Positions 1-62,289 of a stretch of DNA of 62,289 nucleotides are shown here, piece by piece. The stretch comes from a virus. Taxonomy: Duplodnaviria > Caudoviricetes. Positions within the stretch are counted from its first letter, which is position 1, and every line of letters starts with the position of its first letter. The position numbers and the translations under genes were made by a program. A model generated the notes under the pieces. It worked only from the letters and a program-made list of their open reading frames with translations. It was not told the origin of the DNA and searched no databases. The stretch covers positions 1 through 62,289 of IMG/VR virus record IMGVR_UViG_3300025654_000009; one strand, 5' to 3'.

Positions 1-891
1 ACGGCTACAGCTGTATATGATGATGCTGATTTAACTATTATATCTCCAGATGGATATTATCAATACAATAGTGAATACCGATACCAACTAAACGGCTCAT
101 TAGGCCCTCTAGTTGTTTGTGCATCTTGTGATCCTGCACCAAACCCCATAGCTTGTGGTACAGGAATTGTAATACCACAGAGTGGTGCTGGATTATATGA
201 ATTAAATTTTTCTGCAGGTAGCACAACAGGGGCTATAAGTATTTATTTTGAGCCTCAAGAAATTCCTGATGGAATAAGGGTTTTATATGATGGGGTTTAT
301 TATAATAGACTATCAACTCCATTAGATGGAAATAGACAAAGCACAAGTGGTGTAGCAAATGCATTTACTGTTTTAGGGTTGCCAGCAGCAGCAGGCCCAT
401 GTGCGGCTGCTCCTCAAACTCATACCCTTAATTATTACAATGGTTTAAATCAAAACCCTGCATCATGGATTCCTGGAACCCCTAGTACTCAAACTATTAC
501 TACAAATACAGGGGATGATGTTTTGGGAGGTGCAAACCAATATAATCTTTTAATTATACCTAAAATAAGTGCTACACCTAGTAACGTAAAAATAGAAGTT
601 TTAGGTACTTGTCCTACTACTCAATTTAATTTAGAGGTGGCTTGTCCTGCAAATTTACCTAGTTTCCAGGGTAAATCAATTGCATCAGGAACAGGATGTA
701 CTACAGCAAATGCAACTTATTATTTTGGTAGATTTAGATTTCAAGTAAACACCTACCCTGAGCTTAACAATCCTGTATTTAATGATGTTAATGGTGAGGT
801 TAGAGTTTTAGATGGAAATTATTACATGGATAATAGTCAAGTAATTACAGTTACAAACGGAGTAGTTAGCAGTATAGTAGCATGCTCGTAA
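1..891 (+). CDS. 5'-truncated allele of the 313-aa tail-associated protein (61308..62249)
   Basis: Frame 1 is open from position 1 to TAA 891; the listed 379..891 ORF is only its C-terminal part. Confidence 0.9.
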   Translation, partial: TATAVYDDADLTIISPDGYYQYNSEYRYQLNGSLGPLVVCASCDPAPNPIACGTGIVIPQSGAGLYELNFSAGSTTGAISIYFEPQEIPDGIRVLYDGVYYNRLSTPLDGNRQSTSGVANAFTVLGLPAAAGPCAAAPQTHTLNYYNGLNQNPASWIPGTPSTQTITTNTGDDVLGGANQYNLLIIPKISATPSNVKIEVLGTCPTTQFNLEVACPANLPSFQGKSIASGTGCTTANATYYFGRFRFQVNTYPELNNPVFNDVNGEVRVLDGNYYMDNSQVITVTNGVVSSIVACS

Positions 892-931
892 TGATGAGTG
901 TGAACAAAAATAATAACATATGGCATTAGAA
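1..931. repeat. Terminal overlap copy A (diverged allele of 61353-62289)
   Basis: First 121 nt and last ~105 nt are identical to the window end; the middle has substitutions and lacks two codons present in copy B. Confidence 0.95.
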
Positions 932-1687
932 AATTATACATTAACGTTTAGTGAATCGGTAAAAGGATGGCCTTCTTTTTATAGTTATAATCCAGATTTT
1001 ATTCTAGGAATGAATCAGTATTTATATTCTTTTAGTGGTGGTGCTTTATATAGGCATAATACTAACGAGAGAAGGAACAACTATTATGGAGTTGATTATG
1101 ATTCTACAATTACAGGTGTTTTTAATCAAGAGCCTACAGCTGTTAAGGTTTTCAAAACTATTGAGCTTGAAAGTGATGACTCATGGGACTGTGCTTTAGT
1201 TACAGATCTAGGTAGTGGTTTTATGGATGAAACTTATTTTGAGGAAAAAGAAGGATCTTGGTTTGCTTTTGTTAGAAGAATTGGAGGAAGTCAAGATTTT
1301 AGTCAAAGGTCAACTCAAGGGATAGGTAGTTTTTTAAGTACATCAGGATTATCACCAAATACAATAACTGTAACATTTTCAATATCAATAAGTTCTATTA
1401 TTAATTATGGTGATTCTGTTTTTTATAAAAATGGTGCTATTGTAAAAGAGGTAGGGCCAATAACAAGTATAAGTGCTGATAGGAAAACTATTTTAATAGA
1501 TGCCACAGACTTAACACCACCTCTTTCAGGGATACCTGTTGGAGCGTATATTTTTACGACTAAAAATAGTGTTGCTGAATCTTATGGAGCAACAGGTTAT
1601 TATATGGAGTTTAAATTAACAAACAACAGTACTACAGCTGTGGAACTTTTTACAGTTGATTCCGATGTATTGAAAAGTAATCCTTAG
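920..1687 (+). CDS. Tail protein, probably the separated C-terminal part of the nozzle/stabilization protein
   Basis: 255 aa; TLTFSESVKGWPSFYSYNP..YSFSGGALYRHN motif, recalled from C-termini of Bacteroidota phage stabilization proteins; tail-module position. Confidence 0.6.
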   Translation: MALENYTLTFSESVKGWPSFYSYNPDFILGMNQYLYSFSGGALYRHNTNERRNNYYGVDYDSTITGVFNQEPTAVKVFKTIELESDDSWDCALVTDLGSGFMDETYFEEKEGSWFAFVRRIGGSQDFSQRSTQGIGSFLSTSGLSPNTITVTFSISISSIINYGDSVFYKNGAIVKEVGPITSISADRKTILIDATDLTPPLSGIPVGAYIFTTKNSVAESYGATGYYMEFKLTNNSTTAVELFTVDSDVLKSNP

Positions 1688-1694
1688 ATTTTTG

Positions 1695-1702
1695 TATCTT
1701 TG
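1695..1702 (+). promoter_or_regulatory. Bacteroidota -7 promoter element TATCTTTG
   Basis: Matches TAnnTTTG, intergenic, just upstream of ATG 1708. Confidence 0.6.
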
Positions 1703-1707
1703 CGTTA

Positions 1708-2118
1708 ATGAAATTTAATATAAGAAAATTAAACGCATTAGACTATGAAACCATTTTAGTAAAATGGTGGAAAGATTGGAGATGGACTCCACCTCCTAAA
1801 GATTTTTTACCAGAAAATGGTGAGGGTGGTTTTATTGTATATGATAATGATATTCCTGTTTGTGCAGGATACATATATATAACTAACTCATCAGTAGGAT
1901 GGTGTGATTGGATTATATCTAACTTTGAATATAAAGACAAGATAAAAAGAAAACAAGCCATAAAAGAGCTAATAGATATTTTAACACGCACTTTAGAGTT
2001 ATCTAATTGCAAATATGCGTATGCTTTAATAAAGTCTGATTCTTTAATAGAACATTATAAGGGAAACGGTTATATTGAGGGAGATCAGTACACCAAAGAA
2101 ATGATAAAAAAATTATAA
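1708..2118 (+). CDS. GNAT-fold acetyltransferase-like protein preceding the ejection proteins
   Basis: 136 aa; GGFIVYDNDIPVCAGYIY strand pattern and C-terminal YKGNGY; position typical of podoviruses. Confidence 0.55.
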   Translation: MKFNIRKLNALDYETILVKWWKDWRWTPPPKDFLPENGEGGFIVYDNDIPVCAGYIYITNSSVGWCDWIISNFEYKDKIKRKQAIKELIDILTRTLELSNCKYAYALIKSDSLIEHYKGNGYIEGDQYTKEMIKKL

Positions 2119-2119
2119 T

Positions 2120-3088
2120 ATGGGATTAATAACAGGGATAGCTGCAGGTGTAGCTGTAGGTGGCCAAGTAGCAAAAGGTTTTATAGCTTCAGATGGTTCA
2201 AAAGAAGCCGCTAGAATGGCAGGTCGTTTAAATATACAAAAAGAAGAATTAGAAAAGGAAGCAGTATCAAGACTTGAAACCAATTACTATGATGCTCTTA
2301 GAGCAACAACAGATGTATATGATAAACAACTTCAAACTGCAAATGCAATAACTGGACAGATAATCGAAAAGGCAGCCGAAGGTGACCAAAGAGGTTTAGT
2401 AGCAACAGCAGGTAAGGTAAAGCAAGGAGCAGATGCTACTACAGGATTAATTGCAGACAAGTATGCTGGACAACAATTAGGTATTGAGGCGAAAAGAGCG
2501 GAAGCTGCTGAAACAGATGCTGCTAGGATTGCAATGATGTTTGATGATAGAGCAGCGGCAGCAGGAGTAAAAGCTGATGCGTTAACACAACAATCAGATA
2601 ACTTATCAGGTCAGGCAACAGGGGCGTTTATTAACGCAGGGACAAGTGCATTATCTGCTGGACTTCAAGCTTTTGGAGGATTTGCTGGTATGAAAGATGC
2701 AACAGGTAAGGCAGTTAAATCTTTATTAGATAGTGGAGCAGCAAAAACTAATGCAGAGGCATTAAAAATAATTGATGGGTATGATAAAGGCCAATTAATG
2801 CAAACAGTTAAAACAGGTCTTCCTTTTGAGTTAGAATCTACAGCTTCAAATACTCCTGTAGTACCACAAGATGAAGATATTAGGATAGACGAAAAAAATA
2901 CACAAGTTGGTTATTCAGATTCTGTTGGAATGGATAAAAAAGTAGAAGCTGAAAGCGGATTCACTAATTTCTTTTCTGAATTAAAAACACAATTTGATAA
3001 TTTTACAAATCCTTTTGGTGATTTTAGTGAGATGTTTCAAGGACTAGGACTCTTTGGTTCTCCAAAACCGAAAGAAAAAGAACAATAA
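2120..3088 (+). CDS. Putative internal virion/ejection protein 1
   Basis: 322 aa, Ala/Gly/Gln-rich helical, hydrophobic Gly-rich N-terminus. Confidence 0.6.
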   Translation: MGLITGIAAGVAVGGQVAKGFIASDGSKEAARMAGRLNIQKEELEKEAVSRLETNYYDALRATTDVYDKQLQTANAITGQIIEKAAEGDQRGLVATAGKVKQGADATTGLIADKYAGQQLGIEAKRAEAAETDAARIAMMFDDRAAAAGVKADALTQQSDNLSGQATGAFINAGTSALSAGLQAFGGFAGMKDATGKAVKSLLDSGAAKTNAEALKIIDGYDKGQLMQTVKTGLPFELESTASNTPVVPQDEDIRIDEKNTQVGYSDSVGMDKKVEAESGFTNFFSELKTQFDNFTNPFGDFSEMFQGLGLFGSPKPKEKEQ

Positions 3089-3098
3089 ATTATAAGAT

Positions 3099-5180
3099 AT
3101 GGGTAATGCATTAGACGCAGCAAAGTTTTCGGTTGAACAAGGAAACACAGGTGTTGGTACACGAAAAACATTATTAGAGGCTGTTGACACAGGAATGGCT
3201 GATGTTAACACCTGGGCAACTAATATAGCTGCAGAACGTAAAAAATTAAAAGACGATACAGCTAAGGCTTACAGGGAAGGCGAATTAAAAGCTCAACAAG
3301 AAATATCAAAATTAACAAGTACTGGAGAACAATATAAAACTGAAAGAGATTTAGTTATAATGGGATTGGCTAGTTATAAAGACCAACTTTATGATAATGA
3401 AAAATTAGTTAGAAGTGGTGTCATAAGTGCTGATGATAATGTTATATTTAGAGAAAATGGAAAACAGACGTTTGATATTATGCAGAAAAAAATCCAATCT
3501 GCTTCAAAAGATTATCAATTAACACTTCAAAGAGCTAAAGGTGGATATTGGCCTGATGAAGAAGGTGGCCCTGATGTATATCATCTTCCTGCATCTGGAG
3601 ATGAAGAGGGGGCGATGCAAAGAATCCAGAGTAGAATAATGAATCCTAATTTTGTTAATATGAGTATTGGTACAAATGGATTAGGTAATGTTACTTTATA
3701 CCAAACAAAACTTCAAGATGGAGTTGAGGTTTTGGATTTAGATGAAAAAGGTAACCCTAAAATATTGCCAGGTCAAGGTTCACAAATGAACATACTTGCT
3801 TTAGATGGAGTAAGGAATGAAAGGGCAGATAGGTTTGACTTAGCAACTGAAACTGCAAAGTTTTTTGTAAAAGATGGCCCTTTAGATGTAGCAGCTCAAA
3901 TAATGGCTATTGGGCCAAATGGAAAAATGTATGGAACTGTTAAAGATTTCTTATTAGCTAGAGATTCAGAAGGGAATCTTATTAATCAAAGAGTTTCAAC
4001 TTTAATAAATGATGCTGCGGCTTTAGCTACTAGCACTAATAGTAGAAAGGTTAGTATCTTAACAGACAATGGCCCTGAAGGTGAAAGGTCGCAGACTAAA
4101 ACCATGAATGAATGGGCAATGCTTACCGATAAAGAAAAGAATGAAAAAATAAAATATAATTATTATGACCTAGAAAAAGGTGAGGTAGTTGAAGGTGAGA
4201 AAAACAAGTATCTAGAAATGAAGCTTGTGGCAAACCAACTCACAGTAGTACTTACGCCTGATGATCAAAAAGCTGCTGTAAATTCTGCAAAGGGTAGTAT
4301 TCTTTCTAAAGTTAACGAGAAGTATACTCAAGGAGGTACTAAGAGAAGTGAGTTTCAAGCAAGGAAAGATACTGCTGTTGATATTGCCGTTGGGGACAGG
4401 CAGAAAGAAGGTAAATACTATGCAGAACTATTTGATACGGCAGCAACTGGTAAAAAAAGTTCTATAAATGCTATAGTAACTCAAAGTAAAGTATTAAGTT
4501 CAGCAGAATACTCTCTAGATGAAAAGGGTAACTTAATTTTAAACTTTATTGATATGGATGGCCGAAAGCTTGCAGATATACCAATGACAGGATCTAAAGC
4601 TACTGGAGCAGGAAGTCAAATGGCTGCTCAGGCACAACTGTCTAAAAATGCTGCTCAAAATTATCTTGAATTCACAAGTTTTAAAGGTGATAAGCAAAAC
4701 ACACTAGCAAAAGGTATAAAAGATTATAAATACAATGAGATAAAAGAAGGAAAGCCATATGTTTTCCTGGATGATATTGCTCTAAGTTACGATAGCAATA
4801 TGAATCCTCTAACACCATCAACTGCTTTTACAGAAGCAGGGAAGGATTCTAAAAAGATAAAAATTGCATTTGAACAAACGGTATCGAAAATGGTAGAAGA
4901 ATATGGTTTTCCTGAAGGCTTTATCACGGTTGAAATAGACGATTTTCCAGGTAATGATAGAATGAGGGTCTTCGGATATTTAGATGGCAAAAAAGAAATA
5001 TTAGCAACGAGTGAATTGGATGAAGATAATGGTCGAGTAGTAAAAAAGGCTCTTGAAAATTATGCTAAAGAAAACAATCCTCGAAATAAAAAAGAAACAA
5101 CGGAAAAGCCTTCTTTTCAAGATTGGATAAAAATAAAAGGAAACGAAAAGAAATCATATAACGACTGGCAAAATTCATAA
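3099..5180 (+). CDS. Putative internal virion/ejection protein 2
   Basis: 693-aa ORF between ejection protein 1 and the giant ORF. Confidence 0.55.
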   Translation: MGNALDAAKFSVEQGNTGVGTRKTLLEAVDTGMADVNTWATNIAAERKKLKDDTAKAYREGELKAQQEISKLTSTGEQYKTERDLVIMGLASYKDQLYDNEKLVRSGVISADDNVIFRENGKQTFDIMQKKIQSASKDYQLTLQRAKGGYWPDEEGGPDVYHLPASGDEEGAMQRIQSRIMNPNFVNMSIGTNGLGNVTLYQTKLQDGVEVLDLDEKGNPKILPGQGSQMNILALDGVRNERADRFDLATETAKFFVKDGPLDVAAQIMAIGPNGKMYGTVKDFLLARDSEGNLINQRVSTLINDAAALATSTNSRKVSILTDNGPEGERSQTKTMNEWAMLTDKEKNEKIKYNYYDLEKGEVVEGEKNKYLEMKLVANQLTVVLTPDDQKAAVNSAKGSILSKVNEKYTQGGTKRSEFQARKDTAVDIAVGDRQKEGKYYAELFDTAATGKKSSINAIVTQSKVLSSAEYSLDEKGNLILNFIDMDGRKLADIPMTGSKATGAGSQMAAQAQLSKNAAQNYLEFTSFKGDKQNTLAKGIKDYKYNEIKEGKPYVFLDDIALSYDSNMNPLTPSTAFTEAGKDSKKIKIAFEQTVSKMVEEYGFPEGFITVEIDDFPGNDRMRVFGYLDGKKEILATSELDEDNGRVVKKALENYAKENNPRNKKETTEKPSFQDWIKIKGNEKKSYNDWQNS

Positions 5181-5183
5181 AAG

Positions 5184-8100
5184 ATGGAAGAAATTTACGA
5201 AATGTTACCTGAAGGAATATTTAATGATTTTAATGGTTTTTCTGAATACGTTAATCAAAATGGAATAAAAAGCGTATATGAGATGCTGCCTGAAGGTATT
5301 TTTAATGATGAGCAGGGGTTCTTAGATTATGCTGAAAAAAAAAACCCAATCGTTACTCCTTCAAATGGGGGAAAGGTTGTTACGGAATCTACTACAGAAA
5401 CGGAAACAACTCCTGGATCTTCGGATGGTTTAGAGGTAACCGAGGTAGTTGAAGATGACTTCGTTGACTTTAAGGAACAGATGAATCCTCTTAATGTTTT
5501 AAAAGGAGACACAGAAAATTTAATTCCAGAAGAAGAAGTTCAAGATTTCTTAACAGAAGATTTAAATAAATTACTAGATAATAGTGATATACCCTTAGAT
5601 GGATTTTACATGCCAGGTCAAAGTAGGGCTAGGGCTATGAAAAATGCAAGTAAAATAGTAGATGAAACATTAAAGTTAAAAATAGAGGCAGACCCAAACA
5701 TTCAAAAAGCATTAGCAGTTGGATATATAAAAGAATCAGACGTAATAAGTGCCTTAAAAGGTAATAGAAAATCTATAGAAAAACTTCAAGATATTGCGGT
5801 TAGGTCAACTGAAGACAACATATTAAAACTACAAAGTGAGGAGCTTCAGCCTTATGATGTTTATTCAGAAACAAAAAACTACATTGAAACAGAAGAAGAC
5901 AAGGCAATAAAAACAGAAGCCATAAGGGTAGTTAATTCCTTTAATTCAGAAACACAAAAACTTTTAGATGCAAATCCAGATGCTACTGAGGAGGAAATGC
6001 AGGCTATATTTCAAAGAGAAGGTTCTCCTACACAGGAACAGTTTGACATTGCAGAAGATGCAGATTACCAACCAACAGGTTTTGAAAATGAACAGCTTGG
6101 TAAAATGTATAATCAAACAGCTCTTAAAAAATTATCAGATAAAAACGAGAAATTTAATATAGCTGGTTTTAATGGCTACTTAAAGAAAAAAGGATTTCTA
6201 GATAAATACAATCAGTTATTAGAAGACGAAACCATCTCTGAAGATGGTAGAAGTTATGACTATTCAGGTAATTATAATCCAACCCTTGCAGCAGAAAGAC
6301 TTAAGTATGATTATTTAAAAAATTATCTTGCTGAATCTGACATGCAACGAATTGAAAAAGAAGTTTTAGAATATAAGATAGCTAATAATGGTAGGAATCC
6401 ATTTTTACATGGCGATACTGATAAAATTAATTTAAAACCTTCAATTAAAAGCGAAGACCTAAGTCAATATATGATTGAGGAATTTAAAACTCTTGCAGCT
6501 GTTGTAGAGAAACAAAAAGCCGAAACAAAAGAAAACTATCAAAGAGAACTAGAGGGAGGCGTAGGTGGAGATAATACTCAATGGCTTCTTGATTCAGGGT
6601 ATCAGGGTGGTCGTTCTGTAGCTGATAGAATAAATAGCACTTCCGAGTGGGGGTACGGATGGTTAGGTATGGATTCTGTTGTTGATGAAATTCAAATGAA
6701 TCAAGCTGAAACAGAACTCAACAGAGATGATATGCTTAGGTATACTTACGCAAGTGGTAAAAGTGCTTATGCTAATGGCAGAGAGTATATGATTGACGAT
6801 AGGGGAGAGATATATGATTTAGATTTAAAGATAAGAGTTAGTAGTGTTTTAGAGCCTAGTCAGATAGAAGAAATAAGAAAACAAGTATCAAAAAATGGAG
6901 TTGAAACAAGTAGTTTTAGTGGTACAGGAGCAGCAGTAACAACTGCAGGTGTAGCCTCTGATATGTTACTTCAGATAGCTCTTACTAGAGGTGTTGGAAT
7001 AGCAGGACAAACCATTAAAGGTATATCGGCAGCCTCTAAATACAAGCAAGGAAGGTCTATAATAAAATTATTAGAAAAAGTACCTATGAGAGCTACAACA
7101 GCATCAGCTATGATTGCTCAAGGAACTTTAATGGCTAGTTCGTTATCTTCAGATGTAAGAAAGCAAGCTTTAGCTGCAGGAATGTCAAATGAAGAGGCAG
7201 ATGAATTAGCAGCAAGTGCAAGTATGCAGGGTTATGCTTTAGGTGTTTTAACAGCTCCTATATCTACTCAAAGAATTGCTATGGATAAAATTTTCGGAAC
7301 AAAAGTAAAAGAAAAGCTTATTCAAAAAAGCATAGATGCATATACTAAAGGAGCAGGTATTGAGGTATCTAAAAGTATTTTTAAAAAAGGTTTAGATAAG
7401 GTAATAACAAATGGAAAAGTATACCTTGGAGAAGGTCTTAAAGAGTTTATTCAAGAAAATATTCAACAAGGAGGACAGGCTTATGTTATTGGTGACAACA
7501 TAAATGAGCAAGCAGGTCAAGAAATAATGCGAGATACCATTAGTGCAGATGAGTTTATGAACACATCCATAATCTCACTAACAGCAGGTTTTTTTATGCC
7601 TTTTGCAGGAGATTTAAAAACAGGTACTGTTAATTCTTTTAAAGTTAGAGGTAGGGGTTTTCAGGCTGTCGATCAAATGAAAGCATTGGCTTTAATGTCT
7701 AGTGATTCAGATAAAACAAAACAACTTTTAGACTCACAAGTTAAAAAAGGAGTATATACACCAGAGCAGGTAGAAAATATAATGGCTGATGTAGAGATAT
7801 ACAAAAGCACAATAAATGGATTACCTCCTAATTTAAGTGCAGAAACCTCTTTGTCGGTTATGAGTGACTTAGCTAAAATAAAAGAACTTGAAGCTATAAA
7901 GCAAAAAGAAAACCCTGCTTTTCCAGATTTTAGAACTGATGTAGAGATACAGAAATTAAAAAATAGAATAATCAAGAAATCTAACTTTGACTTTATTAAT
8001 AATAAAGAGAAGCAAAAATTCATGGATAATGCAGGTAAAGAGTTAGTTGCAGAGAAAGAAGCTGCAGGTGAAAAAAACTACAAAATAAATAATAGCGAAA

Positions 8101-11100
8101 TTAGAAATAGAGCTGTAGAGAACTTTAACAAGTTGTCAATAGAAGAAATGCAGGCTTTAGCTTATCCAGACCAACAAAAAGAATCAGAAACTAAAACAGA
8201 CGAAGATGCCATTTCAAAGCCAAGCACAGAGGAGCAAGTTACTGTGACACAATCACAAAAGGATTTATTTGGAGAAACTCATACAGATAAAAATTTAATA
8301 ACCCCATCTAATCCTAAAGGAGAAGCAAATATATCAAATATTACAAGCCTTGATGGAAAAGGGGTATCAACAGCAACTTATGTAAATCCAGAAACAGGTA
8401 TTGTAGATGCTATCATAAGTAGTAAAGACAAGAAAAACTTTGTTGGATATGTTAGGATTTATGAAAACGGTAAGCCAACAAATATGTTCTCTACTAAGAT
8501 GGAGTCTACAGGAGGTGCGTTTAAGAATATGATTACATCTGCTGATACTACGCTACCTGATGGAGCTAAAGTTCTTCCAGGGGAAACAATATCTGAAGGA
8601 GGTCTTAAGTCTTTTAATAATTCTAAATTAGATGTAGAGACTGACTCAGATGGTAATGTTGTTACAAGAGAAGTAAATTATAGCGATGTAACAAAAGAGA
8701 CTGTAAAGCAAAAAGGAGATAGATCTTTTGGTAAATTTGTAACTCCTATTAAGTCGGAAGCAGAAGCAGAGATTGTTAAAATACAAAAAGCATATCCTGG
8801 GATAGAAGCAAGAATAGTAAAAAGTGGTTTGTCTTTTGAGATAAAAATAGACTTACCTGTATTAATTAAAACAGAAAAAGATGCCATTCAAGAGCCAAGC
8901 ACAGAGAAGCAAGTGTTACCAGATGATGCAACAAGCCAAACAGATGGGGCAGACTCCGAAGTGGAACTGCAGCAAGTGGGAGAAGGAGACGTTGGGACAG
9001 ATACCGACACGCAAGTCGAAGAAGGTGAAACGCAAACCGATACAACTAGCGACACGACTACGGAGGGAAATGTTGAACAAGTAGCAGAAACGCAACTTAA
9101 GCCTTATGACCCTGTAAAAAAAGAATCTTATGAAACAGTTGACGACAATGGTGATAAAGCTATTGTTGTGATTATAACTGCAAAAGACGGTAGTAGAAAA
9201 ATACAATATAAAAACAAAGACGGAGAAACATACAACAATGATACTCTTGGAAAAGATAACGATATAACTAATGAAAGAGTTATTGAGCTTGTTGTCTCTG
9301 AAGAGGGCAGCGGTATTGTTAAAACGGAAACAATAGAAGGATTTGAGAACATAGCAAGTCCAAAAGCAGTAAGAAGAAGAAAAGGAAACAAAACGACAGA
9401 TACTGAACAGTTAACAGATACCCCACAAGTATTTGGGGACAATCCTCTTTCTTCTATAGAGGTGTCAGAAGATTACAATGACATAGGTAAACAGAGAAGA
9501 AGTAAACTTAGGGTTATCGCTCAAATGGAGTTTAATAATGAAATAACTGCTGAGGAACAATTAAATCTTAGAGAGGACTCTTTTAGGAACATGAAAAAAG
9601 CACAAGAAGCTTTTAAATCTAAACCAAAAACTAATGAAAAAACAAAACAACAAGTACAATCCAAACGCTCCAGAGACGGAGGAACAAGACGGACTTCAAT
9701 CAGCAAAACTACGCCTCTTCAAGGCACTCCAGTCATCAAAGGTGCAACAGGACCAGATATACAGCTCGTATCCGTTGCTGAAAAATATGCAAATGACAAC
9801 AATATTGAACTCAAAAGACAAGGAGAATACGTTGAAGTAGATCCTGTTAGAGCTAAAAGAATAGCTGATGCTTACACAGAAATGGCTAACGATCCTCAAA
9901 ATCCAAAAGTAAAGGAGGCCTATGCTGAATTAATAAAACAAACTAAAGCTCAATATGAAGCTTTAGTTAAAGCAGGTTATAAATTTTGGTTTATTGACTT
10001 AAACAATCCTAAAAATATTGAATACATTTCGTCTCCATTTAATGCAATGCGTGATTTGCGTAAAAATAAAGAAATGGGAGTTTTCCCAACAGATTTAGGT
10101 TTTGGTTCAGATGAAGATGTTGATGTTTCTCAAAATCCTTTACTAGAAGACACAGGTCTAAAATGGCCAGTTGGAGGATTGAATGGAGAAACCAAGTCCG
10201 TTACAGCTAATGATTTATTTAGAGCTGTTCATGATGCTTTTGGCCATGGATTAGAAGGGGCAGGGTTTAGAGCAAGAGGAGAGGAGAATGCTTGGCAAGC
10301 TCATTCTAGATTATTTACAGGAGCTGCTATTGGTGCAATGACAAGTGAAACAAGAGGACAAAACTCTTGGGTAAATTTTGGCCCTAATGGGGAATCAAAT
10401 AGAACTGCAAGTGCAGAGGATACGGTTTTTGCAGATCAAAAAGTAGGATTAATGCCTGAGTGGACTTGGTCTGAAGGTCGTTCAGAAGATATGCAGTCTC
10501 CAAAAGTGATGAGTGTGAACAATGACCTCGACAATAAGATTGAGTCATTTGCAAATAGAATGGCTGATGCTGATACTTCTAACGAATTATCTGATGAAGC
10601 TATAGAATTTTATTCAGAGAATCAAGAAGCTATAGATAAAAGAGTTTCTGAAATACGAAAAAAATTACCTAAAGATAAATCAAAAACAAGAAGACTAGCT
10701 ACTAAGATAGCAAAAGGAGAGACTAACTTTTCAAATGAGCAGATAGATTTATATGCTGCTAATGAAGCAGAAGTACAGGCTGAGGTAGAAGCCATTGCTA
10801 AAACCAATAGTCAAACTGTAACGGCTGATACTTATAAAGGTATTTTAAAATCTATAAAGAGTACAACTAGAACCGACAAAGCAAGACAAGAAGGAGAGAA
10901 TGCTCAACGTAAAAGATTTTGGAAAGCTTGGAACAAGGCCAACAGAGAAGGTAAACAAGATTTAAAAACTAAAAGAAAAAATCTTAATGATCAGATAAAG
11001 ACATATGCTAAGGGTAAAAAAGGAACTATTACCGCAGCTCAAACAAGAGCAGTTGTAAATAGAGTTAATAGTGTAAACCTTGACAATGAATTAGCTGTAC

Positions 11101-14100
11101 AAGAATTAATAGATTACTCTGAGAAAATTTTTAATAATGCAGACTTTGCTGTTAAAGAAGCACAGGCTATTAAACTTAATTCAGATGTAACAAAGAAACT
11201 TAATTCTGGAGCTTATGGTTTAAATACAGACTTGAATACAAGATTGTCAAATATTTTAAATACACCTATTAGTAACCTTACATCTGAAAATATAGATTCT
11301 TATAATGATTTTCTAAAAAGAATTAAGAACTCTAAAAAATCAGAATTAGCTCCATTTATATTAGAGGCTCAAAACTTATTTGACTCTTTGTATGTAGCAA
11401 CTCCAGAGGTTAGTGAAGAGGTAGAAACTAAAGAAGCTGAGACATTAAAAAATATAGTTGATAAAATAATTGATGAAGACGTAGATGGCGAAACATTACT
11501 TAAAGATAACAGTAAATTTATTGAAAATGATTTAGGTAAGTTAGATTCATTTGAGTTAGAAACTCTTATAGATAAGATTAATTTAGCTGAAACAGATGAA
11601 AATACTGATATAGTTCAGGCCGCTAATAACTATGCAGAGAACAGACAAAAGGTTTTAAACAACATAAAGTCAAGGTCTAAAGGAATTACTTTAAAAAACC
11701 TAGACACTACTACAAGAGAGGCAGGTGATGTTAATGTCTATAAAAACATAAAAGATTCTGATATAGTTGGGCTAACAGGTAATCAACTAATGGAATTAGA
11801 GATTACTCTTGAGAACATAAACGAAGGGTTTTATACTCATGCTGCAAACAAGCTTGGCCAATCTATAAACAGTAGGGCGCAAGATATTATGCCTATGATT
11901 ATGAAGTACGGAACTGGGAAACATAAAGCAGCTATGATTAAAACCTTTGGAGAATCCTATTTAAAAAGTAAGTATACAGGTAAAGGAGTAGCTCAGGAGA
12001 TGATAAGATCAAACCCATTGTCTGTTATTGATAATGTGTTTGGTAACTATGCAAATGAAAATATAAGGAACAATACATTTACACCTATAGCATCTAAATA
12101 CGCTGCATATAATGCTTGGGCAGCTAAGGCTACAGATAAACTTGCTGCTGTAGAAAAACTTTTAGCACCATCTTTAAAGGAAAGTGTAAATAAATCTGTT
12201 GAAAGAAATTTTGAAGTACAGATGTATCTATTGGCATTAGAGAGTGAAAGCAATCCAGGAGTAAAGGGTATTGATACTCCCAATGGATATGTGTCTGCTG
12301 TAGTAAAAAAATATAATAAAAACCCTCAAAAAAGCAGATACAATGAATCAGATATAGCAGTTTTAGAAGCTATGTTAAAAAAGTACAATGATAATGGTGT
12401 AGTTACAACTAAAAAAATGGATGAGTCTTTATCTCCTAAAGTAAAGAAGGCGATAAAGATAATGCGTGATGTTTATAATTCATTGTCAGACAAACAGGCT
12501 TATGCTACAACTATTGTTCGAGGAGGTAAATTAGATTTATTAAATAACTATGTACATCACAAAATGGATGTAGATACTAAGGGATTTTCTGAAAACAGAG
12601 ACCAAAATGATTCTCAATTGCAGAGTCAAATGAATTACTTTAACTCTAGTACAAAGTCAAAAACATCAATAAGCAGAACAGGAGTAAGTAATAATAAGTC
12701 TATTGACTTTAGTCCTGTTTCATCAGCACTTAGAGCAGTAAGGGCGGTGGGTATGGATTATTATCTAACAAATGAAATTCAAACAGAAAGAAAAGCGTTA
12801 AATGAATTAATTAAAATAACAGAAAGAAATACAGATAGAGAAGAAGTTATTCAGGCTGCTAAAGATTTAAATGAAGTATACACAGAAGCTATAGATAACG
12901 TTATTGGTTCTAACTTTAGCACCGATGTTGTTGGTGGTAAGCTTATGGATGTAGCAAAAAGAATAGGTTATTACGGAACACTAGCTTCTGTTCCTAGAGC
13001 AGTAGCTGAACTTGGTTCTAACTTAACTTTTGCACTTTTGGATAGTCCCCTTGAAACAATGGATGGGATGACTAAGTACGGTAAACTAGGGCTTGGGCAA
13101 AACGGAATGGATTTTGCTATAAATGTTGGAGCTATTTCTTACACTAAATTATATAATTCTGAAATATTATCAGGCTCTAAAGCAGAACAAGGAGGTGTTG
13201 TTAGAAATAAAAAGACAAGCAGCAGAACTAAACAAACTAAGTTAGGTGAGGGAATTGAGTATGCTGGTAGGTTTACTTCTCAAGGGGCTAAAGGAATTGA
13301 GTTTGTAGCAGATAACTTATTAAGTACTCCTGATAAAATGATTTCAAGACCTTTATTTTTTGGAACATTCGGTAGAACCTTTAAGTCTATAACAGGTCAA
13401 GAAATGGATGTAAATAAGATTTCAGAAAATGACCAAGAGTATATGGAAAAATATGCTGATGCTATTAAAGAATCTAGGATTGCTGCTGATAAAGCAGTAA
13501 CTCAAGCAGCAACTTCTAATGACCCATTTAGTGGTGTGTTAAAGAATCAATTAAAAGCAGGAGCAGGAAATACTGGTAAGAATTATTACAGAACACTTAA
13601 TTCATACATGGCTAGATTTACTATTAATGAATACGCTACAGCCAGACAAGCAATTGCATCTATGGTCGGTCAAGGGGATCAAAGCCCAATACAAGGAGCT
13701 GCAAAATTAACAGCTGTAATGGCTCGAATGAGTCTTTACGTTGTCTCTTATAAAGCTTTAACTGCTTTATGGCAATCAATGCTAGGTCTTGATGATGAAG
13801 ATGATGTTGATTACGAAGAGCTAGCTATAAGACAAGCGGTTGGTGCAGGAGTTTCATTAATAACAAGAGGTGTAACAGGGAACATTCCTCAGATTCTGCC
13901 AAACATAGGTATTGAAAGTTTTAATAAATCTTATGGAGAAGAGTTGGGCTTATGGTCAGATGATGATGGAAAAGGATATAATCAATACAAACATTCATTA
14001 ATTTTTTCTATTATTAACACAGAAAGTATAGAAAGAAAAGGAGCAGCATCAGCGTTAATAAATGTTTTGTCAGGGCCTTTATCAAATCAAGTAAATGCAA

Positions 14101-14495
14101 GTCTAAGGGTTGCAGATTTATTAGCAAAGATGGATAGTAAAAATGCTACCGTAGCTAATAGAGCCTTTAAAGAATTTATGTCTGAAAGGACAGCTATAGA
14201 GATGCTTAATATTCCTGGTGCAATTCCTTTTTATAAAGACGTTAGAAGATATTATGTTGCTAAAAATTGGTCTGAAGTAAAGGAGGCAAAAAGACTGGAA
14301 GAAAACAAAGGTAAGCGATTGAGTATTAAACAAATGGAACTAATTAATCCTAGGAAAGCTGATGAAATGAGACGAAAGAAAAAAGAGCTTAAAGAAAAAA
14401 GGAATAATGACCCAAAATATCAAGCAATTTTAAGAGCCAAAAAAGAACGTAAAGAAAAAAGAGAAAGGGAATTAAGAAGAAGAAGAAGAAGATAG
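5184..14495 (+). CDS. Giant (3103 aa) putative ejected/polyvalent virion protein
   Basis: Last gene of the structural arm; N-terminal YEMLPEGIFND x2; acidic linkers; central RAVHDAFGH...GEENAW domain; basic C-terminus. Confidence 0.75.
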   Translation: MEEIYEMLPEGIFNDFNGFSEYVNQNGIKSVYEMLPEGIFNDEQGFLDYAEKKNPIVTPSNGGKVVTESTTETETTPGSSDGLEVTEVVEDDFVDFKEQMNPLNVLKGDTENLIPEEEVQDFLTEDLNKLLDNSDIPLDGFYMPGQSRARAMKNASKIVDETLKLKIEADPNIQKALAVGYIKESDVISALKGNRKSIEKLQDIAVRSTEDNILKLQSEELQPYDVYSETKNYIETEEDKAIKTEAIRVVNSFNSETQKLLDANPDATEEEMQAIFQREGSPTQEQFDIAEDADYQPTGFENEQLGKMYNQTALKKLSDKNEKFNIAGFNGYLKKKGFLDKYNQLLEDETISEDGRSYDYSGNYNPTLAAERLKYDYLKNYLAESDMQRIEKEVLEYKIANNGRNPFLHGDTDKINLKPSIKSEDLSQYMIEEFKTLAAVVEKQKAETKENYQRELEGGVGGDNTQWLLDSGYQGGRSVADRINSTSEWGYGWLGMDSVVDEIQMNQAETELNRDDMLRYTYASGKSAYANGREYMIDDRGEIYDLDLKIRVSSVLEPSQIEEIRKQVSKNGVETSSFSGTGAAVTTAGVASDMLLQIALTRGVGIAGQTIKGISAASKYKQGRSIIKLLEKVPMRATTASAMIAQGTLMASSLSSDVRKQALAAGMSNEEADELAASASMQGYALGVLTAPISTQRIAMDKIFGTKVKEKLIQKSIDAYTKGAGIEVSKSIFKKGLDKVITNGKVYLGEGLKEFIQENIQQGGQAYVIGDNINEQAGQEIMRDTISADEFMNTSIISLTAGFFMPFAGDLKTGTVNSFKVRGRGFQAVDQMKALALMSSDSDKTKQLLDSQVKKGVYTPEQVENIMADVEIYKSTINGLPPNLSAETSLSVMSDLAKIKELEAIKQKENPAFPDFRTDVEIQKLKNRIIKKSNFDFINNKEKQKFMDNAGKELVAEKEAAGEKNYKINNSEIRNRAVENFNKLSIEEMQALAYPDQQKESETKTDEDAISKPSTEEQVTVTQSQKDLFGETHTDKNLITPSNPKGEANISNITSLDGKGVSTATYVNPETGIVDAIISSKDKKNFVGYVRIYENGKPTNMFSTKMESTGGAFKNMITSADTTLPDGAKVLPGETISEGGLKSFNNSKLDVETDSDGNVVTREVNYSDVTKETVKQKGDRSFGKFVTPIKSEAEAEIVKIQKAYPGIEARIVKSGLSFEIKIDLPVLIKTEKDAIQEPSTEKQVLPDDATSQTDGADSEVELQQVGEGDVGTDTDTQVEEGETQTDTTSDTTTEGNVEQVAETQLKPYDPVKKESYETVDDNGDKAIVVIITAKDGSRKIQYKNKDGETYNNDTLGKDNDITNERVIELVVSEEGSGIVKTETIEGFENIASPKAVRRRKGNKTTDTEQLTDTPQVFGDNPLSSIEVSEDYNDIGKQRRSKLRVIAQMEFNNEITAEEQLNLREDSFRNMKKAQEAFKSKPKTNEKTKQQVQSKRSRDGGTRRTSISKTTPLQGTPVIKGATGPDIQLVSVAEKYANDNNIELKRQGEYVEVDPVRAKRIADAYTEMANDPQNPKVKEAYAELIKQTKAQYEALVKAGYKFWFIDLNNPKNIEYISSPFNAMRDLRKNKEMGVFPTDLGFGSDEDVDVSQNPLLEDTGLKWPVGGLNGETKSVTANDLFRAVHDAFGHGLEGAGFRARGEENAWQAHSRLFTGAAIGAMTSETRGQNSWVNFGPNGESNRTASAEDTVFADQKVGLMPEWTWSEGRSEDMQSPKVMSVNNDLDNKIESFANRMADADTSNELSDEAIEFYSENQEAIDKRVSEIRKKLPKDKSKTRRLATKIAKGETNFSNEQIDLYAANEAEVQAEVEAIAKTNSQTVTADTYKGILKSIKSTTRTDKARQEGENAQRKRFWKAWNKANREGKQDLKTKRKNLNDQIKTYAKGKKGTITAAQTRAVVNRVNSVNLDNELAVQELIDYSEKIFNNADFAVKEAQAIKLNSDVTKKLNSGAYGLNTDLNTRLSNILNTPISNLTSENIDSYNDFLKRIKNSKKSELAPFILEAQNLFDSLYVATPEVSEEVETKEAETLKNIVDKIIDEDVDGETLLKDNSKFIENDLGKLDSFELETLIDKINLAETDENTDIVQAANNYAENRQKVLNNIKSRSKGITLKNLDTTTREAGDVNVYKNIKDSDIVGLTGNQLMELEITLENINEGFYTHAANKLGQSINSRAQDIMPMIMKYGTGKHKAAMIKTFGESYLKSKYTGKGVAQEMIRSNPLSVIDNVFGNYANENIRNNTFTPIASKYAAYNAWAAKATDKLAAVEKLLAPSLKESVNKSVERNFEVQMYLLALESESNPGVKGIDTPNGYVSAVVKKYNKNPQKSRYNESDIAVLEAMLKKYNDNGVVTTKKMDESLSPKVKKAIKIMRDVYNSLSDKQAYATTIVRGGKLDLLNNYVHHKMDVDTKGFSENRDQNDSQLQSQMNYFNSSTKSKTSISRTGVSNNKSIDFSPVSSALRAVRAVGMDYYLTNEIQTERKALNELIKITERNTDREEVIQAAKDLNEVYTEAIDNVIGSNFSTDVVGGKLMDVAKRIGYYGTLASVPRAVAELGSNLTFALLDSPLETMDGMTKYGKLGLGQNGMDFAINVGAISYTKLYNSEILSGSKAEQGGVVRNKKTSSRTKQTKLGEGIEYAGRFTSQGAKGIEFVADNLLSTPDKMISRPLFFGTFGRTFKSITGQEMDVNKISENDQEYMEKYADAIKESRIAADKAVTQAATSNDPFSGVLKNQLKAGAGNTGKNYYRTLNSYMARFTINEYATARQAIASMVGQGDQSPIQGAAKLTAVMARMSLYVVSYKALTALWQSMLGLDDEDDVDYEELAIRQAVGAGVSLITRGVTGNIPQILPNIGIESFNKSYGEELGLWSDDDGKGYNQYKHSLIFSIINTESIERKGAASALINVLSGPLSNQVNASLRVADLLAKMDSKNATVANRAFKEFMSERTAIEMLNIPGAIPFYKDVRRYYVAKNWSEVKEAKRLEENKGKRLSIKQMELINPRKADEMRRKKKELKEKRNNDPKYQAILRAKKERKEKRERELRRRRRR
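8192..8914 (+). repeat. 48-bp imperfect direct repeat (8192-8239 and 8867-8914) flanking an in-frame module
   Basis: 42/48 identical by hand; spacing 675 nt = 225 codons. Confidence 0.85.
8881..9084 (+). CDS. Overprinted (+1 frame) small basic protein MPFKSQAQR...
   Basis: 67 aa; GC ~51% over 8881-9060 vs ~25% in the preceding 60 nt; A-rich leader; resembles small phage proteins starting MPFKS. Confidence 0.65.
   Translation: MPFKSQAQRSKCYQMMQQAKQMGQTPKWNCSKWEKETLGQIPTRKSKKVKRKPIQLATRLRREMLNK
9634..9840 (+). CDS. Candidate second overprinted (+1 frame) protein in the giant gene
   Basis: 68 aa; A-rich leader; GC ~51% over 9661-9780. Confidence 0.4.
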   Translation: MKKQNNKYNPNAPETEEQDGLQSAKLRLFKALQSSKVQQDQIYSSYPLLKNMQMTTILNSKDKENTLK

Positions 14496-14615
14496 TTGTT
14501 CACTATCATCATCAATAGCTGCATCAAATAATTGTTGCAGCTTCTGAATTGCTTTGTAGTTAGGTCTGTCTTTAGATTTTTCCTTAATAATCTGTTCTAT
14601 TATTTTATCTTTCAT
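14472..14615 (-). CDS. Small hypothetical protein (47 aa), convergently overlapping the giant gene end
   Basis: Hand-translated MKDKIIEQIIKEKSKDRPNYKAIQ...SSSSSS. Confidence 0.5.
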   Translation of the reverse strand: MKDKIIEQIIKEKSKDRPNYKAIQKLQQLFDAAIDDDSEQLSSSSSS

Positions 14616-14784
14616 TGCTTTGAATCTTTTGTATATATAAAGCAGCATCCATTAGTTCTTCTTTTAGATGCTGTAAAAAGTTATCTTTATTATTATCCTG
14701 TAGTGTAGTTTTGTATTTACTTATACCGACACAACTTCTAGCATCAAACTCTTTTTTTAAATCTTCTACGATTTTATCTTTCAT
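14605..14784 (-). CDS. Small all-alpha NTP pyrophosphohydrolase (MazG-like) protein, 59 aa
   Basis: Hand-translated; GISKYKTTL...LQHLKEELMDAALY with an EExxD acidic motif. Confidence 0.55.
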   Translation of the reverse strand: MKDKIVEDLKKEFDARSCVGISKYKTTLQDNNKDNFLQHLKEELMDAALYIQKIQSNER

Positions 14785-14785
14785 C

Positions 14786-15517
14786 TTATAAATCCATTAG
14801 TCTATTAATAGCTGTATGTCCACCTAATACCACACCACATCCTATTGCTTGTTTCTTAAAGTTCTTGGCATAAGCAGCTGCGTAAGATGTTCCATCTACT
14901 CCACAACCAACTTGCATTCCAAAGACCTTGAAGTTTCTTCCAACGCTCCATTCAACATAAGCCTGTGTATGGATATGGCCTTGTACTGTAGACATCATAT
15001 CATTTTTTGATTTGGTTCTTGCTGTCCCACCTTCTCCATGAACGTACTGTACATTATCGTAGACTATTCTATCTACCCAGTTCCAATTAGTTCCAAGAAC
15101 ATCGTTGTAAGACTTAACCCATCGCTTAGGAATTTGAGAGTCAAAAGCTTTTCTCATTATAATTCTGTCGTGATTTCCAATCAGAACATCAGCAACAGGG
15201 AAAGCTTCTACCCATTTACTTATATCGTTTATAGCATAATCTAATTCATCTCCACCACCCATACCATCAGGATCACTAATATGAAATGAACTGTAGTGGT
15301 TATCAATTATGTCTCCTATGAATATTACTTGGTTGCAGTTGTATTTAGAATAAGTTTCTTTACAGAATTCAAAGTAACCTTTTAGTTCAAAGGGAGCATG
15401 TATGTCTCCAATAACTAATATCCTTCGTTCTTTAGTTGTCAGATTCTCGTAAGCTAATTTTTTATTACCTGACAATCTTGGTCTATAACTCATCTTCTGT
15501 AAATTTTTGCGTCTCAC
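14786..15517 (-). CDS. Calcineurin-like metallophosphoesterase
   Basis: GDIH, GDIID, GNHD, HG and GHIH motifs; true start probably Met9 (15493). Confidence 0.9.
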   Translation of the reverse strand: MRRKNLQKMSYRPRLSGNKKLAYENLTTKERRILVIGDIHAPFELKGYFEFCKETYSKYNCNQVIFIGDIIDNHYSSFHISDPDGMGGGDELDYAINDISKWVEAFPVADVLIGNHDRIIMRKAFDSQIPKRWVKSYNDVLGTNWNWVDRIVYDNVQYVHGEGGTARTKSKNDMMSTVQGHIHTQAYVEWSVGRNFKVFGMQVGCGVDGTSYAAAYAKNFKKQAIGCGVVLGGHTAINRLMDL

Positions 15518-15671
15518 GCAAAACAGAATGAAGCTCCTTGATGGATTGGTTTAAATGCTCATAATCTTCATCCATTAAAGACTCGTAGATGTCATCGGTT
15601 AAGTCATTGATGGATTTCATCAATAAGTTAATAAAGTTAATTGAGTTTCTGCTGTTTTTGTGTATTGACAT
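15483..15671 (-). CDS. Hypothetical protein
   Basis: 62-aa ORF in the minus-strand operon. Confidence 0.6.
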   Translation of the reverse strand: MSIHKNSRNSINFINLLMKSINDLTDDIYESLMDEDYEHLNQSIKELHSVLRETQKFTEDEL

Positions 15672-15741
15672 TTGTACTATTTGTTTCTGTAATGTACAAG
15701 TTTTTGTTCAATAAAAATAGAAAACTTATTAACAAAGATTG

Positions 15742-15972
15742 TTAATCTTGTGCGTATAATAAATGTTTCCCAACATCTTGATTGATTTTAGTAACAGCTT
15801 TATAAATTGCTTTTGATTTTCTTCTTACAACTTCACGTTCTGTTTTTGTTGACTCTTTACCTAAGTTGGTATACTGATAACAATCAATTCTAAACAACTC
15901 ATCTATTTTCTTTTTTTCTGACCAGGTTTTAAAGTTTACAACTTTATCAATGTCTTCGTAACTGTATTCCAT
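15742..15972 (-). CDS. Hypothetical protein
   Basis: 76-aa ORF, tightly packed. Confidence 0.7.
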   Translation of the reverse strand: MEYSYEDIDKVVNFKTWSEKKKIDELFRIDCYQYTNLGKESTKTEREVVRRKSKAIYKAVTKINQDVGKHLLYAQD

Positions 15973-15973
15973 T

Positions 15974-16336
15974 TTACCAATATTTTATAGTTCTTAATTC
16001 TCTTGCGAGTTCTCTTATTTCATTTTTTATTTCTTCTCTTCTCATTTCTCCACTAGATAACTTAGTAAGACACTTATTATATATAAACGAAAACTCCTTA
16101 TCAAATTTAATAATAAACTCTATATCCTTAAGAGAATGAAGAACAGAGGCGTGGTTCTTGTCAAAAATATCTGCTATTGCCTGAAAACTCATTCCATGCA
16201 AATTACGAAATATATAATAAGCTATTCTTCTAGCGTCAACATGTTGTCTTTCTCTGCTTATCTTTTTTAAATCTTTTATATTTGTTTCTTCTTGAACAAC
16301 ATGAATCACATGTTTAATCAATGTTTCTTTTCTCAT
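15974..16336 (-). CDS. DnaA C-terminal-like HTH DNA-binding protein
   Basis: SRERQHVDARRIAYY...SFQAIADIFDKNHASVLHS resembles DnaA domain IV. Confidence 0.75.
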   Translation of the reverse strand: MRKETLIKHVIHVVQEETNIKDLKKISRERQHVDARRIAYYIFRNLHGMSFQAIADIFDKNHASVLHSLKDIEFIIKFDKEFSFIYNKCLTKLSSGEMRREEIKNEIRELARELRTIKYW

Positions 16337-16644
16337 GTTATATTTTGATTTAAATTAATTGAGTCTAAATATTCATCAGAAGATATTTCATAGGTATCCA
16401 TAAGAACTATTGGGCCATCTTCATCTCTAAAGTAATCTATTTTAAAAAACACAGGATTGTTTTTGTCGTCATTAACAACTCCAGTTTTATTTTCAATATA
16501 ACCGTAGGTTGTTTCTGCTCCATACATGTGATCAATTACTGAGGCCACTTTTACTGCAGCTCCATTTCTGAAGTTTCTCATTTGTTCTAAAAAATATTCA
16601 TCTATTTCAAACTCCTCCTCTGTATACTTCTGTTTTGCATCCAT
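16333..16644 (-). CDS. Hypothetical acidic protein
   Basis: 103-aa ORF overlapping both neighbours. Confidence 0.65.
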   Translation of the reverse strand: MDAKQKYTEEEFEIDEYFLEQMRNFRNGAAVKVASVIDHMYGAETTYGYIENKTGVVNDDKNNPVFFKIDYFRDEDGPIVLMDTYEISSDEYLDSINLNQNIT

Positions 16645-16852
16645 GCTTTTCTAATTCTTTTAATCTATATTCTTGTATGGCAGACACCCTGCCACTTGGC
16701 TTTTTTACTTCTGAAAACAACACACCACAATTAGGGGGTATAGCAACAAGATCAGGTATACCGTTCTTATTAGTCTTAATAAGTTTAATAACATAGTAAC
16801 CTTCAGCCTCTAACTGCTTAATCCTTTTCGCTTGTATCTGTTGTTCTGTCAT
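16607..16852 (-). CDS. VRR-NUC domain nuclease (resolvase-like)
   Basis: E..IQ, GIPDL, EVK, GRVSAIQ motifs. Confidence 0.85.
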   Translation of the reverse strand: MTEQQIQAKRIKQLEAEGYYVIKLIKTNKNGIPDLVAIPPNCGVLFSEVKKPSGRVSAIQEYRLKELEKHGCKTEVYRGGV

Positions 16853-17210
16853 CTAATGCATTTTTTAATTTATCCAAGACAACATTAGTTTTAAAAAAAC
16901 CGAATGTCCTATACAAATTATCATTATGAGCCATATTTATACATTTTTTAACAAGCTTTTCGTTCACAATAAACTTGTCGCCTCTTTTTATTGCAAATGT
17001 TTCTCCAGAATTAACACCTGTGTTTTGGACTATAAGTTTATTATCATTCATATCTTTAATTTCATTCATAAAATAAACATATTCTTTAGCCGCAATTTTA
17101 ACTTGTGTAGAATAAAAAGAAGGGGTTGAAATATGACTAAACATATTTAATAATTGATTAAATTTTACTTCATTTTCTAAATATTTCATTGGTAATTTTT
17201 CGTTATTCAT
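16818..17210 (-). CDS. Hypothetical protein
   Basis: ATG 17210 overlaps the stop of the upstream mini-ORF (ATGA). Confidence 0.6.
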   Translation of the reverse strand: MNNEKLPMKYLENEVKFNQLLNMFSHISTPSFYSTQVKIAAKEYVYFMNEIKDMNDNKLIVQNTGVNSGETFAIKRGDKFIVNEKLVKKCINMAHNDNLYRTFGFFKTNVVLDKLKNALDDRTTDTSEKD

Positions 17211-17341
17211 AATTTGTTTTTTTTGTCCCAAAGATTATTTTCGGTTAAATATTTAGGATTCATCATTGGAATCCACATACTTTGTGGTTTTCCAAATACC
17301 CAAATAGTTTTTCTTGTTTCTCCTAAAGTTTCTTTTGTCAT
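17207..17341 (-). CDS. Small hypothetical protein (44 aa)
   Basis: Hand-translated MTKETLGETRKTIWVFGKPQ...; fills the gap and is coupled to the next gene. Confidence 0.5.
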   Translation of the reverse strand: MTKETLGETRKTIWVFGKPQSMWIPMMNPKYLTENNLWDKKNKL

Positions 17342-17342
17342 A

Positions 17343-17852
17343 TTAAAATTTATTTAACTTATTTATTTCAAGTATAGTTGCATTTGCTTTATGAAATTTA
17401 AACTTATCAAAGTTAGTTCCTTTTGATACAAAAGTTCCCTTACTGAAAAACTCATCACATGGAATCCAACCTAAAATCCAAGCTTTTGAAAAGTCATTTA
17501 TCATTCTTAAAAAAATATAATAATCTGCTTTTTGTTTATGAACTCCACTCAAATCATGTGAGTTTACTGTACACCAATAATCTTCTTTAGGTTTAAACTT
17601 GCAGGTTATTGTTTTTACTTCTAACCTCTTATTTTTTTTGGATAACAAATCAAATTCATAATCATCAACATCCTTGTCTAAAGATAGATAATCCATTATT
17701 ATTTTCTCACCAATATATCCAACCAATATACGATTTCTCTCAGAACCAAATTTATTTAAAGTTAGATTATCTTTAGATATAATCCTACTTAATTTTTGTT
17801 TAGCATATTCAATTGTTTCCTCAGTTATGATTATCTCAATCATAGAACTCAT
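17343..17852 (-). CDS. PD-(D/E)xK nuclease-fold protein
   Basis: GYIGE...FDL...LEVKT...ADYYIF...WILGW pattern. Confidence 0.6.
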   Translation of the reverse strand: MSSMIEIIITEETIEYAKQKLSRIISKDNLTLNKFGSERNRILVGYIGEKIIMDYLSLDKDVDDYEFDLLSKKNKRLEVKTITCKFKPKEDYWCTVNSHDLSGVHKQKADYYIFLRMINDFSKAWILGWIPCDEFFSKGTFVSKGTNFDKFKFHKANATILEINKLNKF

Positions 17853-17946
17853 CCCTCCAATCTTCAGGCCATATCTTTTTTCCTATAGCTTTTCCTACTA
17901 TCATTACTACCCAGGCTATACATAGCCAACCAATTGCTTCTATCAT
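17836..17946 (-). CDS. Small membrane protein (36 aa)
   Basis: Hand-translated MIEAIGWLCIAWVVMIVGKAIGKKIWPEDWRDEFYD. Confidence 0.5.
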   Translation of the reverse strand: MIEAIGWLCIAWVVMIVGKAIGKKIWPEDWRDEFYD

Positions 17947-17951
17947 TGTAT

Positions 17952-19190
17952 TTAATTTAAAGTTAATAAATTTCTTTTAAAATGTTTTAATGTATAATCT
18001 TTTTTCTTAGTAACAGCTCTATATATATCAGGCTCAATTCCACCTCTTGTAAATATCCAGACTACTTTATTCTCTGGTCTATCTTTAGTAGTCATCCTAT
18101 CTCTTGACTGCCAATAACTTGTGGCACTAAAGTCTATGTTATAGTAAATCAAAAGCTCTGCCTTTCTTAATGATATTCCTTCACGACCTGATACAATCTG
18201 TAATGCTATTGATTTATCTGTACTTTCAAACGTACTTAAATCCGTACATAGTTCATCACCGTATACCTGCTTCAATGCATTCAATTCCTCCTTAAACTTA
18301 TAAAAGATTCCTATTTTTTGACTACAGAAATTATCATATATAAACTGAGCTTTGAATGTATCTATTACCATAGAGTTACCGCTTTCAAATTTTACAGTTC
18401 CACTATACATCTGATGTAGCTTCTGCATTAATTTAACGCTAGTGTCAGCTAATATAACATCATCCTTACCCTCTACAACTAAATCTCTTTTAAGTCTGTT
18501 ACATAGCTTTAAAATCATTTCAGGAGGATCAACATACACAACATCTTCTTCTATTACAGATTCGAAACCTGCTTCTTTTTGAGTATATGAAATCATGTAT
18601 TGATTCATAGCATCTAATATGGTTTCCTTACCCTGTGAATAATCATTTACCATGAATCCTCCAATTCTCCTGGTCTTAGGAACTACATATTCTTTAGCAA
18701 ACTTATAGAAATTAGTATGCTTTCTAAAAGGACTATAAGCTATACCATATACCTGATGATACATCTGACTAAATGATTCAGGTGTTGGTGTTCCTGATAG
18801 CAGTATAACATATGGGTTGTTTTTAACAACAAACTCCTTAACTTGCTTTGCTCTTTTGCTAGGCTTAGGAAACGCTCCCATACTATGAGCCTCATCGCAC
18901 ACAACAGCATCCCAACCATTTAAATCTATCTTATGTAATGACTCGTAATTTATTACAGTAAGATCAAACCCTGGACTCAACAACTTATAATCAGACTCTA
19001 TACTACTTATAGCTTTCTTTTTAGTAATGAACAACACTTTGTTCACTATCATCATCTTGTCTAAGATTCCTAAACATGTAAGTGTCTTACCTGTCCTAAC
19101 CTCCATTGAAAGGTAAACGAATTTTTTTGTCTCTAAAATACTTTTACCCTTATCTATTATCTCCTTCTGATAGTCTCTAAATTTTATCAT
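17952..19190 (-). CDS. SF2 (SNF2-like) helicase
   Basis: FRDYQ, RTGKT, DEAH, SGTP and QSRDR motifs. Confidence 0.9.
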   Translation of the reverse strand: MIKFRDYQKEIIDKGKSILETKKFVYLSMEVRTGKTLTCLGILDKMMIVNKVLFITKKKAISSIESDYKLLSPGFDLTVINYESLHKIDLNGWDAVVCDEAHSMGAFPKPSKRAKQVKEFVVKNNPYVILLSGTPTPESFSQMYHQVYGIAYSPFRKHTNFYKFAKEYVVPKTRRIGGFMVNDYSQGKETILDAMNQYMISYTQKEAGFESVIEEDVVYVDPPEMILKLCNRLKRDLVVEGKDDVILADTSVKLMQKLHQMYSGTVKFESGNSMVIDTFKAQFIYDNFCSQKIGIFYKFKEELNALKQVYGDELCTDLSTFESTDKSIALQIVSGREGISLRKAELLIYYNIDFSATSYWQSRDRMTTKDRPENKVVWIFTRGGIEPDIYRAVTKKKDYTLKHFKRNLLTLN

Positions 19191-19320
19191 AGTTTATTTT
19201 AGTTAAGTGCTTTCTAATAATCTGATGTGTAGATTTTGGTTCGTACACATAATTTTCATAAGGCATAGCATTTAACTGTAGGTCATTTACTATTAAATTT
19301 ATAATTTTTTCTATGTCCAT
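19177..19320 (-). CDS. Small hypothetical protein (47 aa)
   Basis: Hand-translated MDIEKIINLIVNDLQ...; fills the gap in the operon. Confidence 0.45.
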   Translation of the reverse strand: MDIEKIINLIVNDLQLNAMPYENYVYEPKSTHQIIRKHLTKINYDKI

Positions 19321-19322
19321 TT

Positions 19323-19595
19323 TTATTTTTTATATGTTTCTCTTAAATATTTATATACTTCCGGTAGTTTTTCATTGGCTAATTTCTGATTCTTGTATAT
19401 AACAGATCCTAATGTTTCTTCACTATACAACATCATTTGTTTCTCATGACAATACTTAGAAGACTTACCCTCTGTTGATATACCTCCCTTTCTAATTGCA
19501 ATCCTACAATGACCTGAACCATATATGGGTTGTACGTATACTTGAAAGTCATTATCAATACACCACTTAAAATCAGAATGAAAATCTACTGTCAT
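19323..19595 (-). CDS. Hypothetical protein
   Basis: 90-aa ORF overlapping the primase stop. Confidence 0.65.
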   Translation of the reverse strand: MTVDFHSDFKWCIDNDFQVYVQPIYGSGHCRIAIRKGGISTEGKSSKYCHEKQMMLYSEETLGSVIYKNQKLANEKLPEVYKYLRETYKK

Positions 19596-22005
19596 CTTTT
19601 TGTATGTTTTTGTTAACCTTATCTGTTATAAAGATTATCCACCTACCATTTAAGTCTCTACCTTCTTCAGGGTTGTTGTTGGTTTTAAATAATGCAAATG
19701 ATTTTAACCATCTATAAAACTCTGTTCTAGATATAGTTCGTTTAGCTTTAGGCGCAAAGTCTGGATTGTCTTGAATGAAATCCATATACAATTCATTCTT
19801 GTATATCTTCTCATCATACTTAATAATCTCGTTTTTAAATTCTCCACCAAATAATCCACACCATTCAACAAACTCATGAGCGGTATCTGCACCTAAGTTT
19901 CTAACTGTCTGATTCTTAAAGTTACCTTTAATCAAACCCTTAGTAAGGTAGAACATAACATTCTCAATCATATAGTTGTCAAAGGCACACCATTCATCTT
20001 CATCCCATTCAGTAAATAATAATTTACCAAACTCAACCAATGGAGTAAAGTCTTTGGTATAGAATTGAGCAAACTCAAGCTCCCACTTTCTCCTTGCAAA
20101 TGAATTACCCCTACCTTTTATGGCGTAGTTAGTTGTTATAGAAACCTTAGGGGATTTACTAAATGGAATCTTGATAGCATCCTTATTCTTCTTCTCTAAA
20201 GTAAGGCCTTCAGTAACAACACTAAACAGCCGTTCAAAATCAAAATGTTTCTTTACATCATCAAAGCATAGTATCTGTGTATCAGCACTAACCAATTGAT
20301 ATGCAAAGCTCTTCTCAAAGTTAAACGACTTACCATCAATGGTAACAAGTTTCTTCATTTGAGATAACGCATTCATAAATAAACCCTTACCTGTTCCTCC
20401 TTCAGGGTTCTCAGATATAATCTCATCGTTCAATATAATTGCTGGACAATAAGATAGATTCTTATAAGCGTGTAACATATATCCTATAGTACTTCTCATA
20501 GAATGAATTGTTTGCTTATCTCCTCCTGATATATTTTTTATAAATGTTTTGTAATCACAATTAAAAGAATCGCAAAGCTCAAAGTCTCTATCTATAACCT
20601 GATCTTTCCAAACATAACCACCAAGGTCTAAGTAATCTATTGTTGTTTTCTTGGTCTTAGTTACCTTTACAGCACAATTCCTGTAGTACAGGTAAGCTGT
20701 GTCTTTATCATCCTCTATAAAGTATACATCCACAGTACCTAACAGAGATAAAAACTCTTCCCTGAAGAACCTAGTCTTGTCTGCAAAGTAATTGTATACA
20801 GACATATCATCAAGGTCTTCTAAGTATCCTAATACAAAATCCTTAATCTCTTCCTCAGTTGTATGGTCTATTAGATTGTTAGTTACCCTTACAAAAATAA
20901 AGTTCTTGCTTCCTTGAGGACTAAACTTAAAGAATCCATTATCTTCAAGAAACTTTCTAAATAGATAGTGTATGATTGTTATAACACCTTTATCACTTTT
21001 ATTCCAAAACCTTTTCTCGCTCTCGTCCTCTTCAATTGAGGTGATAACAGAATCAATTACAGCGTCTTCAATCTTGGATTCAGCTAACTGAAGACGGATT
21101 TCTTTTTTTGACACTCCACGCTTGAGCTTCATCCTTAGCTGATTAACTCTGTCCTCGTCTTCATAGTACTTAGAACCATGGTTCTGTGTCTGTGCATACG
21201 CTGAGTTTATAGTGGTTTGTATTTCATTCATTGTGAAATCACTACTCTGAAACTGAGACATGATATATTCTGTTAGTGACTTAGTAACTCCATAGTCATT
21301 AAGGGCTGCGGCTAATATATATATGTTGTTGTTTCTCTCGCCATCAACTATACCATACTTCTTAGTCCACCACTTCATAAGTATCTCTACTATCTTGTTC
21401 TCATTAGTGACAGGTATTGTAGGCCTAGAAGAATACTTATCTACTACCCTGTACTCCTGTTCTTCTATCTTGTTCCAGGTGTTTGAGTTCTCATTAATAT
21501 AGATAAGAGGATCGTAGGACTCATAACAAACTCTTGATATATTCTTACTTGTCTTATCAAAGTAGTCTGAATTATAATGCTTCTCCAATGACATGAAGTA
21601 GTTCTTGTGATTGTTTGGTTCTTTAGGAATTTTTACTAAAGCCTTAAGACCATTACCACTTGGAGATATGAATACTGAATACACATACCTGTCTTTTGAT
21701 AGCCTTTCTTTTTCAGACATCATGTCTTTCTTGGTTTTATAACCATCAAAGTCTAAACAAATGAAGCCACTATGTAGAGTGATGCTATCATCGTTTCTTT
21801 TATTAAACATCCCTGAAAAACATATTGCAGGAAGATTCTTTTTTAATTCTTGTCGTACCTCTTTATTTTTCTCAGCACGAATCTGTTTTATTATATCCTT
21901 GGAAGTACCTTCTTTGATCCTAACCAATATAGACTCTATATCTCTAAAGAATGGTGTTGAGGTATCTTTTATATTCCTGAATATAGTTACTTGATTTTTT
22001 TCCAT
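19573..22005 (-). CDS. Primase-helicase (VirE_N/BT4734-like + PriCT + P-loop helicase)
   Basis: KKNLP..FSG, ICLDFD, FISPSGNGLK, SYDP; GERNN (PriCT); Walker A GGTGKG; Walker B FDD; ITTN. Confidence 0.85.
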   Translation of the reverse strand: MEKNQVTIFRNIKDTSTPFFRDIESILVRIKEGTSKDIIKQIRAEKNKEVRQELKKNLPAICFSGMFNKRNDDSITLHSGFICLDFDGYKTKKDMMSEKERLSKDRYVYSVFISPSGNGLKALVKIPKEPNNHKNYFMSLEKHYNSDYFDKTSKNISRVCYESYDPLIYINENSNTWNKIEEQEYRVVDKYSSRPTIPVTNENKIVEILMKWWTKKYGIVDGERNNNIYILAAALNDYGVTKSLTEYIMSQFQSSDFTMNEIQTTINSAYAQTQNHGSKYYEDEDRVNQLRMKLKRGVSKKEIRLQLAESKIEDAVIDSVITSIEEDESEKRFWNKSDKGVITIIHYLFRKFLEDNGFFKFSPQGSKNFIFVRVTNNLIDHTTEEEIKDFVLGYLEDLDDMSVYNYFADKTRFFREEFLSLLGTVDVYFIEDDKDTAYLYYRNCAVKVTKTKKTTIDYLDLGGYVWKDQVIDRDFELCDSFNCDYKTFIKNISGGDKQTIHSMRSTIGYMLHAYKNLSYCPAIILNDEIISENPEGGTGKGLFMNALSQMKKLVTIDGKSFNFEKSFAYQLVSADTQILCFDDVKKHFDFERLFSVVTEGLTLEKKNKDAIKIPFSKSPKVSITTNYAIKGRGNSFARRKWELEFAQFYTKDFTPLVEFGKLLFTEWDEDEWCAFDNYMIENVMFYLTKGLIKGNFKNQTVRNLGADTAHEFVEWCGLFGGEFKNEIIKYDEKIYKNELYMDFIQDNPDFAPKAKRTISRTEFYRWLKSFALFKTNNNPEEGRDLNGRWIIFITDKVNKNIQKDDSRFSF
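21063..21109 (-). promoter_or_regulatory. Candidate -1 ribosomal frameshift signal (A AAA AAA + hairpin)
   Basis: In-frame heptamer 21109-21103, 6-nt spacer, perfect 8-bp stem CGTCTTCA/TGAAGACG. Confidence 0.55.
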
Positions 22006-22100
22006 GTCGATTTTGTTTCTCTATATACTCTTTTATACGTTTATACTTTATTTTATTTTAATTTGCCATAACTAAGGGAAATAATTGACATTTCCGACAT
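22004..22100. promoter_or_regulatory. TGTCGA-flanked AT-rich element upstream of the primase-helicase
   Basis: ATGTCGATTTT...AGGGAAATAATTGACATTTCCGACAT mirrors 29774-29869. Confidence 0.55.
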
Positions 22101-22114
22101 TGATAATAGAAAAT

Positions 22115-22135
22115 AAAAGGGGCTTTTACACCCCT
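22115..22135 (-). terminator. Intrinsic terminator-like hairpin after ssb
   Basis: Minus strand AGGGGTGTAAAAGCCCCTTTT then T-rich sequence. Confidence 0.6.
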
Positions 22136-22156
22136 AATACTTAACAACATGGATCT

Positions 22157-22432
22157 TTAGAATGGTAAATCTGACTGTTGAACAGGTGCTTGGTTGGGAG
22201 CTGTGTCCACGCCATTAGTCTGTTTCTTAGGTACAAAAGTATCTAATTCAACATAAGGTTTCCCTGCCTGGCTGTTCAAAACGTTTAGGTTTACCCATCC
22301 GTTTTTTTGATGCGTGTTTAAAAAAGCAACAGCTTCTTCAACTTTTACGCTGATGTTTCCGATTACGAACTCTGGTGCGTTCTCTCTTCTTTTGAAAAGA
22401 AATCCGTCTGCAAATACTTTGTCTTGTGACAT
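22157..22432 (-). CDS. Putative single-stranded DNA-binding protein
   Basis: 91 aa, C-terminal SDLPF tail, next to exonuclease and annealase. Confidence 0.65.
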   Translation of the reverse strand: MSQDKVFADGFLFKRRENAPEFVIGNISVKVEEAVAFLNTHQKNGWVNLNVLNSQAGKPYVELDTFVPKKQTNGVDTAPNQAPVQQSDLPF

Positions 22433-22507
22433 AATTATTGGTATTAATTTTGGGTGCTTAGTTGGAGAAGCACCGCTGACTCCTTAAAAATGATGATTGT
22501 GAACAGT

Positions 22508-23245
22508 CTAAAACTCCTCGTACTCTATGTGTTGTGTAATGTCCTGTGCTGAATCTTTAGCAAAGAACTTATTGTATACTTCAATGGCTCTTAAAACCTT
22601 GTCTCTACCCCTTAAAAGAGTTTCCTCAGATGGTTTAGCAATCTTTAGTTTAAGTGTTGTCTTATCTATTATATAGAACTCTACAGGTTTTCCAAACAAC
22701 TGCTCATATATATAAGCTTGGCTGTCATAGTTGTAGTCGTTTGCACTCCACTTAAATTTATCTACATTTCCAGTAGTCTTAATGTCTATTACTTTATCAG
22801 CCGTAACAATGTCTGCCTTACCTTTCCATTCCATTCCAAAGATAGTAGCTACCGCAGGTTGCTCATAAATATTACCCTCTGCATATATATCTGTATACAT
22901 TACAAAGTTAGACTTCATAGCATCAACCCATGTGTTTATCTTGCTTACTTCTTTTGTAAGCAGTACATCGTATGGATCAAGGTCATTGTCATTTATATAG
23001 TCCTTAAATCCCTTGGTTGCCCTACTTGATACATCCATAACACTATATGTATCTATCTTCTCAGGCTCAAGCATTGCTGTGTGAAAGTATCCTCCCTCTA
23101 TTAAAGGGAGTGACTTCTCTTTCTTTCTAAAATTTCTAGGATTTTTAAGTAAGCTATAGATATCTGAATTAGATAAATATTGCTGACCAACCTTTCCATA
23201 GTAATTAGAATCTTCTTTGAGTTGCTCTATAATATTACTTTGCAT
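22508..23245 (-). CDS. RecE/exonuclease VIII-like PD-(D/E)xK exonuclease
   Basis: LSNS, G..FHTAMLEP, KGKAD, IDIKTT, YDSQAYIY motifs. Confidence 0.85.
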   Translation of the reverse strand: MQSNIIEQLKEDSNYYGKVGQQYLSNSDIYSLLKNPRNFRKKEKSLPLIEGGYFHTAMLEPEKIDTYSVMDVSSRATKGFKDYINDNDLDPYDVLLTKEVSKINTWVDAMKSNFVMYTDIYAEGNIYEQPAVATIFGMEWKGKADIVTADKVIDIKTTGNVDKFKWSANDYNYDSQAYIYEQLFGKPVEFYIIDKTTLKLKIAKPSEETLLRGRDKVLRAIEVYNKFFAKDSAQDITQHIEYEEF

Positions 23246-23831
23246 AATTGGAAAGTTCTTTTTTAGTAGCCGCAGTTAACGTAAACTTCTGCTCAACCTT
23301 AGCTATCGTTGATGAAAATGGTTCGTTCTTATTAGCCTTAACAAAGTTTACTACATCATTCCACTTATCATGTGTCTTCTTTAATGTAGGCTTTGATTTA
23401 GTATCTGTAACAACTTTTGCTGTGTTCTCACTAATATCTACTAAGTCTTCTCCGGCCCATAGAGACAATCCCAATCCATGCATAGCAATAGCCTTAACCG
23501 TACTACGCTGTATGGTCTTGTTTACTGCGAATGATGTAATCTTATCTACTGTAAGTGATTGGTTGTTGTGTCCCATTATAGGTAAGTAGTCGATATGCTC
23601 TACACCTTCTATTGTTACACCTACCTTTACATAACCTGTTCGGCCATCTGTGAAGAAGTTTAACTCGGTTGCCTCTGACTCATATACCTTACGGTTTGCA
23701 TCAGGGTATTGGTCTTTAACCATAGCCCAGGCATAAGCCCACGATAGGTAATCGAATCTACCTTTCTTTTCTACTCTGTCTTTTACACTAACTGAAGTTA
23801 ATGTTTTAAATGTACTCTTTGTGTTTCCCAT
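23235..23831 (-). CDS. Sak3-like (DUF1071) ssDNA annealing protein
   Basis: EKKGRFDYLSWAYAW...LPIM...NKTIQR..VKAIAMHGLGL. Confidence 0.85.
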   Translation of the reverse strand: MGNTKSTFKTLTSVSVKDRVEKKGRFDYLSWAYAWAMVKDQYPDANRKVYESEATELNFFTDGRTGYVKVGVTIEGVEHIDYLPIMGHNNQSLTVDKITSFAVNKTIQRSTVKAIAMHGLGLSLWAGEDLVDISENTAKVVTDTKSKPTLKKTHDKWNDVVNFVKANKNEPFSSTIAKVEQKFTLTAATKKELSNYAK

Positions 23832-23837
23832 GTTTAC

Positions 23838-24209
23838 TTATTTTAAATTACTATATTTATTAATTAATGTTTCTCGTTTTGTTTTTAAAGAATCGTAATG
23901 CTTCTTATTGTTTCTAGTATTTATCTCGGTTTTTATTTTATCTGTTATTCTGTCTATGCTTTTTTTATACATTCTTTTAACTATTAGATGTACAGCATCT
24001 ACCCAACCAAGCATATTAAAATTACTATATTCCTCATCATTTAATTCACGATACTGAAAGTTAGCATTAAACGTGCTGAATATTTTTATATCATCATCTA
24101 ACTTAGATATTTTAATGCCTCTGTATATAAAGGCCTCTTCATTACGCCAATTTAGACTAACAGACTTTTTGTATTCTTTAGCTTCAGTAAATACTTCTTC
24201 TAGTCTCAT
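23838..24209 (-). CDS. Hypothetical protein
   Basis: 123-aa ORF, ATGA-coupled. Confidence 0.7.
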   Translation of the reverse strand: MRLEEVFTEAKEYKKSVSLNWRNEEAFIYRGIKISKLDDDIKIFSTFNANFQYRELNDEEYSNFNMLGWVDAVHLIVKRMYKKSIDRITDKIKTEINTRNNKKHYDSLKTKRETLINKYSNLK

Positions 24210-24511
24210 GATTCTTGATGTTCATATAATTCGATACCTTTGTTTATGAAGTTAAAAACATCAGGATCTTGTTGTTCAGTTAACTTATTTATTCCATTCT
24301 CTACGTTTTGTCTAGAGGTAACATATCCATTGTCTGACATCAGATCTACTATCTGCATGATACTCATTGGTCTTTGATAACACATTACCCATAATATCCA
24401 TCTTGCATTAGATATCTTTCTTGTTGTATCTTTTTTAAAAAGATCAGACTTTTTTACATCTAAACCACCACATACATACTTAACGTAAATATTAAATATT
24501 CCTTTTTTCAT
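24206..24511 (-). CDS. Second, divergent DnaA C-terminal-like HTH protein
   Basis: DLFKKDTTRKISNARWILW...MSIMQI...NVENGINK pattern. Confidence 0.5.
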   Translation of the reverse strand: MKKGIFNIYVKYVCGGLDVKKSDLFKKDTTRKISNARWILWVMCYQRPMSIMQIVDLMSDNGYVTSRQNVENGINKLTEQQDPDVFNFINKGIELYEHQES

Positions 24512-24717
24512 TTGTGTGTTTTTTTTAAATTAAACTTAGTTTCTTTTTCCACTCCAAATATATCGCCCCAAGCAGCAAAGATCTCGTTGAGTACTCCACG
24601 TTGTTGTCTGTGATGATACTCAGCTTCCTGGTATTCATCATCAATAAATGATGCTAATGTTTGTTTTGGTAGTTGTTGTTCACGTTCTCTGTTGAACATT
24701 TCTTTTGATTTCCCCAT
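24508..24717 (-). CDS. Hypothetical protein
   Basis: Start reassigned to MGKSKEMF, downstream of a promoter box. Confidence 0.6.
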   Translation of the reverse strand: MGKSKEMFNREREQQLPKQTLASFIDDEYQEAEYHHRQQRGVLNEIFAAWGDIFGVEKETKFNLKKTHK

Positions 24718-24740
24718 GTCTATTAAATTAGATTGTTTAA

Positions 24741-24748
24741 CAAATTTA
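24741..24748 (-). promoter_or_regulatory. Bacteroidota -7 promoter element TAAATTTG
   Basis: Minus-strand TAnnTTTG heading the replication operon. Confidence 0.55.
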
Positions 24749-24789
24749 CAAGTTATTTGTTTACTGTGCAACTTTTATTTGTTTTTTAT

Positions 24790-25014
24790 TTACTGTTCTC
24801 TTGCGTACTCTATTACTTGTTGGTATACCTGGTCATATATGTAGTCCCAAAAGAAATCTGTGATGTCCATTCCATCTAACTCTACACATGTTATCTCCAA
24901 GTCCTCTTGAGGTGGATCTTCGTAACTTCCTGTGTTGTAGTAGTAATCATAGTCTATACTCATTTCATACTTTTCTCCTTTGATTGTGTATGTACCCTTG
25001 CTATTTATATTCAT
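24790..25014 (-). CDS. Early hypothetical acidic protein
   Basis: 74-aa ORF. Confidence 0.7.
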   Translation of the reverse strand: MNINSKGTYTIKGEKYEMSIDYDYYYNTGSYEDPPQEDLEITCVELDGMDITDFFWDYIYDQVYQQVIEYAREQ

Positions 25015-25034
25015 AACTCTATTTATTTAATTGA

Positions 25035-25301
25035 TTATAAATGTCCTCCTATTTTTCTTTCTTCGCATTCGTATCTCCACTCATGCTCTGCCTCTGAGTC
25101 CTCGTGTCCAGGGTGGTCGTATAATCCTGTCCCAAGTACAAACTCTGACTCGTTTAGCTTGTGGTCTATATCGTCTATCCATTCGTCTTCAATAGATAGT
25201 AGATACTCGTCAATCTTATCTGTTTCTACTGAATCAGGTATCTCTATCTCTAACTCTACAAACTTGTGGTATACACTACGTTGTTCGATTTTTAATTTCA
25301 T
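25035..25301 (-). CDS. Early hypothetical acidic protein
   Basis: Start reassigned to MKLKIEQR (25301). Confidence 0.65.
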   Translation of the reverse strand: MKLKIEQRSVYHKFVELEIEIPDSVETDKIDEYLLSIEDEWIDDIDHKLNESEFVLGTGLYDHPGHEDSEAEHEWRYECEERKIGGHL

Positions 25302-25356
25302 AACTATAATTGTTTTGACAGTCCACAAAAAACTATGATTGTGAACAATTGTCTGA

Positions 25357-25506
25357 TTAATACTTGTATTTAATGTCACTCACTTCTCTTACTATTATCT
25401 CATAAGAATGGTCGCAATACATTATTGCCCATTGCTTTGCTTCGTCAAGGGTTCTCGCTAGTATGAATGTTACTTCATCTGCATTGTATATCATGAACTT
25501 ACTCAT
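25357..25506 (-). CDS. Small hypothetical protein (49 aa)
   Basis: Hand-translated MSKFMIYNADEVTFILART... Confidence 0.5.
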   Translation of the reverse strand: MSKFMIYNADEVTFILARTLDEAKQWAIMYCDHSYEIIVREVSDIKYKY

Positions 25507-25600
25507 CGTTCTCGTCATTAAATTCGGCATGCTCTAGGCAGTCCCCACATATCTCGTCACTTAAGTAACTCGGCTCTGCACCGCAACAATTACTAATCAT
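25499..25600 (-). CDS. 33-aa putative zinc-binding mini-protein
   Basis: MISNCCGAEPSYLSDEICGDCLEHAEFNDENDE; ATGA-coupled to the upstream gene. Confidence 0.6.
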   Translation of the reverse strand: MISNCCGAEPSYLSDEICGDCLEHAEFNDENDE

Positions 25601-25839
25601 ATCGTATAGATTGTGTGTTCATCTTTACTTCCTCCAATAAACCCTGCACCTCCATCATTACCCTCATCATCTGATTGTAATACGAGGTATGTTGAATCTG
25701 TGAATATTATACATAGTGGCCTCTTGTACCAACCGAAGTCGTCTGCCTCTTCTTGTGTTAGGTATCTACATGAGTCTACCTTTTTACCTTTTAAAATCTT
25801 TTCAAATCTTAGTCCATGTTTTTCATCTGTTGTTCTCAT
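25597..25839 (-). CDS. Early hypothetical protein
   Basis: 80 aa with SDDEGNDGG motif. Confidence 0.7.
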   Translation of the reverse strand: MRTTDEKHGLRFEKILKGKKVDSCRYLTQEEADDFGWYKRPLCIIFTDSTYLVLQSDDEGNDGGAGFIGGSKDEHTIYTI

Positions 25840-25841
25840 AT

Positions 25842-26093
25842 CTATTTATTTTTCCATTTATATTCCATTTGTTTAATAAATTTTACTACTGCATTGTACC
25901 TGGTATTTAAGTCGTATCCTTCCTCAAATTGCCAACCACTTCCAAAATCATTTACTAACTTTGCCATTACAGGCATAAGCCAATCCCATGATTTGTGGTA
26001 ATTTATTCCTTTATTACCTATCTTAGAGTAATCGTAGCCATTTTCATCTGAATACACCCCCATAAATTCTGCTATTATTTTGTTGTCTTTCAT
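25842..26093 (-). CDS. Early hypothetical protein
   Basis: NKIIAEFMG...YHKSWDWLMPV motif, recalled from flavobacterial phages. Confidence 0.7.
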   Translation of the reverse strand: MKDNKIIAEFMGVYSDENGYDYSKIGNKGINYHKSWDWLMPVMAKLVNDFGSGWQFEEGYDLNTRYNAVVKFIKQMEYKWKNK

Positions 26094-26094
26094 T

Positions 26095-26757
26095 TTATAG
26101 TTCTAATATTTTAATTGCTTCCTCGTTTGTGTATTTTATATTCTCATCCCAATAGTCTGTGAGTGTCAAAAAATACCCCTCTCTAATGTCTTCTTCTACC
26201 TCACTACTATCTTTCCATTCTTCAAGGTACTCGTGAATTGCATACTCCTCCATTTTAAATAGCTTTGCATCTGTGTATCCTCCCCTTGCATCTGCACCAT
26301 TGTGTATTTGAATCAATACATAATCTTCATCATCTATGGTTAGGTTTGCGCCTTGCAGTATCTGTGATAGGTCGCTATGTCCATTGTATGTGTTCCACGT
26401 TCTATGTATCTCAACACCTGGCTGTTCCATCAACATGGCATATGCTTCTTTACTCACTCCGTACACATCTCCATCTGCATCCCAATTATCGTTCTCATCT
26501 TGTAGTCTGTTAAACTCCTCACAGATATCATCTATCTCTAGGTTGTTTGTTAAATAGTGGAATACAGATACCGTTCTGTGTATCTCTTTGTACTTTGCAT
26601 CTAAATGATACATTTCTTCTTCTTCATTCTCGAAGGCTTCAATGGTTTTCTTTTGGTTTCTTTGCCAACCTCTACCTTCTGATCCTCCACTATCTAAAAA
26701 GTGTTTACCGGTGTTCTCTGTTAACATCTCGTATACTAATTGTTTTGTGTTTTTCAT
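26095..26757 (-). CDS. Early hypothetical protein
   Basis: 220 aa; ENTGKHFLDSGG, NTYN, HNGADARGGYT motifs. Confidence 0.75.
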   Translation of the reverse strand: MKNTKQLVYEMLTENTGKHFLDSGGSEGRGWQRNQKKTIEAFENEEEEMYHLDAKYKEIHRTVSVFHYLTNNLEIDDICEEFNRLQDENDNWDADGDVYGVSKEAYAMLMEQPGVEIHRTWNTYNGHSDLSQILQGANLTIDDEDYVLIQIHNGADARGGYTDAKLFKMEEYAIHEYLEEWKDSSEVEEDIREGYFLTLTDYWDENIKYTNEEAIKILEL

Positions 26758-26784
26758 GTCTTTATTATTTATATTTTTATTTTA

Positions 26785-27087
26785 TTAATATCTTACAGTA
26801 TTGTAGTTTCCGGCTCTTGTCGTGCAACCTCTACTTGATACACATGAGGTCATCAAACTTAATAAGATCAATAGTATAAATGATATTGATACTAATTTTG
26901 TAAATACTTTAAAGCTACTGGCCCTGGCCATTACTTTTATTTTTTTTAGCCTATACTTGAATCTTTGGCATCTGTTTAAACTTCTAAGGGCCTCTTCATG
27001 AGTCCAAAATATATTTACTCTGTTTGTTACTGTATGTACTTTTGTTATTGTTGTGTACAATCCTGTTTGTGTTTCTCTAATTTCCAT
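26785..27087 (-). CDS. Early membrane/lipoprotein candidate
   Basis: C-terminal hydrophobic stretch ending LMTSC (lipobox-like); possible internal start at 26931. Confidence 0.55.
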   Translation of the reverse strand: MEIRETQTGLYTTITKVHTVTNRVNIFWTHEEALRSLNRCQRFKYRLKKIKVMARASSFKVFTKLVSISFILLILLSLMTSCVSSRGCTTRAGNYNTVRY

Positions 27088-27088
27088 C

Positions 27089-27193
27089 TTATTGTTTTTT
27101 ATCTGTTATTAAATGTTTTACTATTGTTATTATGCAAGCTATTGCAACGGCTATCATTATAGCCTCAGTTATTAATCTGTAAGTATCCATCAT
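27089..27193 (-). CDS. Small membrane protein (34 aa)
   Basis: Hand-translated MMDTYRLITEAIMIAVAIACIITIVKHLITDKKQ. Confidence 0.45.
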   Translation of the reverse strand: MMDTYRLITEAIMIAVAIACIITIVKHLITDKKQ

Positions 27194-27314
27194 GTTTGCT
27201 TTTAACTAGTTTATTAATTGTTTTTTTTAAATCTTTGTTCTGTATCTCAAGAGCTTCGATCCTGTGTTTTAAAAATTTGTATAAATCTTCATTCATTGTA
27301 TAAGTATTTATGTA

Positions 27315-27515
27315 TTAAAAATCATTTGTGTTTGTTGTGTACCCTACAGAAAACACATTGTTGTTTTCTTGATCAAGCATGTTAATTATATATTTGTAAA
27401 TCTTTGTTGCTGTAGGTCTCACGCAAAATTTGTTGTAGGTCTTGATCGTGTTTCCTTCTTTATCCTTCATGTAAAAATGGTGTAGTATCATGGTTTTATT
27501 TTTTATCTGTTCCAC
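27315..27515 (-). CDS. Early hypothetical protein
   Basis: 66-aa ORF. Confidence 0.6.
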   Translation of the reverse strand: MEQIKNKTMILHHFYMKDKEGNTIKTYNKFCVRPTATKIYKYIINMLDQENNNVFSVGYTTNTNDF

Positions 27516-28108
27516 TTATTTTTGATCGCAACCCATAGGATCGCTTGAAATTCATACCCTTTGTAGTTATATTCCTGGGCCAACTCAGCTGTCAATCGCT
27601 CAACCCTTCTGTATTGTTTTGCTGTAAGCGTTTCAACGCATGGTTGTACGCCTTCAGTTGGCCGGATCATGCATGCTCTTAAGTGCCATTTATCAATCGT
27701 TACGTGATCGCTTGATAGCTTGCCAACATTCATTGCGAAAGCATGTGTTTTTGGGGCTGTTTCTGAGATCATTTCGCCTTCTAAACATCTAAAAGCTTTT
27801 AGTTTGTTGTTGGTATATGTACAAACTTTTATGCTACCTGGATCAATACCGTTTTTGTGCGCTACAATAACTGCTTCAGCGTCAACCTTGTTGCGATCCC
27901 ATTTGTTATTGGGGCTTAAACAAGATACTACAGTTGCACAAGTGTAAGTATCAAGATCGTATTTTTTTGAAAGATATTGGCAAAATTCCTGTGCATCTTT
28001 GTACCATCCAAGACCGCTTTTGAAATCTTCATCTTGTGCTGCTTCAATCCATCTTTTTAGATTGTTTTTTATTTTTGTATTGCTGTAGTTTACGATTGAT
28101 TTTTTCAT
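27503..28108 (-). CDS. Early protein with possible HhH-GPD DNA glycosylase-like fold
   Basis: GWY..A, LSPNNKW..N, PKT..F..N, VTIDKWH.RA, FQAILW motifs; fold is inference. Confidence 0.5.
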   Translation of the reverse strand: MKKSIVNYSNTKIKNNLKRWIEAAQDEDFKSGLGWYKDAQEFCQYLSKKYDLDTYTCATVVSCLSPNNKWDRNKVDAEAVIVAHKNGIDPGSIKVCTYTNNKLKAFRCLEGEMISETAPKTHAFAMNVGKLSSDHVTIDKWHLRACMIRPTEGVQPCVETLTAKQYRRVERLTAELAQEYNYKGYEFQAILWVAIKNKWNR

Positions 28109-28112
28109 GATG

Positions 28113-28418
28113 TTTGGTTTTTATGGGAGCGTTTCCGCTCCCTGGATTATATTATTTTAATAAGTTTAAAAGCATTTTTAAGGTCTTAATTTCGTCTTCT
28201 AAATTACTAACAAGGTCAAAAACGCCGCTAGCTTCTAAATTTTTTGCGGTAAAATCTTCGGTAATCGCTTTTTCTGTTGGGTTGCCGAAATCAACTTGAT
28301 TTTTAATCTCTTGAGCGTCAATTTTAATGTTGTTTAATTGTTTTAAAACTTCGCTTTTTACTTTTACTTGTATTGAATGCATAATTTTGGTTTTTATGGG
28401 AGGCTTTACGCCTCCCTG
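28113..28418 (-). repeat. Two related intergenic hairpin-leader elements (28113-28144, 28386-28418)
   Basis: Minus strand CAGGGAG-stem/loop-CTCCCATAAAAACCAAA directly before successive start codons. Confidence 0.8.
28152..28382 (-). CDS. Early hypothetical protein
   Basis: 76-aa ORF between the two hairpin elements. Confidence 0.65.
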   Translation of the reverse strand: MHSIQVKVKSEVLKQLNNIKIDAQEIKNQVDFGNPTEKAITEDFTAKNLEASGVFDLVSNLEDEIKTLKMLLNLLK

Positions 28419-28428
28419 TTAATTTATT

Positions 28429-28677
28429 TTAGTTTTTTGATGATCTACCTTCGTTGAATATTGACCAATACGCCAACTGTATTTGCTCTATGGTCTCTAT
28501 CTTCATGTTTGAAAGTACGGTTTCCGGATTTGATCCCAATCCATTTACCCCATAATCTTTATACATTGATAGCCAGTTGTATTGCGTATTGAAATCAAAT
28601 GTATATGTACACAGTTTACCTTTGTTCATCTCGGTTTCGTTTGCGATTAATAATAATAAGTCTGTTAGCGTTTTCAT
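28429..28677 (-). CDS. First early gene, hypothetical
   Basis: Start reassigned to MKTLTDLL, downstream of a promoter box. Confidence 0.65.
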   Translation of the reverse strand: MKTLTDLLLLIANETEMNKGKLCTYTFDFNTQYNWLSMYKDYGVNGLGSNPETVLSNMKIETIEQIQLAYWSIFNEGRSSKN

Positions 28678-28729
28678 AATTAGTTGTCTTTTAGGTTTAA
28701 TATATTTGTTGTTGGCCTTATTGCCGTTA

Positions 28730-28737
28730 CAAATATA
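28730..28737 (-). promoter_or_regulatory. Early promoter -7 element TATATTTG
   Basis: Minus-strand TAnnTTTG at the head of the leftward arm. Confidence 0.6.
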
Positions 28738-29007
28738 CAATACAAAACAAGTATAAAACAAACGAAAAGCAAAGATATTTTATAATTTGTTGTATATCAG
28801 TAAGTTACAAACGTTATATATATTCATTCTAAATAAAAAATAGCGTTTTTTTGGATCTTTAATATGTATAAAAGTTAAAGTATATTTATTTTCAAGGCAT
28901 GGTTAACCTTGTATTTGTGTTTGTGTAAAAAACAAATTAAGGTTTATATTGTTTCTATATACAACAGAAACGATCACGTTTGTTTCTGTTTATATTGCTG
29001 CCAGGGT

Positions 29008-29073
29008 GCAGCGGTTAACGTGACGTGATAGCCTAGGGAGCGCAGCGGTTAACGTGACGTGATGGCCTAGGGA
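29008..29073. repeat. Tandem 32-bp GC-rich direct repeat (period 34)
   Basis: GCAGCGGTTAACGTGACGTGAT(A/G)GCCTAGGGA at 29008 and 29042. Confidence 0.95.
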
Positions 29074-29248
29074 TCAACATGGGGCTGGGGTATGGGGCTG
29101 GCTGGATCAAAAAGCTAAAAAAATCCTGGGATAAAAAAATGGTTTTAATTGCACCCCCCCATCGATTTTAAAGATTACTTTTTATTATCAATTGTTGTCG
29201 TATATTATATTATTACCCAGAGCCTCTATATATATAATATATATTTTG

Positions 29249-29256
29249 TATATTTG
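29249..29256 (+). promoter_or_regulatory. -7 promoter element TATATTTG
   Basis: TAnnTTTG immediately upstream of ATG 29261 (possibly leaderless). Confidence 0.55.
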
Positions 29257-29260
29257 CCTA

Positions 29261-29407
29261 ATGGAGAATTGGGAATTAGAATTACAGAACAGACTTTCTA
29301 TAGGACTAGCTGTAGGTTGGAGTCTTTTTAATAAAGACGATGATTATGATTATGGAGAGTTCGTACTTTATTTAGGAATAATAAGTTTACATTTTAAATG
29401 GCAATAA
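29261..29407 (+). CDS. Small hypothetical protein (48 aa)
   Basis: MENWELELQNRL...; start reassigned from 29192. Confidence 0.6.
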   Translation: MENWELELQNRLSIGLAVGWSLFNKDDDYDYGEFVLYLGIISLHFKWQ

Positions 29408-29408
29408 T

Positions 29409-29615
29409 ATGGATAGTAAAAGACCAATAATGAAAGAGTATATGTCGAGTCGTAACAAGCATGAGCTTGATGGGCATGGTGACTATTACGAAATGGGTAT
29501 TAAAAAACTAGCAAGTTTTAAAAATGCTAAACATCGTGCTAAGAAGATTAGTATGATTGCAGATGGAATTGAATTAGCTGAGGCTAAGAAAAATTTCTTC
29601 AGTATATATAAATAA
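29409..29615 (+). CDS. Hypothetical protein
   Basis: 68-aa ORF. Confidence 0.65.
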   Translation: MDSKRPIMKEYMSSRNKHELDGHGDYYEMGIKKLASFKNAKHRAKKISMIADGIELAEAKKNFFSIYK

Positions 29616-29648
29616 TTTTCCCACAATTAGATTTGTGTTTCTCAGGAG

Positions 29649-29680
29649 AAAGGGTATAACTTATGTTTGCCCTTTTTTTT
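29649..29680 (+). terminator. Intrinsic terminator
   Basis: AAAGGGTATAAC-TTAT-GTTTGCCCTTTTTTTT. Confidence 0.7.
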
Positions 29681-29689
29681 GTGGTAATA

Positions 29690-29869
29690 TGTCGATTTTA
29701 TGTCGATTTCGTGTCGATTTTGACTTTCGTTAAACTCTTACTGTCATTGGGTTTAATTAACTTTGTGTCGATTATGTCGATTTTTTACTAACTTAACAGG
29801 GAAAAGAAAATATATATTAATATAAAACACTATATATATATAGGGAAAAATAAAATCGACATACGACAT
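29690..29869. repeat. TGTCGA iteron cluster with AT-rich core (putative replication origin)
   Basis: TGTCGA at 29690, 29701, 29712, 29766 and 29775; inverted TCGACA at 29856 and CGACA at 29864; TA-repeat core between. Confidence 0.75.
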
Positions 29870-29884
29870 GTTATATTATTATTG

Positions 29885-29892
29885 TATATTTG
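29885..29892 (+). promoter_or_regulatory. -7 promoter element TATATTTG for the groEL operon
   Basis: TAnnTTTG 23 nt upstream of the groEL ATG. Confidence 0.6.
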
Positions 29893-29915
29893 CAATAATC
29901 TAATTAAATGAAAAT

Positions 29916-31487
29916 ATGAATCCAAAAGAATTATCCTTCGATCAGGAGGGGAGAGACAAATTATTAAGCGGAATCACTACAATTTCCAGAGCAGTAAAAA
30001 GTACATTAGGGCCACTTGGCAAGACAGTACTAATTGAATCACAGAATCATACAGGAGGAATTACCATTACTAAGGATGGGGTTACGGTTGCTAAGTCGAT
30101 TGACTTAGAGGACGCTGTAGAGAACTTGGCGATTACTATGATGAAGGAGGCTGCTGATAGAACTGCTACTTCTGCAGGAGATGGAACAACAACTGCGATT
30201 GTATTAACTGAGGCTATTGTAAAAGAGGGTATGCGATTAATACAGCGTAATCCAGAGATTAACACTACACAGTTAATTAGAGATATTAAAGTTGTTTCTG
30301 ATAATGTAATCAAGGAGTTAGATTTATCTTCAAAAAAAGTTACAGGTAAAACGTTACAGCATGTTGCTAGTATTTCTGCTAACAATGATAATGTAATAGG
30401 AAAAATGATTGCTAGTGCTTATAAGGAATTAGGTAAAGACGGAGTACTTACGGTTGAGAACAGCAAGACAGACAAAACATACTACGAGGTAACTAAAGGA
30501 ATTAAGATTGACAGGGGATATTCTTCAAAGCTGTTTATTAATAATCACAGAAACGATGAATGTATTTTAGATGATGTTTATGTTTTAATGACAGACATGG
30601 AGATTACTAATATACTTCAGATTGAAAATATATTAAAGCCAATAATAAATCAAAACAAGAAGCTTTTAATTATAGGAAATTGTTCAGGTAATGTAACAAA
30701 TACTTTAGCAGCGAATGTTATTCAAAATAACCTAAAGCTATGCAATATTATTCCTCCATCTTTTGGATACAAGACAAATGAATTGATGAGTGATATTGCG
30801 TTGGCTATAGGGGCAAAATATTTCAGCGAGTCACAGGGAGATAATATTGGGATGTTGTCTATGGAGGACTTAGGTCATGCAGACAAAATTATTGTAGGTC
30901 AGAATTCTACAGTAATTATGAATAATGATTCGAGTAGTAAAGAGGCTGTAACTAGAATTGAAGAATTAAAGGTTCAGAAGGAAAACAATTCAGACAAAAG
31001 AGAAAGAGATTTTATTTCTGAAAGAATTGCTTTATTATCTGGAGCTGTAGGAATAATTTATGTAGGAGCTGATTCTGATATAGAGCAGAAAGAAAAATAT
31101 GATCGAGTAGAGGATTCGGTATGTGCTGTTAAGTCTGCGATTGAGGAAGGGATACTTCCAGGCGGAGGGTTAGCTTTGTTGCGTTGTGCTGAACTGTTAG
31201 CGGATGGGAATGCTAATGATGTTATGTATGGAGCTTTGATATCACCATTAGAACAAATACTTACTAATGCAGGTGAAAACATAAAAGAAATAAGAGACAG
31301 GATATGTTCTTGTGCAAGTGTTCCTTACAATTTTGGATATGATGTTCAAAACAAAGTGTTTGGGGATATGTATAAGATGGGTGTTATAGATCCTGCTAAG
31401 GTTACAAAGAATGCATTAAAGAATGCAGTAAGTGTAGCGACAACAATATTAAGTACAAACGCAATAGTAACAATGAAAAGAAAATAA
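29916..31487 (+). CDS. groEL: Phage-encoded chaperonin GroEL (Cpn60)
   Basis: TLGP.G, ITKDGVTVAK, AGDGTTTA, ISANND, EEGILPGGG, GVIDPAKVT; no GGM tail. Confidence 0.97.
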   Translation: MNPKELSFDQEGRDKLLSGITTISRAVKSTLGPLGKTVLIESQNHTGGITITKDGVTVAKSIDLEDAVENLAITMMKEAADRTATSAGDGTTTAIVLTEAIVKEGMRLIQRNPEINTTQLIRDIKVVSDNVIKELDLSSKKVTGKTLQHVASISANNDNVIGKMIASAYKELGKDGVLTVENSKTDKTYYEVTKGIKIDRGYSSKLFINNHRNDECILDDVYVLMTDMEITNILQIENILKPIINQNKKLLIIGNCSGNVTNTLAANVIQNNLKLCNIIPPSFGYKTNELMSDIALAIGAKYFSESQGDNIGMLSMEDLGHADKIIVGQNSTVIMNNDSSSKEAVTRIEELKVQKENNSDKRERDFISERIALLSGAVGIIYVGADSDIEQKEKYDRVEDSVCAVKSAIEEGILPGGGLALLRCAELLADGNANDVMYGALISPLEQILTNAGENIKEIRDRICSCASVPYNFGYDVQNKVFGDMYKMGVIDPAKVTKNALKNAVSVATTILSTNAIVTMKRK

Positions 31488-31489
31488 AT

Positions 31490-31636
31490 ATGGAAAATGT
31501 ATTAATAGAAAGAAGAGCTGATAAAATAGCAGACAGTTTTGCAGGAAAATTATTTAAAGAAGGAGAAATCTCTGTTCAATCTGCAAATTCAGTTTACTTA
31601 AATGTTAAAAAAATTTTAATGGAAAATTTAAAGTGA
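31490..31636 (+). CDS. Small hypothetical protein (48 aa) between groEL and groES
   Basis: Hand-translated MENVLIERRADKIADSFAGKLFKEGE... Confidence 0.5.
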   Translation: MENVLIERRADKIADSFAGKLFKEGEISVQSANSVYLNVKKILMENLK

Positions 31637-31932
31637 TTAACAAAGAGTGGTTATGGATGCAAAAATTAAATAATATGAAAGCAGTAGGTAAGTACATTGT
31701 AATTACAGAAATAATTGAACAGCACAAAACTGAGTCAGGAATATTACTAACTTCAGACGATAGCAATCAACTAAGATACAAAAAAGGAATTATAGTTGTT
31801 CCAGGCACAGATGTAAGTGTTGTTAAAAAAGATGACCTTGTATTCTATGATAAGAACGCAGGTCACAAAATGATGTTAAATGAAGAGATGGTTACAATTA
31901 TATCTGAGAGAGATATTGTAGTAGTATTGTAA
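31633..31932 (+). CDS. groES: Co-chaperonin GroES (Cpn10)
   Basis: MKAVGKYIVI, KTESGILL mobile loop, VKKDDLVFY, IISERDIV; core starts at ATG 31675. Confidence 0.9.
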   Translation: MINKEWLWMQKLNNMKAVGKYIVITEIIEQHKTESGILLTSDDSNQLRYKKGIIVVPGTDVSVVKKDDLVFYDKNAGHKMMLNEEMVTIISERDIVVVL

Positions 31933-31953
31933 TTTAGTTTACAAAAGAAAATT

Positions 31954-31995
31954 AATCTGTAAAGAAAATTAAAAAATCTTTACAGATTTTTTTTT
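31954..31995. terminator. Hairpin between convergent genes (possibly bidirectional terminator)
   Basis: AATCTGTAAAGA/TCTTTACAGATT 12-bp inverted repeat followed by a T run. Confidence 0.55.
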
Positions 31996-32426
31996 ATCTC
32001 TTGATTCATTTTTTTAATTATTTTACGATAAACTTTTTTTGAATAATCCGCATTTGGGTCGAATATAGGATTAGCTCTTCTGTGTTCTGATACCGTTTCT
32101 TCCATGTTTAACTTTTTATAAATTGAAAGGCACATTCTTTTCCCAGCATAGCCAACTTCATACAGTTTACCTTCTTTGCCTTTTCTTTCTCTCCAGACAA
32201 CAATCCATTTTTCTTTAAGCAATCGATCAAAGCGTCTTGCGTCCCAAGACATTATTTCCATATATTCTTCAAAATCTTTTCGTTTAAAAAAACCTTCGCT
32301 ATATAAGAACAAAATCATTTCAATTTCAGCAACACCTAAGCCGTACTTGGTTTTAGCCCATTGCCTTACTACTTTCCAATACTTTAAATAATCATGTTTA
32401 GGTGTGTGTGGTGTTCTAATTTTCAT
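31980..32426 (-). CDS. Putative winged-helix transcription regulator
   Basis: YGLGVAEIEMILFLY...FDRLLKEKWI...LYEVGYAGK, MarR-like pattern; only minus gene in the plus arm. Confidence 0.6.
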   Translation of the reverse strand: MKIRTPHTPKHDYLKYWKVVRQWAKTKYGLGVAEIEMILFLYSEGFFKRKDFEEYMEIMSWDARRFDRLLKEKWIVVWRERKGKEGKLYEVGYAGKRMCLSIYKKLNMEETVSEHRRANPIFDPNADYSKKVYRKIIKKMNQEIKKNL

Positions 32427-32439
32427 TTAATTAAATTTG

Positions 32440-32447
32440 TATCTTTG
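32440..32447 (+). promoter_or_regulatory. -7 promoter element TATCTTTG
   Basis: TAnnTTTG upstream of ATG 32466, divergent from the wHTH gene. Confidence 0.6.
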
Positions 32448-32465
32448 CAATATACAAATATTATT

Positions 32466-32777
32466 ATGGCGTTAAGCAGAACTGCTAAATTTTACAGAGA
32501 TAACCCTGATGCAAGAAAAAAACATCGTGATTATCAGGCTAAATACAATAAAAAAAGATCTTCAATAAAGAAAAGAGTTGCAGATAATAGGGAGAATAGA
32601 GAAAAAGGGACTTATGGTAATGGAGATAAATTAGATGTTTCCCACAAAAAAGGTCGTATTGTGTTAGAAGCTCAATCTAAAAACAGAGGAAGTAAGTCTA
32701 ACACTCCTGGAGACAAGAGAGCTAGAGGTAAAAAAGGAGCAGGTAGAAAAAACAAAGGTAATACAGGAGGTAAATAA
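32466..32777 (+). CDS. Small basic protein, degenerate HNH-like
   Basis: MALSRTAKFY...GDKLDVSHKKG...SKNRG; start reassigned. Confidence 0.6.
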   Translation: MALSRTAKFYRDNPDARKKHRDYQAKYNKKRSSIKKRVADNRENREKGTYGNGDKLDVSHKKGRIVLEAQSKNRGSKSNTPGDKRARGKKGAGRKNKGNTGGK

Positions 32778-32935
32778 TGGGATTAGGAGCAGCTATAGGA
32801 AACGGAATACCGTTTCAAGACAAAAGAAACGAAGATATACCAGAAATCTGTTTTATAATAACAGAGCTTGATGATTTTTGCGAACAAGAAACAGTAATTG
32901 GAGATAGTAGAATGATTCCAGAATTATGTGCATAA
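32777..32935 (+). CDS. Small hypothetical protein (52 aa)
   Basis: Hand-translated MGLGAAIGNGIPF...; TAATG coupling. Confidence 0.6.
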   Translation: MGLGAAIGNGIPFQDKRNEDIPEICFIITELDDFCEQETVIGDSRMIPELCA

Positions 32936-32947
32936 AATAAATAAAAA

Positions 32948-33709
32948 ATGGCAAATATAAAATTTTCACAATTTGAATTAAAAACAGACCAAGCGGATGT
33001 AGATTTCTTGGTAGGATACACAGGAACAGAAAATGTTCAAATTGCATCCGAAAAGGTAGGTTTAAGATATGACTTAACAGGAGCAGTTAGCGGTACAGAT
33101 GATTATGCAATAACATTAACAGATAACAATGGTGTTGTAGATAATGTAACACTTGAAGCAGGTGAAAACATTGTTTTAACAGACATGGGTTCTAATACAG
33201 TAAAAGTTGACACAAAAAGAGGGTCGATATATACTGTAACAGGTACTTTTCAAAACATGTTTGGAGGAAGTCCAGGTATTTTTGGAGATACATTAGAATT
33301 TGGAGTTTCTTCAGCACCAGCAGGTGATCATTCATCTGTATTAATCATCCCAGTTGCAGCTAAATTAATTGGAGTAAGCTATAAATGGATATCTGATACT
33401 GGTGTAACAGGAATTCCAGCAGACGCATTATACGAAATACAAGTTAGAGCTATGACAACTCCAAGTGGGTCTACATCACTAACTTCAAACTATGCAGGTG
33501 CTGGTACAATTATCGCAGGTCTTAATTTAACAGTTGCAGATAATGGTAGTTTTCCATTTAAAAGCGCTACATCACCTGTAGGAGGATATTTTGGTAATTT
33601 TGCAGCTGGAACAATTATTAACGTATCAGGAGTAGAGGCAGCAGGGGTAATTCCAACAAGTAATGCTGAAATGGAGGTTGTTCTTACTTTTGAAACAACA
33701 ACATTCTAA
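32948..33709 (+). CDS. Putative virion structural/fibre-like protein
   Basis: 253 aa, Gly/Thr/Ser-rich beta composition. Confidence 0.55.
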   Translation: MANIKFSQFELKTDQADVDFLVGYTGTENVQIASEKVGLRYDLTGAVSGTDDYAITLTDNNGVVDNVTLEAGENIVLTDMGSNTVKVDTKRGSIYTVTGTFQNMFGGSPGIFGDTLEFGVSSAPAGDHSSVLIIPVAAKLIGVSYKWISDTGVTGIPADALYEIQVRAMTTPSGSTSLTSNYAGAGTIIAGLNLTVADNGSFPFKSATSPVGGYFGNFAAGTIINVSGVEAAGVIPTSNAEMEVVLTFETTTF

Positions 33710-33711
33710 AA

Positions 33712-33831
33712 ATGGCATATAAACAGAAGTGTTGGACAGGATATGTTGCTAAAGGAACTAAGAAATCTCCAAGCAGAAAAAAAACCGCAAGCGGTAAAAT
33801 TAAACGAGTAAATAACTGTGTAAAAAAATAA
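33712..33831 (+). CDS. 39-aa basic protein with CWxGY...NCV motif
   Basis: MAYKQKCWTGYVAKGTKKSPSRKKTASGKIKRVNNCVKK. Confidence 0.7.
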   Translation: MAYKQKCWTGYVAKGTKKSPSRKKTASGKIKRVNNCVKK

Positions 33832-33846
33832 TAAATAATTATAGCA

Positions 33847-33972
33847 ATGGAAAAAAAATTAAAACCTTATTTTACAGCAGCTGTAAAAAGTGGTGTAAAG
33901 CCAGAAAAAAATGGGTTACCTTCAGATAAACAAATAAAAAAAAGTGTTTACGCTAAATGCGGTAAAAAATAA
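33847..33972 (+). CDS. 41-aa basic protein
   Basis: MEKKLKPYFTAAVKSGVKPEKNGLPSDKQIKKSVYAKCGKK. Confidence 0.55.
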   Translation: MEKKLKPYFTAAVKSGVKPEKNGLPSDKQIKKSVYAKCGKK

Positions 33973-33976
33973 AATT

Positions 33977-34267
33977 ATGGGATGTATAGGAAAAAAAGGA
34001 CAAGCATTAATTGATTGCAGAAAAGGATTAAAATTTACTTTATTAGGACAGGCAAGACAAGCTAATAATATAGCAAATAATGTTGATAGTAGAACTCCTG
34101 CTACTAAAAGAGATTCTATTCAGTACAGAAAAGGATTTTCATTAGGATTAAGAGGATTAAAACCTTCTAAACAAAGACTAAAGTACGAAGGAGAGCCTGA
34201 AATGGAAAAAATGGGTAGATGGGAAGGTCAAAACTCACCTTTAAGAAAAAAGAAAGAAAAAAAATAA
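33977..34267 (+). CDS. Small basic protein
   Basis: MGCIGKKGQ...; start reassigned. Confidence 0.6.
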   Translation: MGCIGKKGQALIDCRKGLKFTLLGQARQANNIANNVDSRTPATKRDSIQYRKGFSLGLRGLKPSKQRLKYEGEPEMEKMGRWEGQNSPLRKKKEKK

Positions 34268-34521
34268 TGGCAACACCGAGGAAAGGTAAAGCTAAAGTAA
34301 AAATTACTGCAAGCGGTAAAAAGGTAAGTTACGGACAAGCAGGTAGTGCTAAGGGTGGAGGCCCAAGAGTAAGACCTGGTACATCTAAAGGTGATAGCTA
34401 TTGTGCTAGGAGTTTAGGAATTAAAAAAAGACTTTCTGCTAAAAAAAGAAACGATCCTAATACTCCAAACAACTTATCTCGAAAGAGATGGAAGTGTTCA
34501 GGAGCTAAATCAAGAAAATAA
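34267..34521 (+). CDS. Small basic protein (SYCARS.G...DP...RWKC motif)
   Basis: MATPRKGKAK...; TAATG coupling. Confidence 0.7.
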   Translation: MATPRKGKAKVKITASGKKVSYGQAGSAKGGGPRVRPGTSKGDSYCARSLGIKKRLSAKKRNDPNTPNNLSRKRWKCSGAKSRK

Positions 34522-34529
34522 AATAGTTG

Positions 34530-34537
34530 TATATTTG
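34530..34537 (+). promoter_or_regulatory. -7 promoter element TATATTTG
   Basis: Intergenic TAnnTTTG before ATG 34554. Confidence 0.55.
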
Positions 34538-34553
34538 TAAAATAAAAAAATAA

Positions 34554-34697
34554 ATGGGAGGAGCTTTTATAAAATTAGGATTGTGGATGCAAAAAGTATG
34601 GTGTAAATTTCAATGTAGTTGGAATTATGCTTTAATGTTTATTACTTTTAAAGTAGTCGATAGTTGTCCAAATAAATTATGTACTTGCAAGAAATGA
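34554..34697 (+). CDS. 47-aa Cys-rich protein
   Basis: MGGAFIKLGLWMQKVWCKFQCSW...CPNKLCTCKK. Confidence 0.6.
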   Translation: MGGAFIKLGLWMQKVWCKFQCSWNYALMFITFKVVDSCPNKLCTCKK

Positions 34698-34849
34698 AAT
34701 CAAAAGGATTAGGAGATACAATAGAAAAAATAACAAAGGCAACAGGAGTAAAAGCTGTTGTTGACAAAATAAGTGAGGTTACAAAAAAACCTTGCGGATG
34801 TGGTCAACGAAAAGATAGTTTAAACAGAATGTTTCCTTACAATAAATAA
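34694..34849 (+). CDS. 51-aa protein (GLGDTIEKIT...CGC..RK..LN..FPY motif)
   Basis: Hand-translated; ATGA coupling. Confidence 0.7.
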   Translation: MKSKGLGDTIEKITKATGVKAVVDKISEVTKKPCGCGQRKDSLNRMFPYNK

Positions 34850-34852
34850 AAA

Positions 34853-35110
34853 ATGGCATATCAAAAATTACAAGCAGGTAGGGCAGCAATAGTTGCTCCA
34901 AGTGACACAGATCAAATTCCAAGTGTTACAGGAGGAACTAATAATGGGTGCGCTTTATATATAGGGTTACCTGGAAATATTAGAGTAAAAACTGTAGGTG
35001 GTGATGATGTTACTTTTACAGGAGTTTATGCAGGGCAATTTTTCCCAGTAAATGTATTGCAAGTGTATGACACAGGTACAACAGCAGGAGAAATTGTCGC
35101 ATTATGGTAG
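34853..35110 (+). CDS. Small beta-rich putative structural protein
   Basis: 85-aa ORF. Confidence 0.65.
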   Translation: MAYQKLQAGRAAIVAPSDTDQIPSVTGGTNNGCALYIGLPGNIRVKTVGGDDVTFTGVYAGQFFPVNVLQVYDTGTTAGEIVALW

Positions 35111-35175
35111 GATATACACAAGATAATAGTGCGTTATTAGACTTAGAAGTAAATTATATACTTATAAGAAAATGA
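35104..35175 (+). CDS. 23-aa mini-ORF
   Basis: MVGYTQDNSALLDLEVNYILIRK; overlaps the upstream stop and is ATGA-coupled downstream. Confidence 0.4.
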   Translation: MVGYTQDNSALLDLEVNYILIRK

Positions 35176-35333
35176 TAACTATGCAAGACATAAAAATATA
35201 TGCTTTAAATTTTTTAAGTATTAGCCTGTCTTTTACTGAAATGGAAATGGCGTTAAAATTAATTCTATTAACGGCTTCTATAGTTTATACAGCTCAAAGA
35301 ATATGGATTAATTATAATGAGAAAAATAAATAA
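35172..35333 (+). CDS. Putative small holin/antiholin (53 aa)
   Basis: Two hydrophobic segments, charged C-terminus, overlaps the endolysin start. Confidence 0.55.
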   Translation: MITMQDIKIYALNFLSISLSFTEMEMALKLILLTASIVYTAQRIWINYNEKNK

Positions 35334-35724
35334 AATAATTATTCATTGCGCAGCAACTAATCCAACTATGGATATTAATGCTGCTACTATCAATGAATGG
35401 CACTTAGAAAGAGGGTGGTCAGGTATTGGCTACCATTTTTTTATTAAAAGAGATGGTCAGATCGAACTAGGTAGGCCATTGGAGACCTCTGGAGCGCATA
35501 CAAAAGGAAATAACCGTAATAGTATAGGAATATGTTATGCAGGCGGTGTAGACCTTAAAAATTGCCCAGAAGACAATAGAACAAAAGAACAAAAAGAAAG
35601 TTTTATTTTATTATTAAAAACATTAAAAAATATATTTCCTAACGCAGTTATACATGGACATAGAGATTTTTCCTCTAAAGCATGTCCAAGTTTTGATGCA
35701 ACTAAAGAATACGAATTATTATGA
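35317..35724 (+). CDS. Endolysin, N-acetylmuramoyl-L-alanine amidase (T7 lysozyme-like)
   Basis: IIIHCAAT, GWSGIGYHF, GAH, SIGICYAGG, GHRDF, KACPSF. Confidence 0.95.
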   Translation: MRKINKIIIHCAATNPTMDINAATINEWHLERGWSGIGYHFFIKRDGQIELGRPLETSGAHTKGNNRNSIGICYAGGVDLKNCPEDNRTKEQKESFILLLKTLKNIFPNAVIHGHRDFSSKACPSFDATKEYELL

Positions 35725-36113
35725 AAAAAATATGGGAGTGGCTAAGTGGCAATGTAATTAAAGAAGTTGGAAATGTTCTTGATGAACTTATAACGACAGA
35801 TGAAGAAAGGCTCGTTGCTAAACAAAAAATTCAAGAAATATTAGAGAAAGCAGATACAGAAGCTCAACAAGCAGTTAGTGAACGTTGGAAATATGACATG
35901 CAAAGTGATTCTTTTTTGTCTAAAAATATTAGACCGTTGGTTTTAATATACTTGACTGTTATATTTACTGCATTATGTTTTACTGATGGTAATATAGCTG
36001 ATTTTGTAATAGCTAAAGAATACATACCTATTTTCCAAACATTACTTGTAACAGTATATGGAGCTTATTTTGTTGGAAGAAGTTGGGAGAAAGCTTCAAA
36101 GAAAAATAAATAA
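35721..36113 (+). CDS. Putative holin (3TM/GTA-holin-like)
   Basis: RWKYDM.SDSFLSKNIRP, hydrophobic helices, AYFVGRSWEK. Confidence 0.75.
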   Translation: MKKIWEWLSGNVIKEVGNVLDELITTDEERLVAKQKIQEILEKADTEAQQAVSERWKYDMQSDSFLSKNIRPLVLIYLTVIFTALCFTDGNIADFVIAKEYIPIFQTLLVTVYGAYFVGRSWEKASKKNK

Positions 36114-36120
36114 AATTAAC

Positions 36121-36128
36121 TACCTTTG
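36121..36128 (+). promoter_or_regulatory. -7 promoter element TACCTTTG
   Basis: Intergenic TAnnTTTG heading the fibre operon. Confidence 0.55.
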
Positions 36129-36151
36129 CATAATAACCTTAATTTAATAAA

Positions 36152-36391
36152 ATGAAAAATTTAAAAAAGACAGAATTAGAAAAATTACAAACCTTGAATT
36201 CAGATTTTGTAAACTTAAAATCACAATTAGGTGATTTAGAACTACAAAAACATTTAATTGTTGAGCAAGTACAAAGTGTTAGGTCTGAATTTGGAAAACT
36301 CGAAGCAGAGTTGGTAAAAAAATACGGAGAAAACACTACTATTAACTTGCAAACAGGTGAAATAAAAGAAAAAGAAAAAGAAAAAGAATAA
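36152..36391 (+). CDS. Coiled-coil hypothetical protein
   Basis: 79 aa with heptad pattern. Confidence 0.7.
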   Translation: MKNLKKTELEKLQTLNSDFVNLKSQLGDLELQKHLIVEQVQSVRSEFGKLEAELVKKYGENTTINLQTGEIKEKEKEKE

Positions 36392-36392
36392 G

Positions 36393-39365
36393 ATGGCAAA
36401 AATCAGCAATACTACATCATACCCTGGACAATCTCCGATTGAGGGGGCAGATTATTTAATTGGAACGGCAGCAAACTCTAATCCAATTGCAAAACAAACA
36501 AAAACTTTTACAGTACAAGGTATTGCTGATTTTGTTATTGACTCAGCATTTGATGGTGTGTCATATAGGCTTCCTATTTTTACTGCTTCATCTTCAGGTC
36601 TTGAATCTGTTAAAGTAGTAAATTCATTATTCTATCAAGATACAGCTTCATTGGGAGGAACTCCTACTGAAGTTCTTGGTACAACCGTTACTTTAAATAA
36701 CGGAGCAGGAGTGGGATCATTGATAGTGGCTCAAAATATTACTGCAGGATCAAATTTAACAATAACAGGTAATTCTGCTTTAGCAGGAACATTATCTGTA
36801 GGAGGAAATACAACATTAGGAACTGATGATAGTACTGAAGCAACTATTGAATCAGTATTAAACATTCAAGGGCCTGTAAAAGATTCAACAGGTACTTTAG
36901 GAAATTCTGAACAAGTTTTAGTTTCACGAGCTGATGGTCAGCTTCAATGGGAAAACTTTCAAGGTTCAGGATTAGAATATCAAGCTGCTTGGAATGCTTC
37001 AACAAATGTACCTGACTTACAAGCTTACCCATTAACATCCGACAATACAGGTAAGTATTGGGTGGTGTCAATAGCAGGAACAACCCCTTTAACAGATGCA
37101 GCAGGTGGAACAATAACAGATTGGGAAGCAGGCGATTGGGCAATTATCTCTGAAGATGTTGCAGGAAATGTATTTTGGGATAAAATTGATAACTCATCTG
37201 TATTAACAGGTCAAGGAACGACAGGTAATATAGCGATATGGACAGCTCCAAGAGAACTTGGTGATGCTCCAATAAAATTAGGAACAGGAGCTACATCTTT
37301 AAGATTTAACACTTCAGGTGATACAGCTGGAGCAAATGCAAGTGCTTTTGGAAACGGAACTTTAGCGGCAGGAGACAATTCTTTTGCAACAGGGGATAGT
37401 TCAGCTGCAAATGGAAACTTTTCAGTTGCTATGGGTAATCAATCAACTGCAACAGGACAGGCTTCATTTACTGTAGGTCTTGATACTATAGCAACAGGAA
37501 ATTATTCAGTTGCAATGGGAGATGGTGCAACTTCAGTAGGAACTTCTTCTATATCTTTAGGACAAACTACTACATCAACAGGTCTTCAATCATTAGCTAC
37601 GAATAAAGGAACGACAGCAACAGGAAACTTTTCAGTTGCAATGGGAGATGGTTCAGAAGCAATAGGTATAGGTTCGTTTGCTATGGGTAAAGATTCAATA
37701 GCAACAGGAGATTATTCAGTTGCAATGGGGGAAATAGCACATTCATTAGGAGAACAATCAGTAGCAATTGGTTCTATAGTTGATGCAAATGGATTAGATT
37801 CTTTAGCAATAGGTTCAAATAGTGTTAGTGCATCAGATAAATCAATTGCAATTGGTGATATAAATGTAGCAGGTTCAGTAGGTAATGGAGAAGCAATAGC
37901 AATTGGAGTTAGTAATAATTCTACAGGAGCTTCAAGTATAAGTTTAGGTCATTCTAATACAGTTTCTTCCACAGGTGGAGCTGCTTTAGGTTCTTCCAAT
38001 TCAGTTATAGGTGATTATGCTTTTGCACAAGGTAAAGGAAATAATGTTAGGTCTTCAAGCTCTATAGGTATTGGTTATCAGAATAGTGTAGCTGTAGCAT
38101 CTGATTATGCAGTAGCAATAGGTGATGAAAACATAGTTAGTGCATCTCATGCAGTAGCGATAGGTAATACAAATACTTCTTCAGCAGCAGATGCGGTGTC
38201 AATTGGTAAAACAAACATGGCTTCAGGCATATCTGCAGCAGCTATAGGATTAGGTACTACAGCATCAGGAGCTTCGTCAATAGCTTTAAATAACTCTACG
38301 GTAGCATCAGGAAGTAATTCTTTTGCTTCAGGATTTGAATCAACTGTAACAGGAGATTCAAGTACGTCAATGGGGTATAGGTCAGCTGTAGTAGGTAATT
38401 ATGCTTTTGCGGTAGGATTTGAGTCAGAAACAAACGGAGAAGCAGCAATTGCGTTAGGATATGATGTAGAAGCAGGTGCAGCAAGAACTGTTGCAATAGG
38501 AAGTGAGATAAATGCTGATGACCCTAAAACAATAGGTATAGGTCATGGACATGTAGTTAATGGAGATAATGCATTAGCAATCGGTAATGATTTACAAAGT
38601 TTTTCTTTTAGAGAAACTGTATTAGGTTCTTTTAATGATGACATTACAGGAAGCAAAAGTGCTTGGGTTGCTGCAGATAGAATTTTAACTGTTGGTAATG
38701 GAGAAGACGCTTTAAATAAAAGTAATGCTTTAGTATTATTAAAGTCAGGGGATTTACAATTGCCGAGTTATGGTTTAGGAAATATTACAGCAACAGCAGC
38801 TTACAACTTAGCTGTTACTGCAACAGGAAAAGTTATTGAAGTTGCCACAGGTGGTGGAGGTTCAGGAATTACAGGAAGCGGTACTGCAGGATATATAACT
38901 AAATGGAGTGGAACTACTGCTATTGGAAATTCAATTCTGTTTGAAAGTGGTACTAATATAGGGATTAATAATGTAAGTCCAAATCATGAATTAGATGTAA
39001 CAGGAGATATAAATCTTGATGCAGGTTCATTATTATTTAGTTCATTAGGTAGTGCTGCTCCAAGTTGGTCGATAGCAACTGATGCGTCAGGAGATTTAAT
39101 TATTGATGAAACCACAGGGCCTGATAATGTTATTTTCAGAAATGGTGGTGATGTAGGTGTAGGTTTAACAGGGTCAAATACTCCTCAAGCAAGATTAGAT
39201 GTAAATGGGGCTATAAGAATGGGAGATGATTCTTCCTCACCAACAGCATCTAATGTAGGAACTCAAAGATATAGGGTAAGTGGTAATAACAGTTATGTTG
39301 ATATGGTAATGCAAACAGGCGCAGCAACATACGCTTGGGTTAATATAGTTCAAAACAACTGGTAA
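36393..39365 (+). CDS. Tail fibre with YadA-like head repeats
   Basis: ~30 consecutive 14-residue A.G..S.A(M/I)G repeats in the central region. Confidence 0.85.
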   Translation: MAKISNTTSYPGQSPIEGADYLIGTAANSNPIAKQTKTFTVQGIADFVIDSAFDGVSYRLPIFTASSSGLESVKVVNSLFYQDTASLGGTPTEVLGTTVTLNNGAGVGSLIVAQNITAGSNLTITGNSALAGTLSVGGNTTLGTDDSTEATIESVLNIQGPVKDSTGTLGNSEQVLVSRADGQLQWENFQGSGLEYQAAWNASTNVPDLQAYPLTSDNTGKYWVVSIAGTTPLTDAAGGTITDWEAGDWAIISEDVAGNVFWDKIDNSSVLTGQGTTGNIAIWTAPRELGDAPIKLGTGATSLRFNTSGDTAGANASAFGNGTLAAGDNSFATGDSSAANGNFSVAMGNQSTATGQASFTVGLDTIATGNYSVAMGDGATSVGTSSISLGQTTTSTGLQSLATNKGTTATGNFSVAMGDGSEAIGIGSFAMGKDSIATGDYSVAMGEIAHSLGEQSVAIGSIVDANGLDSLAIGSNSVSASDKSIAIGDINVAGSVGNGEAIAIGVSNNSTGASSISLGHSNTVSSTGGAALGSSNSVIGDYAFAQGKGNNVRSSSSIGIGYQNSVAVASDYAVAIGDENIVSASHAVAIGNTNTSSAADAVSIGKTNMASGISAAAIGLGTTASGASSIALNNSTVASGSNSFASGFESTVTGDSSTSMGYRSAVVGNYAFAVGFESETNGEAAIALGYDVEAGAARTVAIGSEINADDPKTIGIGHGHVVNGDNALAIGNDLQSFSFRETVLGSFNDDITGSKSAWVAADRILTVGNGEDALNKSNALVLLKSGDLQLPSYGLGNITATAAYNLAVTATGKVIEVATGGGGSGITGSGTAGYITKWSGTTAIGNSILFESGTNIGINNVSPNHELDVTGDINLDAGSLLFSSLGSAAPSWSIATDASGDLIIDETTGPDNVIFRNGGDVGVGLTGSNTPQARLDVNGAIRMGDDSSSPTASNVGTQRYRVSGNNSYVDMVMQTGAATYAWVNIVQNNW

Positions 39366-39995
39366 ATGGGTAAAAAGTACATTTCTAATGAGTTTGAAAT
39401 TAACGGAGGAACAGCTTCGCAATTTTTAAAAGCAGATGGATCAGTAGATAGCAATGTATATGTTACAGGAGGGCCATATCTTCCTGTAGCTGGTGGTATA
39501 ATGAATGGGCCTACTTATCATGGCAATAATGTAAAATCATTTTGGGGTTCAGGAAACGAACTTAGTATTTTTCATGATGGAACAAATGCTTATATTGAAA
39601 ATATAGTAGGTAATTTAAAAATACAAACTGATGTTGATGTTGCAGGTGTTATAACGACAACAGGTGGTAGTTCTACAGATTGGAATACAGCATATGATGA
39701 TAATATAACATCTTTAGCTGTTACTGGAACAACAACAAAAACATTAACTGCTACTCAAGAAAGTGGAGCAACATTAACCGCTAATTGGCAAGATAATACT
39801 GATGCAACTTTTACTTTTACACAAGGAGTTGCGGCAACAACATGGAATATAAACCATAATTTAGGTAAATTTCCTTCAGTATCAACAGTAAATAGTAACG
39901 AGTTCTTAATTTTTGGAGAAGTCGAATATATAGACAATAACAACCTAACCTTAACCTTTTCTGCAGGATTTTCTGGGAAAGCATATTTAAACTAA
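39366..39995 (+). CDS. Tail fibre-associated protein
   Basis: GGTASQFLKADGS and WNINHNLGKFPSV motifs. Confidence 0.7.
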   Translation: MGKKYISNEFEINGGTASQFLKADGSVDSNVYVTGGPYLPVAGGIMNGPTYHGNNVKSFWGSGNELSIFHDGTNAYIENIVGNLKIQTDVDVAGVITTTGGSSTDWNTAYDDNITSLAVTGTTTKTLTATQESGATLTANWQDNTDATFTFTQGVAATTWNINHNLGKFPSVSTVNSNEFLIFGEVEYIDNNNLTLTFSAGFSGKAYLN

Positions 39996-40002
39996 AACAA
40001 AC

Positions 40003-42489
40003 ATGGCAATTAATTTTTTAAACAGTATTGATTTTAACAAAAACGAGTTATTCAATGCAAAAATTCAAAACGAGATAAATGATGCAGCTGCAGGAACTCC
40101 TGTAGATGGTCAGTTATACTACAATACTACAGACAATCAGTTAAAAGTTGGTGAAGGAGGAAGCTGGGTAGCTCTTCAATCTTCTGCAGATACTAATACC
40201 ACTTATGATTTAACAGCAACAGGTTCAGGAGATGGAACTGCTACTATTAATTTAGTAGCTTCTAATCCATCTAGTACTGATAGTATTTTATTTGATGGAG
40301 CAGGAACAACTAGTGTTACACGTTCAGGTAGTACTATTACAATTACTTCTAATGATCAATTTGACGGTACTGTAACATCAGTAGGTCAGACTCACGCAGG
40401 TAATGCATTTACAGTAGGAGGTTCTCCTATTACAGGTTCAGGAACTCTTGCAATTACAATGGCAGGTACTTCTGCTCAGTATATAAACGGTGAAGGTAAT
40501 TTAACGACATTCCCATCTATTCCTCAAGGAGATATTACTGCTGTAAATGCAGGATTAGGTCTTCAAGGCGGTGGAACTTCAGGTTCTGTTTCTTTAGCTG
40601 TAGACTATACAGGTACAAATAACATTATAGATTCAGCTGCAGATGGAACAACTATAGTTGCTGCTGATAAAATTTTATATGAGGATGCAACAGATAGTAC
40701 AGTAAAAGAAATTGCTGTATCAAGTTTAATTGCTTTAGCACCTCAAGGAGATATTACAAATGTAAGTACAACATCGCCAATAACAGGTGGTGGTTCAAGT
40801 GGTTCTGTAACTATTTCTCACGCAAGTCAGGCTGATACAGGTACTACAGATGCTGCTACTTTATCATTTGGAGGGACATTCGATGCATATACAGATGTAA
40901 CAACCAATGGAACAGGACACGTTACAGGTCATGAAATAACAACATTTACTTTGCCTGCGAATCCAAATACAAATACAACATATACACTACCTGTTTCAGC
41001 AGGAGCTGCTAACACAGCTGTTGTTACTTTGGATGCAAGTTCAGGAACTGATAGTACAGTTACTTTTAGTGGTACAACTAATGAAATTTCAATTTCAGAA
41101 AGTGTAGGTAATAATGGTAGTATTACTATTGGATTACCAGATGACGTTACAATAGCTTCTGATTTAACAGTTGGAGATAATGTAACATTAACAAGTGGTA
41201 ACTTAAGTGTTTCAGGAACAGGTTCTTTTACAGGACAAGTAACAGTTCCAGTAACTCCAAGTGCAGCAGCTTCGGCAGCTTCTAAGAGTTATGTAGATTC
41301 TACGTTGGCAGGTTCAGGAGCTTTAATTTTCCAAGGAGGATATAACGCAGCAACTAACACACCTGACTTAGATGTTAGTCCAAGTGCTAGTATAAAGCAG
41401 GGTTGGACATATGCAGTAACTGCAGCAGGTAACTTTTTTGGAGAAGCAGTTGAAGATGGTGATTTAATTATTGCTGAATCAGATGCTCCAACAACATTAG
41501 CTGATTGGACAGTTGTTCAAAATAACATTGGAGTTGCAACAGCAGGTTCTAGTGATGGAGCTACAACAAAAGGTATTGCAGGATTTAATTCAGCTCACTT
41601 TAATGTAACATCAAATGGATGGGTTTCTTCTGATATTTATAGCGGAGGTTCTACATTAGGTATTGTACCTTCAGGGGGTGGAAGTACTACTTTCTTAAGA
41701 GGTGATGGTTCATGGGTAACCCCAACAAACACAAACACGCAAAGAGCTGCAGGTACAGGTTTAAGTTTATCAGGTAATACTATAAACGCAAATGTAGATG
41801 GAACTCAATCTGTAGCAGCAAACACATCTAGTTCAACATCAAGTAGAACATATAAGGTTCAAGTTGACTCAGGAGATAACTTAGTAGTTAACGTACCATG
41901 GGTAGATACAAATACTCAAACAGTAACTAGTGTTGATGAAATTGCAGCAGGTACTTCAACAGGTACTCCAATTATTGTTAATCCAACTACAGGTGCTGTT
42001 AAAGTACAGTCAATGGCATATGATGGAGGTAGTGATGTAGGTCACGTTCCTGCAGGAGGTGGTTCTACTACATTCCTTAGAGGGGATGGTTCATGGGTAA
42101 CCCCAACAGATAACAATAACTACTTAAGTGCGCTATCTTTTAATACTGGTAACGGTATTATTACAGCATCAAGACAAGGCTTAAGTGCTTTAACTGTAGA
42201 TTTAGATGGTAGATATGCATTAACTTCTGCAATACCAACAATCACAGCACAAGGAGATTCTATATTCTTAACAGGAGGTAGTACAACAGGTGGCATAACA
42301 ACATTTGATTATAATGTAACTAGTTCTTTTAGTGGAGCAGTTGCCATAGATGTTAAATGTGAAATTGTATCGGCTGCAGGAGAAACTGTATTTACAGAAG
42401 TTACAAGGTCAGGAACAACCTTAACTGTTAAGTTTAGTGGTACAGTTGCAGATAGTGCTTACAAAGCATTGCTTACATATGTAGGGTAA
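40003..42489 (+). CDS. Tail fibre protein
   Basis: 828 aa, G/T/S-rich; GGGSTTFLRGDGSWVTPT x2; PQGDIT repeats. Confidence 0.75.
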   Translation: MAINFLNSIDFNKNELFNAKIQNEINDAAAGTPVDGQLYYNTTDNQLKVGEGGSWVALQSSADTNTTYDLTATGSGDGTATINLVASNPSSTDSILFDGAGTTSVTRSGSTITITSNDQFDGTVTSVGQTHAGNAFTVGGSPITGSGTLAITMAGTSAQYINGEGNLTTFPSIPQGDITAVNAGLGLQGGGTSGSVSLAVDYTGTNNIIDSAADGTTIVAADKILYEDATDSTVKEIAVSSLIALAPQGDITNVSTTSPITGGGSSGSVTISHASQADTGTTDAATLSFGGTFDAYTDVTTNGTGHVTGHEITTFTLPANPNTNTTYTLPVSAGAANTAVVTLDASSGTDSTVTFSGTTNEISISESVGNNGSITIGLPDDVTIASDLTVGDNVTLTSGNLSVSGTGSFTGQVTVPVTPSAAASAASKSYVDSTLAGSGALIFQGGYNAATNTPDLDVSPSASIKQGWTYAVTAAGNFFGEAVEDGDLIIAESDAPTTLADWTVVQNNIGVATAGSSDGATTKGIAGFNSAHFNVTSNGWVSSDIYSGGSTLGIVPSGGGSTTFLRGDGSWVTPTNTNTQRAAGTGLSLSGNTINANVDGTQSVAANTSSSTSSRTYKVQVDSGDNLVVNVPWVDTNTQTVTSVDEIAAGTSTGTPIIVNPTTGAVKVQSMAYDGGSDVGHVPAGGGSTTFLRGDGSWVTPTDNNNYLSALSFNTGNGIITASRQGLSALTVDLDGRYALTSAIPTITAQGDSIFLTGGSTTGGITTFDYNVTSSFSGAVAIDVKCEIVSAAGETVFTEVTRSGTTLTVKFSGTVADSAYKALLTYVG

Positions 42490-42499
42490 TTATTTAATG

Positions 42500-42533
42500 G
42501 AGATATGTTATACTATATAGTGTAACATATCTC
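42500..42533. other. Intergenic near-perfect palindrome/hairpin
   Basis: GAGATATGTTA-TACTATATAGTG-TAACATATCTC. Confidence 0.7.
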
Positions 42534-42552
42534 TATAATTTTAATATAAAAT

Positions 42553-45258
42553 ATGGGAATTAAGTTAATAAATAACGCTGAAATTAGTGGAGATTTAACA
42601 GTTTCTGGTGGTGATATAGTTTTAGGCGGAACAGGTAGAATACAAGGTGTAGATACTGTTTCAGCAGGAACAGATGCAGCAAATAAAAATTATGTTGATA
42701 ATAGTGTACCTACTGTAAGTAATGCTACGGTAACTGTAACTACAGGAACAGGTTTAGATGGAGCAACATCATTTTCTCTTAATCAATCAGCTAATAAAAC
42801 AATAGGATTAACTTTAGACTTAAATGAATTAGGTGCAGGTGGAACATTGCTTGGTACAGATAGCTTAGTTGCAGTAAATGGCACAGTAAGTAATAAACAA
42901 CTTATTTCTTCTATTCCTTTAAGTATATTCAATAATAACGCAGGTTGGACTTCTAACGTAGGGGATATAACAGGTGTTACAGCAGGTACAGGTATTAGTG
43001 GTGGTGGAACATCTGGAACTGTAACAGTTACCAATTCTGACAGAGGTTCATCACAAAGTATATTTAAAAATATTGCGGTTAGTGGACAATCAACAGTTGT
43101 TGCAGACAACAATAACGATACACTTACTTTTGTTGCAACTGGAGGAATGAGCATTACAACTGATGCTAGTACAGACACTATTACGTTTAATCCAAATGAT
43201 AATAATGATAACTTTTATCTTAATGGCATAAGTAAATCAGGTAATACACTTACATTTAGCGTGTTAGGTGCGGCAAACCAGCCGTATACATTTGGATCTA
43301 ATGCGTTTAATAGCACTACAATAGCGACAAATAACAATCAACTAACTAACGGAGCAGGATATACAACTAATATAGGAGATATAACTTCAGTAGGTGCAGG
43401 AACTTATTTAACAGGTGGCGGAACTTCAGGAGCGGTAACGCTTGATGTTGTTGCACAAAGTGGAGCTTCAGGTAGTACTTTAATGGCTAGGGATAGTGCC
43501 GCAGATACTACTGTTAGACTTTTAAGAGCTACTTATGCTGATCAAACCACAATAAGTGGAGCAATGGCTTTCAGAGTTAATAACGGAACAGATAATTACA
43601 CACGTTACTGTAGTAGTCCTTCAGCTATTAGAAATTTTATAGGAGCAGGTACTTCAAGTACATCAGGAACAGTAACAAGTGTTAGTGGAACAGGTACACA
43701 AAATGGATTAACTCTTACAGGTACAGTTACAAGTTCAGGTAACTTAACACTTGGAGGTAACTTAGCTATTAACAACTCAGATTGGTCAGGTACTGATTTA
43801 TCAGTTGCTAATGGTGGAACAGGAGCAAGTACAGCGTCAGCAGCTAGAGCAAACTTAGGAGTTGTAAATAATGTTGTACAGACAACTATTACAGGTAATG
43901 CAGGAAGTGCTACAGTTTTACAAACAGCAAGGACTATAGCAGGTGTATCGTTTAACGGTTCGGCTAACATCTCATTAAATAATAACGCAATTACAAATGG
44001 AGCAGGATATATAACATCCGGTTCATTACCTACTGTTAATAACGGAACGCTTACAATGACTACTAGCACAGGTCTTGATGGTGGAGCAACATTCACAGCT
44101 AATCAGTCAGGCAATTCTACATTTGCTGTTACATTAGATTTAACTGAAATTACATTAGGTGCTGGTTTAGATGCAACAGCAACAGGATTAAGTTTAGATT
44201 TATCTGAGTTTGTTGATATGACAGCAGCTATGCTTACTACTGATGAGTTTATAGTACTAGATGGTGGAGCAGAACGTAGAAAAGCTGCAGGTGAAATTGG
44301 CTTAAGTATATTTCTTAATGATGCTGGTTTTACAAGTAATACAGGGGATATAACATCGGTAACCGCAGGAACAGGGTTAAGTGGTGGAGGTTCATCAGGA
44401 GCTGTTACTATAACAAATTCAGCACCCAATGTTGATACCGACTTATCATCTCAACATTTTGTTGGAGCTGTCAGAATACATTCTTCTGATGGAACAAGCT
44501 GTGATATAGAGCCTGCAACTGGAGCGTTGGCAGGTATTGTTACAGCAGGAGGAACTCAATTTTTTGGAGGAACGAAATCATTTGGTAATGAAGTTATTAT
44601 AGGTCAAAAAATATCTCATAGTGGAGATGCTGATACATACATGGAATTCCATGCACTAGACCAATGGAGAGTTGTTACTGGTAATAGTGAAGGACTAGAG
44701 GTTACCAATAACCAAGTACTAGTTAATCGTCCTGACTTTTTAATACAAAACTCTGGAGACAGAATGATGGATGTTGATTCTGTTAATGGTACATTTTTCT
44801 TAGGAGACGTTGACGGTTTAGATGCTGAAAACTTTATAACTACTGAAAATGGTAGAATTGATTTAGTTGTAGGAGGTTCAGAAACGCTTAGTGTTAACCC
44901 AAACAATACATCTGTTGGTATTGGAAATACAAGTCCAGGATATAAATTAGACGTATCAGGTACAGGTAGATTTACTTCTACAGTTACTGCAACTAACTTT
45001 ATATTGTCTTCTGACGAAAGATTAAAAACAAAAGTAAAGACATTAACGCCTAATAAAATAGATGTTGCTTGGAAGTCTTTTGAAATGAAAGAAGAAAAGG
45101 GCTTATATAGAACAGGTGTTATAGCTCAAGAATTAGAAAAAACTCATCCTGAGTTTGTTGCGGATGATGCAGAAGGATATAAAACAGTTAAATACATAGA
45201 TTTATTAATAGCTAAAATTGCTGAATTAGAAGCAAGATTAGAAAAAGCAGGGATATAA
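42553..45258 (+). CDS. Tail fibre with C-terminal S74 intramolecular chaperone domain
   Basis: SSDERLKT...GVIAQELE..HPEFV...TVKY; GDIT.V.AGT.(L/I).GGG repeats. Confidence 0.85.
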   Translation: MGIKLINNAEISGDLTVSGGDIVLGGTGRIQGVDTVSAGTDAANKNYVDNSVPTVSNATVTVTTGTGLDGATSFSLNQSANKTIGLTLDLNELGAGGTLLGTDSLVAVNGTVSNKQLISSIPLSIFNNNAGWTSNVGDITGVTAGTGISGGGTSGTVTVTNSDRGSSQSIFKNIAVSGQSTVVADNNNDTLTFVATGGMSITTDASTDTITFNPNDNNDNFYLNGISKSGNTLTFSVLGAANQPYTFGSNAFNSTTIATNNNQLTNGAGYTTNIGDITSVGAGTYLTGGGTSGAVTLDVVAQSGASGSTLMARDSAADTTVRLLRATYADQTTISGAMAFRVNNGTDNYTRYCSSPSAIRNFIGAGTSSTSGTVTSVSGTGTQNGLTLTGTVTSSGNLTLGGNLAINNSDWSGTDLSVANGGTGASTASAARANLGVVNNVVQTTITGNAGSATVLQTARTIAGVSFNGSANISLNNNAITNGAGYITSGSLPTVNNGTLTMTTSTGLDGGATFTANQSGNSTFAVTLDLTEITLGAGLDATATGLSLDLSEFVDMTAAMLTTDEFIVLDGGAERRKAAGEIGLSIFLNDAGFTSNTGDITSVTAGTGLSGGGSSGAVTITNSAPNVDTDLSSQHFVGAVRIHSSDGTSCDIEPATGALAGIVTAGGTQFFGGTKSFGNEVIIGQKISHSGDADTYMEFHALDQWRVVTGNSEGLEVTNNQVLVNRPDFLIQNSGDRMMDVDSVNGTFFLGDVDGLDAENFITTENGRIDLVVGGSETLSVNPNNTSVGIGNTSPGYKLDVSGTGRFTSTVTATNFILSSDERLKTKVKTLTPNKIDVAWKSFEMKEEKGLYRTGVIAQELEKTHPEFVADDAEGYKTVKYIDLLIAKIAELEARLEKAGI

Positions 45259-45701
45259 TGGGTGTTCCAAATACTACAACTTTTACGTTACAAGATGTGG
45301 TTACAGAAGTTAACCCAACAACAGATGATTTAAACGATTGTTTTAATGATGCTAATGCTAGTTATTTTAATTCAACATACGAAGGAAGTAAGAATCAGTT
45401 ACTAAACTTTAGAGATTACGGATCGCAAAATGCTCTTACGTCTTTTCTTAGTAATACTTCTTCTCCAAGAAATCCTTGTACTATTACAAGTTCTAATACT
45501 ACTTTTTACCATAATGGTAGTGGTGCTTTCCCAGCTGTAGGAGATATTGTTTATTCAGATTCTGCTGGAACTACTCCTTTATTTGGTGGAGGAAGAAGAC
45601 AATTTAACTCTAATGGGACAGGTTCAGGTAAATTTACCATAGAAATACCAATATCAGGCCCAGATACAGGTTTGGTAACATCTATAGGGATTTGTTTCTA
45701 A
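45258..45701 (+). CDS. Tail fibre-associated protein
   Basis: 147 aa, TAATG-coupled to the fibre gene. Confidence 0.6.
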   Translation: MGVPNTTTFTLQDVVTEVNPTTDDLNDCFNDANASYFNSTYEGSKNQLLNFRDYGSQNALTSFLSNTSSPRNPCTITSSNTTFYHNGSGAFPAVGDIVYSDSAGTTPLFGGGRRQFNSNGTGSGKFTIEIPISGPDTGLVTSIGICF

Positions 45702-45724
45702 AATTAAAATAAAAATTAAATTAA

Positions 45725-45955
45725 ATGGATATAAGAAAAATTTCAGTAGGAGCAGACTATAAGTCTAGTGCTATGCACTATATATTAGGTCAAGATATTT
45801 TAAATGGAAATTATTGTATACATTTGATAAAGCATATAGAAGAAAACAATTCTATAAAAATTTGGATTGAAAACAAAAAAGGAGAAATATTCCTTTGGAA
45901 AGAGTTTAATTCTAATATGCCAATATCAATTGAATATAATATAAATTTTGAATGA
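45725..45955 (+). CDS. Hypothetical protein
   Basis: 76 aa, MDIRKISVGADYK..AMHY. Confidence 0.7.
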   Translation: MDIRKISVGADYKSSAMHYILGQDILNGNYCIHLIKHIEENNSIKIWIENKKGEIFLWKEFNSNMPISIEYNINFE

Positions 45956-46518
45956 AATCACCTTTTAATTTTATTGTAAAACCGAGCAATAACAAAAGGT
46001 ATGATAACACTATAAAGATTGGAAATGTTAATTTAATAACAAGTTCATCTAAAGAAGATCATACTGTATCTAATCGATACGCAATAGTTGTTGAAACTCC
46101 GATAAACTACACAGGCCCTATAAAGCCAGGAGACACCCTTTTAGTGCATCATAATGTATTTAAGTACTACAATGATATGCAGGGTAGAGAAAAGAGCGGA
46201 AAAAGCTTCTTTAAGGACGATTTGTTTTTTATAGACAACGATCAGTTTTTTATGTATAAGCAAAATGGAGAATGGAAAGCTCATTCTAAATACTGCATGA
46301 TTAAACCTATTGAAAAGGGTGGGAATCATTACCTTAAAACTCACGCAGAGGAAGAGCCATTAATTGGCTTAGTTAAGTATCCTAATAAGTACTTAATTAG
46401 TAAGGGTATTAATAAAGGCGATAAAGTTTCTTTTCAGCCAGATAGTGAATATGAATTTAATGTAGATGGTGAAAAACTATATAGAATGTTTGATAAAAAT
46501 ATAACAATGGTTTTATGA
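45952..46518 (+). CDS. Second co-chaperonin-like protein with two apparent GroES-type domains
   Basis: FIVKP...IKPGDTLLVHHN and MIKP...GINKGDKVSF....EFNVDGEKLYRM. Confidence 0.6.
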   Translation: MKSPFNFIVKPSNNKRYDNTIKIGNVNLITSSSKEDHTVSNRYAIVVETPINYTGPIKPGDTLLVHHNVFKYYNDMQGREKSGKSFFKDDLFFIDNDQFFMYKQNGEWKAHSKYCMIKPIEKGGNHYLKTHAEEEPLIGLVKYPNKYLISKGINKGDKVSFQPDSEYEFNVDGEKLYRMFDKNITMVL

Positions 46519-46802
46519 ACAATACTGAATTAAAATTAGAAATTATAAAAGCAGGTAAAAAAGCTGTACAAGAACTTATTAAAGTTGCTAATGAAGGTAT
46601 TTTAAAAAAAGACTTAGATGGGTTATCTCCTGATATTGCAGCAGATAGATTAAAAAATGCAGCAGCGTCTAAGAAGTTAGCTATATTTGATGCTTTTGAA
46701 ATTTTAACAAAAATTGAAGAAGAAAACAATATGCTTGATACTAATAATATAGATAATAAAGCTTCATCGTTTAAAGGGTTTGCTGAAGGAAGGTCAAAAT
46801 AA
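46515..46802 (+). CDS. Putative terminase small subunit
   Basis: 95-aa helical ORF coupled to terL; call is positional. Confidence 0.45.
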   Translation: MNNTELKLEIIKAGKKAVQELIKVANEGILKKDLDGLSPDIAADRLKNAAASKKLAIFDAFEILTKIEEENNMLDTNNIDNKASSFKGFAEGRSK

Positions 46803-49027
46803 TGTATAAACAAACTTTATATAAAATACTTGAAAATGTTATACCTCAAAAGGTATTAAAGTCTTACAATAAATCTAAGAAATGGAAGTATGGATATAAC
46901 AAGGAGTTTGATATAGTTGTTATTTCTAAAGATGGCACGATTGATGAAGTATATGAAATACAAAACTTAAAAATTGCTTTACCTCAAAAAAAAGATGTTT
47001 ATAATTTTGAAGGTAATTATTGGGGTAAATTAGAATATCCTAAAGAGTTAAGTAAAATTAAAAATGTATTTGATTGGGAAAAATATCCTGATACTTTTAA
47101 AGAAAAATGGTATGACTATATTGACAAAGAGTTTGAAAGGCGTGAAGAAGGTTTTTGGTTTAATAACAAAAACGTTCCTACTTATATTACTGGCTCTCAT
47201 TACATGTACTTGTGCTGGACCAAAATTGATATTGGGCAGCCAGACTTTAGAGAGTCCAATAGATTATTCTATATATTTTGGGAGGCATGCAAAGCGGACG
47301 TTCGTTCATACGGAATGTGCTATCTTAAAAACAGGCGTTCAGGCTTTTCGTTTATGTCCTCATCAGAACTCGTGCATACAGCAACCACCTCACGTGACTC
47401 ACGTTTTGGCATATTGTCAAAAACAGGGTCGGATGCTAAGAAGATGTTCACCGATAAGGTCGTACCAATATCCCTCAACTATCCGTTCTTCTTCAAACCA
47501 ATCCAAGACGGAATGGACAGGCCGAAGACGGAGCTTGCGTATAGAATCCCAGCATCCAAACTTACCAGAAAGAAACTTGATCAAAATCAAGCCGTTGAGG
47601 AACTCGAAGGTCTCGATACCACCATTGACTGGAAAAACACAGGGGACAACTCATACGATGGGGAAAAATTAAAAATACTTGCTCACGATGAAAGTGGGAA
47701 ATGGGAAAGACCTGATAATATATTAAATAACTGGAGGGTTACTAAAACCTGTCTTAGATTAGGTTCTAGAATTATTGGAAAATGTATGATGGGAAGTACC
47801 TCAAATTCTCTTGAAAAAGGAGGAGGTAATTTTAAAAAATTGTATTTAGATTCCGATGTGGGAAAACGAAACAAGAATGGTCAAACCAAAAGCGGACTAT
47901 ATTCACTTTTCATCCCTATGGAATGGAATTATGAAGGATTTATTGATATATATGGGCATCCTGTATTTGATGAACCTTTAAAAGAATTAGAAGGCCCTTT
48001 AGGAGAGGTTATAGACCAAGGAGTTGTTGATCATTGGAATAATGAAGTTGAAGGACTCAAGTCTGACCCTGATGGATTAAACGAATACTATAGACAATTT
48101 CCAAGAACAGAATCACATGCTTTTAGAGATGAAAGCAAACAATCTTTATTTAATTTACAGAAGTTATATCAACAAATAGATTACAATGATTCTTTAATAA
48201 AAGACAGATTTGTAACAAGAGGTTCTTTTTCTTGGAAAAATGGAATACAAGATACAGAAGTTATTTTTTCTCCAAATGATAGGGGTAGATTTTATGTTAC
48301 ATGGACTCCAAATAAACAATTACAAAATCAATACTATTTTAAAAACGGAATTAAATATCCTGGAAATGAACACATGGGAGCTTTTGGTTGTGACAGTTAT
48401 GATATATCAGGGACTGTTGGTGGTGGAGGGTCAAATGGTGCATTACATGGTATGACAAAATTCCATATGGATGAAGGGCCAACTAATGAGTTTTTTTTAG
48501 AGTACATAGCAAGACCTCAAACAGCTGAAATATTTTTTGAAGATGTGTTAATGGCGTGTGTATTTTATGGAATGCCTATTCTTATTGAAAATAACAAACC
48601 ACGTTTATTATATCATTTTAAAAATAGAGGGTACAGGGGGTTTTCTATGAATAGACCTGACAAAATTTACACAAAACTTTCTAAAACAGAAAAAGAATTA
48701 GGTGGTATGCCAAACAGTTCTGAAGATATAAAACAAGCTCACGCAGCAGCTATAGAATCTTATATTGAAAAACATGTGGGATTTGATTTGTCAGGTGCTT
48801 TTAGAGACTCTGATTTAATAGGTTCAATGTATTTTATTAGAACATTAGAAGACTGGGCAAGGTTTGATATTAACAATAGAACAAAATTTGATGCGTCAAT
48901 AAGTTCAGGTTTAGCTATAATGGCTACACAAAAGAATCTCTACCAACCCATTAAAAAGAAATCAAAAATAAAACTTAACTTTGCAAGATATGACAATAAG
49001 GGAAGTTATAGCCAAATTATACAATAA
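46802..49027 (+). CDS. terL: Terminase large subunit
   Basis: KNRRSGFS (Walker A variant), HDESGK (Walker B), GSTSN, GCDSYD nuclease, IENN; precedes portal. Confidence 0.9.
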   Translation: MYKQTLYKILENVIPQKVLKSYNKSKKWKYGYNKEFDIVVISKDGTIDEVYEIQNLKIALPQKKDVYNFEGNYWGKLEYPKELSKIKNVFDWEKYPDTFKEKWYDYIDKEFERREEGFWFNNKNVPTYITGSHYMYLCWTKIDIGQPDFRESNRLFYIFWEACKADVRSYGMCYLKNRRSGFSFMSSSELVHTATTSRDSRFGILSKTGSDAKKMFTDKVVPISLNYPFFFKPIQDGMDRPKTELAYRIPASKLTRKKLDQNQAVEELEGLDTTIDWKNTGDNSYDGEKLKILAHDESGKWERPDNILNNWRVTKTCLRLGSRIIGKCMMGSTSNSLEKGGGNFKKLYLDSDVGKRNKNGQTKSGLYSLFIPMEWNYEGFIDIYGHPVFDEPLKELEGPLGEVIDQGVVDHWNNEVEGLKSDPDGLNEYYRQFPRTESHAFRDESKQSLFNLQKLYQQIDYNDSLIKDRFVTRGSFSWKNGIQDTEVIFSPNDRGRFYVTWTPNKQLQNQYYFKNGIKYPGNEHMGAFGCDSYDISGTVGGGGSNGALHGMTKFHMDEGPTNEFFLEYIARPQTAEIFFEDVLMACVFYGMPILIENNKPRLLYHFKNRGYRGFSMNRPDKIYTKLSKTEKELGGMPNSSEDIKQAHAAAIESYIEKHVGFDLSGAFRDSDLIGSMYFIRTLEDWARFDINNRTKFDASISSGLAIMATQKNLYQPIKKKSKIKLNFARYDNKGSYSQIIQ
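47064..47672 (+). CDS. Overprinted (+1 frame) putative lipoprotein inside terL
   Basis: 202 stop-free codons; basic N-region, FLLILLALITC signal; local GC ~47% vs ~25-32% in sampled flanks. Confidence 0.5.
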   Translation: MYLIGKNILILLKKNGMTILTKSLKGVKKVFGLITKTFLLILLALITCTCAGPKLILGSQTLESPIDYSIYFGRHAKRTFVHTECAILKTGVQAFRLCPHQNSCIQQPPHVTHVLAYCQKQGRMLRRCSPIRSYQYPSTIRSSSNQSKTEWTGRRRSLRIESQHPNLPERNLIKIKPLRNSKVSIPPLTGKTQGTTHTMGKN

Positions 49028-51484
49028 ATGGAGGATGTAAAAATCACGTTAAACGCAACTGGATTTCCTAGTCAATTTGTTTCAGACAAGGAAAAAGATT
49101 CTTTTGAGTTTGGACTACAAATAGGACAGGCTATTCAATATGAATGGTTCAGGAAAGATGGTGGACAAAGTAGATTCTATAATCAATGGGCAGATTTCCA
49201 TAGATTAAGACTATATGCTCGTGGAGAACAATCAATTGCTAAATATAAAAATGAACTTGCAATAGATGGAGATTTAAGTTATTTAAATCTTGATTGGACT
49301 CCTGTACCTATTATTCCCAAGTTTGTAGATATTGTTGTAAACGGAATGGCCGATAGGATGTTTAAAATAAATTCCTATGCGCAAGATGGAATGTCTTTGG
49401 ATAAAAGAAGCCAATATCAAGTTGCTTTAGAAAAAGATATGTTAGCAAAACCTCTTATGCAGCAGATTCAGCAGCAAACAGGTATAGATGTATTTGCTAC
49501 ATCAGAAGAGGATATTCCAAATACTTCAGAAGAGTTGGCATTACATATGCAGCTTAAGTATAAGCCTTCTATTGAAATAGCTTCAGAAGAAGCAATCAAT
49601 ACTGTTTTAGCTGAAAATAGATATTACGAAATACAAAAACAATTATACTACGATCAAACTGTTTTAGGAATAAGTATTTGTAAAAACTCATTTAAACCAG
49701 GTTCAGGTATATCAATAGAATATGTTGATCCAGCTAATGTAGTTTATAGCTATACTGAAGATCCTCATTTTGATGATTGTTTTTATTGGGGTGAAATTAA
49801 AACACTTCCAATTACAGAATTAAAAAAAATAGATACTACTTTAACAAGACAGGATATGGATGAAATATCCAAATACAGTCAAAGTTGGTATGATTATAAT
49901 AATACAGCTCAATATTACAACAACAGCTTATTTAGTAAAGATAGTGCTACGGTATTGTTTTTTAATTACAAAACAACTCACACTTTTACTTATAAGAAAA
50001 AAGTAAATTCAGTTGGAGCTGAAAAAGTAATTGAAAAAGAAGATACTTTTAATCCTACAGATGAAATGATGGAGGAGGGTAATTTTGAAAAGGTATCTAA
50101 GACCATAGATGTTTGGTATGAAGGTGTAATGGTAATGGGTACTAGTATACTTTTAAAATGGCAGATGGCTGAAAACATGGCTAGACCTCAATCAGCATCA
50201 CAGGAAGTATATCCTGAATATGTAGCTTGTGCGCCTAGAATGTATAAAGGTGTATTTGAATCACTTACAAGGCGTATGATTACGTTTGCAGATTTAATTC
50301 AGATTACTCATTTAAAACTTCAACAAGTAATATCTAGAATTGTTCCAGATGGTGTATTTATAGATGCAGATGGTCTTAATGAAGTAGATTTAGGAACTGG
50401 ACAAGCATATAATCCAGAGGATGCACTTAGAATGTTTTTTCAAACAGGTAGTGTTATTGGTAGAAGCTATACTCAAGATGGAGATTATAACCAAGCAAAA
50501 GTTCCTATTCAACAATTAAACAGTAGTTCAGGTCAAGGCAAAATTCAAAGTTTAGTTGGAACATATAATCATTACATGCAAATGTTAAGGGATGTAACAG
50601 GATTAAATGAAGCTAGAGATGGCTCAACTCCTGATTCTTATTCTTTAGTTGGACTACAAAAGTTAGCCGCATTAAGTAGTAACACCGCAACAAGACATAT
50701 ATTAGATTCAGGACTTCAAATAACACAAAGGTTATGTACTGCATTATCTAGTAGAATTGCTGATGTTTTAGAGTATTCTGATTTTAAAGAAGAATTTGTA
50801 AATCAAATAGGTAAGTTTAATGTAGGGATACTTGATGAGATTAGTAAATTATATTTAAGTGACTTTGGTATATTTATAGAAATAGAACCAGACGAAGAGG
50901 AAAGAAAAATGCTTGAACAAAATATTCAAATGGCTCTTCAAAGAGATTCTATAAATTTAGAAGATGCTATTGATATTCGTGAAATAAGAAATATAAAATT
51001 AGCTAATCAAGTTTTAAAATTAAAAAGAAAATCCAAAGAAGACACTATACAAGAACAAAAAGCTGCTGCTGCTCAACAACAAGCTCAAATAAATCAACAG
51101 TCTCAACAAATGGCTGCTCAAGCTAAGATGCAACAATTTGTAATGGAACAGAAAGCTCTAATTCAATTAGAGGAAGCTAAAATGAAATTTGGTGTTCAAA
51201 AAATGCAGGGTGAAGCTTCTATAAAAGCTGAGTTAATGAATCTTGAATTTTCATTACAAATGAAATTAAAAGGAGTAGATGTTGAAGTGGCTAAAATGCA
51301 ACAAGAGGGATTACAGAAAAGGGAAGATGAAAGAGAAGGTGCTAAATCTAAACGAATATCTCAAGCTAATACAGAGCAATCTAAATTAATAGAACAAAGA
51401 AAAAATAATCTACCATCAGTAAGTTTTGAATCTAACGAAGATAGTCTTGATGGTTTTGATCTTGCTGAATTTGAGCCTAGATGA
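49028..51484 (+). CDS. Portal protein
   Basis: 818 aa after terL; PIIPKFVDIVVNG motif; Gln-rich C-terminal coiled coil. Confidence 0.85.
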   Translation: MEDVKITLNATGFPSQFVSDKEKDSFEFGLQIGQAIQYEWFRKDGGQSRFYNQWADFHRLRLYARGEQSIAKYKNELAIDGDLSYLNLDWTPVPIIPKFVDIVVNGMADRMFKINSYAQDGMSLDKRSQYQVALEKDMLAKPLMQQIQQQTGIDVFATSEEDIPNTSEELALHMQLKYKPSIEIASEEAINTVLAENRYYEIQKQLYYDQTVLGISICKNSFKPGSGISIEYVDPANVVYSYTEDPHFDDCFYWGEIKTLPITELKKIDTTLTRQDMDEISKYSQSWYDYNNTAQYYNNSLFSKDSATVLFFNYKTTHTFTYKKKVNSVGAEKVIEKEDTFNPTDEMMEEGNFEKVSKTIDVWYEGVMVMGTSILLKWQMAENMARPQSASQEVYPEYVACAPRMYKGVFESLTRRMITFADLIQITHLKLQQVISRIVPDGVFIDADGLNEVDLGTGQAYNPEDALRMFFQTGSVIGRSYTQDGDYNQAKVPIQQLNSSSGQGKIQSLVGTYNHYMQMLRDVTGLNEARDGSTPDSYSLVGLQKLAALSSNTATRHILDSGLQITQRLCTALSSRIADVLEYSDFKEEFVNQIGKFNVGILDEISKLYLSDFGIFIEIEPDEEERKMLEQNIQMALQRDSINLEDAIDIREIRNIKLANQVLKLKRKSKEDTIQEQKAAAAQQQAQINQQSQQMAAQAKMQQFVMEQKALIQLEEAKMKFGVQKMQGEASIKAELMNLEFSLQMKLKGVDVEVAKMQQEGLQKREDEREGAKSKRISQANTEQSKLIEQRKNNLPSVSFESNEDSLDGFDLAEFEPR

Positions 51485-51501
51485 TTAAAATAATTAAATA
51501 T

Positions 51502-51509
51502 TAACTTTG
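51502..51509 (+). promoter_or_regulatory. -7 promoter element TAACTTTG
   Basis: Intergenic TAnnTTTG before the scaffold gene. Confidence 0.55.
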
Positions 51510-51524
51510 TAAAAATAAAATCAA

Positions 51525-52619
51525 ATGGAATTTAAAGTAAAAGAAGTAAACCCTGTAACAGAAAAATCTGTTCAGGAAGTAGAAGCAAAACTGCTTGAAA
51601 AACATGATGAAGAATTAACACAGGTAGAAACTACTTCTGTTGAAGATACAAGTGTAAATAAAGTAGATGAAGAACCGATAAATGAAGATATCGGATTAAA
51701 AGACGAAGATGTTCTTTCATATATTAAAACCAGATATAATAAAGATATATCATCTGTAGATGATTTGTTTGTTGAAAGAGAGCAAGCAAAAGATTTACCT
51801 GAAGATGTTTCTAAATATTTAGATTATAAAAAAGCTACAGGGCGTGGATTTGAAGATTTCGTAAAAGTAAATAAAAATTACGATGACTTAAATGAAGACC
51901 AGGTATTAGAAGAGTACTATTCTTTAACTGAATCAGACTTAGATAGTGAAGACATTTATTATCTAATGGAAGAAAAGTTTTCATATGATGAAGAGTTAGA
52001 TGATGAAAAAGAGATAAAGAAAAAGAATATTGCTAAAAAAAGAGAACTTTCAAAAGCAAAAACATATCTTAATGAGTTAAAAGAAAAATACAGAGTTCCT
52101 CTTGAGTCAAGTGGGGGTTCTATTTCTGAAGAACAAGCTAAAGATATACAAGCTTACAAGAGTTATATAGAAAATTCAAAGTCAGCTGAAGAAGTTGCTA
52201 AAAGAAAAAGTGAGTTTTTCAAAAAACAAACAAGTGAAGTTTTTAATTCCGAGTTCAAAGGTTTTGAGTTCAATGTAGGAGATAAAAACGTAAACTATTC
52301 TTATGGCGATGCTGCTGAAATGAAGTCTAAACAAAGCGATTTAAACAATTTTATTGGCAAGTATGTTGATGATAATGGTTTAATTAAAGATGCTAAAGGG
52401 TGGCATTCGGCATTAGCTGCTGCAATGGATCCTCAGCGTTTTGCCAATTATTTTTATGAGCAAGGGAAGTCTGATGCGATAGGTGATGTTAGTAAAAAAA
52501 GTAAAAACGTCAACATGTCGGTAAGAAAAACTCCCCAAGTGATTGGAGAAGGTGGATTTAAAGCTAGGCAAATTTCAGATACAAGCGGCAGAGGATTAAA
52601 AATTAGAAGTAAAAAATAA
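51525..52619 (+). CDS. Putative capsid scaffolding protein
   Basis: Highly acidic helical 364 aa between portal and capsid. Confidence 0.7.
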   Translation: MEFKVKEVNPVTEKSVQEVEAKLLEKHDEELTQVETTSVEDTSVNKVDEEPINEDIGLKDEDVLSYIKTRYNKDISSVDDLFVEREQAKDLPEDVSKYLDYKKATGRGFEDFVKVNKNYDDLNEDQVLEEYYSLTESDLDSEDIYYLMEEKFSYDEELDDEKEIKKKNIAKKRELSKAKTYLNELKEKYRVPLESSGGSISEEQAKDIQAYKSYIENSKSAEEVAKRKSEFFKKQTSEVFNSEFKGFEFNVGDKNVNYSYGDAAEMKSKQSDLNNFIGKYVDDNGLIKDAKGWHSALAAAMDPQRFANYFYEQGKSDAIGDVSKKSKNVNMSVRKTPQVIGEGGFKARQISDTSGRGLKIRSKK

Positions 52620-52643
52620 GTTTAAAAATTTAAAACAAAAATT

Positions 52644-54062
52644 ATGGCAGTAGATGCAGTACCAGGTTTTGACTTGCAGCCAAGTTCAGAACAAGTCTTA
52701 TTACAGACAAATTATATTACTAACTTTGATTTCTTAAATCAGTATCTTCCAGATACTTACGAAAAAGAATTTGAACGTTATGGAAACAGAACAGTAGCAT
52801 CATTCTTAAGAATGGTTGGTGCTGAGATGCCTTCTAATTCTGACCTTATTAAATGGGCAGAACAAGGAAGATTACACACGAAGTATACTAACGTAACTTC
52901 TGCAGCAGCAGCAGGACAGTTAACAGCTACTTTAACAATTGGAGATACTTTAGTACCAGGAGCTGGTTCTATTGCTATTCGTGTTGGACAAACAATTATG
53001 TTATCTGACAGCACAGCAGGTTCAGTTCTTAGCAACAAAGCTATTGTAACAGCAGTTAATACAGGAGCTGGAACAATTGATGTAGCTTACTATGAAGCAG
53101 CAGGTCAAGGAGTTGCAGCAGCAGTAGTATGTTCTTTATTTATTTATGGTTCAGAATTCCAGAAAGGATCTATTGGAATGCAGGGTCAATTAGAAGCTGA
53201 TGATCAGATTTTCTCTAATTCTCCAATTATCATTAAAGACCGTTACGCAGTAAGTGGTTCTGACATGGCGCAGATTGGATGGATTGAAGTTACAACTGAA
53301 AATGGAGCAACAGGTTTCTTATGGTATATGAAATCAGAGCATGAAACTAGACTTCGTTTTGAAGACTATCTAGAAACAGCTATGGTTGAAGCAGTACCAG
53401 CTGAAGCAGCTTCAGGAGCAGCAGCAATTGTTGAAGGTGTAGCAAGTGGTGTAGGTAACAAAGGTTCAGAAGGACTTTTCTATGTAGTTGAAGAAAGAGG
53501 AAATGTATGGAGTGGTGGTAACCCAACAGCTCTTGCAGATTTTGATGCTATTATTCAGCGATTAGACAAGCAAGGTTCTATTGAAGAAAATGTTATTTTC
53601 TTAAACAGAGAGTTTGGATTTGATATTGATGATATGTTGGCATCACAAAACTCTTATGGAGCAGGTGGTACATCATATGGTCTTTTTGACAATGATGAAG
53701 AAATGGCTCTTAACTTAGGTTTCTCAGGATTCCGTAGAGGTTATGACTTTTACAAAACAGACTGGAAATATCTTAACGACCCTACAATGCGTGGAGGTTT
53801 AGTAGGTGGAGCTATTAATGGGGTACTTGTACCTGCAGGTTCTACTACAGTATATGACCAAGTGTTAGGTAAAAACGCTAAAAGACCATTCTTACATGTA
53901 CGTTACAGAGCTTCAGAAACTGAAGACAGACGTTATAAGACTTGGATTACAGGTTCAGCAGGTGGAGCAGCTACTTCTAGCTTAGATGCTATGGAAGTAA
54001 ACTTCTTATCTGAAAGAGCTTTATGTACTTTAGGTGCTAACAACTTCTTCTTATTCAAATAA
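52644..54062 (+). CDS. Major capsid protein
   Basis: 472 aa; position after scaffold; biased codons; followed by a terminator. Confidence 0.8.
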   Translation: MAVDAVPGFDLQPSSEQVLLQTNYITNFDFLNQYLPDTYEKEFERYGNRTVASFLRMVGAEMPSNSDLIKWAEQGRLHTKYTNVTSAAAAGQLTATLTIGDTLVPGAGSIAIRVGQTIMLSDSTAGSVLSNKAIVTAVNTGAGTIDVAYYEAAGQGVAAAVVCSLFIYGSEFQKGSIGMQGQLEADDQIFSNSPIIIKDRYAVSGSDMAQIGWIEVTTENGATGFLWYMKSEHETRLRFEDYLETAMVEAVPAEAASGAAAIVEGVASGVGNKGSEGLFYVVEERGNVWSGGNPTALADFDAIIQRLDKQGSIEENVIFLNREFGFDIDDMLASQNSYGAGGTSYGLFDNDEEMALNLGFSGFRRGYDFYKTDWKYLNDPTMRGGLVGGAINGVLVPAGSTTVYDQVLGKNAKRPFLHVRYRASETEDRRYKTWITGSAGGAATSSLDAMEVNFLSERALCTLGANNFFLFK

Positions 54063-54074
54063 GATGATTACATT

Positions 54075-54112
54075 AAGGACTTGGGTCGCATAGCGGCCCT
54101 CTCCTTTTTTTT
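54075..54112 (+). terminator. Intrinsic terminator after the capsid gene
   Basis: AAGGA..GGGTCGC-ATA-GCGGCCC..TCCTTTTTTTT. Confidence 0.8.
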
Positions 54113-54134
54113 ATAAACTTTAAATCAAATCAAA

Positions 54135-54878
54135 ATGAAAAAAAAGAAAGAAGCTTTTGTAAATAAAAGCTACAAGCTTACCAGAGACAAAGCTCCATTG
54201 AGCTACACAATTCCATCAAGGAATACAAAAAGAAGTGCATTATTATATTTTGACGAAGAGACTGGACAAAACAGATCTATGCGTTATGCTAAAAATCAAA
54301 AAAGTATTTTTGAAGAAGAGCAAGATGGTAATGTTATATTAGAACCTATTATTTTTGAAGATGGATTTTTACAAGTCCCAAAACAAAACCAAATACTACA
54401 AGAATTTTTAGCTTATCATCCAGGAAATGGTAACATATTTGTTGAAGTTGACAAAGAAAAAGACGCAGCTCTTGATGTTGACAATATGGATTTAACTTTA
54501 GAGGCTATGATGGCAGCAAAAGAGTTAGATATTGAGATGTTAGAAACGATAGCTAGAGTTGTAATAGGTGCAAGAGTAGAAAAAATGACATCAGCTGAAC
54601 TAAAACGTGATGTTAGAATGTTTGCTCAAAGATATCCACAAGATTTCTTAGAGTCTATTAATGACCCTTTATTAAGTCTTCAGAATAAATGTGCTAAATT
54701 TTTTGCAGAAAGTTTATTGATATTAAAAAACAATAAAGACGTTTACTATAACTTAAAAGGAAACAAAAAGAAACTACTTACAGTTCCTTATGGTGAAGAC
54801 CCTTTATTTATATTAGCATCATTTCTTCAAAGTGATGAAGGCATAGAGGTATTAAGAATATTGGAAGACAAGCTATAA
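54135..54878 (+). CDS. Hypothetical protein (head-tail region)
   Basis: 247-aa ORF after the capsid gene. Confidence 0.7.
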   Translation: MKKKKEAFVNKSYKLTRDKAPLSYTIPSRNTKRSALLYFDEETGQNRSMRYAKNQKSIFEEEQDGNVILEPIIFEDGFLQVPKQNQILQEFLAYHPGNGNIFVEVDKEKDAALDVDNMDLTLEAMMAAKELDIEMLETIARVVIGARVEKMTSAELKRDVRMFAQRYPQDFLESINDPLLSLQNKCAKFFAESLLILKNNKDVYYNLKGNKKKLLTVPYGEDPLFILASFLQSDEGIEVLRILEDKL

Positions 54879-54905
54879 CCAATAAAAAAAATAAGCTTAT
54901 TCCCC

Positions 54906-54941
54906 AAAGGGGCTTCACAAAAAAATGAAGCTCCTTTTTTT
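54906..54941 (+). terminator. Intrinsic terminator
   Basis: AAAGGGGCTTCA-loop-TGAAGCTCCTTTTTTT. Confidence 0.75.
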
Positions 54942-54942
54942 G

Positions 54943-54950
54943 TATCTTTG
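54943..54950 (+). promoter_or_regulatory. -7 promoter element TATCTTTG
   Basis: TAnnTTTG right after the terminator, before the tail genes. Confidence 0.6.
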
Positions 54951-54967
54951 TCAAAAGATTAAATAGT

Positions 54968-55954
54968 ATGAGTTTAATAAATACAGTAAGAGCAACGGTT
55001 CTTTCTATTGCAAATAAAAATAATTTTGGGTATATAACACCCAATGATTTTAACCTATATGCAAAGCAAGCGCAATTGGATATTTTTGAAGATTATTTTT
55101 ACCAATATAATTCCCAAATTGTAAAACAAAACGCTAGAGTTTCAGGTGAAGGTTATGCTGATTTAGTAAAAGGAATAGTTGAAGTAATAGATAGTTTTTC
55201 ATCTACAAAAGGATTAATAAACACAGGTATAAATTTATTTAATTTACCTGAAGATTACTATTTAATTAATAAAGTTAATTATTATCCAAATGTCACAGCA
55301 ACAGGTACAATAACTTTTGGTTCAACAGGAACAACTTTAATTGATTCAGCCGCAAATTTTGTAACAGGAGGTCAGGTAAAATCAGGTCAGTTAATAACTA
55401 ATACTACAGGTGGTGGTGTTTTTTCTGGAGCAAGCGCTTTTGTAGTAAGTGTAGATAGTGAGACCCAATTGACAATATCAAGTAATAATTTTTTAAGTGG
55501 CTCATTTTTAAATACTAGTTACAGTATTGTGACTACAAAGGGAATTACAGAAGTTGAAAGAGTATCTCAAAATAAAATATTTTACCTAAATTCATCTCCA
55601 TTAACAAGCCCAGGTCTTACATTTCCTGCATATGTTTTAGGTGGTGCAAATAATGTTGATTTAGGAAATACTATTACAGTTTATCCAGATACAATAACTA
55701 CAGCAGGAACACTTGTTTCTCAGTATATTAGATATCCTAAAGATCCTAATTGGACTTATTTAAATATTATTACTGGTGGAGACCCTAGTTTTGATGAAAC
55801 AGCAGCAGATTATCAGGATTTTGAATTACCGCTGTCAGATGAGCCTAATATTGTAAATAAAATATTACAGTATGCAGGGATGTCTATAAGAGAAGGAGCA
55901 TTGGTTCAATTTGGAAAAGCAGAAGAAAACGAAGCAACTCAACAAGAAGGATAG
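54968..55954 (+). CDS. Putative tail adaptor/ring protein
   Basis: GYITPNDFNLYAKQAQ and YIRYPKDPNW motifs; position. Confidence 0.6.
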   Translation: MSLINTVRATVLSIANKNNFGYITPNDFNLYAKQAQLDIFEDYFYQYNSQIVKQNARVSGEGYADLVKGIVEVIDSFSSTKGLINTGINLFNLPEDYYLINKVNYYPNVTATGTITFGSTGTTLIDSAANFVTGGQVKSGQLITNTTGGGVFSGASAFVVSVDSETQLTISSNNFLSGSFLNTSYSIVTTKGITEVERVSQNKIFYLNSSPLTSPGLTFPAYVLGGANNVDLGNTITVYPDTITTAGTLVSQYIRYPKDPNWTYLNIITGGDPSFDETAADYQDFELPLSDEPNIVNKILQYAGMSIREGALVQFGKAEENEATQQEG

Positions 55955-55957
55955 ATT

Positions 55958-56884
55958 ATGGCATATTTAACAGATTATCAATATTACGAAAACAATGGAA
56001 ACCCAAATTCAGAAGATGCAAATTGGGGTTCATATCAATATATAACATTAAATGACATTGTAAATAACTTTATGTTAATGTATGTTGGGAATGACAAACT
56101 AATAAACAACGTTGAGAGGTATAATATAATATTTCATGCTAAAAGAGCTATTCAGGAATTAAATTATGATTCTCTTAAAGAAATTAAAATTCTTGAACTA
56201 CAGGTTTGTGATACATTAAGATATGTTTTACCACAAGATTATGTTAATTGGGTTAGGATTTCTTTGTACAAGAATGGTACACTAATGCCTCTTACTGAGA
56301 ATATTCAAACAAATTGGAGCGATGCTTATTTACAAGATAATAATTGTAGAATATTATTTGACCACGATGGAAATATATTAAAACCATCTACTTCAACATT
56401 AGATTTAGATAGAATTTCAAAAGGTAAGAAAAGTATATACTTAAATCAACAAAGTCAATATAACGGACAAGAAGGGTATTTTTATAATGGCTTATGGTAT
56501 TTTGAATATCCTGTTGGTGCTAGGTATGGTTTAAATACAGAAACAGCAAATGCAAATCCAACTTTTAAAATAAATAAAAAAGGTGGTGTTATTAACTTTA
56601 GTTCAGATATGGCAGATGAGTTGGTAGTTCTTGAGTATGTATCAGATGGTATGGAAGGTGGAGTAGACTCTGAGATAAGCGTTAATAAGTTGTTTGAAGA
56701 GTTTATTTATTCATATATAAAGTTTGTAATACTTCAAAGTAAATTTGGTATACAAGAGTACATCATAAATAGAGCTAGAAAAGAGAAATCAGCTCTTCTA
56801 AGGAATTCAAAATTAAGGTTGAGCAATATACACCCAGGAAGATTATTGATGAATCTAAGGGGACAAAATAAGTGGATAAAATAA
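55958..56884 (+). CDS. Putative tail adaptor/ring protein
   Basis: LPQDYVNWVRIS and LEYVSDG motifs; position. Confidence 0.6.
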   Translation: MAYLTDYQYYENNGNPNSEDANWGSYQYITLNDIVNNFMLMYVGNDKLINNVERYNIIFHAKRAIQELNYDSLKEIKILELQVCDTLRYVLPQDYVNWVRISLYKNGTLMPLTENIQTNWSDAYLQDNNCRILFDHDGNILKPSTSTLDLDRISKGKKSIYLNQQSQYNGQEGYFYNGLWYFEYPVGARYGLNTETANANPTFKINKKGGVINFSSDMADELVVLEYVSDGMEGGVDSEISVNKLFEEFIYSYIKFVILQSKFGIQEYIINRARKEKSALLRNSKLRLSNIHPGRLLMNLRGQNKWIK

Positions 56885-56885
56885 T

Positions 56886-59800
56886 ATGGCTAAAATTCAA
56901 AAGAACTTTGTCGCAGGTAAAATGAATAAAAGCATTGATGAACGATTGCTTCCTCAAGGCCAATATGTAGATGCGTTAAATATACGATTAGGTTCTACAG
57001 AAGGAACTGAAATAGGTGCAGTTGAAAATTCAAAAGGAAACGAACTTATTGTAGAATTAGAGTTTAAAAACTCAAGTTTAAGTTCTTCTGCTAGATGTAT
57101 TGGTGCTTTTGAAGATGGTGCTAATGAAACTATATACTGGTTTGTTACTGACAAGGCAAATACTAATTCATCAACAGGTAAAGTAGATTTGATAGTATCA
57201 TATAATACTAGAACATTTGTTTTGTTTTATCATGTTATATCTACTTCTTTATTAAATTTTGATGAAAAATTTTTAGTAAATGGTATAAATTTAATTGGAG
57301 ACCTTTTGTTTTTTACGGATAACTTAAATCCTCCTAGAAAAATAAATATAAAAAGAAATTACTTACAACCAAATTCATTTACTACAGTTGATCAAATAAC
57401 AGAACAAGATATTGGTGTTATTGTAGCACCTCCATTAAACGCACCTGTTTTAAATAACTATCAATTAGGTGGAGGGGAAAACTATATGGAGGAACTTTTA
57501 TTAAGTTTTGCATATAGATGGCAATATGAAGATGGCGAATATTCAGCTTTATCGCCTTTTAGTCAAGTAGCTTTTACTCCTGGCCCATTTAAAATAAATT
57601 ATCAAACCTATGATAATGATGGGATGTTAAATGTGTTTAATACAACAGATGTAACTTTTAATACAGGTGGGAGAAATGTAAAAGATTTAGATGTTGTGTT
57701 TAAATTCAGCACAAGTCAAACAGTAAATGTAATAGAACGATTTAACAAATTAAACGAAGGTTGGTTAGATAACGCTGAACAAACATTATCTTTTACAAAC
57801 AAGAAAATATTTACAACACTTCCTGAAGCTCAGTTATTGAGATTATTTGATAATGTTCCTAAAAAAGCACAAGCTCAAACAATAATGGGTAATAGGTTGA
57901 TGTATGGTAATTATGTTGATGGATATGATATTAAGAGTTCATCAGGTAAAGATATTTACTTAGATTACAACCTATCATTAGTAGAAGAAAATCTTTCCGC
58001 AAAAGAAATACAAGGTTTAATTAGTGATTTTGATTATACAATACAAGGAGGAACAAATAATGTTTCTAATGCAAAGATAACAATTGATTTTGGTGGATTA
58101 GATTTAATTGAAGGCTCTCAAATAGGAGTTGTTTTTGAATATGAAAGCGTTTCATATAGTGGAGATGCTTCTTATAATGATGGTACACAGCCTGAAAATA
58201 GTTTTGACAGAACTTTTTTGTTTAATTTACAACAAAATTACTCAAGTGTTTATGCTTTAGCTACTAGCACAGAATTTGTGGCTGCTGTAAGTGATTTTGT
58301 TTCTATTGCTAATTCAAGTTGTTTTTCAACAATTGTTTCAGGCTGTGTGAGTAATTGCACTTCTGGAACAAGTCAAACAGATGTTTTTAACTGTGGAATA
58401 TCCGCTAAATCTGAATGGGAACAAGTAGGTTTTGGTTTAACCGGAACACCTCAGGGTATATTAATTGAAGCATCACAAGGAAGTAATAATATTTCTTTTA
58501 TATTACCAGCTATAAAATTTGAAAAATATGACCAAACGCAAAATCCTGCAACTCCAATGGGGATATTTGCCTATGAGTATTTAGGGGCTATTGATGCAAC
58601 TGGATTATATTCAAAAGATGGTTCAAGACAATCATTACATAGTAATAGAGATTATGAAATAGGAATTGTTTATATGGATGAATATGGGCGTAGCACTACT
58701 GCGTTAGTTGATACTAATAATACAGTATATATTCCTTGTAGCAATTCAGTAACAAAAAATAGCATTAGGGTTGAATTAAATAGCTATCCTCCTTACTGGG
58801 CTACTAAATATAAATTTGTTATAAAAGAGTCTAAAGGACTTTACAGAACTATTTATTCTAATATCTTCTTTCAAGAAGAAGAGACAGGAGTTGTTTATTT
58901 TAAACTTGAAGGAGACAATAGAGACAAAGTAAAAGATAATGAAATACTTTATGTAAAAGCAGATAGTAATGGTGCAGTTACAAATTGTGCGAAAACAAAA
59001 GTATTAGGATTTGGAGTAGAAACAGATGATTTTCTTTGCGACAAAGATGCAGATGGAAATCTTATAGCAGGTAGCCCTCCTTGTGGACAATTAGCAGGTG
59101 CATATATGCAATTAAAACCTAGTGGTTTTTCAGCAAGTTATCCTGAAAATGCATTTATTGAAGAAAGTAATAGTTGTAAAGGAGGTTACTGTGCTGTACA
59201 GGTAGAAACTTATATTGACAATCCAGATACTACAGGCCCTACTGATGTATTTATTCCGTTTACTATACCTGCAGGAAGTATTGTTAGAATTCAAATTCGT
59301 GCAAATAGAAGAAGTAGAGGAAGTAAGTGTGGTGGTCGTAGTTATCAGTATGATAAAAGATTTACATCAGGAGATGATTACAATAGTTTATATGACTTTG
59401 TTTTAGGAGACAATATAGATTTAACAAATGGTGTAACAACAGGTTCTGATGATACTATAAATACAACTATTTTTGACGAAACATTATATACAAATGGAAG
59501 CTTTCCTTCAGCGGTAGCAGGTACAAATACAATATATTTTACATCATATCCTGATGGTAGACAGTTAATGGGTATGCGAAATGGTACACCTAACTGTAGT
59601 TCTCCTGACAAAAGAAATTCTTACGGAAATATTGACCTTGAAATTCAAAGAGCTACATCATTAATGGTATTTGAAACAGAGCCTTTAGATTCAGATAATG
59701 AGTTGTATTATGAAAATGAACAAACATTTGATATTTCAAATGGATTTCATTTATCAGGAACATCAGATGCTGACCAAAACCAAACTATTTCACAGCCTGC

Positions 59801-61295
59801 TATTGTAGATTTAACATTTTTTAATTGTTTTACCTTTGGAAATGGAGTTGAAAGCAATACTGTTTTAGATGCTTTAATAAAGCCAACATTAAGTTTAGGT
59901 GACAAAGTAACGGCTGTATCTGAAGAACAATACAAAGAGGCCAATAGATTTGGAGATGTAACTTATAGTGGAGTCTTTAATCAAGAAACAGGTTTAAATA
60001 AATTAAATCAATTTAATTTAGCGTTAGCTAATTTTAAAACACTCGAAACATCTTATGGCCCTATTAGGGTTATGCATGCTAGGCAAACAGATATATTGGT
60101 TTTGCAAGAAGATAAAATATCATCTTTACTTGTAGAAAAGAATTTATTGTCAGATGCTGCAGCAGGAGGAGCTATTACTTCAGTACCTGAAGTTTTAGGA
60201 ACTCAACTAGCTAGAGTGGAGGAATTTGGTATTAGCAATAACCCTGAAAGTTTTTCTACATATGGAACTGATGTATTTTTTACTGATGCAAAAAGAAGTT
60301 CTGTTATTCAATTAAAAGGAAGTGGGCAAAGAGGAGATACAGGAGGTTCATTAGGAGTTATTTCTGAAGTAGGTATGAGGTCTTGGTTTAGAGATTTATT
60401 TGTAGATGCTTTTGAAACGCAAAAGTTAGGTGGATTTGATCCTTATATGAATGAATTTGTTTTATCTTCTAATTTAAGAGAAATACCTCAGCCACCAAAT
60501 GAAAGAGATTGTGGATATACTTTAATTATGTCTGAATTAATAGAACCTTATACTATTGTGGTTGACTTAGGTACATTAATAGGAACTGTTTTATTTGTTT
60601 ATGAAGTTAATAATCCATTAAACATTTCTATTGAATGGAATGGTTCAAGTGTTGTTAACCAAGACGTTACTGGAAATGGTAATGTTTCTTTTAACAAAAC
60701 TGCAAATAATCCAACTCAAGCAACAGTAACTATAACTCCTGTTCAAGTAGCAAATCCTGTTACATTAGAAATTGACTTTAATTGTCCTGTGTCACAGCAA
60801 TTAACGGTTAAAGAGATTGTTATAAATAATGAAGGAGATGTTAACTTAACTACAACATGTAGATATAGATGGTCTTTAGGAACTGATTTAAGTCCTTATA
60901 GCACTAACTCAGTTGTTTTAGAATCAGATGGGGTGTCATTATTTTCAGAACAAAGTGGAGATTCTTCTTTTGGGACTTTACCTGCTTTAGGTTCAGTTGT
61001 TACAATGAAAAACAGACAAAATGCAGGTCAAACTTTTGAGTTTGACGTGAATAAAGATAAATTTAAGTATTTAACTAGTAATACGAATTATAATGAATCA
61101 GATTTAAGCACATTAATTCCTTTGTTGAATACAGCAACACCAATAGCAGGAAGTTTCCCTGAGTATTCAGCTAATTTTACATACAGCTCACATATGGATT
61201 ATATGTATTTGGTTTGGGACTTTAGAGAATCTACACCATTACAATTTTGTTACGATGCAACAAGCCCAACAGAGGCATGTTGTGAATGCTCTTAA
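56886..61295 (+). CDS. Tail nozzle/stabilization protein (P22 gp10/muzzle-like)
   Basis: GKMNKSIDERL, LFFTDNLNPPRKIN, GNRLMYGNY, FGISNNPESF, FFTDAKR. Confidence 0.75.
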   Translation: MAKIQKNFVAGKMNKSIDERLLPQGQYVDALNIRLGSTEGTEIGAVENSKGNELIVELEFKNSSLSSSARCIGAFEDGANETIYWFVTDKANTNSSTGKVDLIVSYNTRTFVLFYHVISTSLLNFDEKFLVNGINLIGDLLFFTDNLNPPRKINIKRNYLQPNSFTTVDQITEQDIGVIVAPPLNAPVLNNYQLGGGENYMEELLLSFAYRWQYEDGEYSALSPFSQVAFTPGPFKINYQTYDNDGMLNVFNTTDVTFNTGGRNVKDLDVVFKFSTSQTVNVIERFNKLNEGWLDNAEQTLSFTNKKIFTTLPEAQLLRLFDNVPKKAQAQTIMGNRLMYGNYVDGYDIKSSSGKDIYLDYNLSLVEENLSAKEIQGLISDFDYTIQGGTNNVSNAKITIDFGGLDLIEGSQIGVVFEYESVSYSGDASYNDGTQPENSFDRTFLFNLQQNYSSVYALATSTEFVAAVSDFVSIANSSCFSTIVSGCVSNCTSGTSQTDVFNCGISAKSEWEQVGFGLTGTPQGILIEASQGSNNISFILPAIKFEKYDQTQNPATPMGIFAYEYLGAIDATGLYSKDGSRQSLHSNRDYEIGIVYMDEYGRSTTALVDTNNTVYIPCSNSVTKNSIRVELNSYPPYWATKYKFVIKESKGLYRTIYSNIFFQEEETGVVYFKLEGDNRDKVKDNEILYVKADSNGAVTNCAKTKVLGFGVETDDFLCDKDADGNLIAGSPPCGQLAGAYMQLKPSGFSASYPENAFIEESNSCKGGYCAVQVETYIDNPDTTGPTDVFIPFTIPAGSIVRIQIRANRRSRGSKCGGRSYQYDKRFTSGDDYNSLYDFVLGDNIDLTNGVTTGSDDTINTTIFDETLYTNGSFPSAVAGTNTIYFTSYPDGRQLMGMRNGTPNCSSPDKRNSYGNIDLEIQRATSLMVFETEPLDSDNELYYENEQTFDISNGFHLSGTSDADQNQTISQPAIVDLTFFNCFTFGNGVESNTVLDALIKPTLSLGDKVTAVSEEQYKEANRFGDVTYSGVFNQETGLNKLNQFNLALANFKTLETSYGPIRVMHARQTDILVLQEDKISSLLVEKNLLSDAAAGGAITSVPEVLGTQLARVEEFGISNNPESFSTYGTDVFFTDAKRSSVIQLKGSGQRGDTGGSLGVISEVGMRSWFRDLFVDAFETQKLGGFDPYMNEFVLSSNLREIPQPPNERDCGYTLIMSELIEPYTIVVDLGTLIGTVLFVYEVNNPLNISIEWNGSSVVNQDVTGNGNVSFNKTANNPTQATVTITPVQVANPVTLEIDFNCPVSQQLTVKEIVINNEGDVNLTTTCRYRWSLGTDLSPYSTNSVVLESDGVSLFSEQSGDSSFGTLPALGSVVTMKNRQNAGQTFEFDVNKDKFKYLTSNTNYNESDLSTLIPLLNTATPIAGSFPEYSANFTYSSHMDYMYLVWDFRESTPLQFCYDATSPTEACCECS

Positions 61296-61307
61296 ATAAA
61301 ATAAATT

Positions 61308-62249
61308 ATGCCAAGTACAGTAAATAAATTTATAAACGCATCTACATTTGTTACGGCTACAGCTGTATATGATGATGCTGATTTAACTATTATATCTCCA
61401 GATGGATATTATCAATACAATAGTGAATACCGATACCAACTAAACGGCTCATTAGGCCCTCTAGTTGTTTGTGAATCTTGTGATGATCCTGCACCAAACC
61501 CTATAGCTTGTGGTACAGGAATTGTAATACCACAGAGTAGTGCTGGATTATATGAATTAAATTTTTCTGCAGGTAGCACAACAGGGGCTATAAGCATTTT
61601 CTTTCAACCTCAAGACATTCCTGATGGAATAAGAGTTCTTTATAACGGTGTATATTATAATAGATTGTCAACTCCATTAGATGGAAATAGACAAAGCACA
61701 AGTGGTGTAGCAGATGCATTTACTGTATTAGGTCTACCAGATGCTCAAGGGCCATGTGCAGTTGCTCCACAAACATATACCCTTAATTATTATAATGGTT
61801 TAAACCAAAGCCCAGCATCATGGATTCCTGGAACTCCTAGTACTAAAACAATTACTACAAATACTGGAGATGATGTTTTGGGAGGTGCAGATCCTCAATA
61901 TAATCTTTTAATTATACCTAAAATAAGTGCTACACCTAGTAACGTAAAAATAGAAATTTTAGGTACTTGTCCTACTACTCAATTTAATTTAGAGGTGGCT
62001 TGTCCTGCAAATTTACCTAGTTTCCAGGGTAAATCAATTGCATCAGGTACAGGATGTACTACAGCAAATGCAACTTATTATTTTGGTCGATTTAGATTTC
62101 AAGTAAACACCTACCCTGAGCTTAACAATCCTGTATTTAGTGATGTTAATGGTGAGTTTAGAGTTTTAGATGGAAATTACTTTATGGATAATAGTCAAGT
62201 AATTACAGTTACAAACGGAGTAGTTAGCAGTATAGTAGCATGCTCGTAA
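61308..62249 (+). CDS. Variable tail-associated protein (313 aa)
   Basis: Full-length allele of the 1..891 ORF. Confidence 0.8.
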   Translation: MPSTVNKFINASTFVTATAVYDDADLTIISPDGYYQYNSEYRYQLNGSLGPLVVCESCDDPAPNPIACGTGIVIPQSSAGLYELNFSAGSTTGAISIFFQPQDIPDGIRVLYNGVYYNRLSTPLDGNRQSTSGVADAFTVLGLPDAQGPCAVAPQTYTLNYYNGLNQSPASWIPGTPSTKTITTNTGDDVLGGADPQYNLLIIPKISATPSNVKIEILGTCPTTQFNLEVACPANLPSFQGKSIASGTGCTTANATYYFGRFRFQVNTYPELNNPVFSDVNGEFRVLDGNYFMDNSQVITVTNGVVSSIVACS

Positions 62250-62289
62250 TGATGAGTGTGAACAAAAATAATAACATATGGCATTAGAA
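61353..62289. repeat. Terminal overlap copy B
   Basis: Aligns to 1-931 and ends in ATGGCATTAGAA, the start of the 920 gene. Confidence 0.95.

Follow-up and report, generated by a model that had tools for sequence, protein, structure and literature searches.

The open reading frame at positions 8881-9084 (+ strand) of the window, i.e., the whole stretch of 62,289 nucleotides of viral DNA analyzed here, is, with a probability that we put at about 85% on the basis of comparative sequence analysis, a genuine protein-coding gene that occupies the +1 frame within a giant virion gene. It consists of 67 codons from an ATG start, followed by TAG, and lies within a 3103-codon ORF on the same strand (5184-14495), the frame of which is one base upstream and which encodes a 3103 aa protein of the virion module. 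A preliminary description of this DNA had pointed to the 67-codon +1 ORF, and the ORF is indeed present in the program-made list inside 5184-14495, where its translation begins MPFKSQAQRSKCY. The 67 aa peptide has MPFKSQAQR at its N-terminus, WEKET and a P42 motif, two predicted helices, and a tail rich in K/R that includes a C-terminal helix, and it is strongly basic (pI 10.91; K+R 18 vs D+E 3). The host-frame reading of the overlap (8880-9086, + strand) is an Asp/Glu/Thr/Gln-rich linker, DAIQEPSTEKQV...QQVGEGD, with a pI of 4.05 and 20 D+E vs 1 K+R, in agreement with the acidic linker described before. The proposed pairing of one acidic and one basic predicted product on the same DNA is thus borne out by the computed values.

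Taken alone, the ORF is within chance expectation, and it is the comparative evidence that exceeds chance. The GC content increases from 0.250 over 8821-8880 to 0.506 over 8881-9060, which reproduces exactly (25.0% to 50.6%) the jump at the ATG noted in the preliminary description. The overlap is T-poor and six of six frames are open there. Elsewhere, the giant gene has two further +1 open runs, a longer one of 81 codons at 9595-9837 and one of 64 codons. When synonymous codons of the host peptide were resampled 5000 times, the +1 frame was open over 67 codons and had the ATG in 4.5% of the trials (p ~0.045).

Judging from sequence similarity, the nested peptide is a member of a large family without a name that comprises both small basic proteins of phages and N-terminal domains, and that we defined by the alignments A1 and A2 (the latter with 80 members). 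An HMM built from 147 gene-caller proteins, none of them from the window, matched segment 8866-9081 with E=3.9e-17 (57.8 bits, model positions 1-50), the next best of the 801 six-frame window segments reaching E=0.46, and profile A1 matched the nested ORF with E=1.8e-25. A profile search of 1.84 billion representatives recovered 2156 cluster representatives at E<=1e-3, 113 of them at E<=1e-10; the majority of the matches begin at residue 1 and many are stand-alone proteins of 47-100 aa. Besides, a search with the peptide found 70 loci, and in 10 of them the gene is free-standing, with 2-8 stops in the would-be host frame. The stand-alone MPFKS homologues put forward in the preliminary description are therefore real. 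The invariant or nearly invariant family columns (M1, P2, F3, K4, S5, Q8, W33, T37, and P42) are all present in the window peptide, which has I41 where the family has L41, and the family signature reads MPFKSxAQR, helix, loop, W-x-x-ET, LPxR, and K/R tail. The window copy and the family thus share a whole-domain match, conserved columns, and a basic tail. On the other hand, most members stand alone or form the N-terminal part of longer proteins, some of which contain DUF5661 (4/10 tested), whereas the window copy and its kin are embedded and, unlike most members, have two Cys (C12 and C30), a longer loop, and a 25-residue extension with a third helix.

Scans of Pfam and PHROGs with the nested peptide, with eight other members, and with all 80 A2 members gave no family. 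With the nested peptide, Pfam returned nothing at E<=1 and the best PHROG match was only E=0.042; three different PHROG families were each matched at E<=0.01 by one of the 80 members, and none recurred. Choline_sulf_C, matched weakly by 14/80 members (best E 3.7e-4), was treated as a motif-level chance similarity. The Pfam family DUF3008 (PF11450), suggested by the ESM Atlas at 0.84 and considered as a candidate for the nested peptide, resembles it as a small viral protein of comparable length, but 0/80 members matched the model at E<=1, so that on this evidence the peptide does not belong to DUF3008. The ESM Atlas clusters were hypothetical and viral only. The AF2 model of the peptide (pLDDT 83; helices 6-22, 30-36, and 55-66) had 0 matches in the PDB at E<=10 and matched only uncharacterized viral proteins in BFVD (best E 0.012). 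Neither blastn with 7900-10100 nor tblastn with two stand-alone members gave a match among 50,697 phage records. The nested ORF was also considered as an N-terminal domain continued in the host frame, and this was rejected, as the 78 long members had no BLASTP match to any host protein. A literature search on MPFKS yielded nothing relevant, its sole phage match being a C-terminal coincidence, and no paper was found for DUF5661 by name. The nested gene was absent from the titles and abstract openings of the Elemovirus literature and, on the basis of these searches, was not found in the searchable literature.

As judged from the substitution patterns, purifying selection on the overlap acts in the +1 frame. 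In a comparison of 17 unique kin, host codon positions 1/2/3 had nucleotide diversities of 0.255/0.164/0.110, and variable columns amounted to 51/70, 34/69, and 26/69 (p=1.3e-4); most of the nested loci tested here for selection had been picked up with the +1 peptide, an ascertainment bias, with E-values far from the cut-off. Host-based searches found no contrary class of loci. In the same 17 kin, pN/pS was 0.30 for the +1 frame, compared with 1.43 for the host frame and 1.15 for the +2 frame; these ratios come from pooled pairwise counts uncorrected for the tree, and overlap in itself distorts them. A second comparison gave 0.33 for the +1 frame. Variants silent only in the +1 frame were seen 53/103 times vs 18/125 times for those silent only in the host frame (OR 6.3, p=1.9e-9), and the host-silent changes were not seen more often than those altering both proteins (64/316). 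An independent second host family (14 unique sequences) exhibited the same phasing, with 38/49 +1-silent vs 19/66 host-silent changes (p=2.4e-7). The preliminary description had called for a check on synonymous variation, and in both host families the variation is phased on the +1 frame rather than on the host frame. Immediately downstream, where the same gene continues past the overlap, the pattern is reversed (145/386 vs 292/396, p=1e-24), and a control +1 ORF at 9634-9840, which remains open in many homologues, is under selection in the host frame only. The overlap forms a conservation island between saturated flanks, and the nested peptides have diverged to 40-60% identity, yet none of the 62 nested loci has lost the ATG, the open frame, or the family motifs.

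Both frames are open in all 62 nested loci, and the relative frame is always +1. The openness of the host frame is clearly selected, as it was found in 62/62 loci vs 0/5000 synonymous resamplings of the nested peptide. The residue identities of the host frame, on the other hand, appear to drift almost unconstrained in the alignments, while the frame is kept stop-free. In the window, nested third codon positions have a T frequency of 0.03 and a G frequency of 0.52, compared with 0.38 and 0.12 over the remainder of the giant gene, and T at these positions is 0.03-0.06 overall vs 0.20 in stand-alone members. Because the giant frame must stay open, nested third positions avoid T and are mostly G; this accounts for the local GC jump and for the fact that a Lys/Arg/Gln-rich peptide reads as an Asp/Glu/Thr-rich linker in the host frame. 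The earlier suggestion that the nested gene shapes the linker is well supported by these frequencies. G is also enriched at host first positions within the overlap, which hints at selection for acidic composition.

The leader of the nested gene (8841-8880, + strand), which lies inside the host coding sequence, is A-rich, G-poor, and unstructured, and reads ...acagaaaaagATG, with A at -3 and -2. The same context recurs across 44 unique nested loci, with A at a frequency of at least 0.73 at -13 to -11, -8, -6, -5, -3, and -2, so that the A-rich leader with A at -3 noticed in the window is a shared feature. A Shine-Dalgarno (SD) motif is absent from 8841-8880. The start PWM score of the nested ATG falls inside the score range of the 36 gene starts of this phage, but only in the top 12.4% of 890 out-of-frame ATGs. 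The minimum free energy over -30..+30 is -2.5 kcal/mol vs -7.8 +/- 3.1 for internal ATGs. SD-less initiation with A at -3 is described for Bacteroidetes in PMC6847099. We propose that the peptide would be initiated independently at its own ATG on the late mRNA, and that this initiation would use the A-rich, unstructured, SD-less context typical of Bacteroidota.

Only some of the homologous giant genes contain the nested gene. Among 80 loci found through the host protein, it is present in 31 and broken copies occur in 4 (L119, L121/122, and L135); L121 and L122 are 5'-deleted remnants. An HMM-detected nested ORF with ATG was found in 26/80 (one truncated at 32 aa and one running off the locus) and divergent variants of 36-39 aa in 5/80, while 46/80 had no nested gene within 7 kb, four of these having too little downstream DNA and one having N at the start. 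In loci found via a downstream host domain, it occurred in only 1/39. The expected conservation of the +1 ATG and open frame at DAIQ/DAVQ thus holds for all 62 nested loci and for the Elemovirus phages of Flavobacterium, with a nested peptide of 42 aa, but does not extend to the homologous giant genes as a whole.

The 5' end of the nested gene occurs a second time, in truncated form, at 8206-8247 (+ strand), exactly 675 nt upstream; this copy reads MPFQSQAQRSKLL and then stops, with DAISKPSTEEQV in the host frame. The two copies delimit a 675-nt (225-aa) host module (8206-8880, + strand) that is bounded by a direct repeat of ~37 nt corresponding to the 5' end of the nested gene. This module is missing at this position in three kin (L022, L023, and L016), the identical 675-nt spacing occurs in four others (L008/9/13/15), and a similar module splits the nested gene in L135. 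The word from the conserved start of the nested gene was also found in other metagenome contigs with unlike flanks.

Three other explanations were weighed against a translated nested gene. The ORF could be due to chance, in that a T-poor acidic linker leaves the frames open and GAT-GCN (Asp-Ala) makes an ATG. This would be in line with the six open frames, the +1 runs of 81 and 64 codons elsewhere, the p of 0.045 given the host peptide, and the control +1 ORF that is open in many homologues. It is, however, extremely improbable in view of the match to an independent family HMM, the substitutions that follow the phase of the +1 frame in both host families, and the stand-alone homologues, where a third-position T of 0.20 and 2-8 stops indicate that the T-poor composition is a consequence of the nested gene and not its cause. 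Barring artefacts in the alignments, the HMM match and the variant counts refute a chance ORF. We also regard it as very unlikely that ribosomes enter the +1 frame by frameshifting out of the giant one, in which case the product would be a shortened giant protein ending in a basic tail. Both frames are on one mRNA, and a +1 shift close to 8880 would lead into the open frame, but a +1-frame stop is located 1-25 codons upstream of the nested ORF in 70/70 loci. Besides, Elemovirus and L072, both found without the M-containing pattern, have ATG as their first codon, as do 26 of the 28 host-ascertained loci with an HMM match, the other two being 5'-deleted remnants, and the free-standing family genes start at Met-Pro-Phe.

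The remaining explanation, which we consider unlikely, is a silent relic, i.e., a free-standing gene that was swallowed by the giant ORF and is now untranslated, its conservation acting at the DNA level, for example as a patch of homology at which mosaic giant genes recombine. The conservation island amid saturated flanks, the direct repeat formed by the first ~37 nt, the recurrence of the same word in other contigs, and the broken copies are all compatible with such a relic. Constraint at the DNA level, however, would not yield a three-base periodicity peaking at +1 third positions, nor a +1-frame pN/pS of 0.30-0.33, nor peptides of 40-60% identity that still have the ATG, the open frame, and the motifs in every nested locus.

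Returning to the nested gene as a translated gene, the small frame is probably the older of the two, because the embedded gene has thousands of free-standing relatives, and the giant ORF would have come to read across it. The giant protein, named an ejection protein in the preliminary description, matches phrog_32588 (aa 2271-3069) and phrog_3170 and has no Pfam family, and the homologous giant CDS in Elemovirus is annotated as 'structural protein' only. One host family sits between a portal gene and a virion structural gene, stand-alone copies of the nested gene adjoin portal or virion-structural genes, and in L070 a stand-alone copy directly follows a homologue of the C-terminus of the giant gene. 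Based on this constant synteny, we tentatively suggest, at somewhat less than even odds, a role in virion assembly or as a basic nucleic-acid-binding protein carried in the virion. A more speculative scheme, to which we give a low probability, joins these observations: giant virion genes of these marine Flavobacteriia phages may have grown as they came to read through a small resident gene that is still translated from within them, the basic peptide and the acidic linker might form a co-evolving pair (e.g., with the peptide docking on or neutralizing the giant protein during packaging), and the ~37-nt start could serve as a homology joint for swapping 225-aa modules.

The nested gene has escaped annotation, as had been predicted for gene callers. 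A word-based search with the nested peptide among 5.8 billion predicted proteins gave no candidate, even though more than 25 viral contigs encode peptides 66-82% identical to it, and the Elemovirus GenBank record annotates the giant CDS alone at the nested locus. Separately, contigs from two RNA libraries of one sample span 8705-9144; such contigs cannot show transcription, translation, starts, or strand.

Embedded pairs of the Rz/Rz1 type are known in dsDNA phages, where a small gene lies inside a larger one on the same strand, in +1 and with its own start, and is overlooked by routine annotation. The pair in the window shares the full same-strand +1 embedding, a separate predicted start, and the failure of routine annotation to find the inner gene, but its host is a 3103-aa virion gene and not a lysis gene, and its inner gene has thousands of free-standing relatives. 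It also resembles overprinting of the phiX174 B/K/E type in that one stretch gives two proteins, with one frame more constrained and the other product biased and probably disordered. The novelty in classical overprinting is the short internal ORF, whereas here the small ORF belongs to a conserved family and the weakly constrained reading is that of the large host gene. Viral overprinting is treated in the reviews PMC3494269 and PMC8227390.

The polarity of this pair therefore appears unusual, with a conserved small gene that is seemingly older and a giant-gene linker that is seemingly an overprinted by-product. Dual coding appears, from comparative analysis, to be cleanly supported here for a large dsDNA phage, in a form that annotation pipelines discard, and the results bring out a protein family of more than 2000 cluster representatives that lacks a Pfam or PHROG model. 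The local anomaly in GC content and T depletion is explained by stop avoidance in a second frame, and this signature could be used to find hidden genes. Overall, a cultured phage-host pair, Elemovirus and Flavobacterium sp. BAL314, shows this arrangement too, which makes it directly feasible to knock out the nested gene by host-silent changes.

On comparative sequence evidence, 8881-9084 (+ strand) is best regarded as a real, conserved nested gene that has been overlooked by annotation. The window is a complete viral record of 62,289 bp (CheckV 100%) with a GC content of 33.3%, and the nested ORF starts with ATG and encodes 67 aa in the +1 frame of a 3103-codon ORF, the giant gene (5184-14495, +), whose own frame is referred to here as the host frame. 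Upon recalculation, the descriptive statements of the preliminary description were all correct, i.e., the ORF itself, the GC jump from 0.250 in 8821-8880 to 0.506 in 8881-9060, and the acidic host-frame product over the overlap (DAIQEPSTEKQV...QQVGEGD, pI 4.05); the nested peptide has a pI of 10.91, and the T content is 12.3% across 8881-9084 vs. 31.6% window-wide. Taken alone, the ORF is weak evidence, since six of six frames are open within the T-poor patch around it, the +1 frame of the giant gene is also open over 81 and 64 codons at other places, and in 4.5% of 5000 resamplings of the host peptide's synonymous codons the +1 frame was open and had an ATG.

The phasing of variation, which had been proposed as a check, places the constraint on the +1 frame in two sets of sequences. 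In set a, comprising 17 unique sequences (the window and the IMG/VR loci L072, L002, and L006-L025, with 4 short flanks and 3 duplicates dropped), the overlap forms a conservation island with saturated flanks on both sides, the diversity at host codon positions 1/2/3 being 0.255/0.164/0.110 in the overlap vs. approximately 0.49/0.44/0.55 in both flanks. Variable columns at these positions amounted to 51/70, 34/69, and 26/69 (p=1.3e-4), the third position of the +1 frame varying most, and the pooled Nei-Gojobori pN/pS was 0.30 for the +1 frame, 1.43 for the host frame, and 1.15 for the +2 frame. Counting single-base variants against the consensus as seen over possible sites, changes altering the host product but silent in the +1 frame were observed at 53/103 sites vs. 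18/125 for host-silent but +1-altering changes (Fisher's test, OR 6.3, p=1.9e-9), and changes altering both products at 64/316. Set b, with 14 unique sequences, has a different host, a gene of ~390 aa located between portal and virion structural genes. Here, pN/pS was 0.33 for the +1 frame and 0.86 for the host frame, and the same two variant classes gave 38/49 vs. 19/66 in the overlap (p=2.4e-7), while directly downstream in the same gene the pattern was reversed (145/386 vs. 292/396, p=1e-24; pN/pS 0.40 for the host and 1.01 for the +1 frame). A control +1 ORF of 68 codons (9634-9840, +) is situated within another GC-rich patch of the giant gene; in many of 41 homologous spans, the +1 frame remains open over 40-78 codons. 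Its substitutions are phased on the host frame alone (pN/pS 0.64 for the host and 1.04 for the +1 frame, with host position 3 the most variable), and it therefore looks like a by-product of composition.

The composition of the nested gene carries the trace of dual coding. A T at its third positions followed by AA, AG, or GA creates a host-frame stop, and a peptide rich in Lys, Arg, and Glu offers many places for such stops. The host frame is open in 62/62 nested loci, and in 0/5000 resamplings of the nested peptide with the codon usage of the giant gene. At the third positions, T falls to 0.03 in the window and 0.06 across all unique nested genes, as against 0.20 for stand-alone members and 0.38 for the remainder of the giant gene; this depletion is the visible cost of keeping the host frame open. 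We thus agree with the earlier attribution of the GC jump to the nested gene, which must leave the host frame open by avoiding stops. Third-position G reaches 0.52 in the window and 0.49 in unique nested genes, the corresponding values being 0.12 for the remainder of the giant gene and 0.29 for stand-alone members. The use of G over A turns would-be host Lys/Arg codons into Glu/Gly/Asp codons, which suggests that an acidic linker is to some extent selected over a basic one.

Database searches indicate that the nested peptide is a member of a real protein family, defined in this analysis as the MPFKS family (MPFKSxAQR small basic phage proteins and N-terminal domains). A tblastn search of 50,697 phage records with the nested peptide matched 68 records of Elemovirus, which infects Flavobacterium (E=7e-3), in the +1 frame of a giant 'structural protein' CDS; this 42-codon ORF, starting with MPFKSKAQ, is unannotated in these records, as expected from the predicted oversight by gene callers. 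Scanning IMG/VR with the nested peptide yielded 70 loci; MPFKSQAQ was among the search patterns, so the N-terminal conservation in this set reflects ascertainment. In 60/70 loci the family ORF lies inside a long ORF that is read from one base further upstream, and in 10/70 it is free-standing, with 2-8 stops in the would-be host frame. A profile of 27 peptides searched against 1.84 billion cluster representatives gave 2156 matches at E<=1e-3 and 113 at E<=1e-10, many being predicted proteins of 47-100 aa matched from residue 1, so that the stand-alone relatives named in the preliminary description do exist. Other matches are proteins of 100-677 aa with an N-terminal MPFKS domain, and Pfam DUF5661 lies further along in 4/10 tested longer members. 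An independent HMM, built from 147 of the best 150 profile hits with window and locus sequences excluded against circularity, detected 8866-9081 among 801 six-frame window segments at E=3.9e-17 (runner-up 0.46), the nested gene being the sole full copy in the genome. In Pfam and PHROG searches no family covered the MPFKS domain, and the source databases name its members 'hypothetical protein' only. DUF3008, an ESM Atlas lead (0.84), was rejected when a direct test matched 0/80 family members. Four long proteins (P0018, P0026, P0042, and P0065; 472-677 aa) start with the MPFKS domain and also carry DUF5661. The three inspected in full (P0026, P0042, and P0065) have Gly/Ala/Gln-rich tails with a hydrophobic stretch close to the C-terminus, and the tail of P0018 is Gln-rich; such proteins are possibly a class of internal virion proteins.

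The +1 ATG and open frame are kept in the loci that carry the nested gene, but not every homologous giant gene carries it. Among 80 loci sampled independently of the +1 peptide, by way of two patterns matching the giant protein's upstream domain, an HMM-detected +1 nested ORF with ATG was present in 26 (truncated to 32 aa in L119 and running off the locus in L132), a divergent variant of 36-39 aa, recognized by motif, in 5, a gene split by a module in 1 (L135), and 5'-deleted remnants in 2 (L121 and L122); none was detected within 7 kb in 46 (4 with too little downstream DNA and 1 with an N at the start). Loci sharing only a downstream giant-protein domain had the nested gene in 1/39. Given these counts, the nested gene is widespread but patchy, and sometimes lost.

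The giant hosts (36 loci) form one mosaic group connected by BLASTP, the set b hosts a second (17 loci), and a third comprises 4 loci; the nested frame is +1 in every locus of all groups. Free-standing copies adjoin portal or virion-structural genes, and in L070 the free-standing gene directly follows a giant-gene homologue, which aligns with the C-terminus of the giant gene in the window at 27% identity (864 residues, E=3e-72) and whose extreme end, just ahead of the free-standing gene, carries a 24-nt tandem duplication (2940-3000 of that locus). In the window, the nested 5' end occurs a second time as a truncated copy (8206-8247, +; MPFQSQAQRSKLL) that meets a stop after 13 codons; it precedes the full copy by exactly 675 nt, and the two copies bound, as a direct repeat of ~37 nt, a host module of 225 aa (8206-8880, +). 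The 675-nt spacing recurs in L008, L009, L013, and L015, the module is missing from that position in L022, L023, and L016, and a similar module is what interrupts the nested gene in L135. Around 8873-8928, contigs from one RNA-library run and two marine DNA runs agree only over the nested gene's first 35-50 nt and have unlike flanks, with a summed local depth of up to ~400 in one run; this 5' word is common to many phages of those communities. L068 and L069 (2940-3000) are ~95% identical over the aligned host stretch, with the giant ORF broken at different places; in L068, the host gene is split by a 2-nt difference shortly before the nested ATG, which could reflect a genuine frameshift or faulty assembly. 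From the broad occurrence of the free-standing form, the confinement of the nested form, and the disordered and unconstrained host reading, we infer that the older reading frame is that of the small gene.

Across 44 unique nested loci, the 13 bases upstream of the ATG are A-rich and almost without G. Ranked among the 36 gene starts of the phage itself (leave-one-out), the window leader falls at the 28th percentile; among 890 internal ATGs that are out of frame, it is in the top 12.4%. Its predicted local structure is weak, at -2.5 kcal/mol, compared with -3.6 +/- 2.9 at real starts and -7.8 +/- 3.1 kcal/mol at internal ATGs. Shine-Dalgarno motifs are absent from the phage's genes. Its closest cultured relatives infect Flavobacteriia, in whose phylum initiation is described as depending on weak structure and upstream adenines, including A at -3 (PMC6847099). 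The start context fits independent initiation at the nested ATG, which is compatibility and not proof.

In the AF2 model of the nested protein (pLDDT 83), residues 6-22, 30-36, and 55-66 are helical and a basic stretch is extended; the model had no match in a PDB fold search and only uncharacterised viral neighbours in BFVD. Based on its syntenic portal and virion genes and on its strongly basic tail, our best guess, a tentative one, is a putative role in virion assembly or as a packaged nucleic-acid-binding protein. In the neighbouring ORF 920-1684 (255 aa), the C-terminal domain of the crAss muzzle protein was matched above the curated cut-off (PF25729, E=8.8e-15). This match at least puts the giant gene in a predicted tail and cargo region and implies that this 62-kb Flavobacteriia-type phage shares tail parts with crAss-like viruses. 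Literature searches on MPFKS, DUF5661, and Elemovirus returned no report of the nested gene. Overall, it belongs among the same-strand embedded genes, a known class, and represents a large family for which Pfam and PHROGs hold no model.

Follow-up and report, generated by a model that had tools for sequence, protein, structure and literature searches.

Isoform-generating and recoding systems related to the locus

Bacteriophage T7 gene 4 gives rise to two isoforms, the primase-helicase gp4A and, via an internal start, the helicase-only gp4B, in which the N-terminal zinc finger is missing and the helicase is retained; gp4 itself couples a DnaG-type primase to a DnaB-type helicase. In tailed phages the -1 shift of the G/GT-type tail assembly chaperones is conserved and sets a fixed ratio of two proteins with a common N-terminus, and to our knowledge annotation of programmed frameshifts in these phages is routine for tail-chaperone genes alone, with capsid genes as an occasional addition. 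The dnaX gene of E. coli encodes tau and, as the product of a -1 shift, gamma, a C-terminally truncated replication protein without the helicase-interacting part. The dnaX signal, treated in part in PMC5009743, combines an A_AAA_AAR heptamer, which Lys-tRNAs decode, with a spacer of some 6 nt, a hairpin after it and a -1 frame stop reached almost at once. The tail chaperone shift is mentioned in 10.64898/2026.01.04.697583.

Here we describe a cassette in the primase-helicase gene of a tailed phage that is under selection and, judging from its sequence and that of its homologues, probably directs -1 programmed ribosomal frameshifting (IMG/VR record IMGVR_UViG_3300025654_000009; the whole stretch of 62,289 nucleotides that was analysed is called the window below). 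The type of signal is already known, and the primase-helicase instance is a new member of it. The first-pass annotation had likened its geometry to that of dnaX: this stands for the heptamer, the spacer of about 6 nt, the hairpin and the nearby stop, but not for the upstream Shine-Dalgarno-like stimulator, of which no conserved equivalent is present here, while the hairpin is shorter, weaker (-12.8 kcal/mol) and modest. As in dnaX, the near-immediate -1 stop means that the shifted product would be a C-terminally truncated replication protein, in this case without the helicase itself. The two systems differ further in that the dnaX gene family is unrelated to the AEP primase-SF3 helicase encoded here, in that the heptamer of this family ends in AAA in 67 and in AAG in 25 of 92 genes, and in that roughly one third of the family does without the cassette. 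With T7 gene 4 the locus shares the predicted production of two co-linear isoforms, differing in one module, from one phage primase-helicase gene; however, the shorter product here is predicted to arise by recoding, to keep the primase and to lack the helicase, and the domains are an AEP primase and an SF3 helicase. The tail chaperone shift extends a morphogenesis protein into a second ORF, whereas the shift proposed here would truncate a replication protein.

The gene product and its family

The gene and the elements of the candidate signal are located in the window as follows:

19573..22005, minus strand: primase-helicase gene, an ORF of 810 aa (95.0 kDa) in the zero frame
21103..21109, minus strand: slippery heptamer A_AAA_AAA, formed by the last base of codon 299 and Lys codons 300 and 301
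21097..21102, minus strand: 6-nt spacer GAAATC between heptamer and hairpin
21086..21096, minus strand: hairpin 5' arm, with a core of 8 nt at 21089-21096 and three further pairs including G.U
21074..21085, minus strand: hairpin loop, 12 nt with the 11-bp stem or 18 nt with the 8-bp core, containing the -1 stop
21063..21073, minus strand: hairpin 3' arm, with a core of 8 nt at 21063-21070
21080..21103, minus strand: -1 frame tail and stop, seven codons (RNPSSVS) followed by TGA at 21082-21080

Three Pfam domains were detected in the 810-aa protein, all above their cut-offs, namely BT4734-like_N at residues 54-169 (1.5e-19), PriCT_1 at 216-275 (1.5e-5) and DUF5906 at 535-626 (8.1e-7), and a match to phrog_28855 covers the protein end to end. 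No PDB entry was matched at E <= 0.01 when the family profile was searched by sequence. Foldseek recovered the AsfvPrimPol, SaPI5 primase-helicase and poxvirus D5/E5 structures, with E-values of 2.3e-9 (8ww9_K), 1.7e-8 (7ola_A) and 2.4e-7 (8hwa_A) at a sequence identity of only 9-17%; the ASFV PrimPol C962R, the SaPI5 primase-helicase and poxvirus D5/E5 have the same domain order and fold. The protein thus combines an N-terminal AEP-type primase, a PriCT motif and a C-terminal P-loop SF3 helicase, and by its sequence is an AEP primase/PriCT-1/D5-like SF3 helicase fusion. Residues D85/D87 and G536-K540 are invariant in homologues; we take the former to be the catalytic DxD and the latter to be the Walker-A motif.

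Cultured relatives of these phages infect Flavobacteriia, and a metagenome scan yielded at least 586 relatives in this widespread family of aquatic phages. The primase/helicase genes of the Flavobacterium phage elemoE_10-3D and the Maribacter phage Panino contain neither an A-run heptamer nor an equivalent cassette. Their similarity to the query is confined to the N-terminal primase part (query residues 5-287 for the former and 5-206 for the latter), and they represent related primase genes with other helicases.

Anatomy of the candidate signal

The minus-strand sequence bears out the in-frame heptamer that had been noted earlier: codons 299-302 read TCA AAA AAA GAA, which places A_AAA_AAA in the X_XXY_YYZ register of the zero frame. 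The 6-nt spacer and perfect 8-bp stem claimed to follow it are likewise present, the stem being formed by CGTCTTCA (21096-21089) and TGAAGACG (21070-21063), and ViennaRNA extends it from 8 to 11 bp by means of G.U pairs. Its distance from the heptamer falls within the range of about 5-9 nt expected for a stimulatory structure. The hairpin folds at -12.8 kcal/mol, whereas shuffled sequences average -6.76 (sd 2.42; z = -2.5), and 6 of 200 shuffles fold equally well. Translation in the -1 frame reproduces the RNPSSVS tail and TGA stop of the first-pass annotation, and gives for its product of about 308 aa a predicted trans-frame protein of 308 aa, 36.1 kDa and a basic pI of 9.2. Residue 275 is the last of PriCT_1, and the P-loop helicase domain begins near residue 535, so that this protein would indeed end after the primase and PriCT modules and before the helicase. 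About 10 nt upstream of the heptamer, where a Shine-Dalgarno-like stimulator might be sought, none is conserved in the homologue clade: within one clade codons 296-298 are represented by 5, 2 and 3 synonymous forms, with third positions free to vary, and the GGAG in the window stands 4 nt from the heptamer.

Taken within the window, the combination of heptamer and stem is suggestive and exceeds chance only weakly. The window has a G+C content of 33.3% and 63 runs of at least seven A or T, and its 55 long ORFs contain 95 in-frame slippery heptamers, two of which are followed 4-9 nt downstream by a perfect stem of 8 or more Watson-Crick pairs, namely the site at codons 299-301 and one at 31995. 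The case for selection rests on the homologues.

Conservation of the heptamer

An initial set of 71 genes yielded a tree with only four independent contrasts between presence and absence of the signal (three in the same direction, none opposite, p = 0.25), and for this reason a metagenome scan was added, giving a larger set of 139 distinct homologous genes among the matches listed. A monophyletic clade was defined on a tree built without the columns of the site; it comprises 34 genes, of which 22 remain on dereplication. Several observations point to selection at the codon level: 1) An NNA_AAA_AAR heptamer is kept in the same register in 92 of the 139 homologues, while the codon usage of each gene predicts 24.7 among the 126 whose residues match; at codon 54, by comparison, a control heptamer survives in only 22 of 139. 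2) In heptamer-bearing genes residue 299 may be Ser, Pro, Thr or Ala, yet its codon remains NNA. 3) The 17 heptamer-bearing genes that otherwise prefer AAG (AAA fraction 0.09-0.34) still have AAA here. 4) Within the clade only 20 of 390 columns with an invariant residue are also codon-invariant, and they include S299 (TCA), K300 (AAA) and I312 (ATT); Arg304 is CGT in 21 of the 22 dereplicated genes, and Arg296 uses five codons. 5) The ratio of observed to expected synonymous change at codons 295-319 is 0.61-0.77 in heptamer-bearing genes, the minimum of the gene, against 0.97-1.06 in genes without the heptamer, and the lowest synonymous variability of the whole gene lies at codons 311-319, i.e. 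at the 3' arm of the hairpin. The A-run conservation on which the first-pass annotation had made its proposal depend is hence found. The dip in synonymous rate is moderate. The cassette is missing from 47 of the 139 genes and has changed state at least 19 times on the tree; it is accordingly dispensable for the family, and its loss partly tracks AAG-rich, more G+C-rich genomes. Relatives devoid of the cassette use the form TCC AAG AAG at the site.

Covariation of the stem and its linkage to the heptamer

Covariation was measured on 35 distinct heptamer-bearing segments, with controls in which the pairing partners were slid by 1-3 columns and with 500 shuffles. Paired cells amount to 90.9% of 385, against 33-50% in the slid controls; cells in which both sides have changed number 27 against 5-11; and the covariation score is 0.322 against 0.06-0.145. 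None of the 500 shuffles reached the observed percentage paired, number of double changes or covariation score. Pair 27-56 is seen as UA, CG, AU, UG and GU, and pair 29-54 as UA, CG and AU. On the tree of the larger set at least 17 independent Watson-Crick pair-type switches occurred at four pairs (4 + 2 + 6 + 5) within 78 genes, in line with the covarying stem that the first-pass annotation predicted for homologues. Several of these switches join a synonymous change of Arg304 to a non-synonymous change in codon 314, a coupling for which protein co-evolution cannot account. Natural compensatory forms include CGTTCTCA/TGAGGACG in the homologue L008. G.U pairs outnumber A.C pairs by 40 to 5 among the 385 cells, which indicates pairing in the sense-strand RNA rather than a DNA palindrome. 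The spacing is also constrained: among the 75 heptamer-bearing homologues whose helix reaches 8 bp or more, spacer lengths are 6 nt (48 genes), 4 nt (11), 7 nt (11), 5 nt (three) and 0-1 nt (two), so that 73 of 75 fall at 4-7 nt. A candidate H-type pseudoknot, in which GAAUC of the loop would pair with GAUUC downstream (alignment columns 40-44 with 67-71), was unsupported, 71.4% of its cells being paired and its centre pair being broken in 20 of the 35 sequences.

Homologues that use AAG and AAA freely at the site with no stem would speak against the signal; the pattern observed is instead that heptamer and stem share their retention or loss. A continuous helix of 8 bp or more, sought without regard to register, is present in 75 of 92 genes with the heptamer and 1 of 47 without it, and of the 10 homologous pairs 8 or more can form in 78 of 92 and 2 of 47, respectively. 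When codons 300-301 are AAA AAR and the third base of codon 299 is A, 78 genes have the stem and 14 do not; when that base is T or C, the stem occurs in none of 15. Among the 17 heptamer-bearing genes lacking an uninterrupted helix of this length about a dozen have one with a single mismatch, and four (L037, L128, L133 and L157) have no helix even then. Across 13 phylogenetically independent contrasts, which rest on a FastTree topology of the larger set, the stem follows the heptamer in 7.3-7.8 and opposes it in 0-0.1; the corresponding sign test is small, with a median p of 0.008-0.016 and a range reaching 0.125.

Alternative explanations

The hairpin could be conserved in the mRNA for a different purpose, serving as an RNase processing site, as a translational pause that aids folding of the primase domain or as a determinant of mRNA stability, the Lys-Lys heptamer being incidental; the stem is clearly selected as RNA and lies between protein modules, as such a role would allow. 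We regard this as improbable, because the heptamer is itself under synonymous selection (NNA at codon 299, AAA in AAG-preferring genes, the excess over expectation), because the stem never accompanies NNT or NNC at codon 299, and because stem and heptamer are lost jointly. A replication gene that harbors an inverted repeat and an A-tract also recalls DNA-level elements, i.e. a replication origin or protein-binding site embedded in a linker-coding part of a gene, for which lambda gene O offers an analogue. The arms here covary instead of staying fixed, with 23 different 5'-arm octamers among the homologues; together with the strand-specific, RNA-like asymmetry of G.U over A.C and the conserved reading-frame register of the A run, this makes a DNA element highly implausible. 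The A/T runs of the window, its second heptamer with an 8-bp stem and the shuffles that fold equally well are in keeping with a chance co-occurrence without function in an A+T-rich genome, but the covariation and synonymous-site conservation across homologues contradict it and leave it with a negligible probability.

Transcriptional slippage would yield the same truncated protein by a different route, in that RNA polymerase stuttering on the A run would add an A and the resulting mRNAs would place the downstream codons in the same -1 frame; the run of seven A at the site would permit this. However, 25 of the 92 heptamer-bearing genes have A6G and thus only six A, which is short for polymerase slippage, and a conserved heptamer reading frame with a hairpin 4-7 nt downstream is a ribosomal signature that is not known to take part in slippage. 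Across the site there is a single RNA-labelled contig (153 nt, from a run guessed to be RNA), which has no indel and differs by a synonymous ATC>ATT in the spacer; assembled contigs cannot show rare variants, and this one is evidence neither of transcription nor against slippage. Of 24 sequencing runs listed, 15 hold at least half of the gene's words (14 metagenomes guessed to be DNA and one of unknown kind), and five RNA or RNA-guessed runs hold 5-14% of them, as assembled contigs only; four of these were compared with the gene. Slippage appears very unlikely, and programmed ribosomal frameshifting is the explanation that we favor.

Proposed mechanism and implications

Comparison across the homologues shows the heptamer, its reading frame, its spacing and the RNA-level pairing, together with selection on all of them. 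We infer that ribosomes actually shift here, at some frequency, and that two isoforms are made from one gene, the short one being a free primase whose dose relative to the helicase-tethered primase would be set by the cassette. In the proposed mechanism, Lys-tRNAs would occupy AAA in the P site and AAA or AAG in the A site of A_AAA_AAR when the hairpin, 6 nt downstream, reaches the mRNA entry channel and resists unwinding, and a fraction of the ribosomes would re-pair one base back. These would read a further 2-12 codons in the -1 frame (seven in the window) before a stop, which in the window is the TGA within the hairpin loop; the -1 tail has 2-12 codons in 83 of the 92 heptamer-bearing homologues and 20-48 in the other nine. 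A single mRNA would in this way encode both the 810-aa primase-helicase and a 308-aa AEP primase/PriCT-1 protein without the helicase. The window encodes no tRNA, so that the phage brings no Lys-tRNA of its own. According to PMC5009743, A_AAA_AAA is much less shift-prone in E. coli than A_AAA_AAG, a ranking that may or may not carry over to the host of this phage and its Lys-tRNAs. The lower slippage of A_AAA_AAA in E. coli counts against a frameshift reading.

More speculatively, and with considerable doubt, the primase-only isoform might be a separate replisome component, a free basic AEP primase beside the hexameric primase-helicase much as gamma stands beside tau, its dose tuned by lineage through hairpin strength and the choice of AAA or AAG, with the cassette repeatedly discarded as genomes drifted towards AAG. 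The literature searched contained no report of frameshifting in a primase gene, nor of a frameshift isoform of the ASFV PrimPol, SaPI5 or poxvirus D5/E5 proteins. If this speculative reading holds, the shift would count as the first recoding event to be described for a primase gene, and as a natural -1 frameshift independent of a Shine-Dalgarno element in phages with cultured relatives that infect Flavobacteriia. The cassette also raises the question of why a primase-helicase fusion needs extra, untethered primase, with parallels in dnaX tau/gamma and T7 gp4A/gp4B. A conserved cassette in the replication module would mean that annotation pipelines miss a predicted protein of about 36 kDa in this family. 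Its many natural variants, with 23 stem arms and both AAA and AAG heptamers, offer a system for relating hairpin strength to frameshift efficiency.

Architecture of the gene and its putative slip site

In the 810-aa primase-helicase of the window Pfam recognizes BT4734-like_N (54-169), PriCT_1 (216-275) and DUF5906 (535-626), and in PHROGs the protein matches phrog_28855, a family of unassigned function, over its full length and a 'DNA primase/helicase' family at its N terminus. A sequence search of the PDB recovered no matching chain for this protein; an AlphaFold2 model of moderate quality, generated from 31 homologues (mean pLDDT 68.9, pTM 0.41), recovered ASFV PrimPol, the SaPI5 primase-helicase and poxvirus D5/E5 in Foldseek searches (E = 2e-9 to 2e-6). 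The residues D85/D87 and G536-K540, which we take to be the AEP DxD motif and the Walker-A motif respectively, are invariant throughout the family alignment. The gene belongs to a replication-recombination module (17952-23831, minus strand), its neighbors encoding a SNF2-related (SNF2/ResIII) helicase of 412 aa, a PDDEXK nuclease (DUF3799, 245 aa) and a Sak annealing protein (198 aa). Cultured relatives detected with tblastn are phages of Flavobacteriia (Flavobacterium, Polaribacter, Cellulophaga, Nonlabens, Maribacter and Tenacibaculum) or of Bacteroides. Codons 299-302 of the gene read TCA AAA AAA GAA, and the following elements constitute the cassette, i.e. a slippery heptamer with a downstream hairpin:

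19573-22005, minus strand: primase-helicase ORF, 810 aa (ORF prediction)
21109-21103, minus strand: slippery heptamer A_AAA_AAA (X_XXY_YYZ register)
21102-21097, minus strand: 6-nt spacer between heptamer and stem (from the sequence)
21096-21089 with 21070-21063, minus strand: perfect 8-bp stem, CGTCTTCA/TGAAGACG (from the sequence)
21082-21080, minus strand: TGA stop of the -1 frame, inside the hairpin loop, following the tail RNPSSVS

Heptamer, spacer, stem and -1 stop had all been placed correctly by the first-pass annotation, as rechecking on the sequence showed, and translation in the -1 frame reproduces the tail, the stop and the 308-aa product it had described (predicted 36.1 kDa, pI 9.2; the full-length protein has a computed mass of 95.0 kDa and pI of 6.46). 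Its placement of the slip site after the PriCT part and before the helicase agrees with the Pfam boundaries and the position of the P-loop domain: the site is 3' of PriCT_1, far upstream of the P-loop domain, and falls between predicted helices 284-295 and 300-308 of the model. With G.U pairs included the stem extends to 11 bp in ViennaRNA. The hairpin is of modest strength: its energy is -12.8 kcal/mol, whereas 200 dinucleotide shuffles average -6.76 (sd 2.42; z = -2.5), and 6 of the shuffles were as stable as the native hairpin. A candidate second helix that would have formed a pseudoknot was unsupported in homologues.

The window has a G+C content of 33.3% and contains 63 A or T runs of at least 7 nt; across its 55 long, non-overlapping ORFs the classes scanned yield 95 slippery heptamers in frame, and two of these (at 21109 and 31995) have, 4-9 nt downstream, a perfect stem of eight or more Watson-Crick pairs. 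Therefore, the single-sequence observation taken alone is only suggestive.

Distribution of the cassette in homologues

We collected 74 homologous loci from a viral-contig scan (protein identity 53-99%) and extended them with GenBank MW202828.1; of the resulting 76 genes, including that of the window, 72 cover the site, with NNA_AAA_AAR present in 49 and absent in 23. Among the first ten stem pairs, 10 form in 35 of the heptamer-bearing genes, 9 in 11, and 8, 7 and 6 in one each, whereas heptamer-free genes form merely 4-6 even with five alternative registers allowed. A larger set, combining these with the best 80 of at least 586 metagenome relatives, comprises 147 genes of at least 650 aa (139 distinct). 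The heptamer occurs in 92 of the 139, with TCA, CCA, ACA or GCA at codon 299, followed by AAA AAA in 67 and AAA AAG in 25. Eight or more of the 10 homologous pairs are present in 78/92 heptamer-bearing versus 2/47 heptamer-free genes, and a register-free search (start 0-9 nt downstream) detects a helix of 8 bp or longer without interruption in 75/92 versus 1/47. Across these helices the octamer of the 5' arm takes 23 different forms, and in 73 of the 75 heptamer-bearing cases a spacer of 4-7 nt precedes the helix. Some dozen of the 17 exceptions still form the helix, with one mismatch or in a shifted register; the heptamer-bearing loci L037, L128, L133 and L157 have no convincing stem. In two other loci, L097 and L101, both from metagenomes, a 12-bp helix (GATATCAGAGTT / AACTCTGATATA-like) starts 0-1 nt past the heptamer rather than 6, an unusual spacing for a -1 stimulator.

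A third of the family members lack the cassette; its state changed at least 19 times on the tree, and part of the loss tracks AAG-rich codon usage. The only record spanning the whole gene in the phage record collection lacks it. The -1 tail is 2-12 codons long in 83 of the 92 heptamer-bearing genes and 20-48 codons in 9, mostly the more G+C-rich ones, so that the predicted shifted product would always be truncated, ending just past Lys301.

Codon-level selection

The first-pass annotation had called for conservation of the A-run and a covarying stem in homologues; codon statistics and a covariation test recover both. In the clade of the window's gene (34 genes, delimited on a tree from which the site columns had been left out; 22 after dereplication at 2% nucleotide difference) only 20 of 390 columns with an invariant, degenerate residue are also codon-invariant. 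Among them are S299, always TCA (one of 2 such among 25 Ser columns), the adjacent K300, always AAA (4 of the 50 Lys columns are of this kind), and I312 of the 3' arm, always ATT. At K301 both AAA and AAG are used. CGT encodes Arg304, within the 5' arm, in 21/22 genes, whereas Arg296 uses five codons and codons 296-298 vary freely. The heptamer occurs in 92 of 126 genes with [S/P/T/A]-K-K versus 24.7 expected from each gene's codon usage, including 17 genes with an overall AAA fraction of just 0.09-0.34; by comparison, 22/139 genes retain the in-frame heptamer at codon 54 of the window's gene that served as a control. With AAA AAR at 300-301, a stem is present in 78 genes and absent in 14 if the third base of codon 299 is A, and present in 0/15 if it is T or C.

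In a pairwise profile of 34 dereplicated heptamer-bearing genes the gene-wide minimum of synonymous observed/expected change lies at the site, with values of 0.61 (311-319), 0.69 (305-319) and 0.77 (295-319), a moderate dip based on gene pairs that are not phylogenetically independent; the first two windows exclude the three codons that define both gene sets. The same windows in 23 heptamer-free genes give 0.97-1.06. A second dip, at codons 792-809, is seen in heptamer-bearing and heptamer-free genes alike; at its 3' end the gene shares 23 nt with the following ORF. Across 13 independent contrasts in heptamer state (FastTree phylogeny without the site columns) the stem followed the heptamer in 7.3-7.8, moved against it in 0-0.1 and remained unchanged in 5.1-5.7 (sign test: median p 0.008-0.016, range up to 0.125).

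Covariation in the stem

Removal of identical segments from the 49 heptamer-bearing rows left 35 distinct 84-nt segments, in which RNAalifold independently finds the same helix. In the 11-pair stem 90.9% of 385 cells are paired, 27 cells are changed on both sides and the covariation score is 0.322, versus 33-50%, 5-11 and 0.06-0.145 with partner columns slid 1-3 positions; none of 500 column shuffles matched any of these three values. Two count-based measures gave no signal, the number of pairs with a double change being reached by 58/500 shuffles and that of further pair types by 297/500. Pair 27-56 occurs as UA, CG, AU, UG and GU, and pair 29-54 as UA, CG and AU. Several switches combine a synonymous change of Arg304 (CGT, CGC, AGA, CGG, CGA) with a non-synonymous change of codon 314; others combine Leu305 to Ser/His with Glu313 to Asp or with synonymous GAA to GAG, couplings that make sense only at the RNA level. 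Parsimony on the FastTree tree implies at least 17 independent switches of Watson-Crick pair type at four stem pairs, counted on the 78 genes with the homologous stem, whose selection as paired biases toward pairing but not toward switching. G.U pairs outnumber A.C pairs 40 to 5 in the 385 cells, an asymmetry that places the structure in the sense-strand transcript and speaks against a palindrome in the DNA.

Mechanistic interpretation

The above features of the sequences are best read as a classical -1 programmed ribosomal frameshift, wherein Lys-tRNAs would slip in tandem on A_AAA_AAR, the hairpin at the entry channel would stimulate the slip and termination would follow almost immediately. 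Transcriptional slippage within the A-run is unlikely, since a quarter of the heptamer-bearing genes have only six A residues and the features kept are the frame and the downstream structure. A hairpin with some unrelated role leaves unexplained why the heptamer is under selection and why heptamer and stem are lost together; an element acting at the DNA level does not fit either, as it conflicts with both the covariation and the G.U asymmetry.

With respect to the efficiency of such a frameshift, the Atkins et al. 2016 review notes that A_AAA_AAA is far less shift-prone than A_AAA_AAG in E. coli, and that in roughly half of bacteria there is just one Lys-tRNA (PMC5009743); a scan of the window found no phage-encoded tRNA genes. 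The dnaX heptamer alone reportedly gives 14-16% shifting in vitro, according to a 2025 preprint (bioRxiv 10.1101/2025.10.02.679949), which indicates by analogy that a heptamer with a modest stimulator may suffice to be effective, even though that heptamer and system differ from those of the phage. As the predicted short protein retains the AEP primase and PriCT-1 without the helicase, its simplest role would be that of a free primase, at a dose fixed relative to the helicase-tethered primase.

In titles and opening abstract lines of the papers that full-text searches matched to frameshifting combined with primase, helicase and phage we found no report of a frameshift in a primase gene. The PRFect paper (PMC10885494) mentions neither 'primase' nor 'helicase', and 'primase' occurs neither in the 2025 preprint nor within the first 300,000 of the 449,034 characters of the 2016 review. 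Thus, while the mechanism is textbook, the primase-helicase family appears to be unreported as its carrier.

Other features of the window

The sole other in-frame A_AAA_AAA with a perfect 8-bp stem (TGTAAAGA/TCTTTACA, spacer 4, loop 11) lies at about 31960-31995 on the minus strand. Because this heptamer is at codon 144 of a 148-aa ORF, four codons before its end, the hairpin may simply be a terminator behind its gene. Twelve A runs of 7-8 nt are clustered in about 1 kb at 33777-34789 (plus strand); a tandem repeat was ruled out on checking for repeats, and the cluster may represent bent DNA, a promoter-rich stretch or an origin-like region. Two giant plus-strand ORFs, of 3103 aa (5184-14495; 15% of the window) and 1469 aa (56886-61295), have no Pfam match at E <= 0.001. 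The ORF at 29916-31487 (plus strand) encodes a full-length GroEL-type chaperonin of 523 aa (Pfam Cpn60_TCP1, E = 1.2e-53), and the phage therefore encodes its own chaperonin.

What the first reader, a model, noticed from the sequence alone, without database searches (positions are those of the whole stretch)
47064..47672. Lipoprotein-like ORF overprinted on the terminase ATPase domain
Seen: 202 stop-free +1 codons in an AT-rich genome. GC is ~47% in sampled lines of 47281-47580 and falls to ~32% just past the stop. From Met 47112 the protein has a basic n-region, a hydrophobic FLLILLALIT stretch and Cys (lipobox-like). Knowledge: nested out-of-frame lipoproteins exist (lambda Rz1 in Rz), but normally in lysis genes. 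The lysis cassette here shows no obvious spanin. Inference: a hidden envelope protein (lysis or exclusion) embedded in an essential enzyme gene.
Basis: partly seen in the sequence, partly recalled or inferred. Interest (0 to 1): 0.75.

Follow-up and report, generated by a model that had tools for sequence, protein, structure and literature searches.

The report
Hidden lipoprotein-like gene inside phage terminase
A second, out-of-frame gene for an exported, probably lipid-anchored protein lies hidden inside the DNA-packaging (terminase) gene of a marine phage and of well over a hundred of its relatives, which makes it an unusually clear natural case of one stretch of DNA coding for two proteins.

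Summary
The +1 ORF 47064-47672 lies inside terL (46802-49027). Over terL codons 104-290 the +1 frame has no stop in the window and in 42 of 81 homologous terL genes (TerL 68-92% identical); 17 more keep a shortened ORF and 22 are closed. Shuffling synonymous codons gives the window 3.8 stops on average and no stops in 1 of 1000 trials.

The GC3 rise is seen only where the frame is open, and it ends at each lineage's own +1 stop codon. That excludes recombination with a higher-GC relative.

Codon choice at unchanged TerL residues builds a basic n-region, a hydrophobic core, a fixed C-T-C-S/A-G motif, and a hydrophilic, strongly basic, disordered tail.

A derived sister clade of 35 unique genes moved the hydrophobic segment about 14 codons upstream, where it now ends in a canonical lipobox, [I/T/S]-G-S-C, and lost both older cysteines.

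The gene was gained once and lost at least 9 times. No relocated copy exists in closed genomes.

Verdict: a genuine overprinted gene for an exported, probably lipoprotein-type accessory envelope protein. Function is untested. No description was found in three literature searches.

The parts
46802..49027 (+). terL (terminase large subunit, 741 aa), the host gene read in frame 0
   Evidence: ORF. PHROG 6681 at E 2.5e-168. tblastn hits annotated as terminase large subunit in MW202828 and NC_055854. The portal gene follows at 49028.
47064..47672 (+).
   Evidence: The stop-to-stop open stretch is 206 codons.
47112..47672 (+). Most likely coding sequence of the overprinted gene (186 aa plus TAA)
   Evidence: ATG at this aligned site in 39 of 42 open homologues and in 66 of 79 unique window-type genes, against 8 of 22 closed lineages. 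Many relatives have a +1 stop between the positions of 47064 and 47112.
47112..47174 (+). Basic n-region (residues 1-21; five Lys in the window)
   Evidence: Sequence. Charge upstream of the hydrophobic core is +5 in the window, with a mean of +2.9 over 39 proteins.
47175..47204 (+). Hydrophobic h-region (FLLILLALIT)
   Evidence: Mean Kyte-Doolittle score of the core is 2.79 in 43 open and 2.78 in 17 shortened genes, against 0.34 in 22 closed lineages, 19 of which have a stop inside it. T-ending terL codons are fixed in open lineages (ACT 40 of 40 at Thr130, ATT/ATC 33 of 33 at Ile129), where closed lineages use ACA and ATA.
47205..47219 (+). C-T-C-A-G motif (C32, T33, C34, A/S35, G36); C34 is the candidate lipidation or functional cysteine
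   Evidence: C32, T33 and C34 are present in 79 of 79 unique window-type genes, and S35 in 72 of 79. C34 needs terL Leu137 to be NTG: 43 of 43 open against 9 of 22 closed. T33 needs Tyr136 to be TAC: 43 of 43 against 11 of 22.
47220..47669 (+). Hydrophilic, strongly basic, disordered tail (residues 37-186); this is also the GC3-rich patch of terL
   Evidence: Mean tail net charge +17.8, pI 10.9, GRAVY -0.72; rich in T, S, R, L, Q and P. AlphaFold pLDDT is below 50 for residues 35-186. GC3 is 0.40-0.55 here in open lineages and 0.21-0.22 in closed ones.
47670..47672 (+). TAA stop of the short form; terL GC3 falls back to background directly after it
   Evidence: 25 of 43 open genes end here and 18 end at terL codons 313-320. 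GC3 of codons 291-318 is 0.27 in the short forms and 0.69 in the long forms.

Best explanation
47112-47672 is a real protein-coding gene overprinted in the +1 frame on terL.

Shown:
- Selection keeps the frame open.
- Selection shapes the encoded protein through terL's synonymous sites into four elements: a Lys-rich n-region, an 11-15 residue hydrophobic core, a cysteine motif, and a 150-200 residue hydrophilic, polycationic, disordered tail.
- The gene arose once in a large clade of marine podovirus-like phages.
- It was later remodelled in one subclade, so that the hydrophobic segment ends in a canonical lipobox.
- It has been lost repeatedly without replacement.

Inferred:
- It is translated by internal initiation, at ATG 47112 in the window, from the late mRNA that also encodes TerL.
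- The N-terminus acts as a Sec signal with the N-terminus inside and the tail in the periplasm.
- The product is a lipoprotein. I put this at about 0.7 for the derived clade. For the window type I put it at about 0.5 with Cys34 as the lipidated residue; there the -1 residue is Thr, because TerL Tyr136 only allows Thr or Ile.

Most likely role (weakly supported): an accessory envelope protein acting late in infection. My leading guess, at about 0.3, is destabilisation of the outer membrane or envelope at lysis, taking the place of a spanin or disruptin. Masking of a receptor or superinfection exclusion, in the manner of Llp or Cor, is next at about 0.25.

The confidence of 0.85 applies to 'real overprinted gene for an exported, membrane-tethered protein'. 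It does not apply to the role.
For: 1. Openness. There are no +1 stops over terL codons 104-290 in 43 of 82 genes (window plus 81 loci found through TerL peptides). Another 17 keep 112-213 open codons that include the hydrophobic core. 22 have 6-13 stops.

2. Shuffles. In the open genes, synonymous shuffles expect 2.9-7.1 stops and give zero stops with probability at most 0.014. Closed genes match their shuffles. The other four frames carry 3-32 stops. The test was repeated on 151 unique genes over codons 120-250. Window-type genes had 0 observed against 3.50 expected, the derived type 0 against 3.39, and closed genes 5.48 against 6.57.

3. Divergence. Open genes share a median 77.5% nucleotide identity over the overlap and form 16 clusters at 85% identity.

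4. GC3 follows the ORF. Short forms have GC3 0.55 in codons 251-290, then 0.27 in 291-318. Long forms have 0.62, then 0.69, then 0.25 after their stop. Forms that end at codon 259 have 0.17-0.20 in 251-290. Closed genes have 0.21-0.29 throughout.

5. Directional codon choice at identical TerL residues.
- Leu175 TTA, which makes a +1 TAA, is used in 0 of 43 open and 18 of 22 closed genes.
- Third positions in the tail shift to C and G, which turns I/L/F/M into T/S/P/R. Tail GRAVY is -0.68 in open and +0.24 in closed lineages.
- The hydrophobic core, by contrast, keeps T at third positions.

6. Cysteine motif and relocated lipobox.
- C-T-C is present in 79 of 79 window-type genes.
- In the derived clade (35 unique genes, one clade of 31 leaves with support 1.0, nested among window-type lineages), both of those Cys are replaced. 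A new Cys arises from TerL Met121 (35 of 35), preceded by Gly and by Ser (TTC in 33 of 35).
- A lipobox pattern recalled from memory hits 33 of 35 of these genes, with the Cys at residue 32, and ATG is at the new start in 35 of 35.

7. Structure. AlphaFold with 39 sequences gives a helix at residues 2-34 and no confident structure for the rest.

8. Uniqueness. There is no second copy in the window's genome. In five closed genomes, two of them 100% complete, the only match is the terL +1 frame with 6-10 stops. A profile search of 1.84 billion representatives found 144 clusters, and the twelve I read are all the same ORF or chimeras of it.
Against: - No expression data. Nothing here shows translation. 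The metatranscriptome contig that covers 47227-47497 could be DNA carry-over, and terL must be transcribed anyway.
- The window type fails the canonical lipobox at -1 (Thr) in 79 of 79 genes.
- By my entropy measure, the tail shows no more site-specific codon conservation than the non-overlapped part of terL: ratio 0.788 against 0.787. Selection on the tail therefore looks compositional rather than sequence-specific.
- No dedicated promoter signal: TAnnTTTG lies upstream in 21 of 43 open and 9 of 22 closed genes.
- 7 of 79 window-type genes have only TTG as a possible start.
- Repeated loss, at least 9 times, shows the gene is dispensable. That fits a core lysis role poorly.
- No family, fold or language-model match gives a functional hint.
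Confidence: 0.85

Rival explanations
1. The patch is a mosaic segment acquired from a higher-GC relative, and the +1 frame is open only because GC-rich sequence has fewer stops. There is no second gene.
For: GC and GC3 are locally raised. GC-rich DNA does carry fewer out-of-frame stops.
Against: - Shuffles that keep the local codon usage still expect 3-7 stops.
- The four other alternative frames of the same patch are full of stops.
- GC3 ends at each lineage's own +1 stop, at three different positions.
- Closed lineages nested among open ones have background GC3, in both the patch tree and the outside-patch tree.
Confidence: 0.02
2. The +1 frame is kept open because translation through it, or an RNA or DNA feature of the patch, regulates TerL synthesis or packaging. 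The peptide itself has no function.
For: By the entropy ratio, the tail shows no excess site-specific conservation over the rest of terL: 0.788 against 0.787. The tail is predicted to be disordered.
Against: - Codon choice is directional in protein terms: a hydrophobic core, then a hydrophilic cationic tail.
- C-T-C is fixed in 79 of 79 window-type genes.
- In the derived clade the hydrophobic segment and the Cys were rebuilt upstream as a canonical lipobox, at the cost of amino-acid changes in TerL: Met121, Cys122 and Val/Ile135. A purely regulatory reading does not predict this.
Confidence: 0.05
3. The +1 frame is reached by programmed ribosomal frameshifting from terL. This would give a TerL N-terminus fused to the +1 tail, rather than an independently initiated protein.
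For: Public protein sets hold chimeras of the TerL N-terminus joined to the +1 sequence: P0001, P0002, P0004, P0008 and P0015.
Against: - The junctions lie at different places in each chimera, two of them in a run of T. That is what indel errors or mutations in assemblies would give.
- Many open genes have a +1 stop only 6 codons before the conserved ATG.
- ATG is enriched at the start site: 40 of 43 open against 8 of 22 closed, Fisher p 2e-6, not corrected for phylogeny.
- The derived clade has its own ATG in 35 of 35 genes.
- An N-terminal signal peptide only works at an N-terminus.
Confidence: 0.03
4. The gene is real, but in the window type the product is not a lipoprotein. The hydrophobic segment would be an uncleaved signal anchor or a signal-peptidase-I substrate, and the C-T-C motif would serve disulfide bonding or metal binding.
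For: - Thr at -1 before both Cys in 79 of 79 genes, so there is no strict lipobox match.
- AlphaFold draws one continuous helix over residues 2-34.
- Two derived-type genes have Leu at -1.
Against: - Every other lipobox position fits: 79 of 79 match if Thr is allowed at -1.
- Thr33 is itself selected over Ile, the only alternative TerL allows: 43 of 43 against 11 of 22.
- Ser or Ala follows Cys34 in 75 of 79 genes.
- The derived clade replaced this arrangement by a canonical lipobox. That suggests the same job was being done before.
Confidence: 0.35

Closest known systems
Lambda Rz1 nested in Rz and T7 gene 18.7 nested in 18.5 (o-spanin lipoprotein genes embedded out of frame in i-spanin genes)
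   Same: A phage gene lying wholly inside another gene on the same strand in another frame. The product has an N-terminal signal and Cys and a low-complexity periplasmic part. The T7 pair is annotated in NC_001604. What is known of lambda Rz1 is recalled.
   Different: - The host gene is terL, not the functional partner, and it lies 11 kb from the amidase/holin pair.
- The mature part is 150-200 residues and strongly basic, not a short Pro-rich peptide.
- No i-spanin partner was seen.
- The window type lacks G/A/S at -1.
phiX174 lysis gene E nested in +1 of gene D (recalled knowledge)
   Same: Overprinted in the +1 frame of an essential gene, with an N-terminal hydrophobic segment followed by a basic, unstructured C-terminal part.
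   Different: This phage has its own amidase and holin. It has a charged n-region before the hydrophobic core, which suggests the opposite topology. It has a conserved Cys or lipobox, and it is dispensable, having been lost at least 9 times.
T7 genes 19.2 and 19.3 (hypothetical ORFs inside terL, gene 19)
   Same: ORFs annotated in the +1 frame inside a terminase large subunit gene: 38016-38273 and 38553-38726 within 37370-39130.
   Different: There is no meaningful sequence similarity (BLASTP E 0.044 for a single comparison), and no signal-peptide-like N-terminus is visible in their translations. I did not test their conservation. They remain 'hypothetical' in the record.
Phage exclusion lipoproteins such as T5 Llp or Cor of phi80/N15 (recalled knowledge)
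   Same: Small phage-encoded lipoproteins that are accessory, often gained and lost, and act on the envelope.
   Different: Those are stand-alone genes with, as far as I recall, folded products and early expression. Here the gene sits in a late gene and its product is predicted to be disordered. No sequence relation was tested.

Membership tests
Overprinted (nested, same-strand, out-of-frame) viral gene | ORF lies wholly inside another coding sequence in a different frame | tested here: met
   47064/47112-47672 lies inside 46802-49027 at frame +1. The same holds in all 160 fetched IMG/VR loci.
Overprinted (nested, same-strand, out-of-frame) viral gene | Frame kept open in diverged homologues beyond what the host gene's protein and codon usage give | tested here: met
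   43 of 82 are fully open and 17 shortened. The shuffle probability of zero stops is at most 0.014 per open gene. In the wider set, 114 of 151 unique genes are open over codons 120-250, though part of that set was found with +1 peptides and is biased towards open frames.
Overprinted (nested, same-strand, out-of-frame) viral gene | Composition or codon footprint bounded by the ORF | tested here: met
   GC3 falls to background directly after each lineage's own +1 stop, at codon 259, 290 or 313-320.
Overprinted (nested, same-strand, out-of-frame) viral gene | Product is made (translation shown) | not testable with these tools
   Only contigs of metagenome and metatranscriptome runs were available.
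Bacterial lipoprotein (signal peptidase II substrate) | Positively charged n-region followed by a hydrophobic h-region | tested here: met
   n-region charge has a mean of +2.9 and is +5 in the window. The best 12-residue hydropathy window has a mean of 2.7. The h-core scores 2.79 in open and 0.34 in closed lineages.
Bacterial lipoprotein (signal peptidase II substrate) | Lipobox with G/A/S at -1 before the Cys (pattern recalled from PROSITE/DOLOP-type rules) | tested here: not met
   Window type: 0 of 79 hits, because -1 is Thr, and 79 of 79 if Thr is allowed. Derived type: 33 of 35 hits, with the Cys at residue 32.
Bacterial lipoprotein (signal peptidase II substrate) | The Cys is invariant and under selection | tested here: met
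   C34 is present in 79 of 79 genes and needs Leu137 to be NTG (43 of 43 open against 9 of 22 closed). In the derived clade the new Cys is present in 35 of 35 genes through TerL Met121.
Bacterial lipoprotein (signal peptidase II substrate) | Lipid modification and Lsp cleavage | not testable with these tools
   Needs labelling or globomycin experiments. SignalP and LipoP were not available.
o-spanin (Rz1 / gp18.7 type) | Gene embedded in, overlapping or next to an i-spanin gene of the lysis cassette | tested here: not met
   The host gene is terL. The amidase and holin genes lie at 35317-36113.
u-spanin (T1 gp11 type) | N-terminal lipoprotein signal plus a C-terminal transmembrane segment | tested here: not met
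   The highest 15-residue hydropathy window downstream of residue 40 has a mean of 0.87 and a maximum of 1.41 in 39 proteins. There is no second hydrophobic segment.
Single-gene lysis protein of the phiX174 E type | Sole lysis function of a phage that lacks holin and endolysin | tested here: not met
   Amidase (PHROG 822, E 2.2e-59) and holin (PHROG 3427, E 2.6e-29) are present.

The most novel reading that the evidence does not exclude
This de novo-born lipoprotein, overprinted on terL, is the missing outer-membrane step of lysis in this group of Bacteroidota-type marine phages. It would be tethered in the envelope by its lipid anchor, and its long polycationic disordered tail would destabilise the outer membrane once the amidase has cut the wall. 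That would make it a spanin or disruptin analogue born inside a packaging gene. Lineages that lost it would rely on shear or on another factor.
Probability: 0.2. Interest if true: 0.9.

Novelty: new variant of a known kind. Interest (0 to 1): 0.8.

Why it matters
- **Rare quality of evidence.** Long, well-supported overlapping genes are rare in tailed phages, and annotation pipelines discard them. This one has 186-238 codons and a single origin. Its product is visibly sculpted through the synonymous sites of an essential enzyme gene.
- **A signal peptide rebuilt in place.** In one subclade the signal peptide was rebuilt into a canonical lipobox, at the price of amino-acid changes in TerL.
- **A natural series of losses.** The gene was lost at least nine times, and after each loss GC3 decays back to background. 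This gives a natural time series of gene birth, refinement and death under dual coding.
- **Ecological reach.** It adds an unannotated envelope protein to a widespread marine phage group. Near-identical DNA turned up in runs of 17 studies.
- **Practical consequences.** 'Synonymous' terL sites in this clade are not neutral, which matters because terL is a common phylogenetic marker. Frameshifted chimeric proteins of this locus also sit in public protein sets.
- **An open question.** If the product acts at lysis, it would bear on how Bacteroidota phages breach the outer membrane.

Tried and rejected
- **Family and look-alike searches on the +1 protein.** Pfam, PHROGs and NCBIfam gave no hits. 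The ESM Atlas gave no usable hit.
- **Word-index protein search.** It returned 24 hits. The nine I read are the same overlapped ORF, and several are frameshift chimeras. No stand-alone homologue was seen.
- **TerL domain mapping.** Pfam on 18 TerLs gave only chance-level hits. PDB sequence and profile searches gave none. The AlphaFold model of TerL with 18 sequences had pLDDT 41.3, so I ran no fold search. The ATPase-domain statement therefore stays unverified.
- **Internal promoter.** The Bacteroidetes-type -7 motif TAnnTTTG (recalled) within 200 nt upstream occurs in 21 of 43 open and 9 of 22 closed genes, so there is no signal.
- **Sequencing runs.**
  - Contigs of three marine or sediment DNA runs and one metatranscriptome were laid on terL.
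  - They form a mixture of many relatives.
  - One RNA-library contig (47227-47497) is identical to the window.
  - Contigs cannot show a start, a strand or translation, and DNA carry-over is possible. I draw no conclusion from this.
- **Bacteroidetes Q-rule** (PMC5837995; abstract and passages seen). I looked for a signal-peptidase-I site exposing Gln. The residue before the conserved Gln is N, Q or H in many relatives, so I rejected this.
- **T7 gp19.2.** BLASTP E 0.044 for a single comparison, which I treat as noise.
- **Stop-codon recoding in closed lineages.** Rejected, because their +1 stops include both TAG and TAA.
- **Not used:** Complex prediction and fold search.
Full report
**What is there.** The window is a complete (CheckV 100%) 62,289-base virus record. 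It belongs to a podovirus-like phage from marine metagenomes. Its nearest named relatives are MW202828 (TerL 68% identical) and, at 44%, Flavobacterium 'elemo', Cellulophaga, Tenacibaculum and Maribacter phages. The 741-aa ORF 46802-49027 is the terminase large subunit (PHROG 6681, E 2.5e-168), and the portal gene follows it. GC is 0.446 in 47250-47650 against 0.309 in the rest of terL, and GC3 is 0.50 against 0.20.

**Is it more than chance?** I permuted synonymous codons within terL codons 104-290, which keeps the TerL protein and the local codon usage. The +1 frame then has 3.82 stops on average and none in 1 of 1000 trials. The other four alternative frames of the same stretch carry 17, 10, 9 and 11 stops. 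GC-richness alone therefore does not explain the open frame.

**Relatives.** A TerL-based scan of IMG/VR returned 80 loci (TerL 70-92% identical), and I added MW202828. Of these 82 genes, counting the window:
- 43 have no +1 stop over codons 104-290;
- 17 have 1-5 stops but keep 112-213 open codons that include the hydrophobic core;
- 22 have 6-13 stops.

In every open gene the shuffle expectation is 2.9-7.1 stops, and the chance of zero stops is at most 0.014. Closed genes match their own shuffles. Open genes are well diverged: median nucleotide identity over the overlap is 77.5% (range 70-99%), and they form 16 clusters at 85% identity.

**The GC rise is a footprint of the second frame, not of recombination.** GC3 is raised only in genes with the open frame, and it stops at each lineage's own +1 stop.

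| Group | GC3, codons 251-290 | GC3, codons 291-318 | GC3, codons 323-360 |
|---|---|---|---|
| Short forms, end at codon 290 (n=25) | 0.55 | 0.27 | 0.27 |
| Long forms, end at 313-320 (n=18) | 0.62 | 0.69 | 0.25 |
| Forms ending at 259 | 0.17-0.20 | | |
| Closed genes | 0.22 | 0.25 | 0.26 |

Over all ten segments examined, closed genes stay between 0.21 and 0.29. Closed lineages are nested among open ones both in a tree made outside the overlap and in one made from the overlap itself. After loss of the frame, composition therefore relaxes to the AT-rich background.

**What selection builds.** I compared codon choice between open and closed lineages at the same TerL residues.

- *Stop-prone codons are avoided.* Leu175 TTA is used in 0 of 43 open genes against 18 of 22 closed ones.
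- *The hydrophobic core keeps T at third positions.*
  - Pro126 is CCT in 29 of 30 open genes that have Pro there.
  - Thr127 is ACT in 35 of 35, and Thr130 is ACT in 40 of 40.
  - Ile129 is ATT or ATC in 33 of 33.
  - Closed lineages use CCA, ACA and ATA at these sites.
  - The +1 residues are therefore Leu and Ile. Core hydropathy is 2.79 in open, 2.78 in shortened and 0.34 in closed genes, and 19 of 22 closed genes have a stop inside the core.
- *The motif after the core is fixed.* C32 is forced by TerL Met-Tyr. The next three positions are not forced.
  - T33 needs Tyr136 to be TAC: 43 of 43 open against 11 of 22 closed.
  - C34 needs Leu137 to be NTG: 43 of 43 against 9 of 22.
  - S35 needs Gln138 to be CAG: 38 of 40 against 5 of 22.
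- *The tail shifts to C and G at third positions*. This turns I/L/F/M into T/S/P/R. Tail GRAVY is -0.68 in open and +0.24 in closed lineages, and net charge is +15 against +8.5.

Over 39 full-length proteins the tail has a mean net charge of +17.8, a pI of 10.9, and is rich in T, S, R, L, Q and P. AlphaFold with these 39 sequences gives a helix at residues 2-34 and pLDDT below 50 for residues 35-186 (alignment A1). A1 used 38 of the 42 open loci. I left out L018, L021 and L022, which have ACG at the start site, and L073, which contains an X.

By an entropy measure the tail shows no more site-specific codon conservation than the non-overlapped part of terL (0.788 against 0.787). Selection there looks compositional, although single sites are strongly skewed. 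Enrichment in high-degeneracy residues is the pattern reported for proven viral overlapping genes (PMC6195259, abstract seen).

**Start.** ATG 47112 is the consensus start. It is present in 39 of 42 open loci and in 66 of 79 unique window-type genes, against 8 of 22 closed genes (Fisher p 2e-6, uncorrected for phylogeny). Many relatives have a +1 stop between the positions of 47064 and 47112. 72 of 79 window-type genes have an ATG upstream of the core, and 7 have only TTG. I found no sign of a dedicated promoter. Internal initiation on the late terL message is an inference.

**A second form of the gene.** A profile of A1 searched against 1.84 billion representatives found 144 clusters. Some of the diverged ones have a different N-terminus. 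With them I fetched 80 further IMG/VR loci. That query was a +1 peptide profile, so this second set is biased towards open frames. All of these loci again lie in frame +1 of a 737-760 aa terL wherever the terL is complete.

Of 162 genes, 156 are unique at the nucleotide level:
- 79 window type (A);
- 35 derived type (B);
- 6 partial;
- 31 closed;
- 5 fragments, which I set aside.

In type B:
- The start is an ATG 14 codons further upstream (35 of 35).
- The hydrophobic segment lies where type A has its n-region.
- It ends in [I/T/S]-G-S-C. Gly comes from Trp119. Ser comes from Phe120 TTC (33 of 35). Cys comes from TerL Met121 (35 of 35).
- Both type A cysteines are replaced. TerL 135 is Val or Ile, which gives Ser in 32 of 35. 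Leu137 is CTC or CTT.
- The former hydrophobic core is now hydrophilic.

A lipobox pattern that I recalled from PROSITE/DOLOP-type rules hits 33 of 35 B genes, with the Cys at residue 32. It hits 0 of 79 A genes, or 79 of 79 if Thr is allowed at -1. B is one clade of 31 leaves (support 1.0) nested among A lineages inside a 146-leaf clade (support 1.0), so B derives from A. That tree has 150 leaves, because fragments and genes with fewer than 400 residues outside the overlap were dropped. Shuffles over codons 120-250 give 0 observed against 3.50 expected for A, 0 against 3.39 for B, and 5.48 against 6.57 for closed genes.

A hydrophobic segment plus cysteine was rebuilt in canonical form, at the cost of amino-acid changes in TerL. 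That is the strongest argument that the product is exported and that the cysteine matters. It makes a lipoprotein the best reading.

**History.** Parsimony on the 150-leaf tree gives one gain at the base of the 146-leaf clade, 9 losses, and one apparent regain that is more likely further losses. On the first 82-leaf tree the result was one gain, 7 losses and one regain. The outgroups MW202828, L003/L004 and L009 and the elemo phage NC_055854 are closed and show no GC3 rise. Five closed genomes, two of them 100% complete, hold no relocated copy: the only match is the terL +1 frame with 6-10 stops. The window's genome has one copy. The gene is therefore accessory.

**Function.** No family, fold or language-model hint was obtained. 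The genome has an amidase (35317-35724) and a holin-family gene (35721-36113), flanked by a 53-aa membrane ORF and a 79-aa coiled-coil ORF, and no evident spanin. Spanins are only sporadically annotated in flavobacterial phages (PMC8776804, passages seen). The product has no second transmembrane segment, so it does not have u-spanin architecture. It does not sit in an i-spanin gene, so it is not an Rz1-type o-spanin by gene arrangement.

My working model is a late-made, envelope-tethered protein whose polycationic disordered tail lies in the periplasm. It would either help breach the outer membrane at lysis (about 0.3) or mask a receptor and so exclude other phages (about 0.25). Repeated loss argues against an indispensable role.

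**Comparison and novelty.** The kind is known: nested out-of-frame phage genes such as Rz1 in Rz, T7 18.7 in 18.5 and phiX174 E in D (recalled). T7 even carries two hypothetical +1 ORFs inside its terL, which are unrelated in sequence. What is new here is a long lipoprotein-like gene family overprinted on terL, with population-scale evidence for selection, a relocated lipobox and multiple losses. Three literature searches listed no description of it. I judged this from the listings only.

**Limits.**
- There is no evidence of translation.
- SignalP and LipoP were not available.
- The lipobox and promoter motifs are recalled patterns.
- The trees are FastTree trees of TerL and ignore recombination.
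- The counts from the second locus set are biased towards open frames.

Noticed in passing
window 29916-31487, 31633-31932 and 45952-46518: The phage encodes a GroEL-like chaperonin (PHROG 5725, E 2.5e-127) with a GroES-like gene beside it (PHROG 3188). A second ORF, just upstream of the terL region, also matches a 'co-chaperonin GroES' PHROG (13932, E 1.5e-25).
   Followed up: no
window 5184-14495: A single 3103-aa ORF. Only its C-terminal third matches a PHROG of unknown function (32588, E 5.7e-70). It is probably a giant virion or internal protein.
   Followed up: no
proteins P0001, P0002, P0004, P0008, P0015, P0013, P0022: Public protein sets contain chimeras that start as TerL and continue in the +1 frame, or the reverse, with junctions at different places. 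Two junctions lie in a run of T. These are probably indel errors or natural frameshift variants that gene callers followed because the +1 frame is open.
   Followed up: partly
window 46802-49027 (TerL residues 176-183 and 291-297): This TerL family has no Pfam or PDB sequence match. Its Walker-A-like stretch, KNRRSGFS (KSRRTGYT in the elemo phage), has an aromatic residue where the usual GK[ST] has the lysine.
   Followed up: partly
window 42553-45258: This 901-aa tail or structural gene (GC 0.35-0.40) carries four antisense ORFs of 96-163 aa: 42783-43178, 43605-44096, 44103-44429 and 44616-44906. I did not test whether this is more than a composition effect.
   Followed up: no
window 34219-34521: A 100-aa, extremely Lys/Arg-rich ORF lies upstream of the lysis genes, with no PHROG match.
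   Followed up: no
loci L091-L129 and others (type B clade), terL codons 90-135: In the derived clade, TerL itself differs at several otherwise conserved positions: Trp92 to Phe, Trp103 to Tyr, residue 121 to Met, Asn122 to Cys, and Met135 to Val or Ile. Each change alters the +1 product in the direction of a signal peptide and lipobox, so the overprinted gene appears to have shaped the enzyme's sequence.
   Followed up: partly
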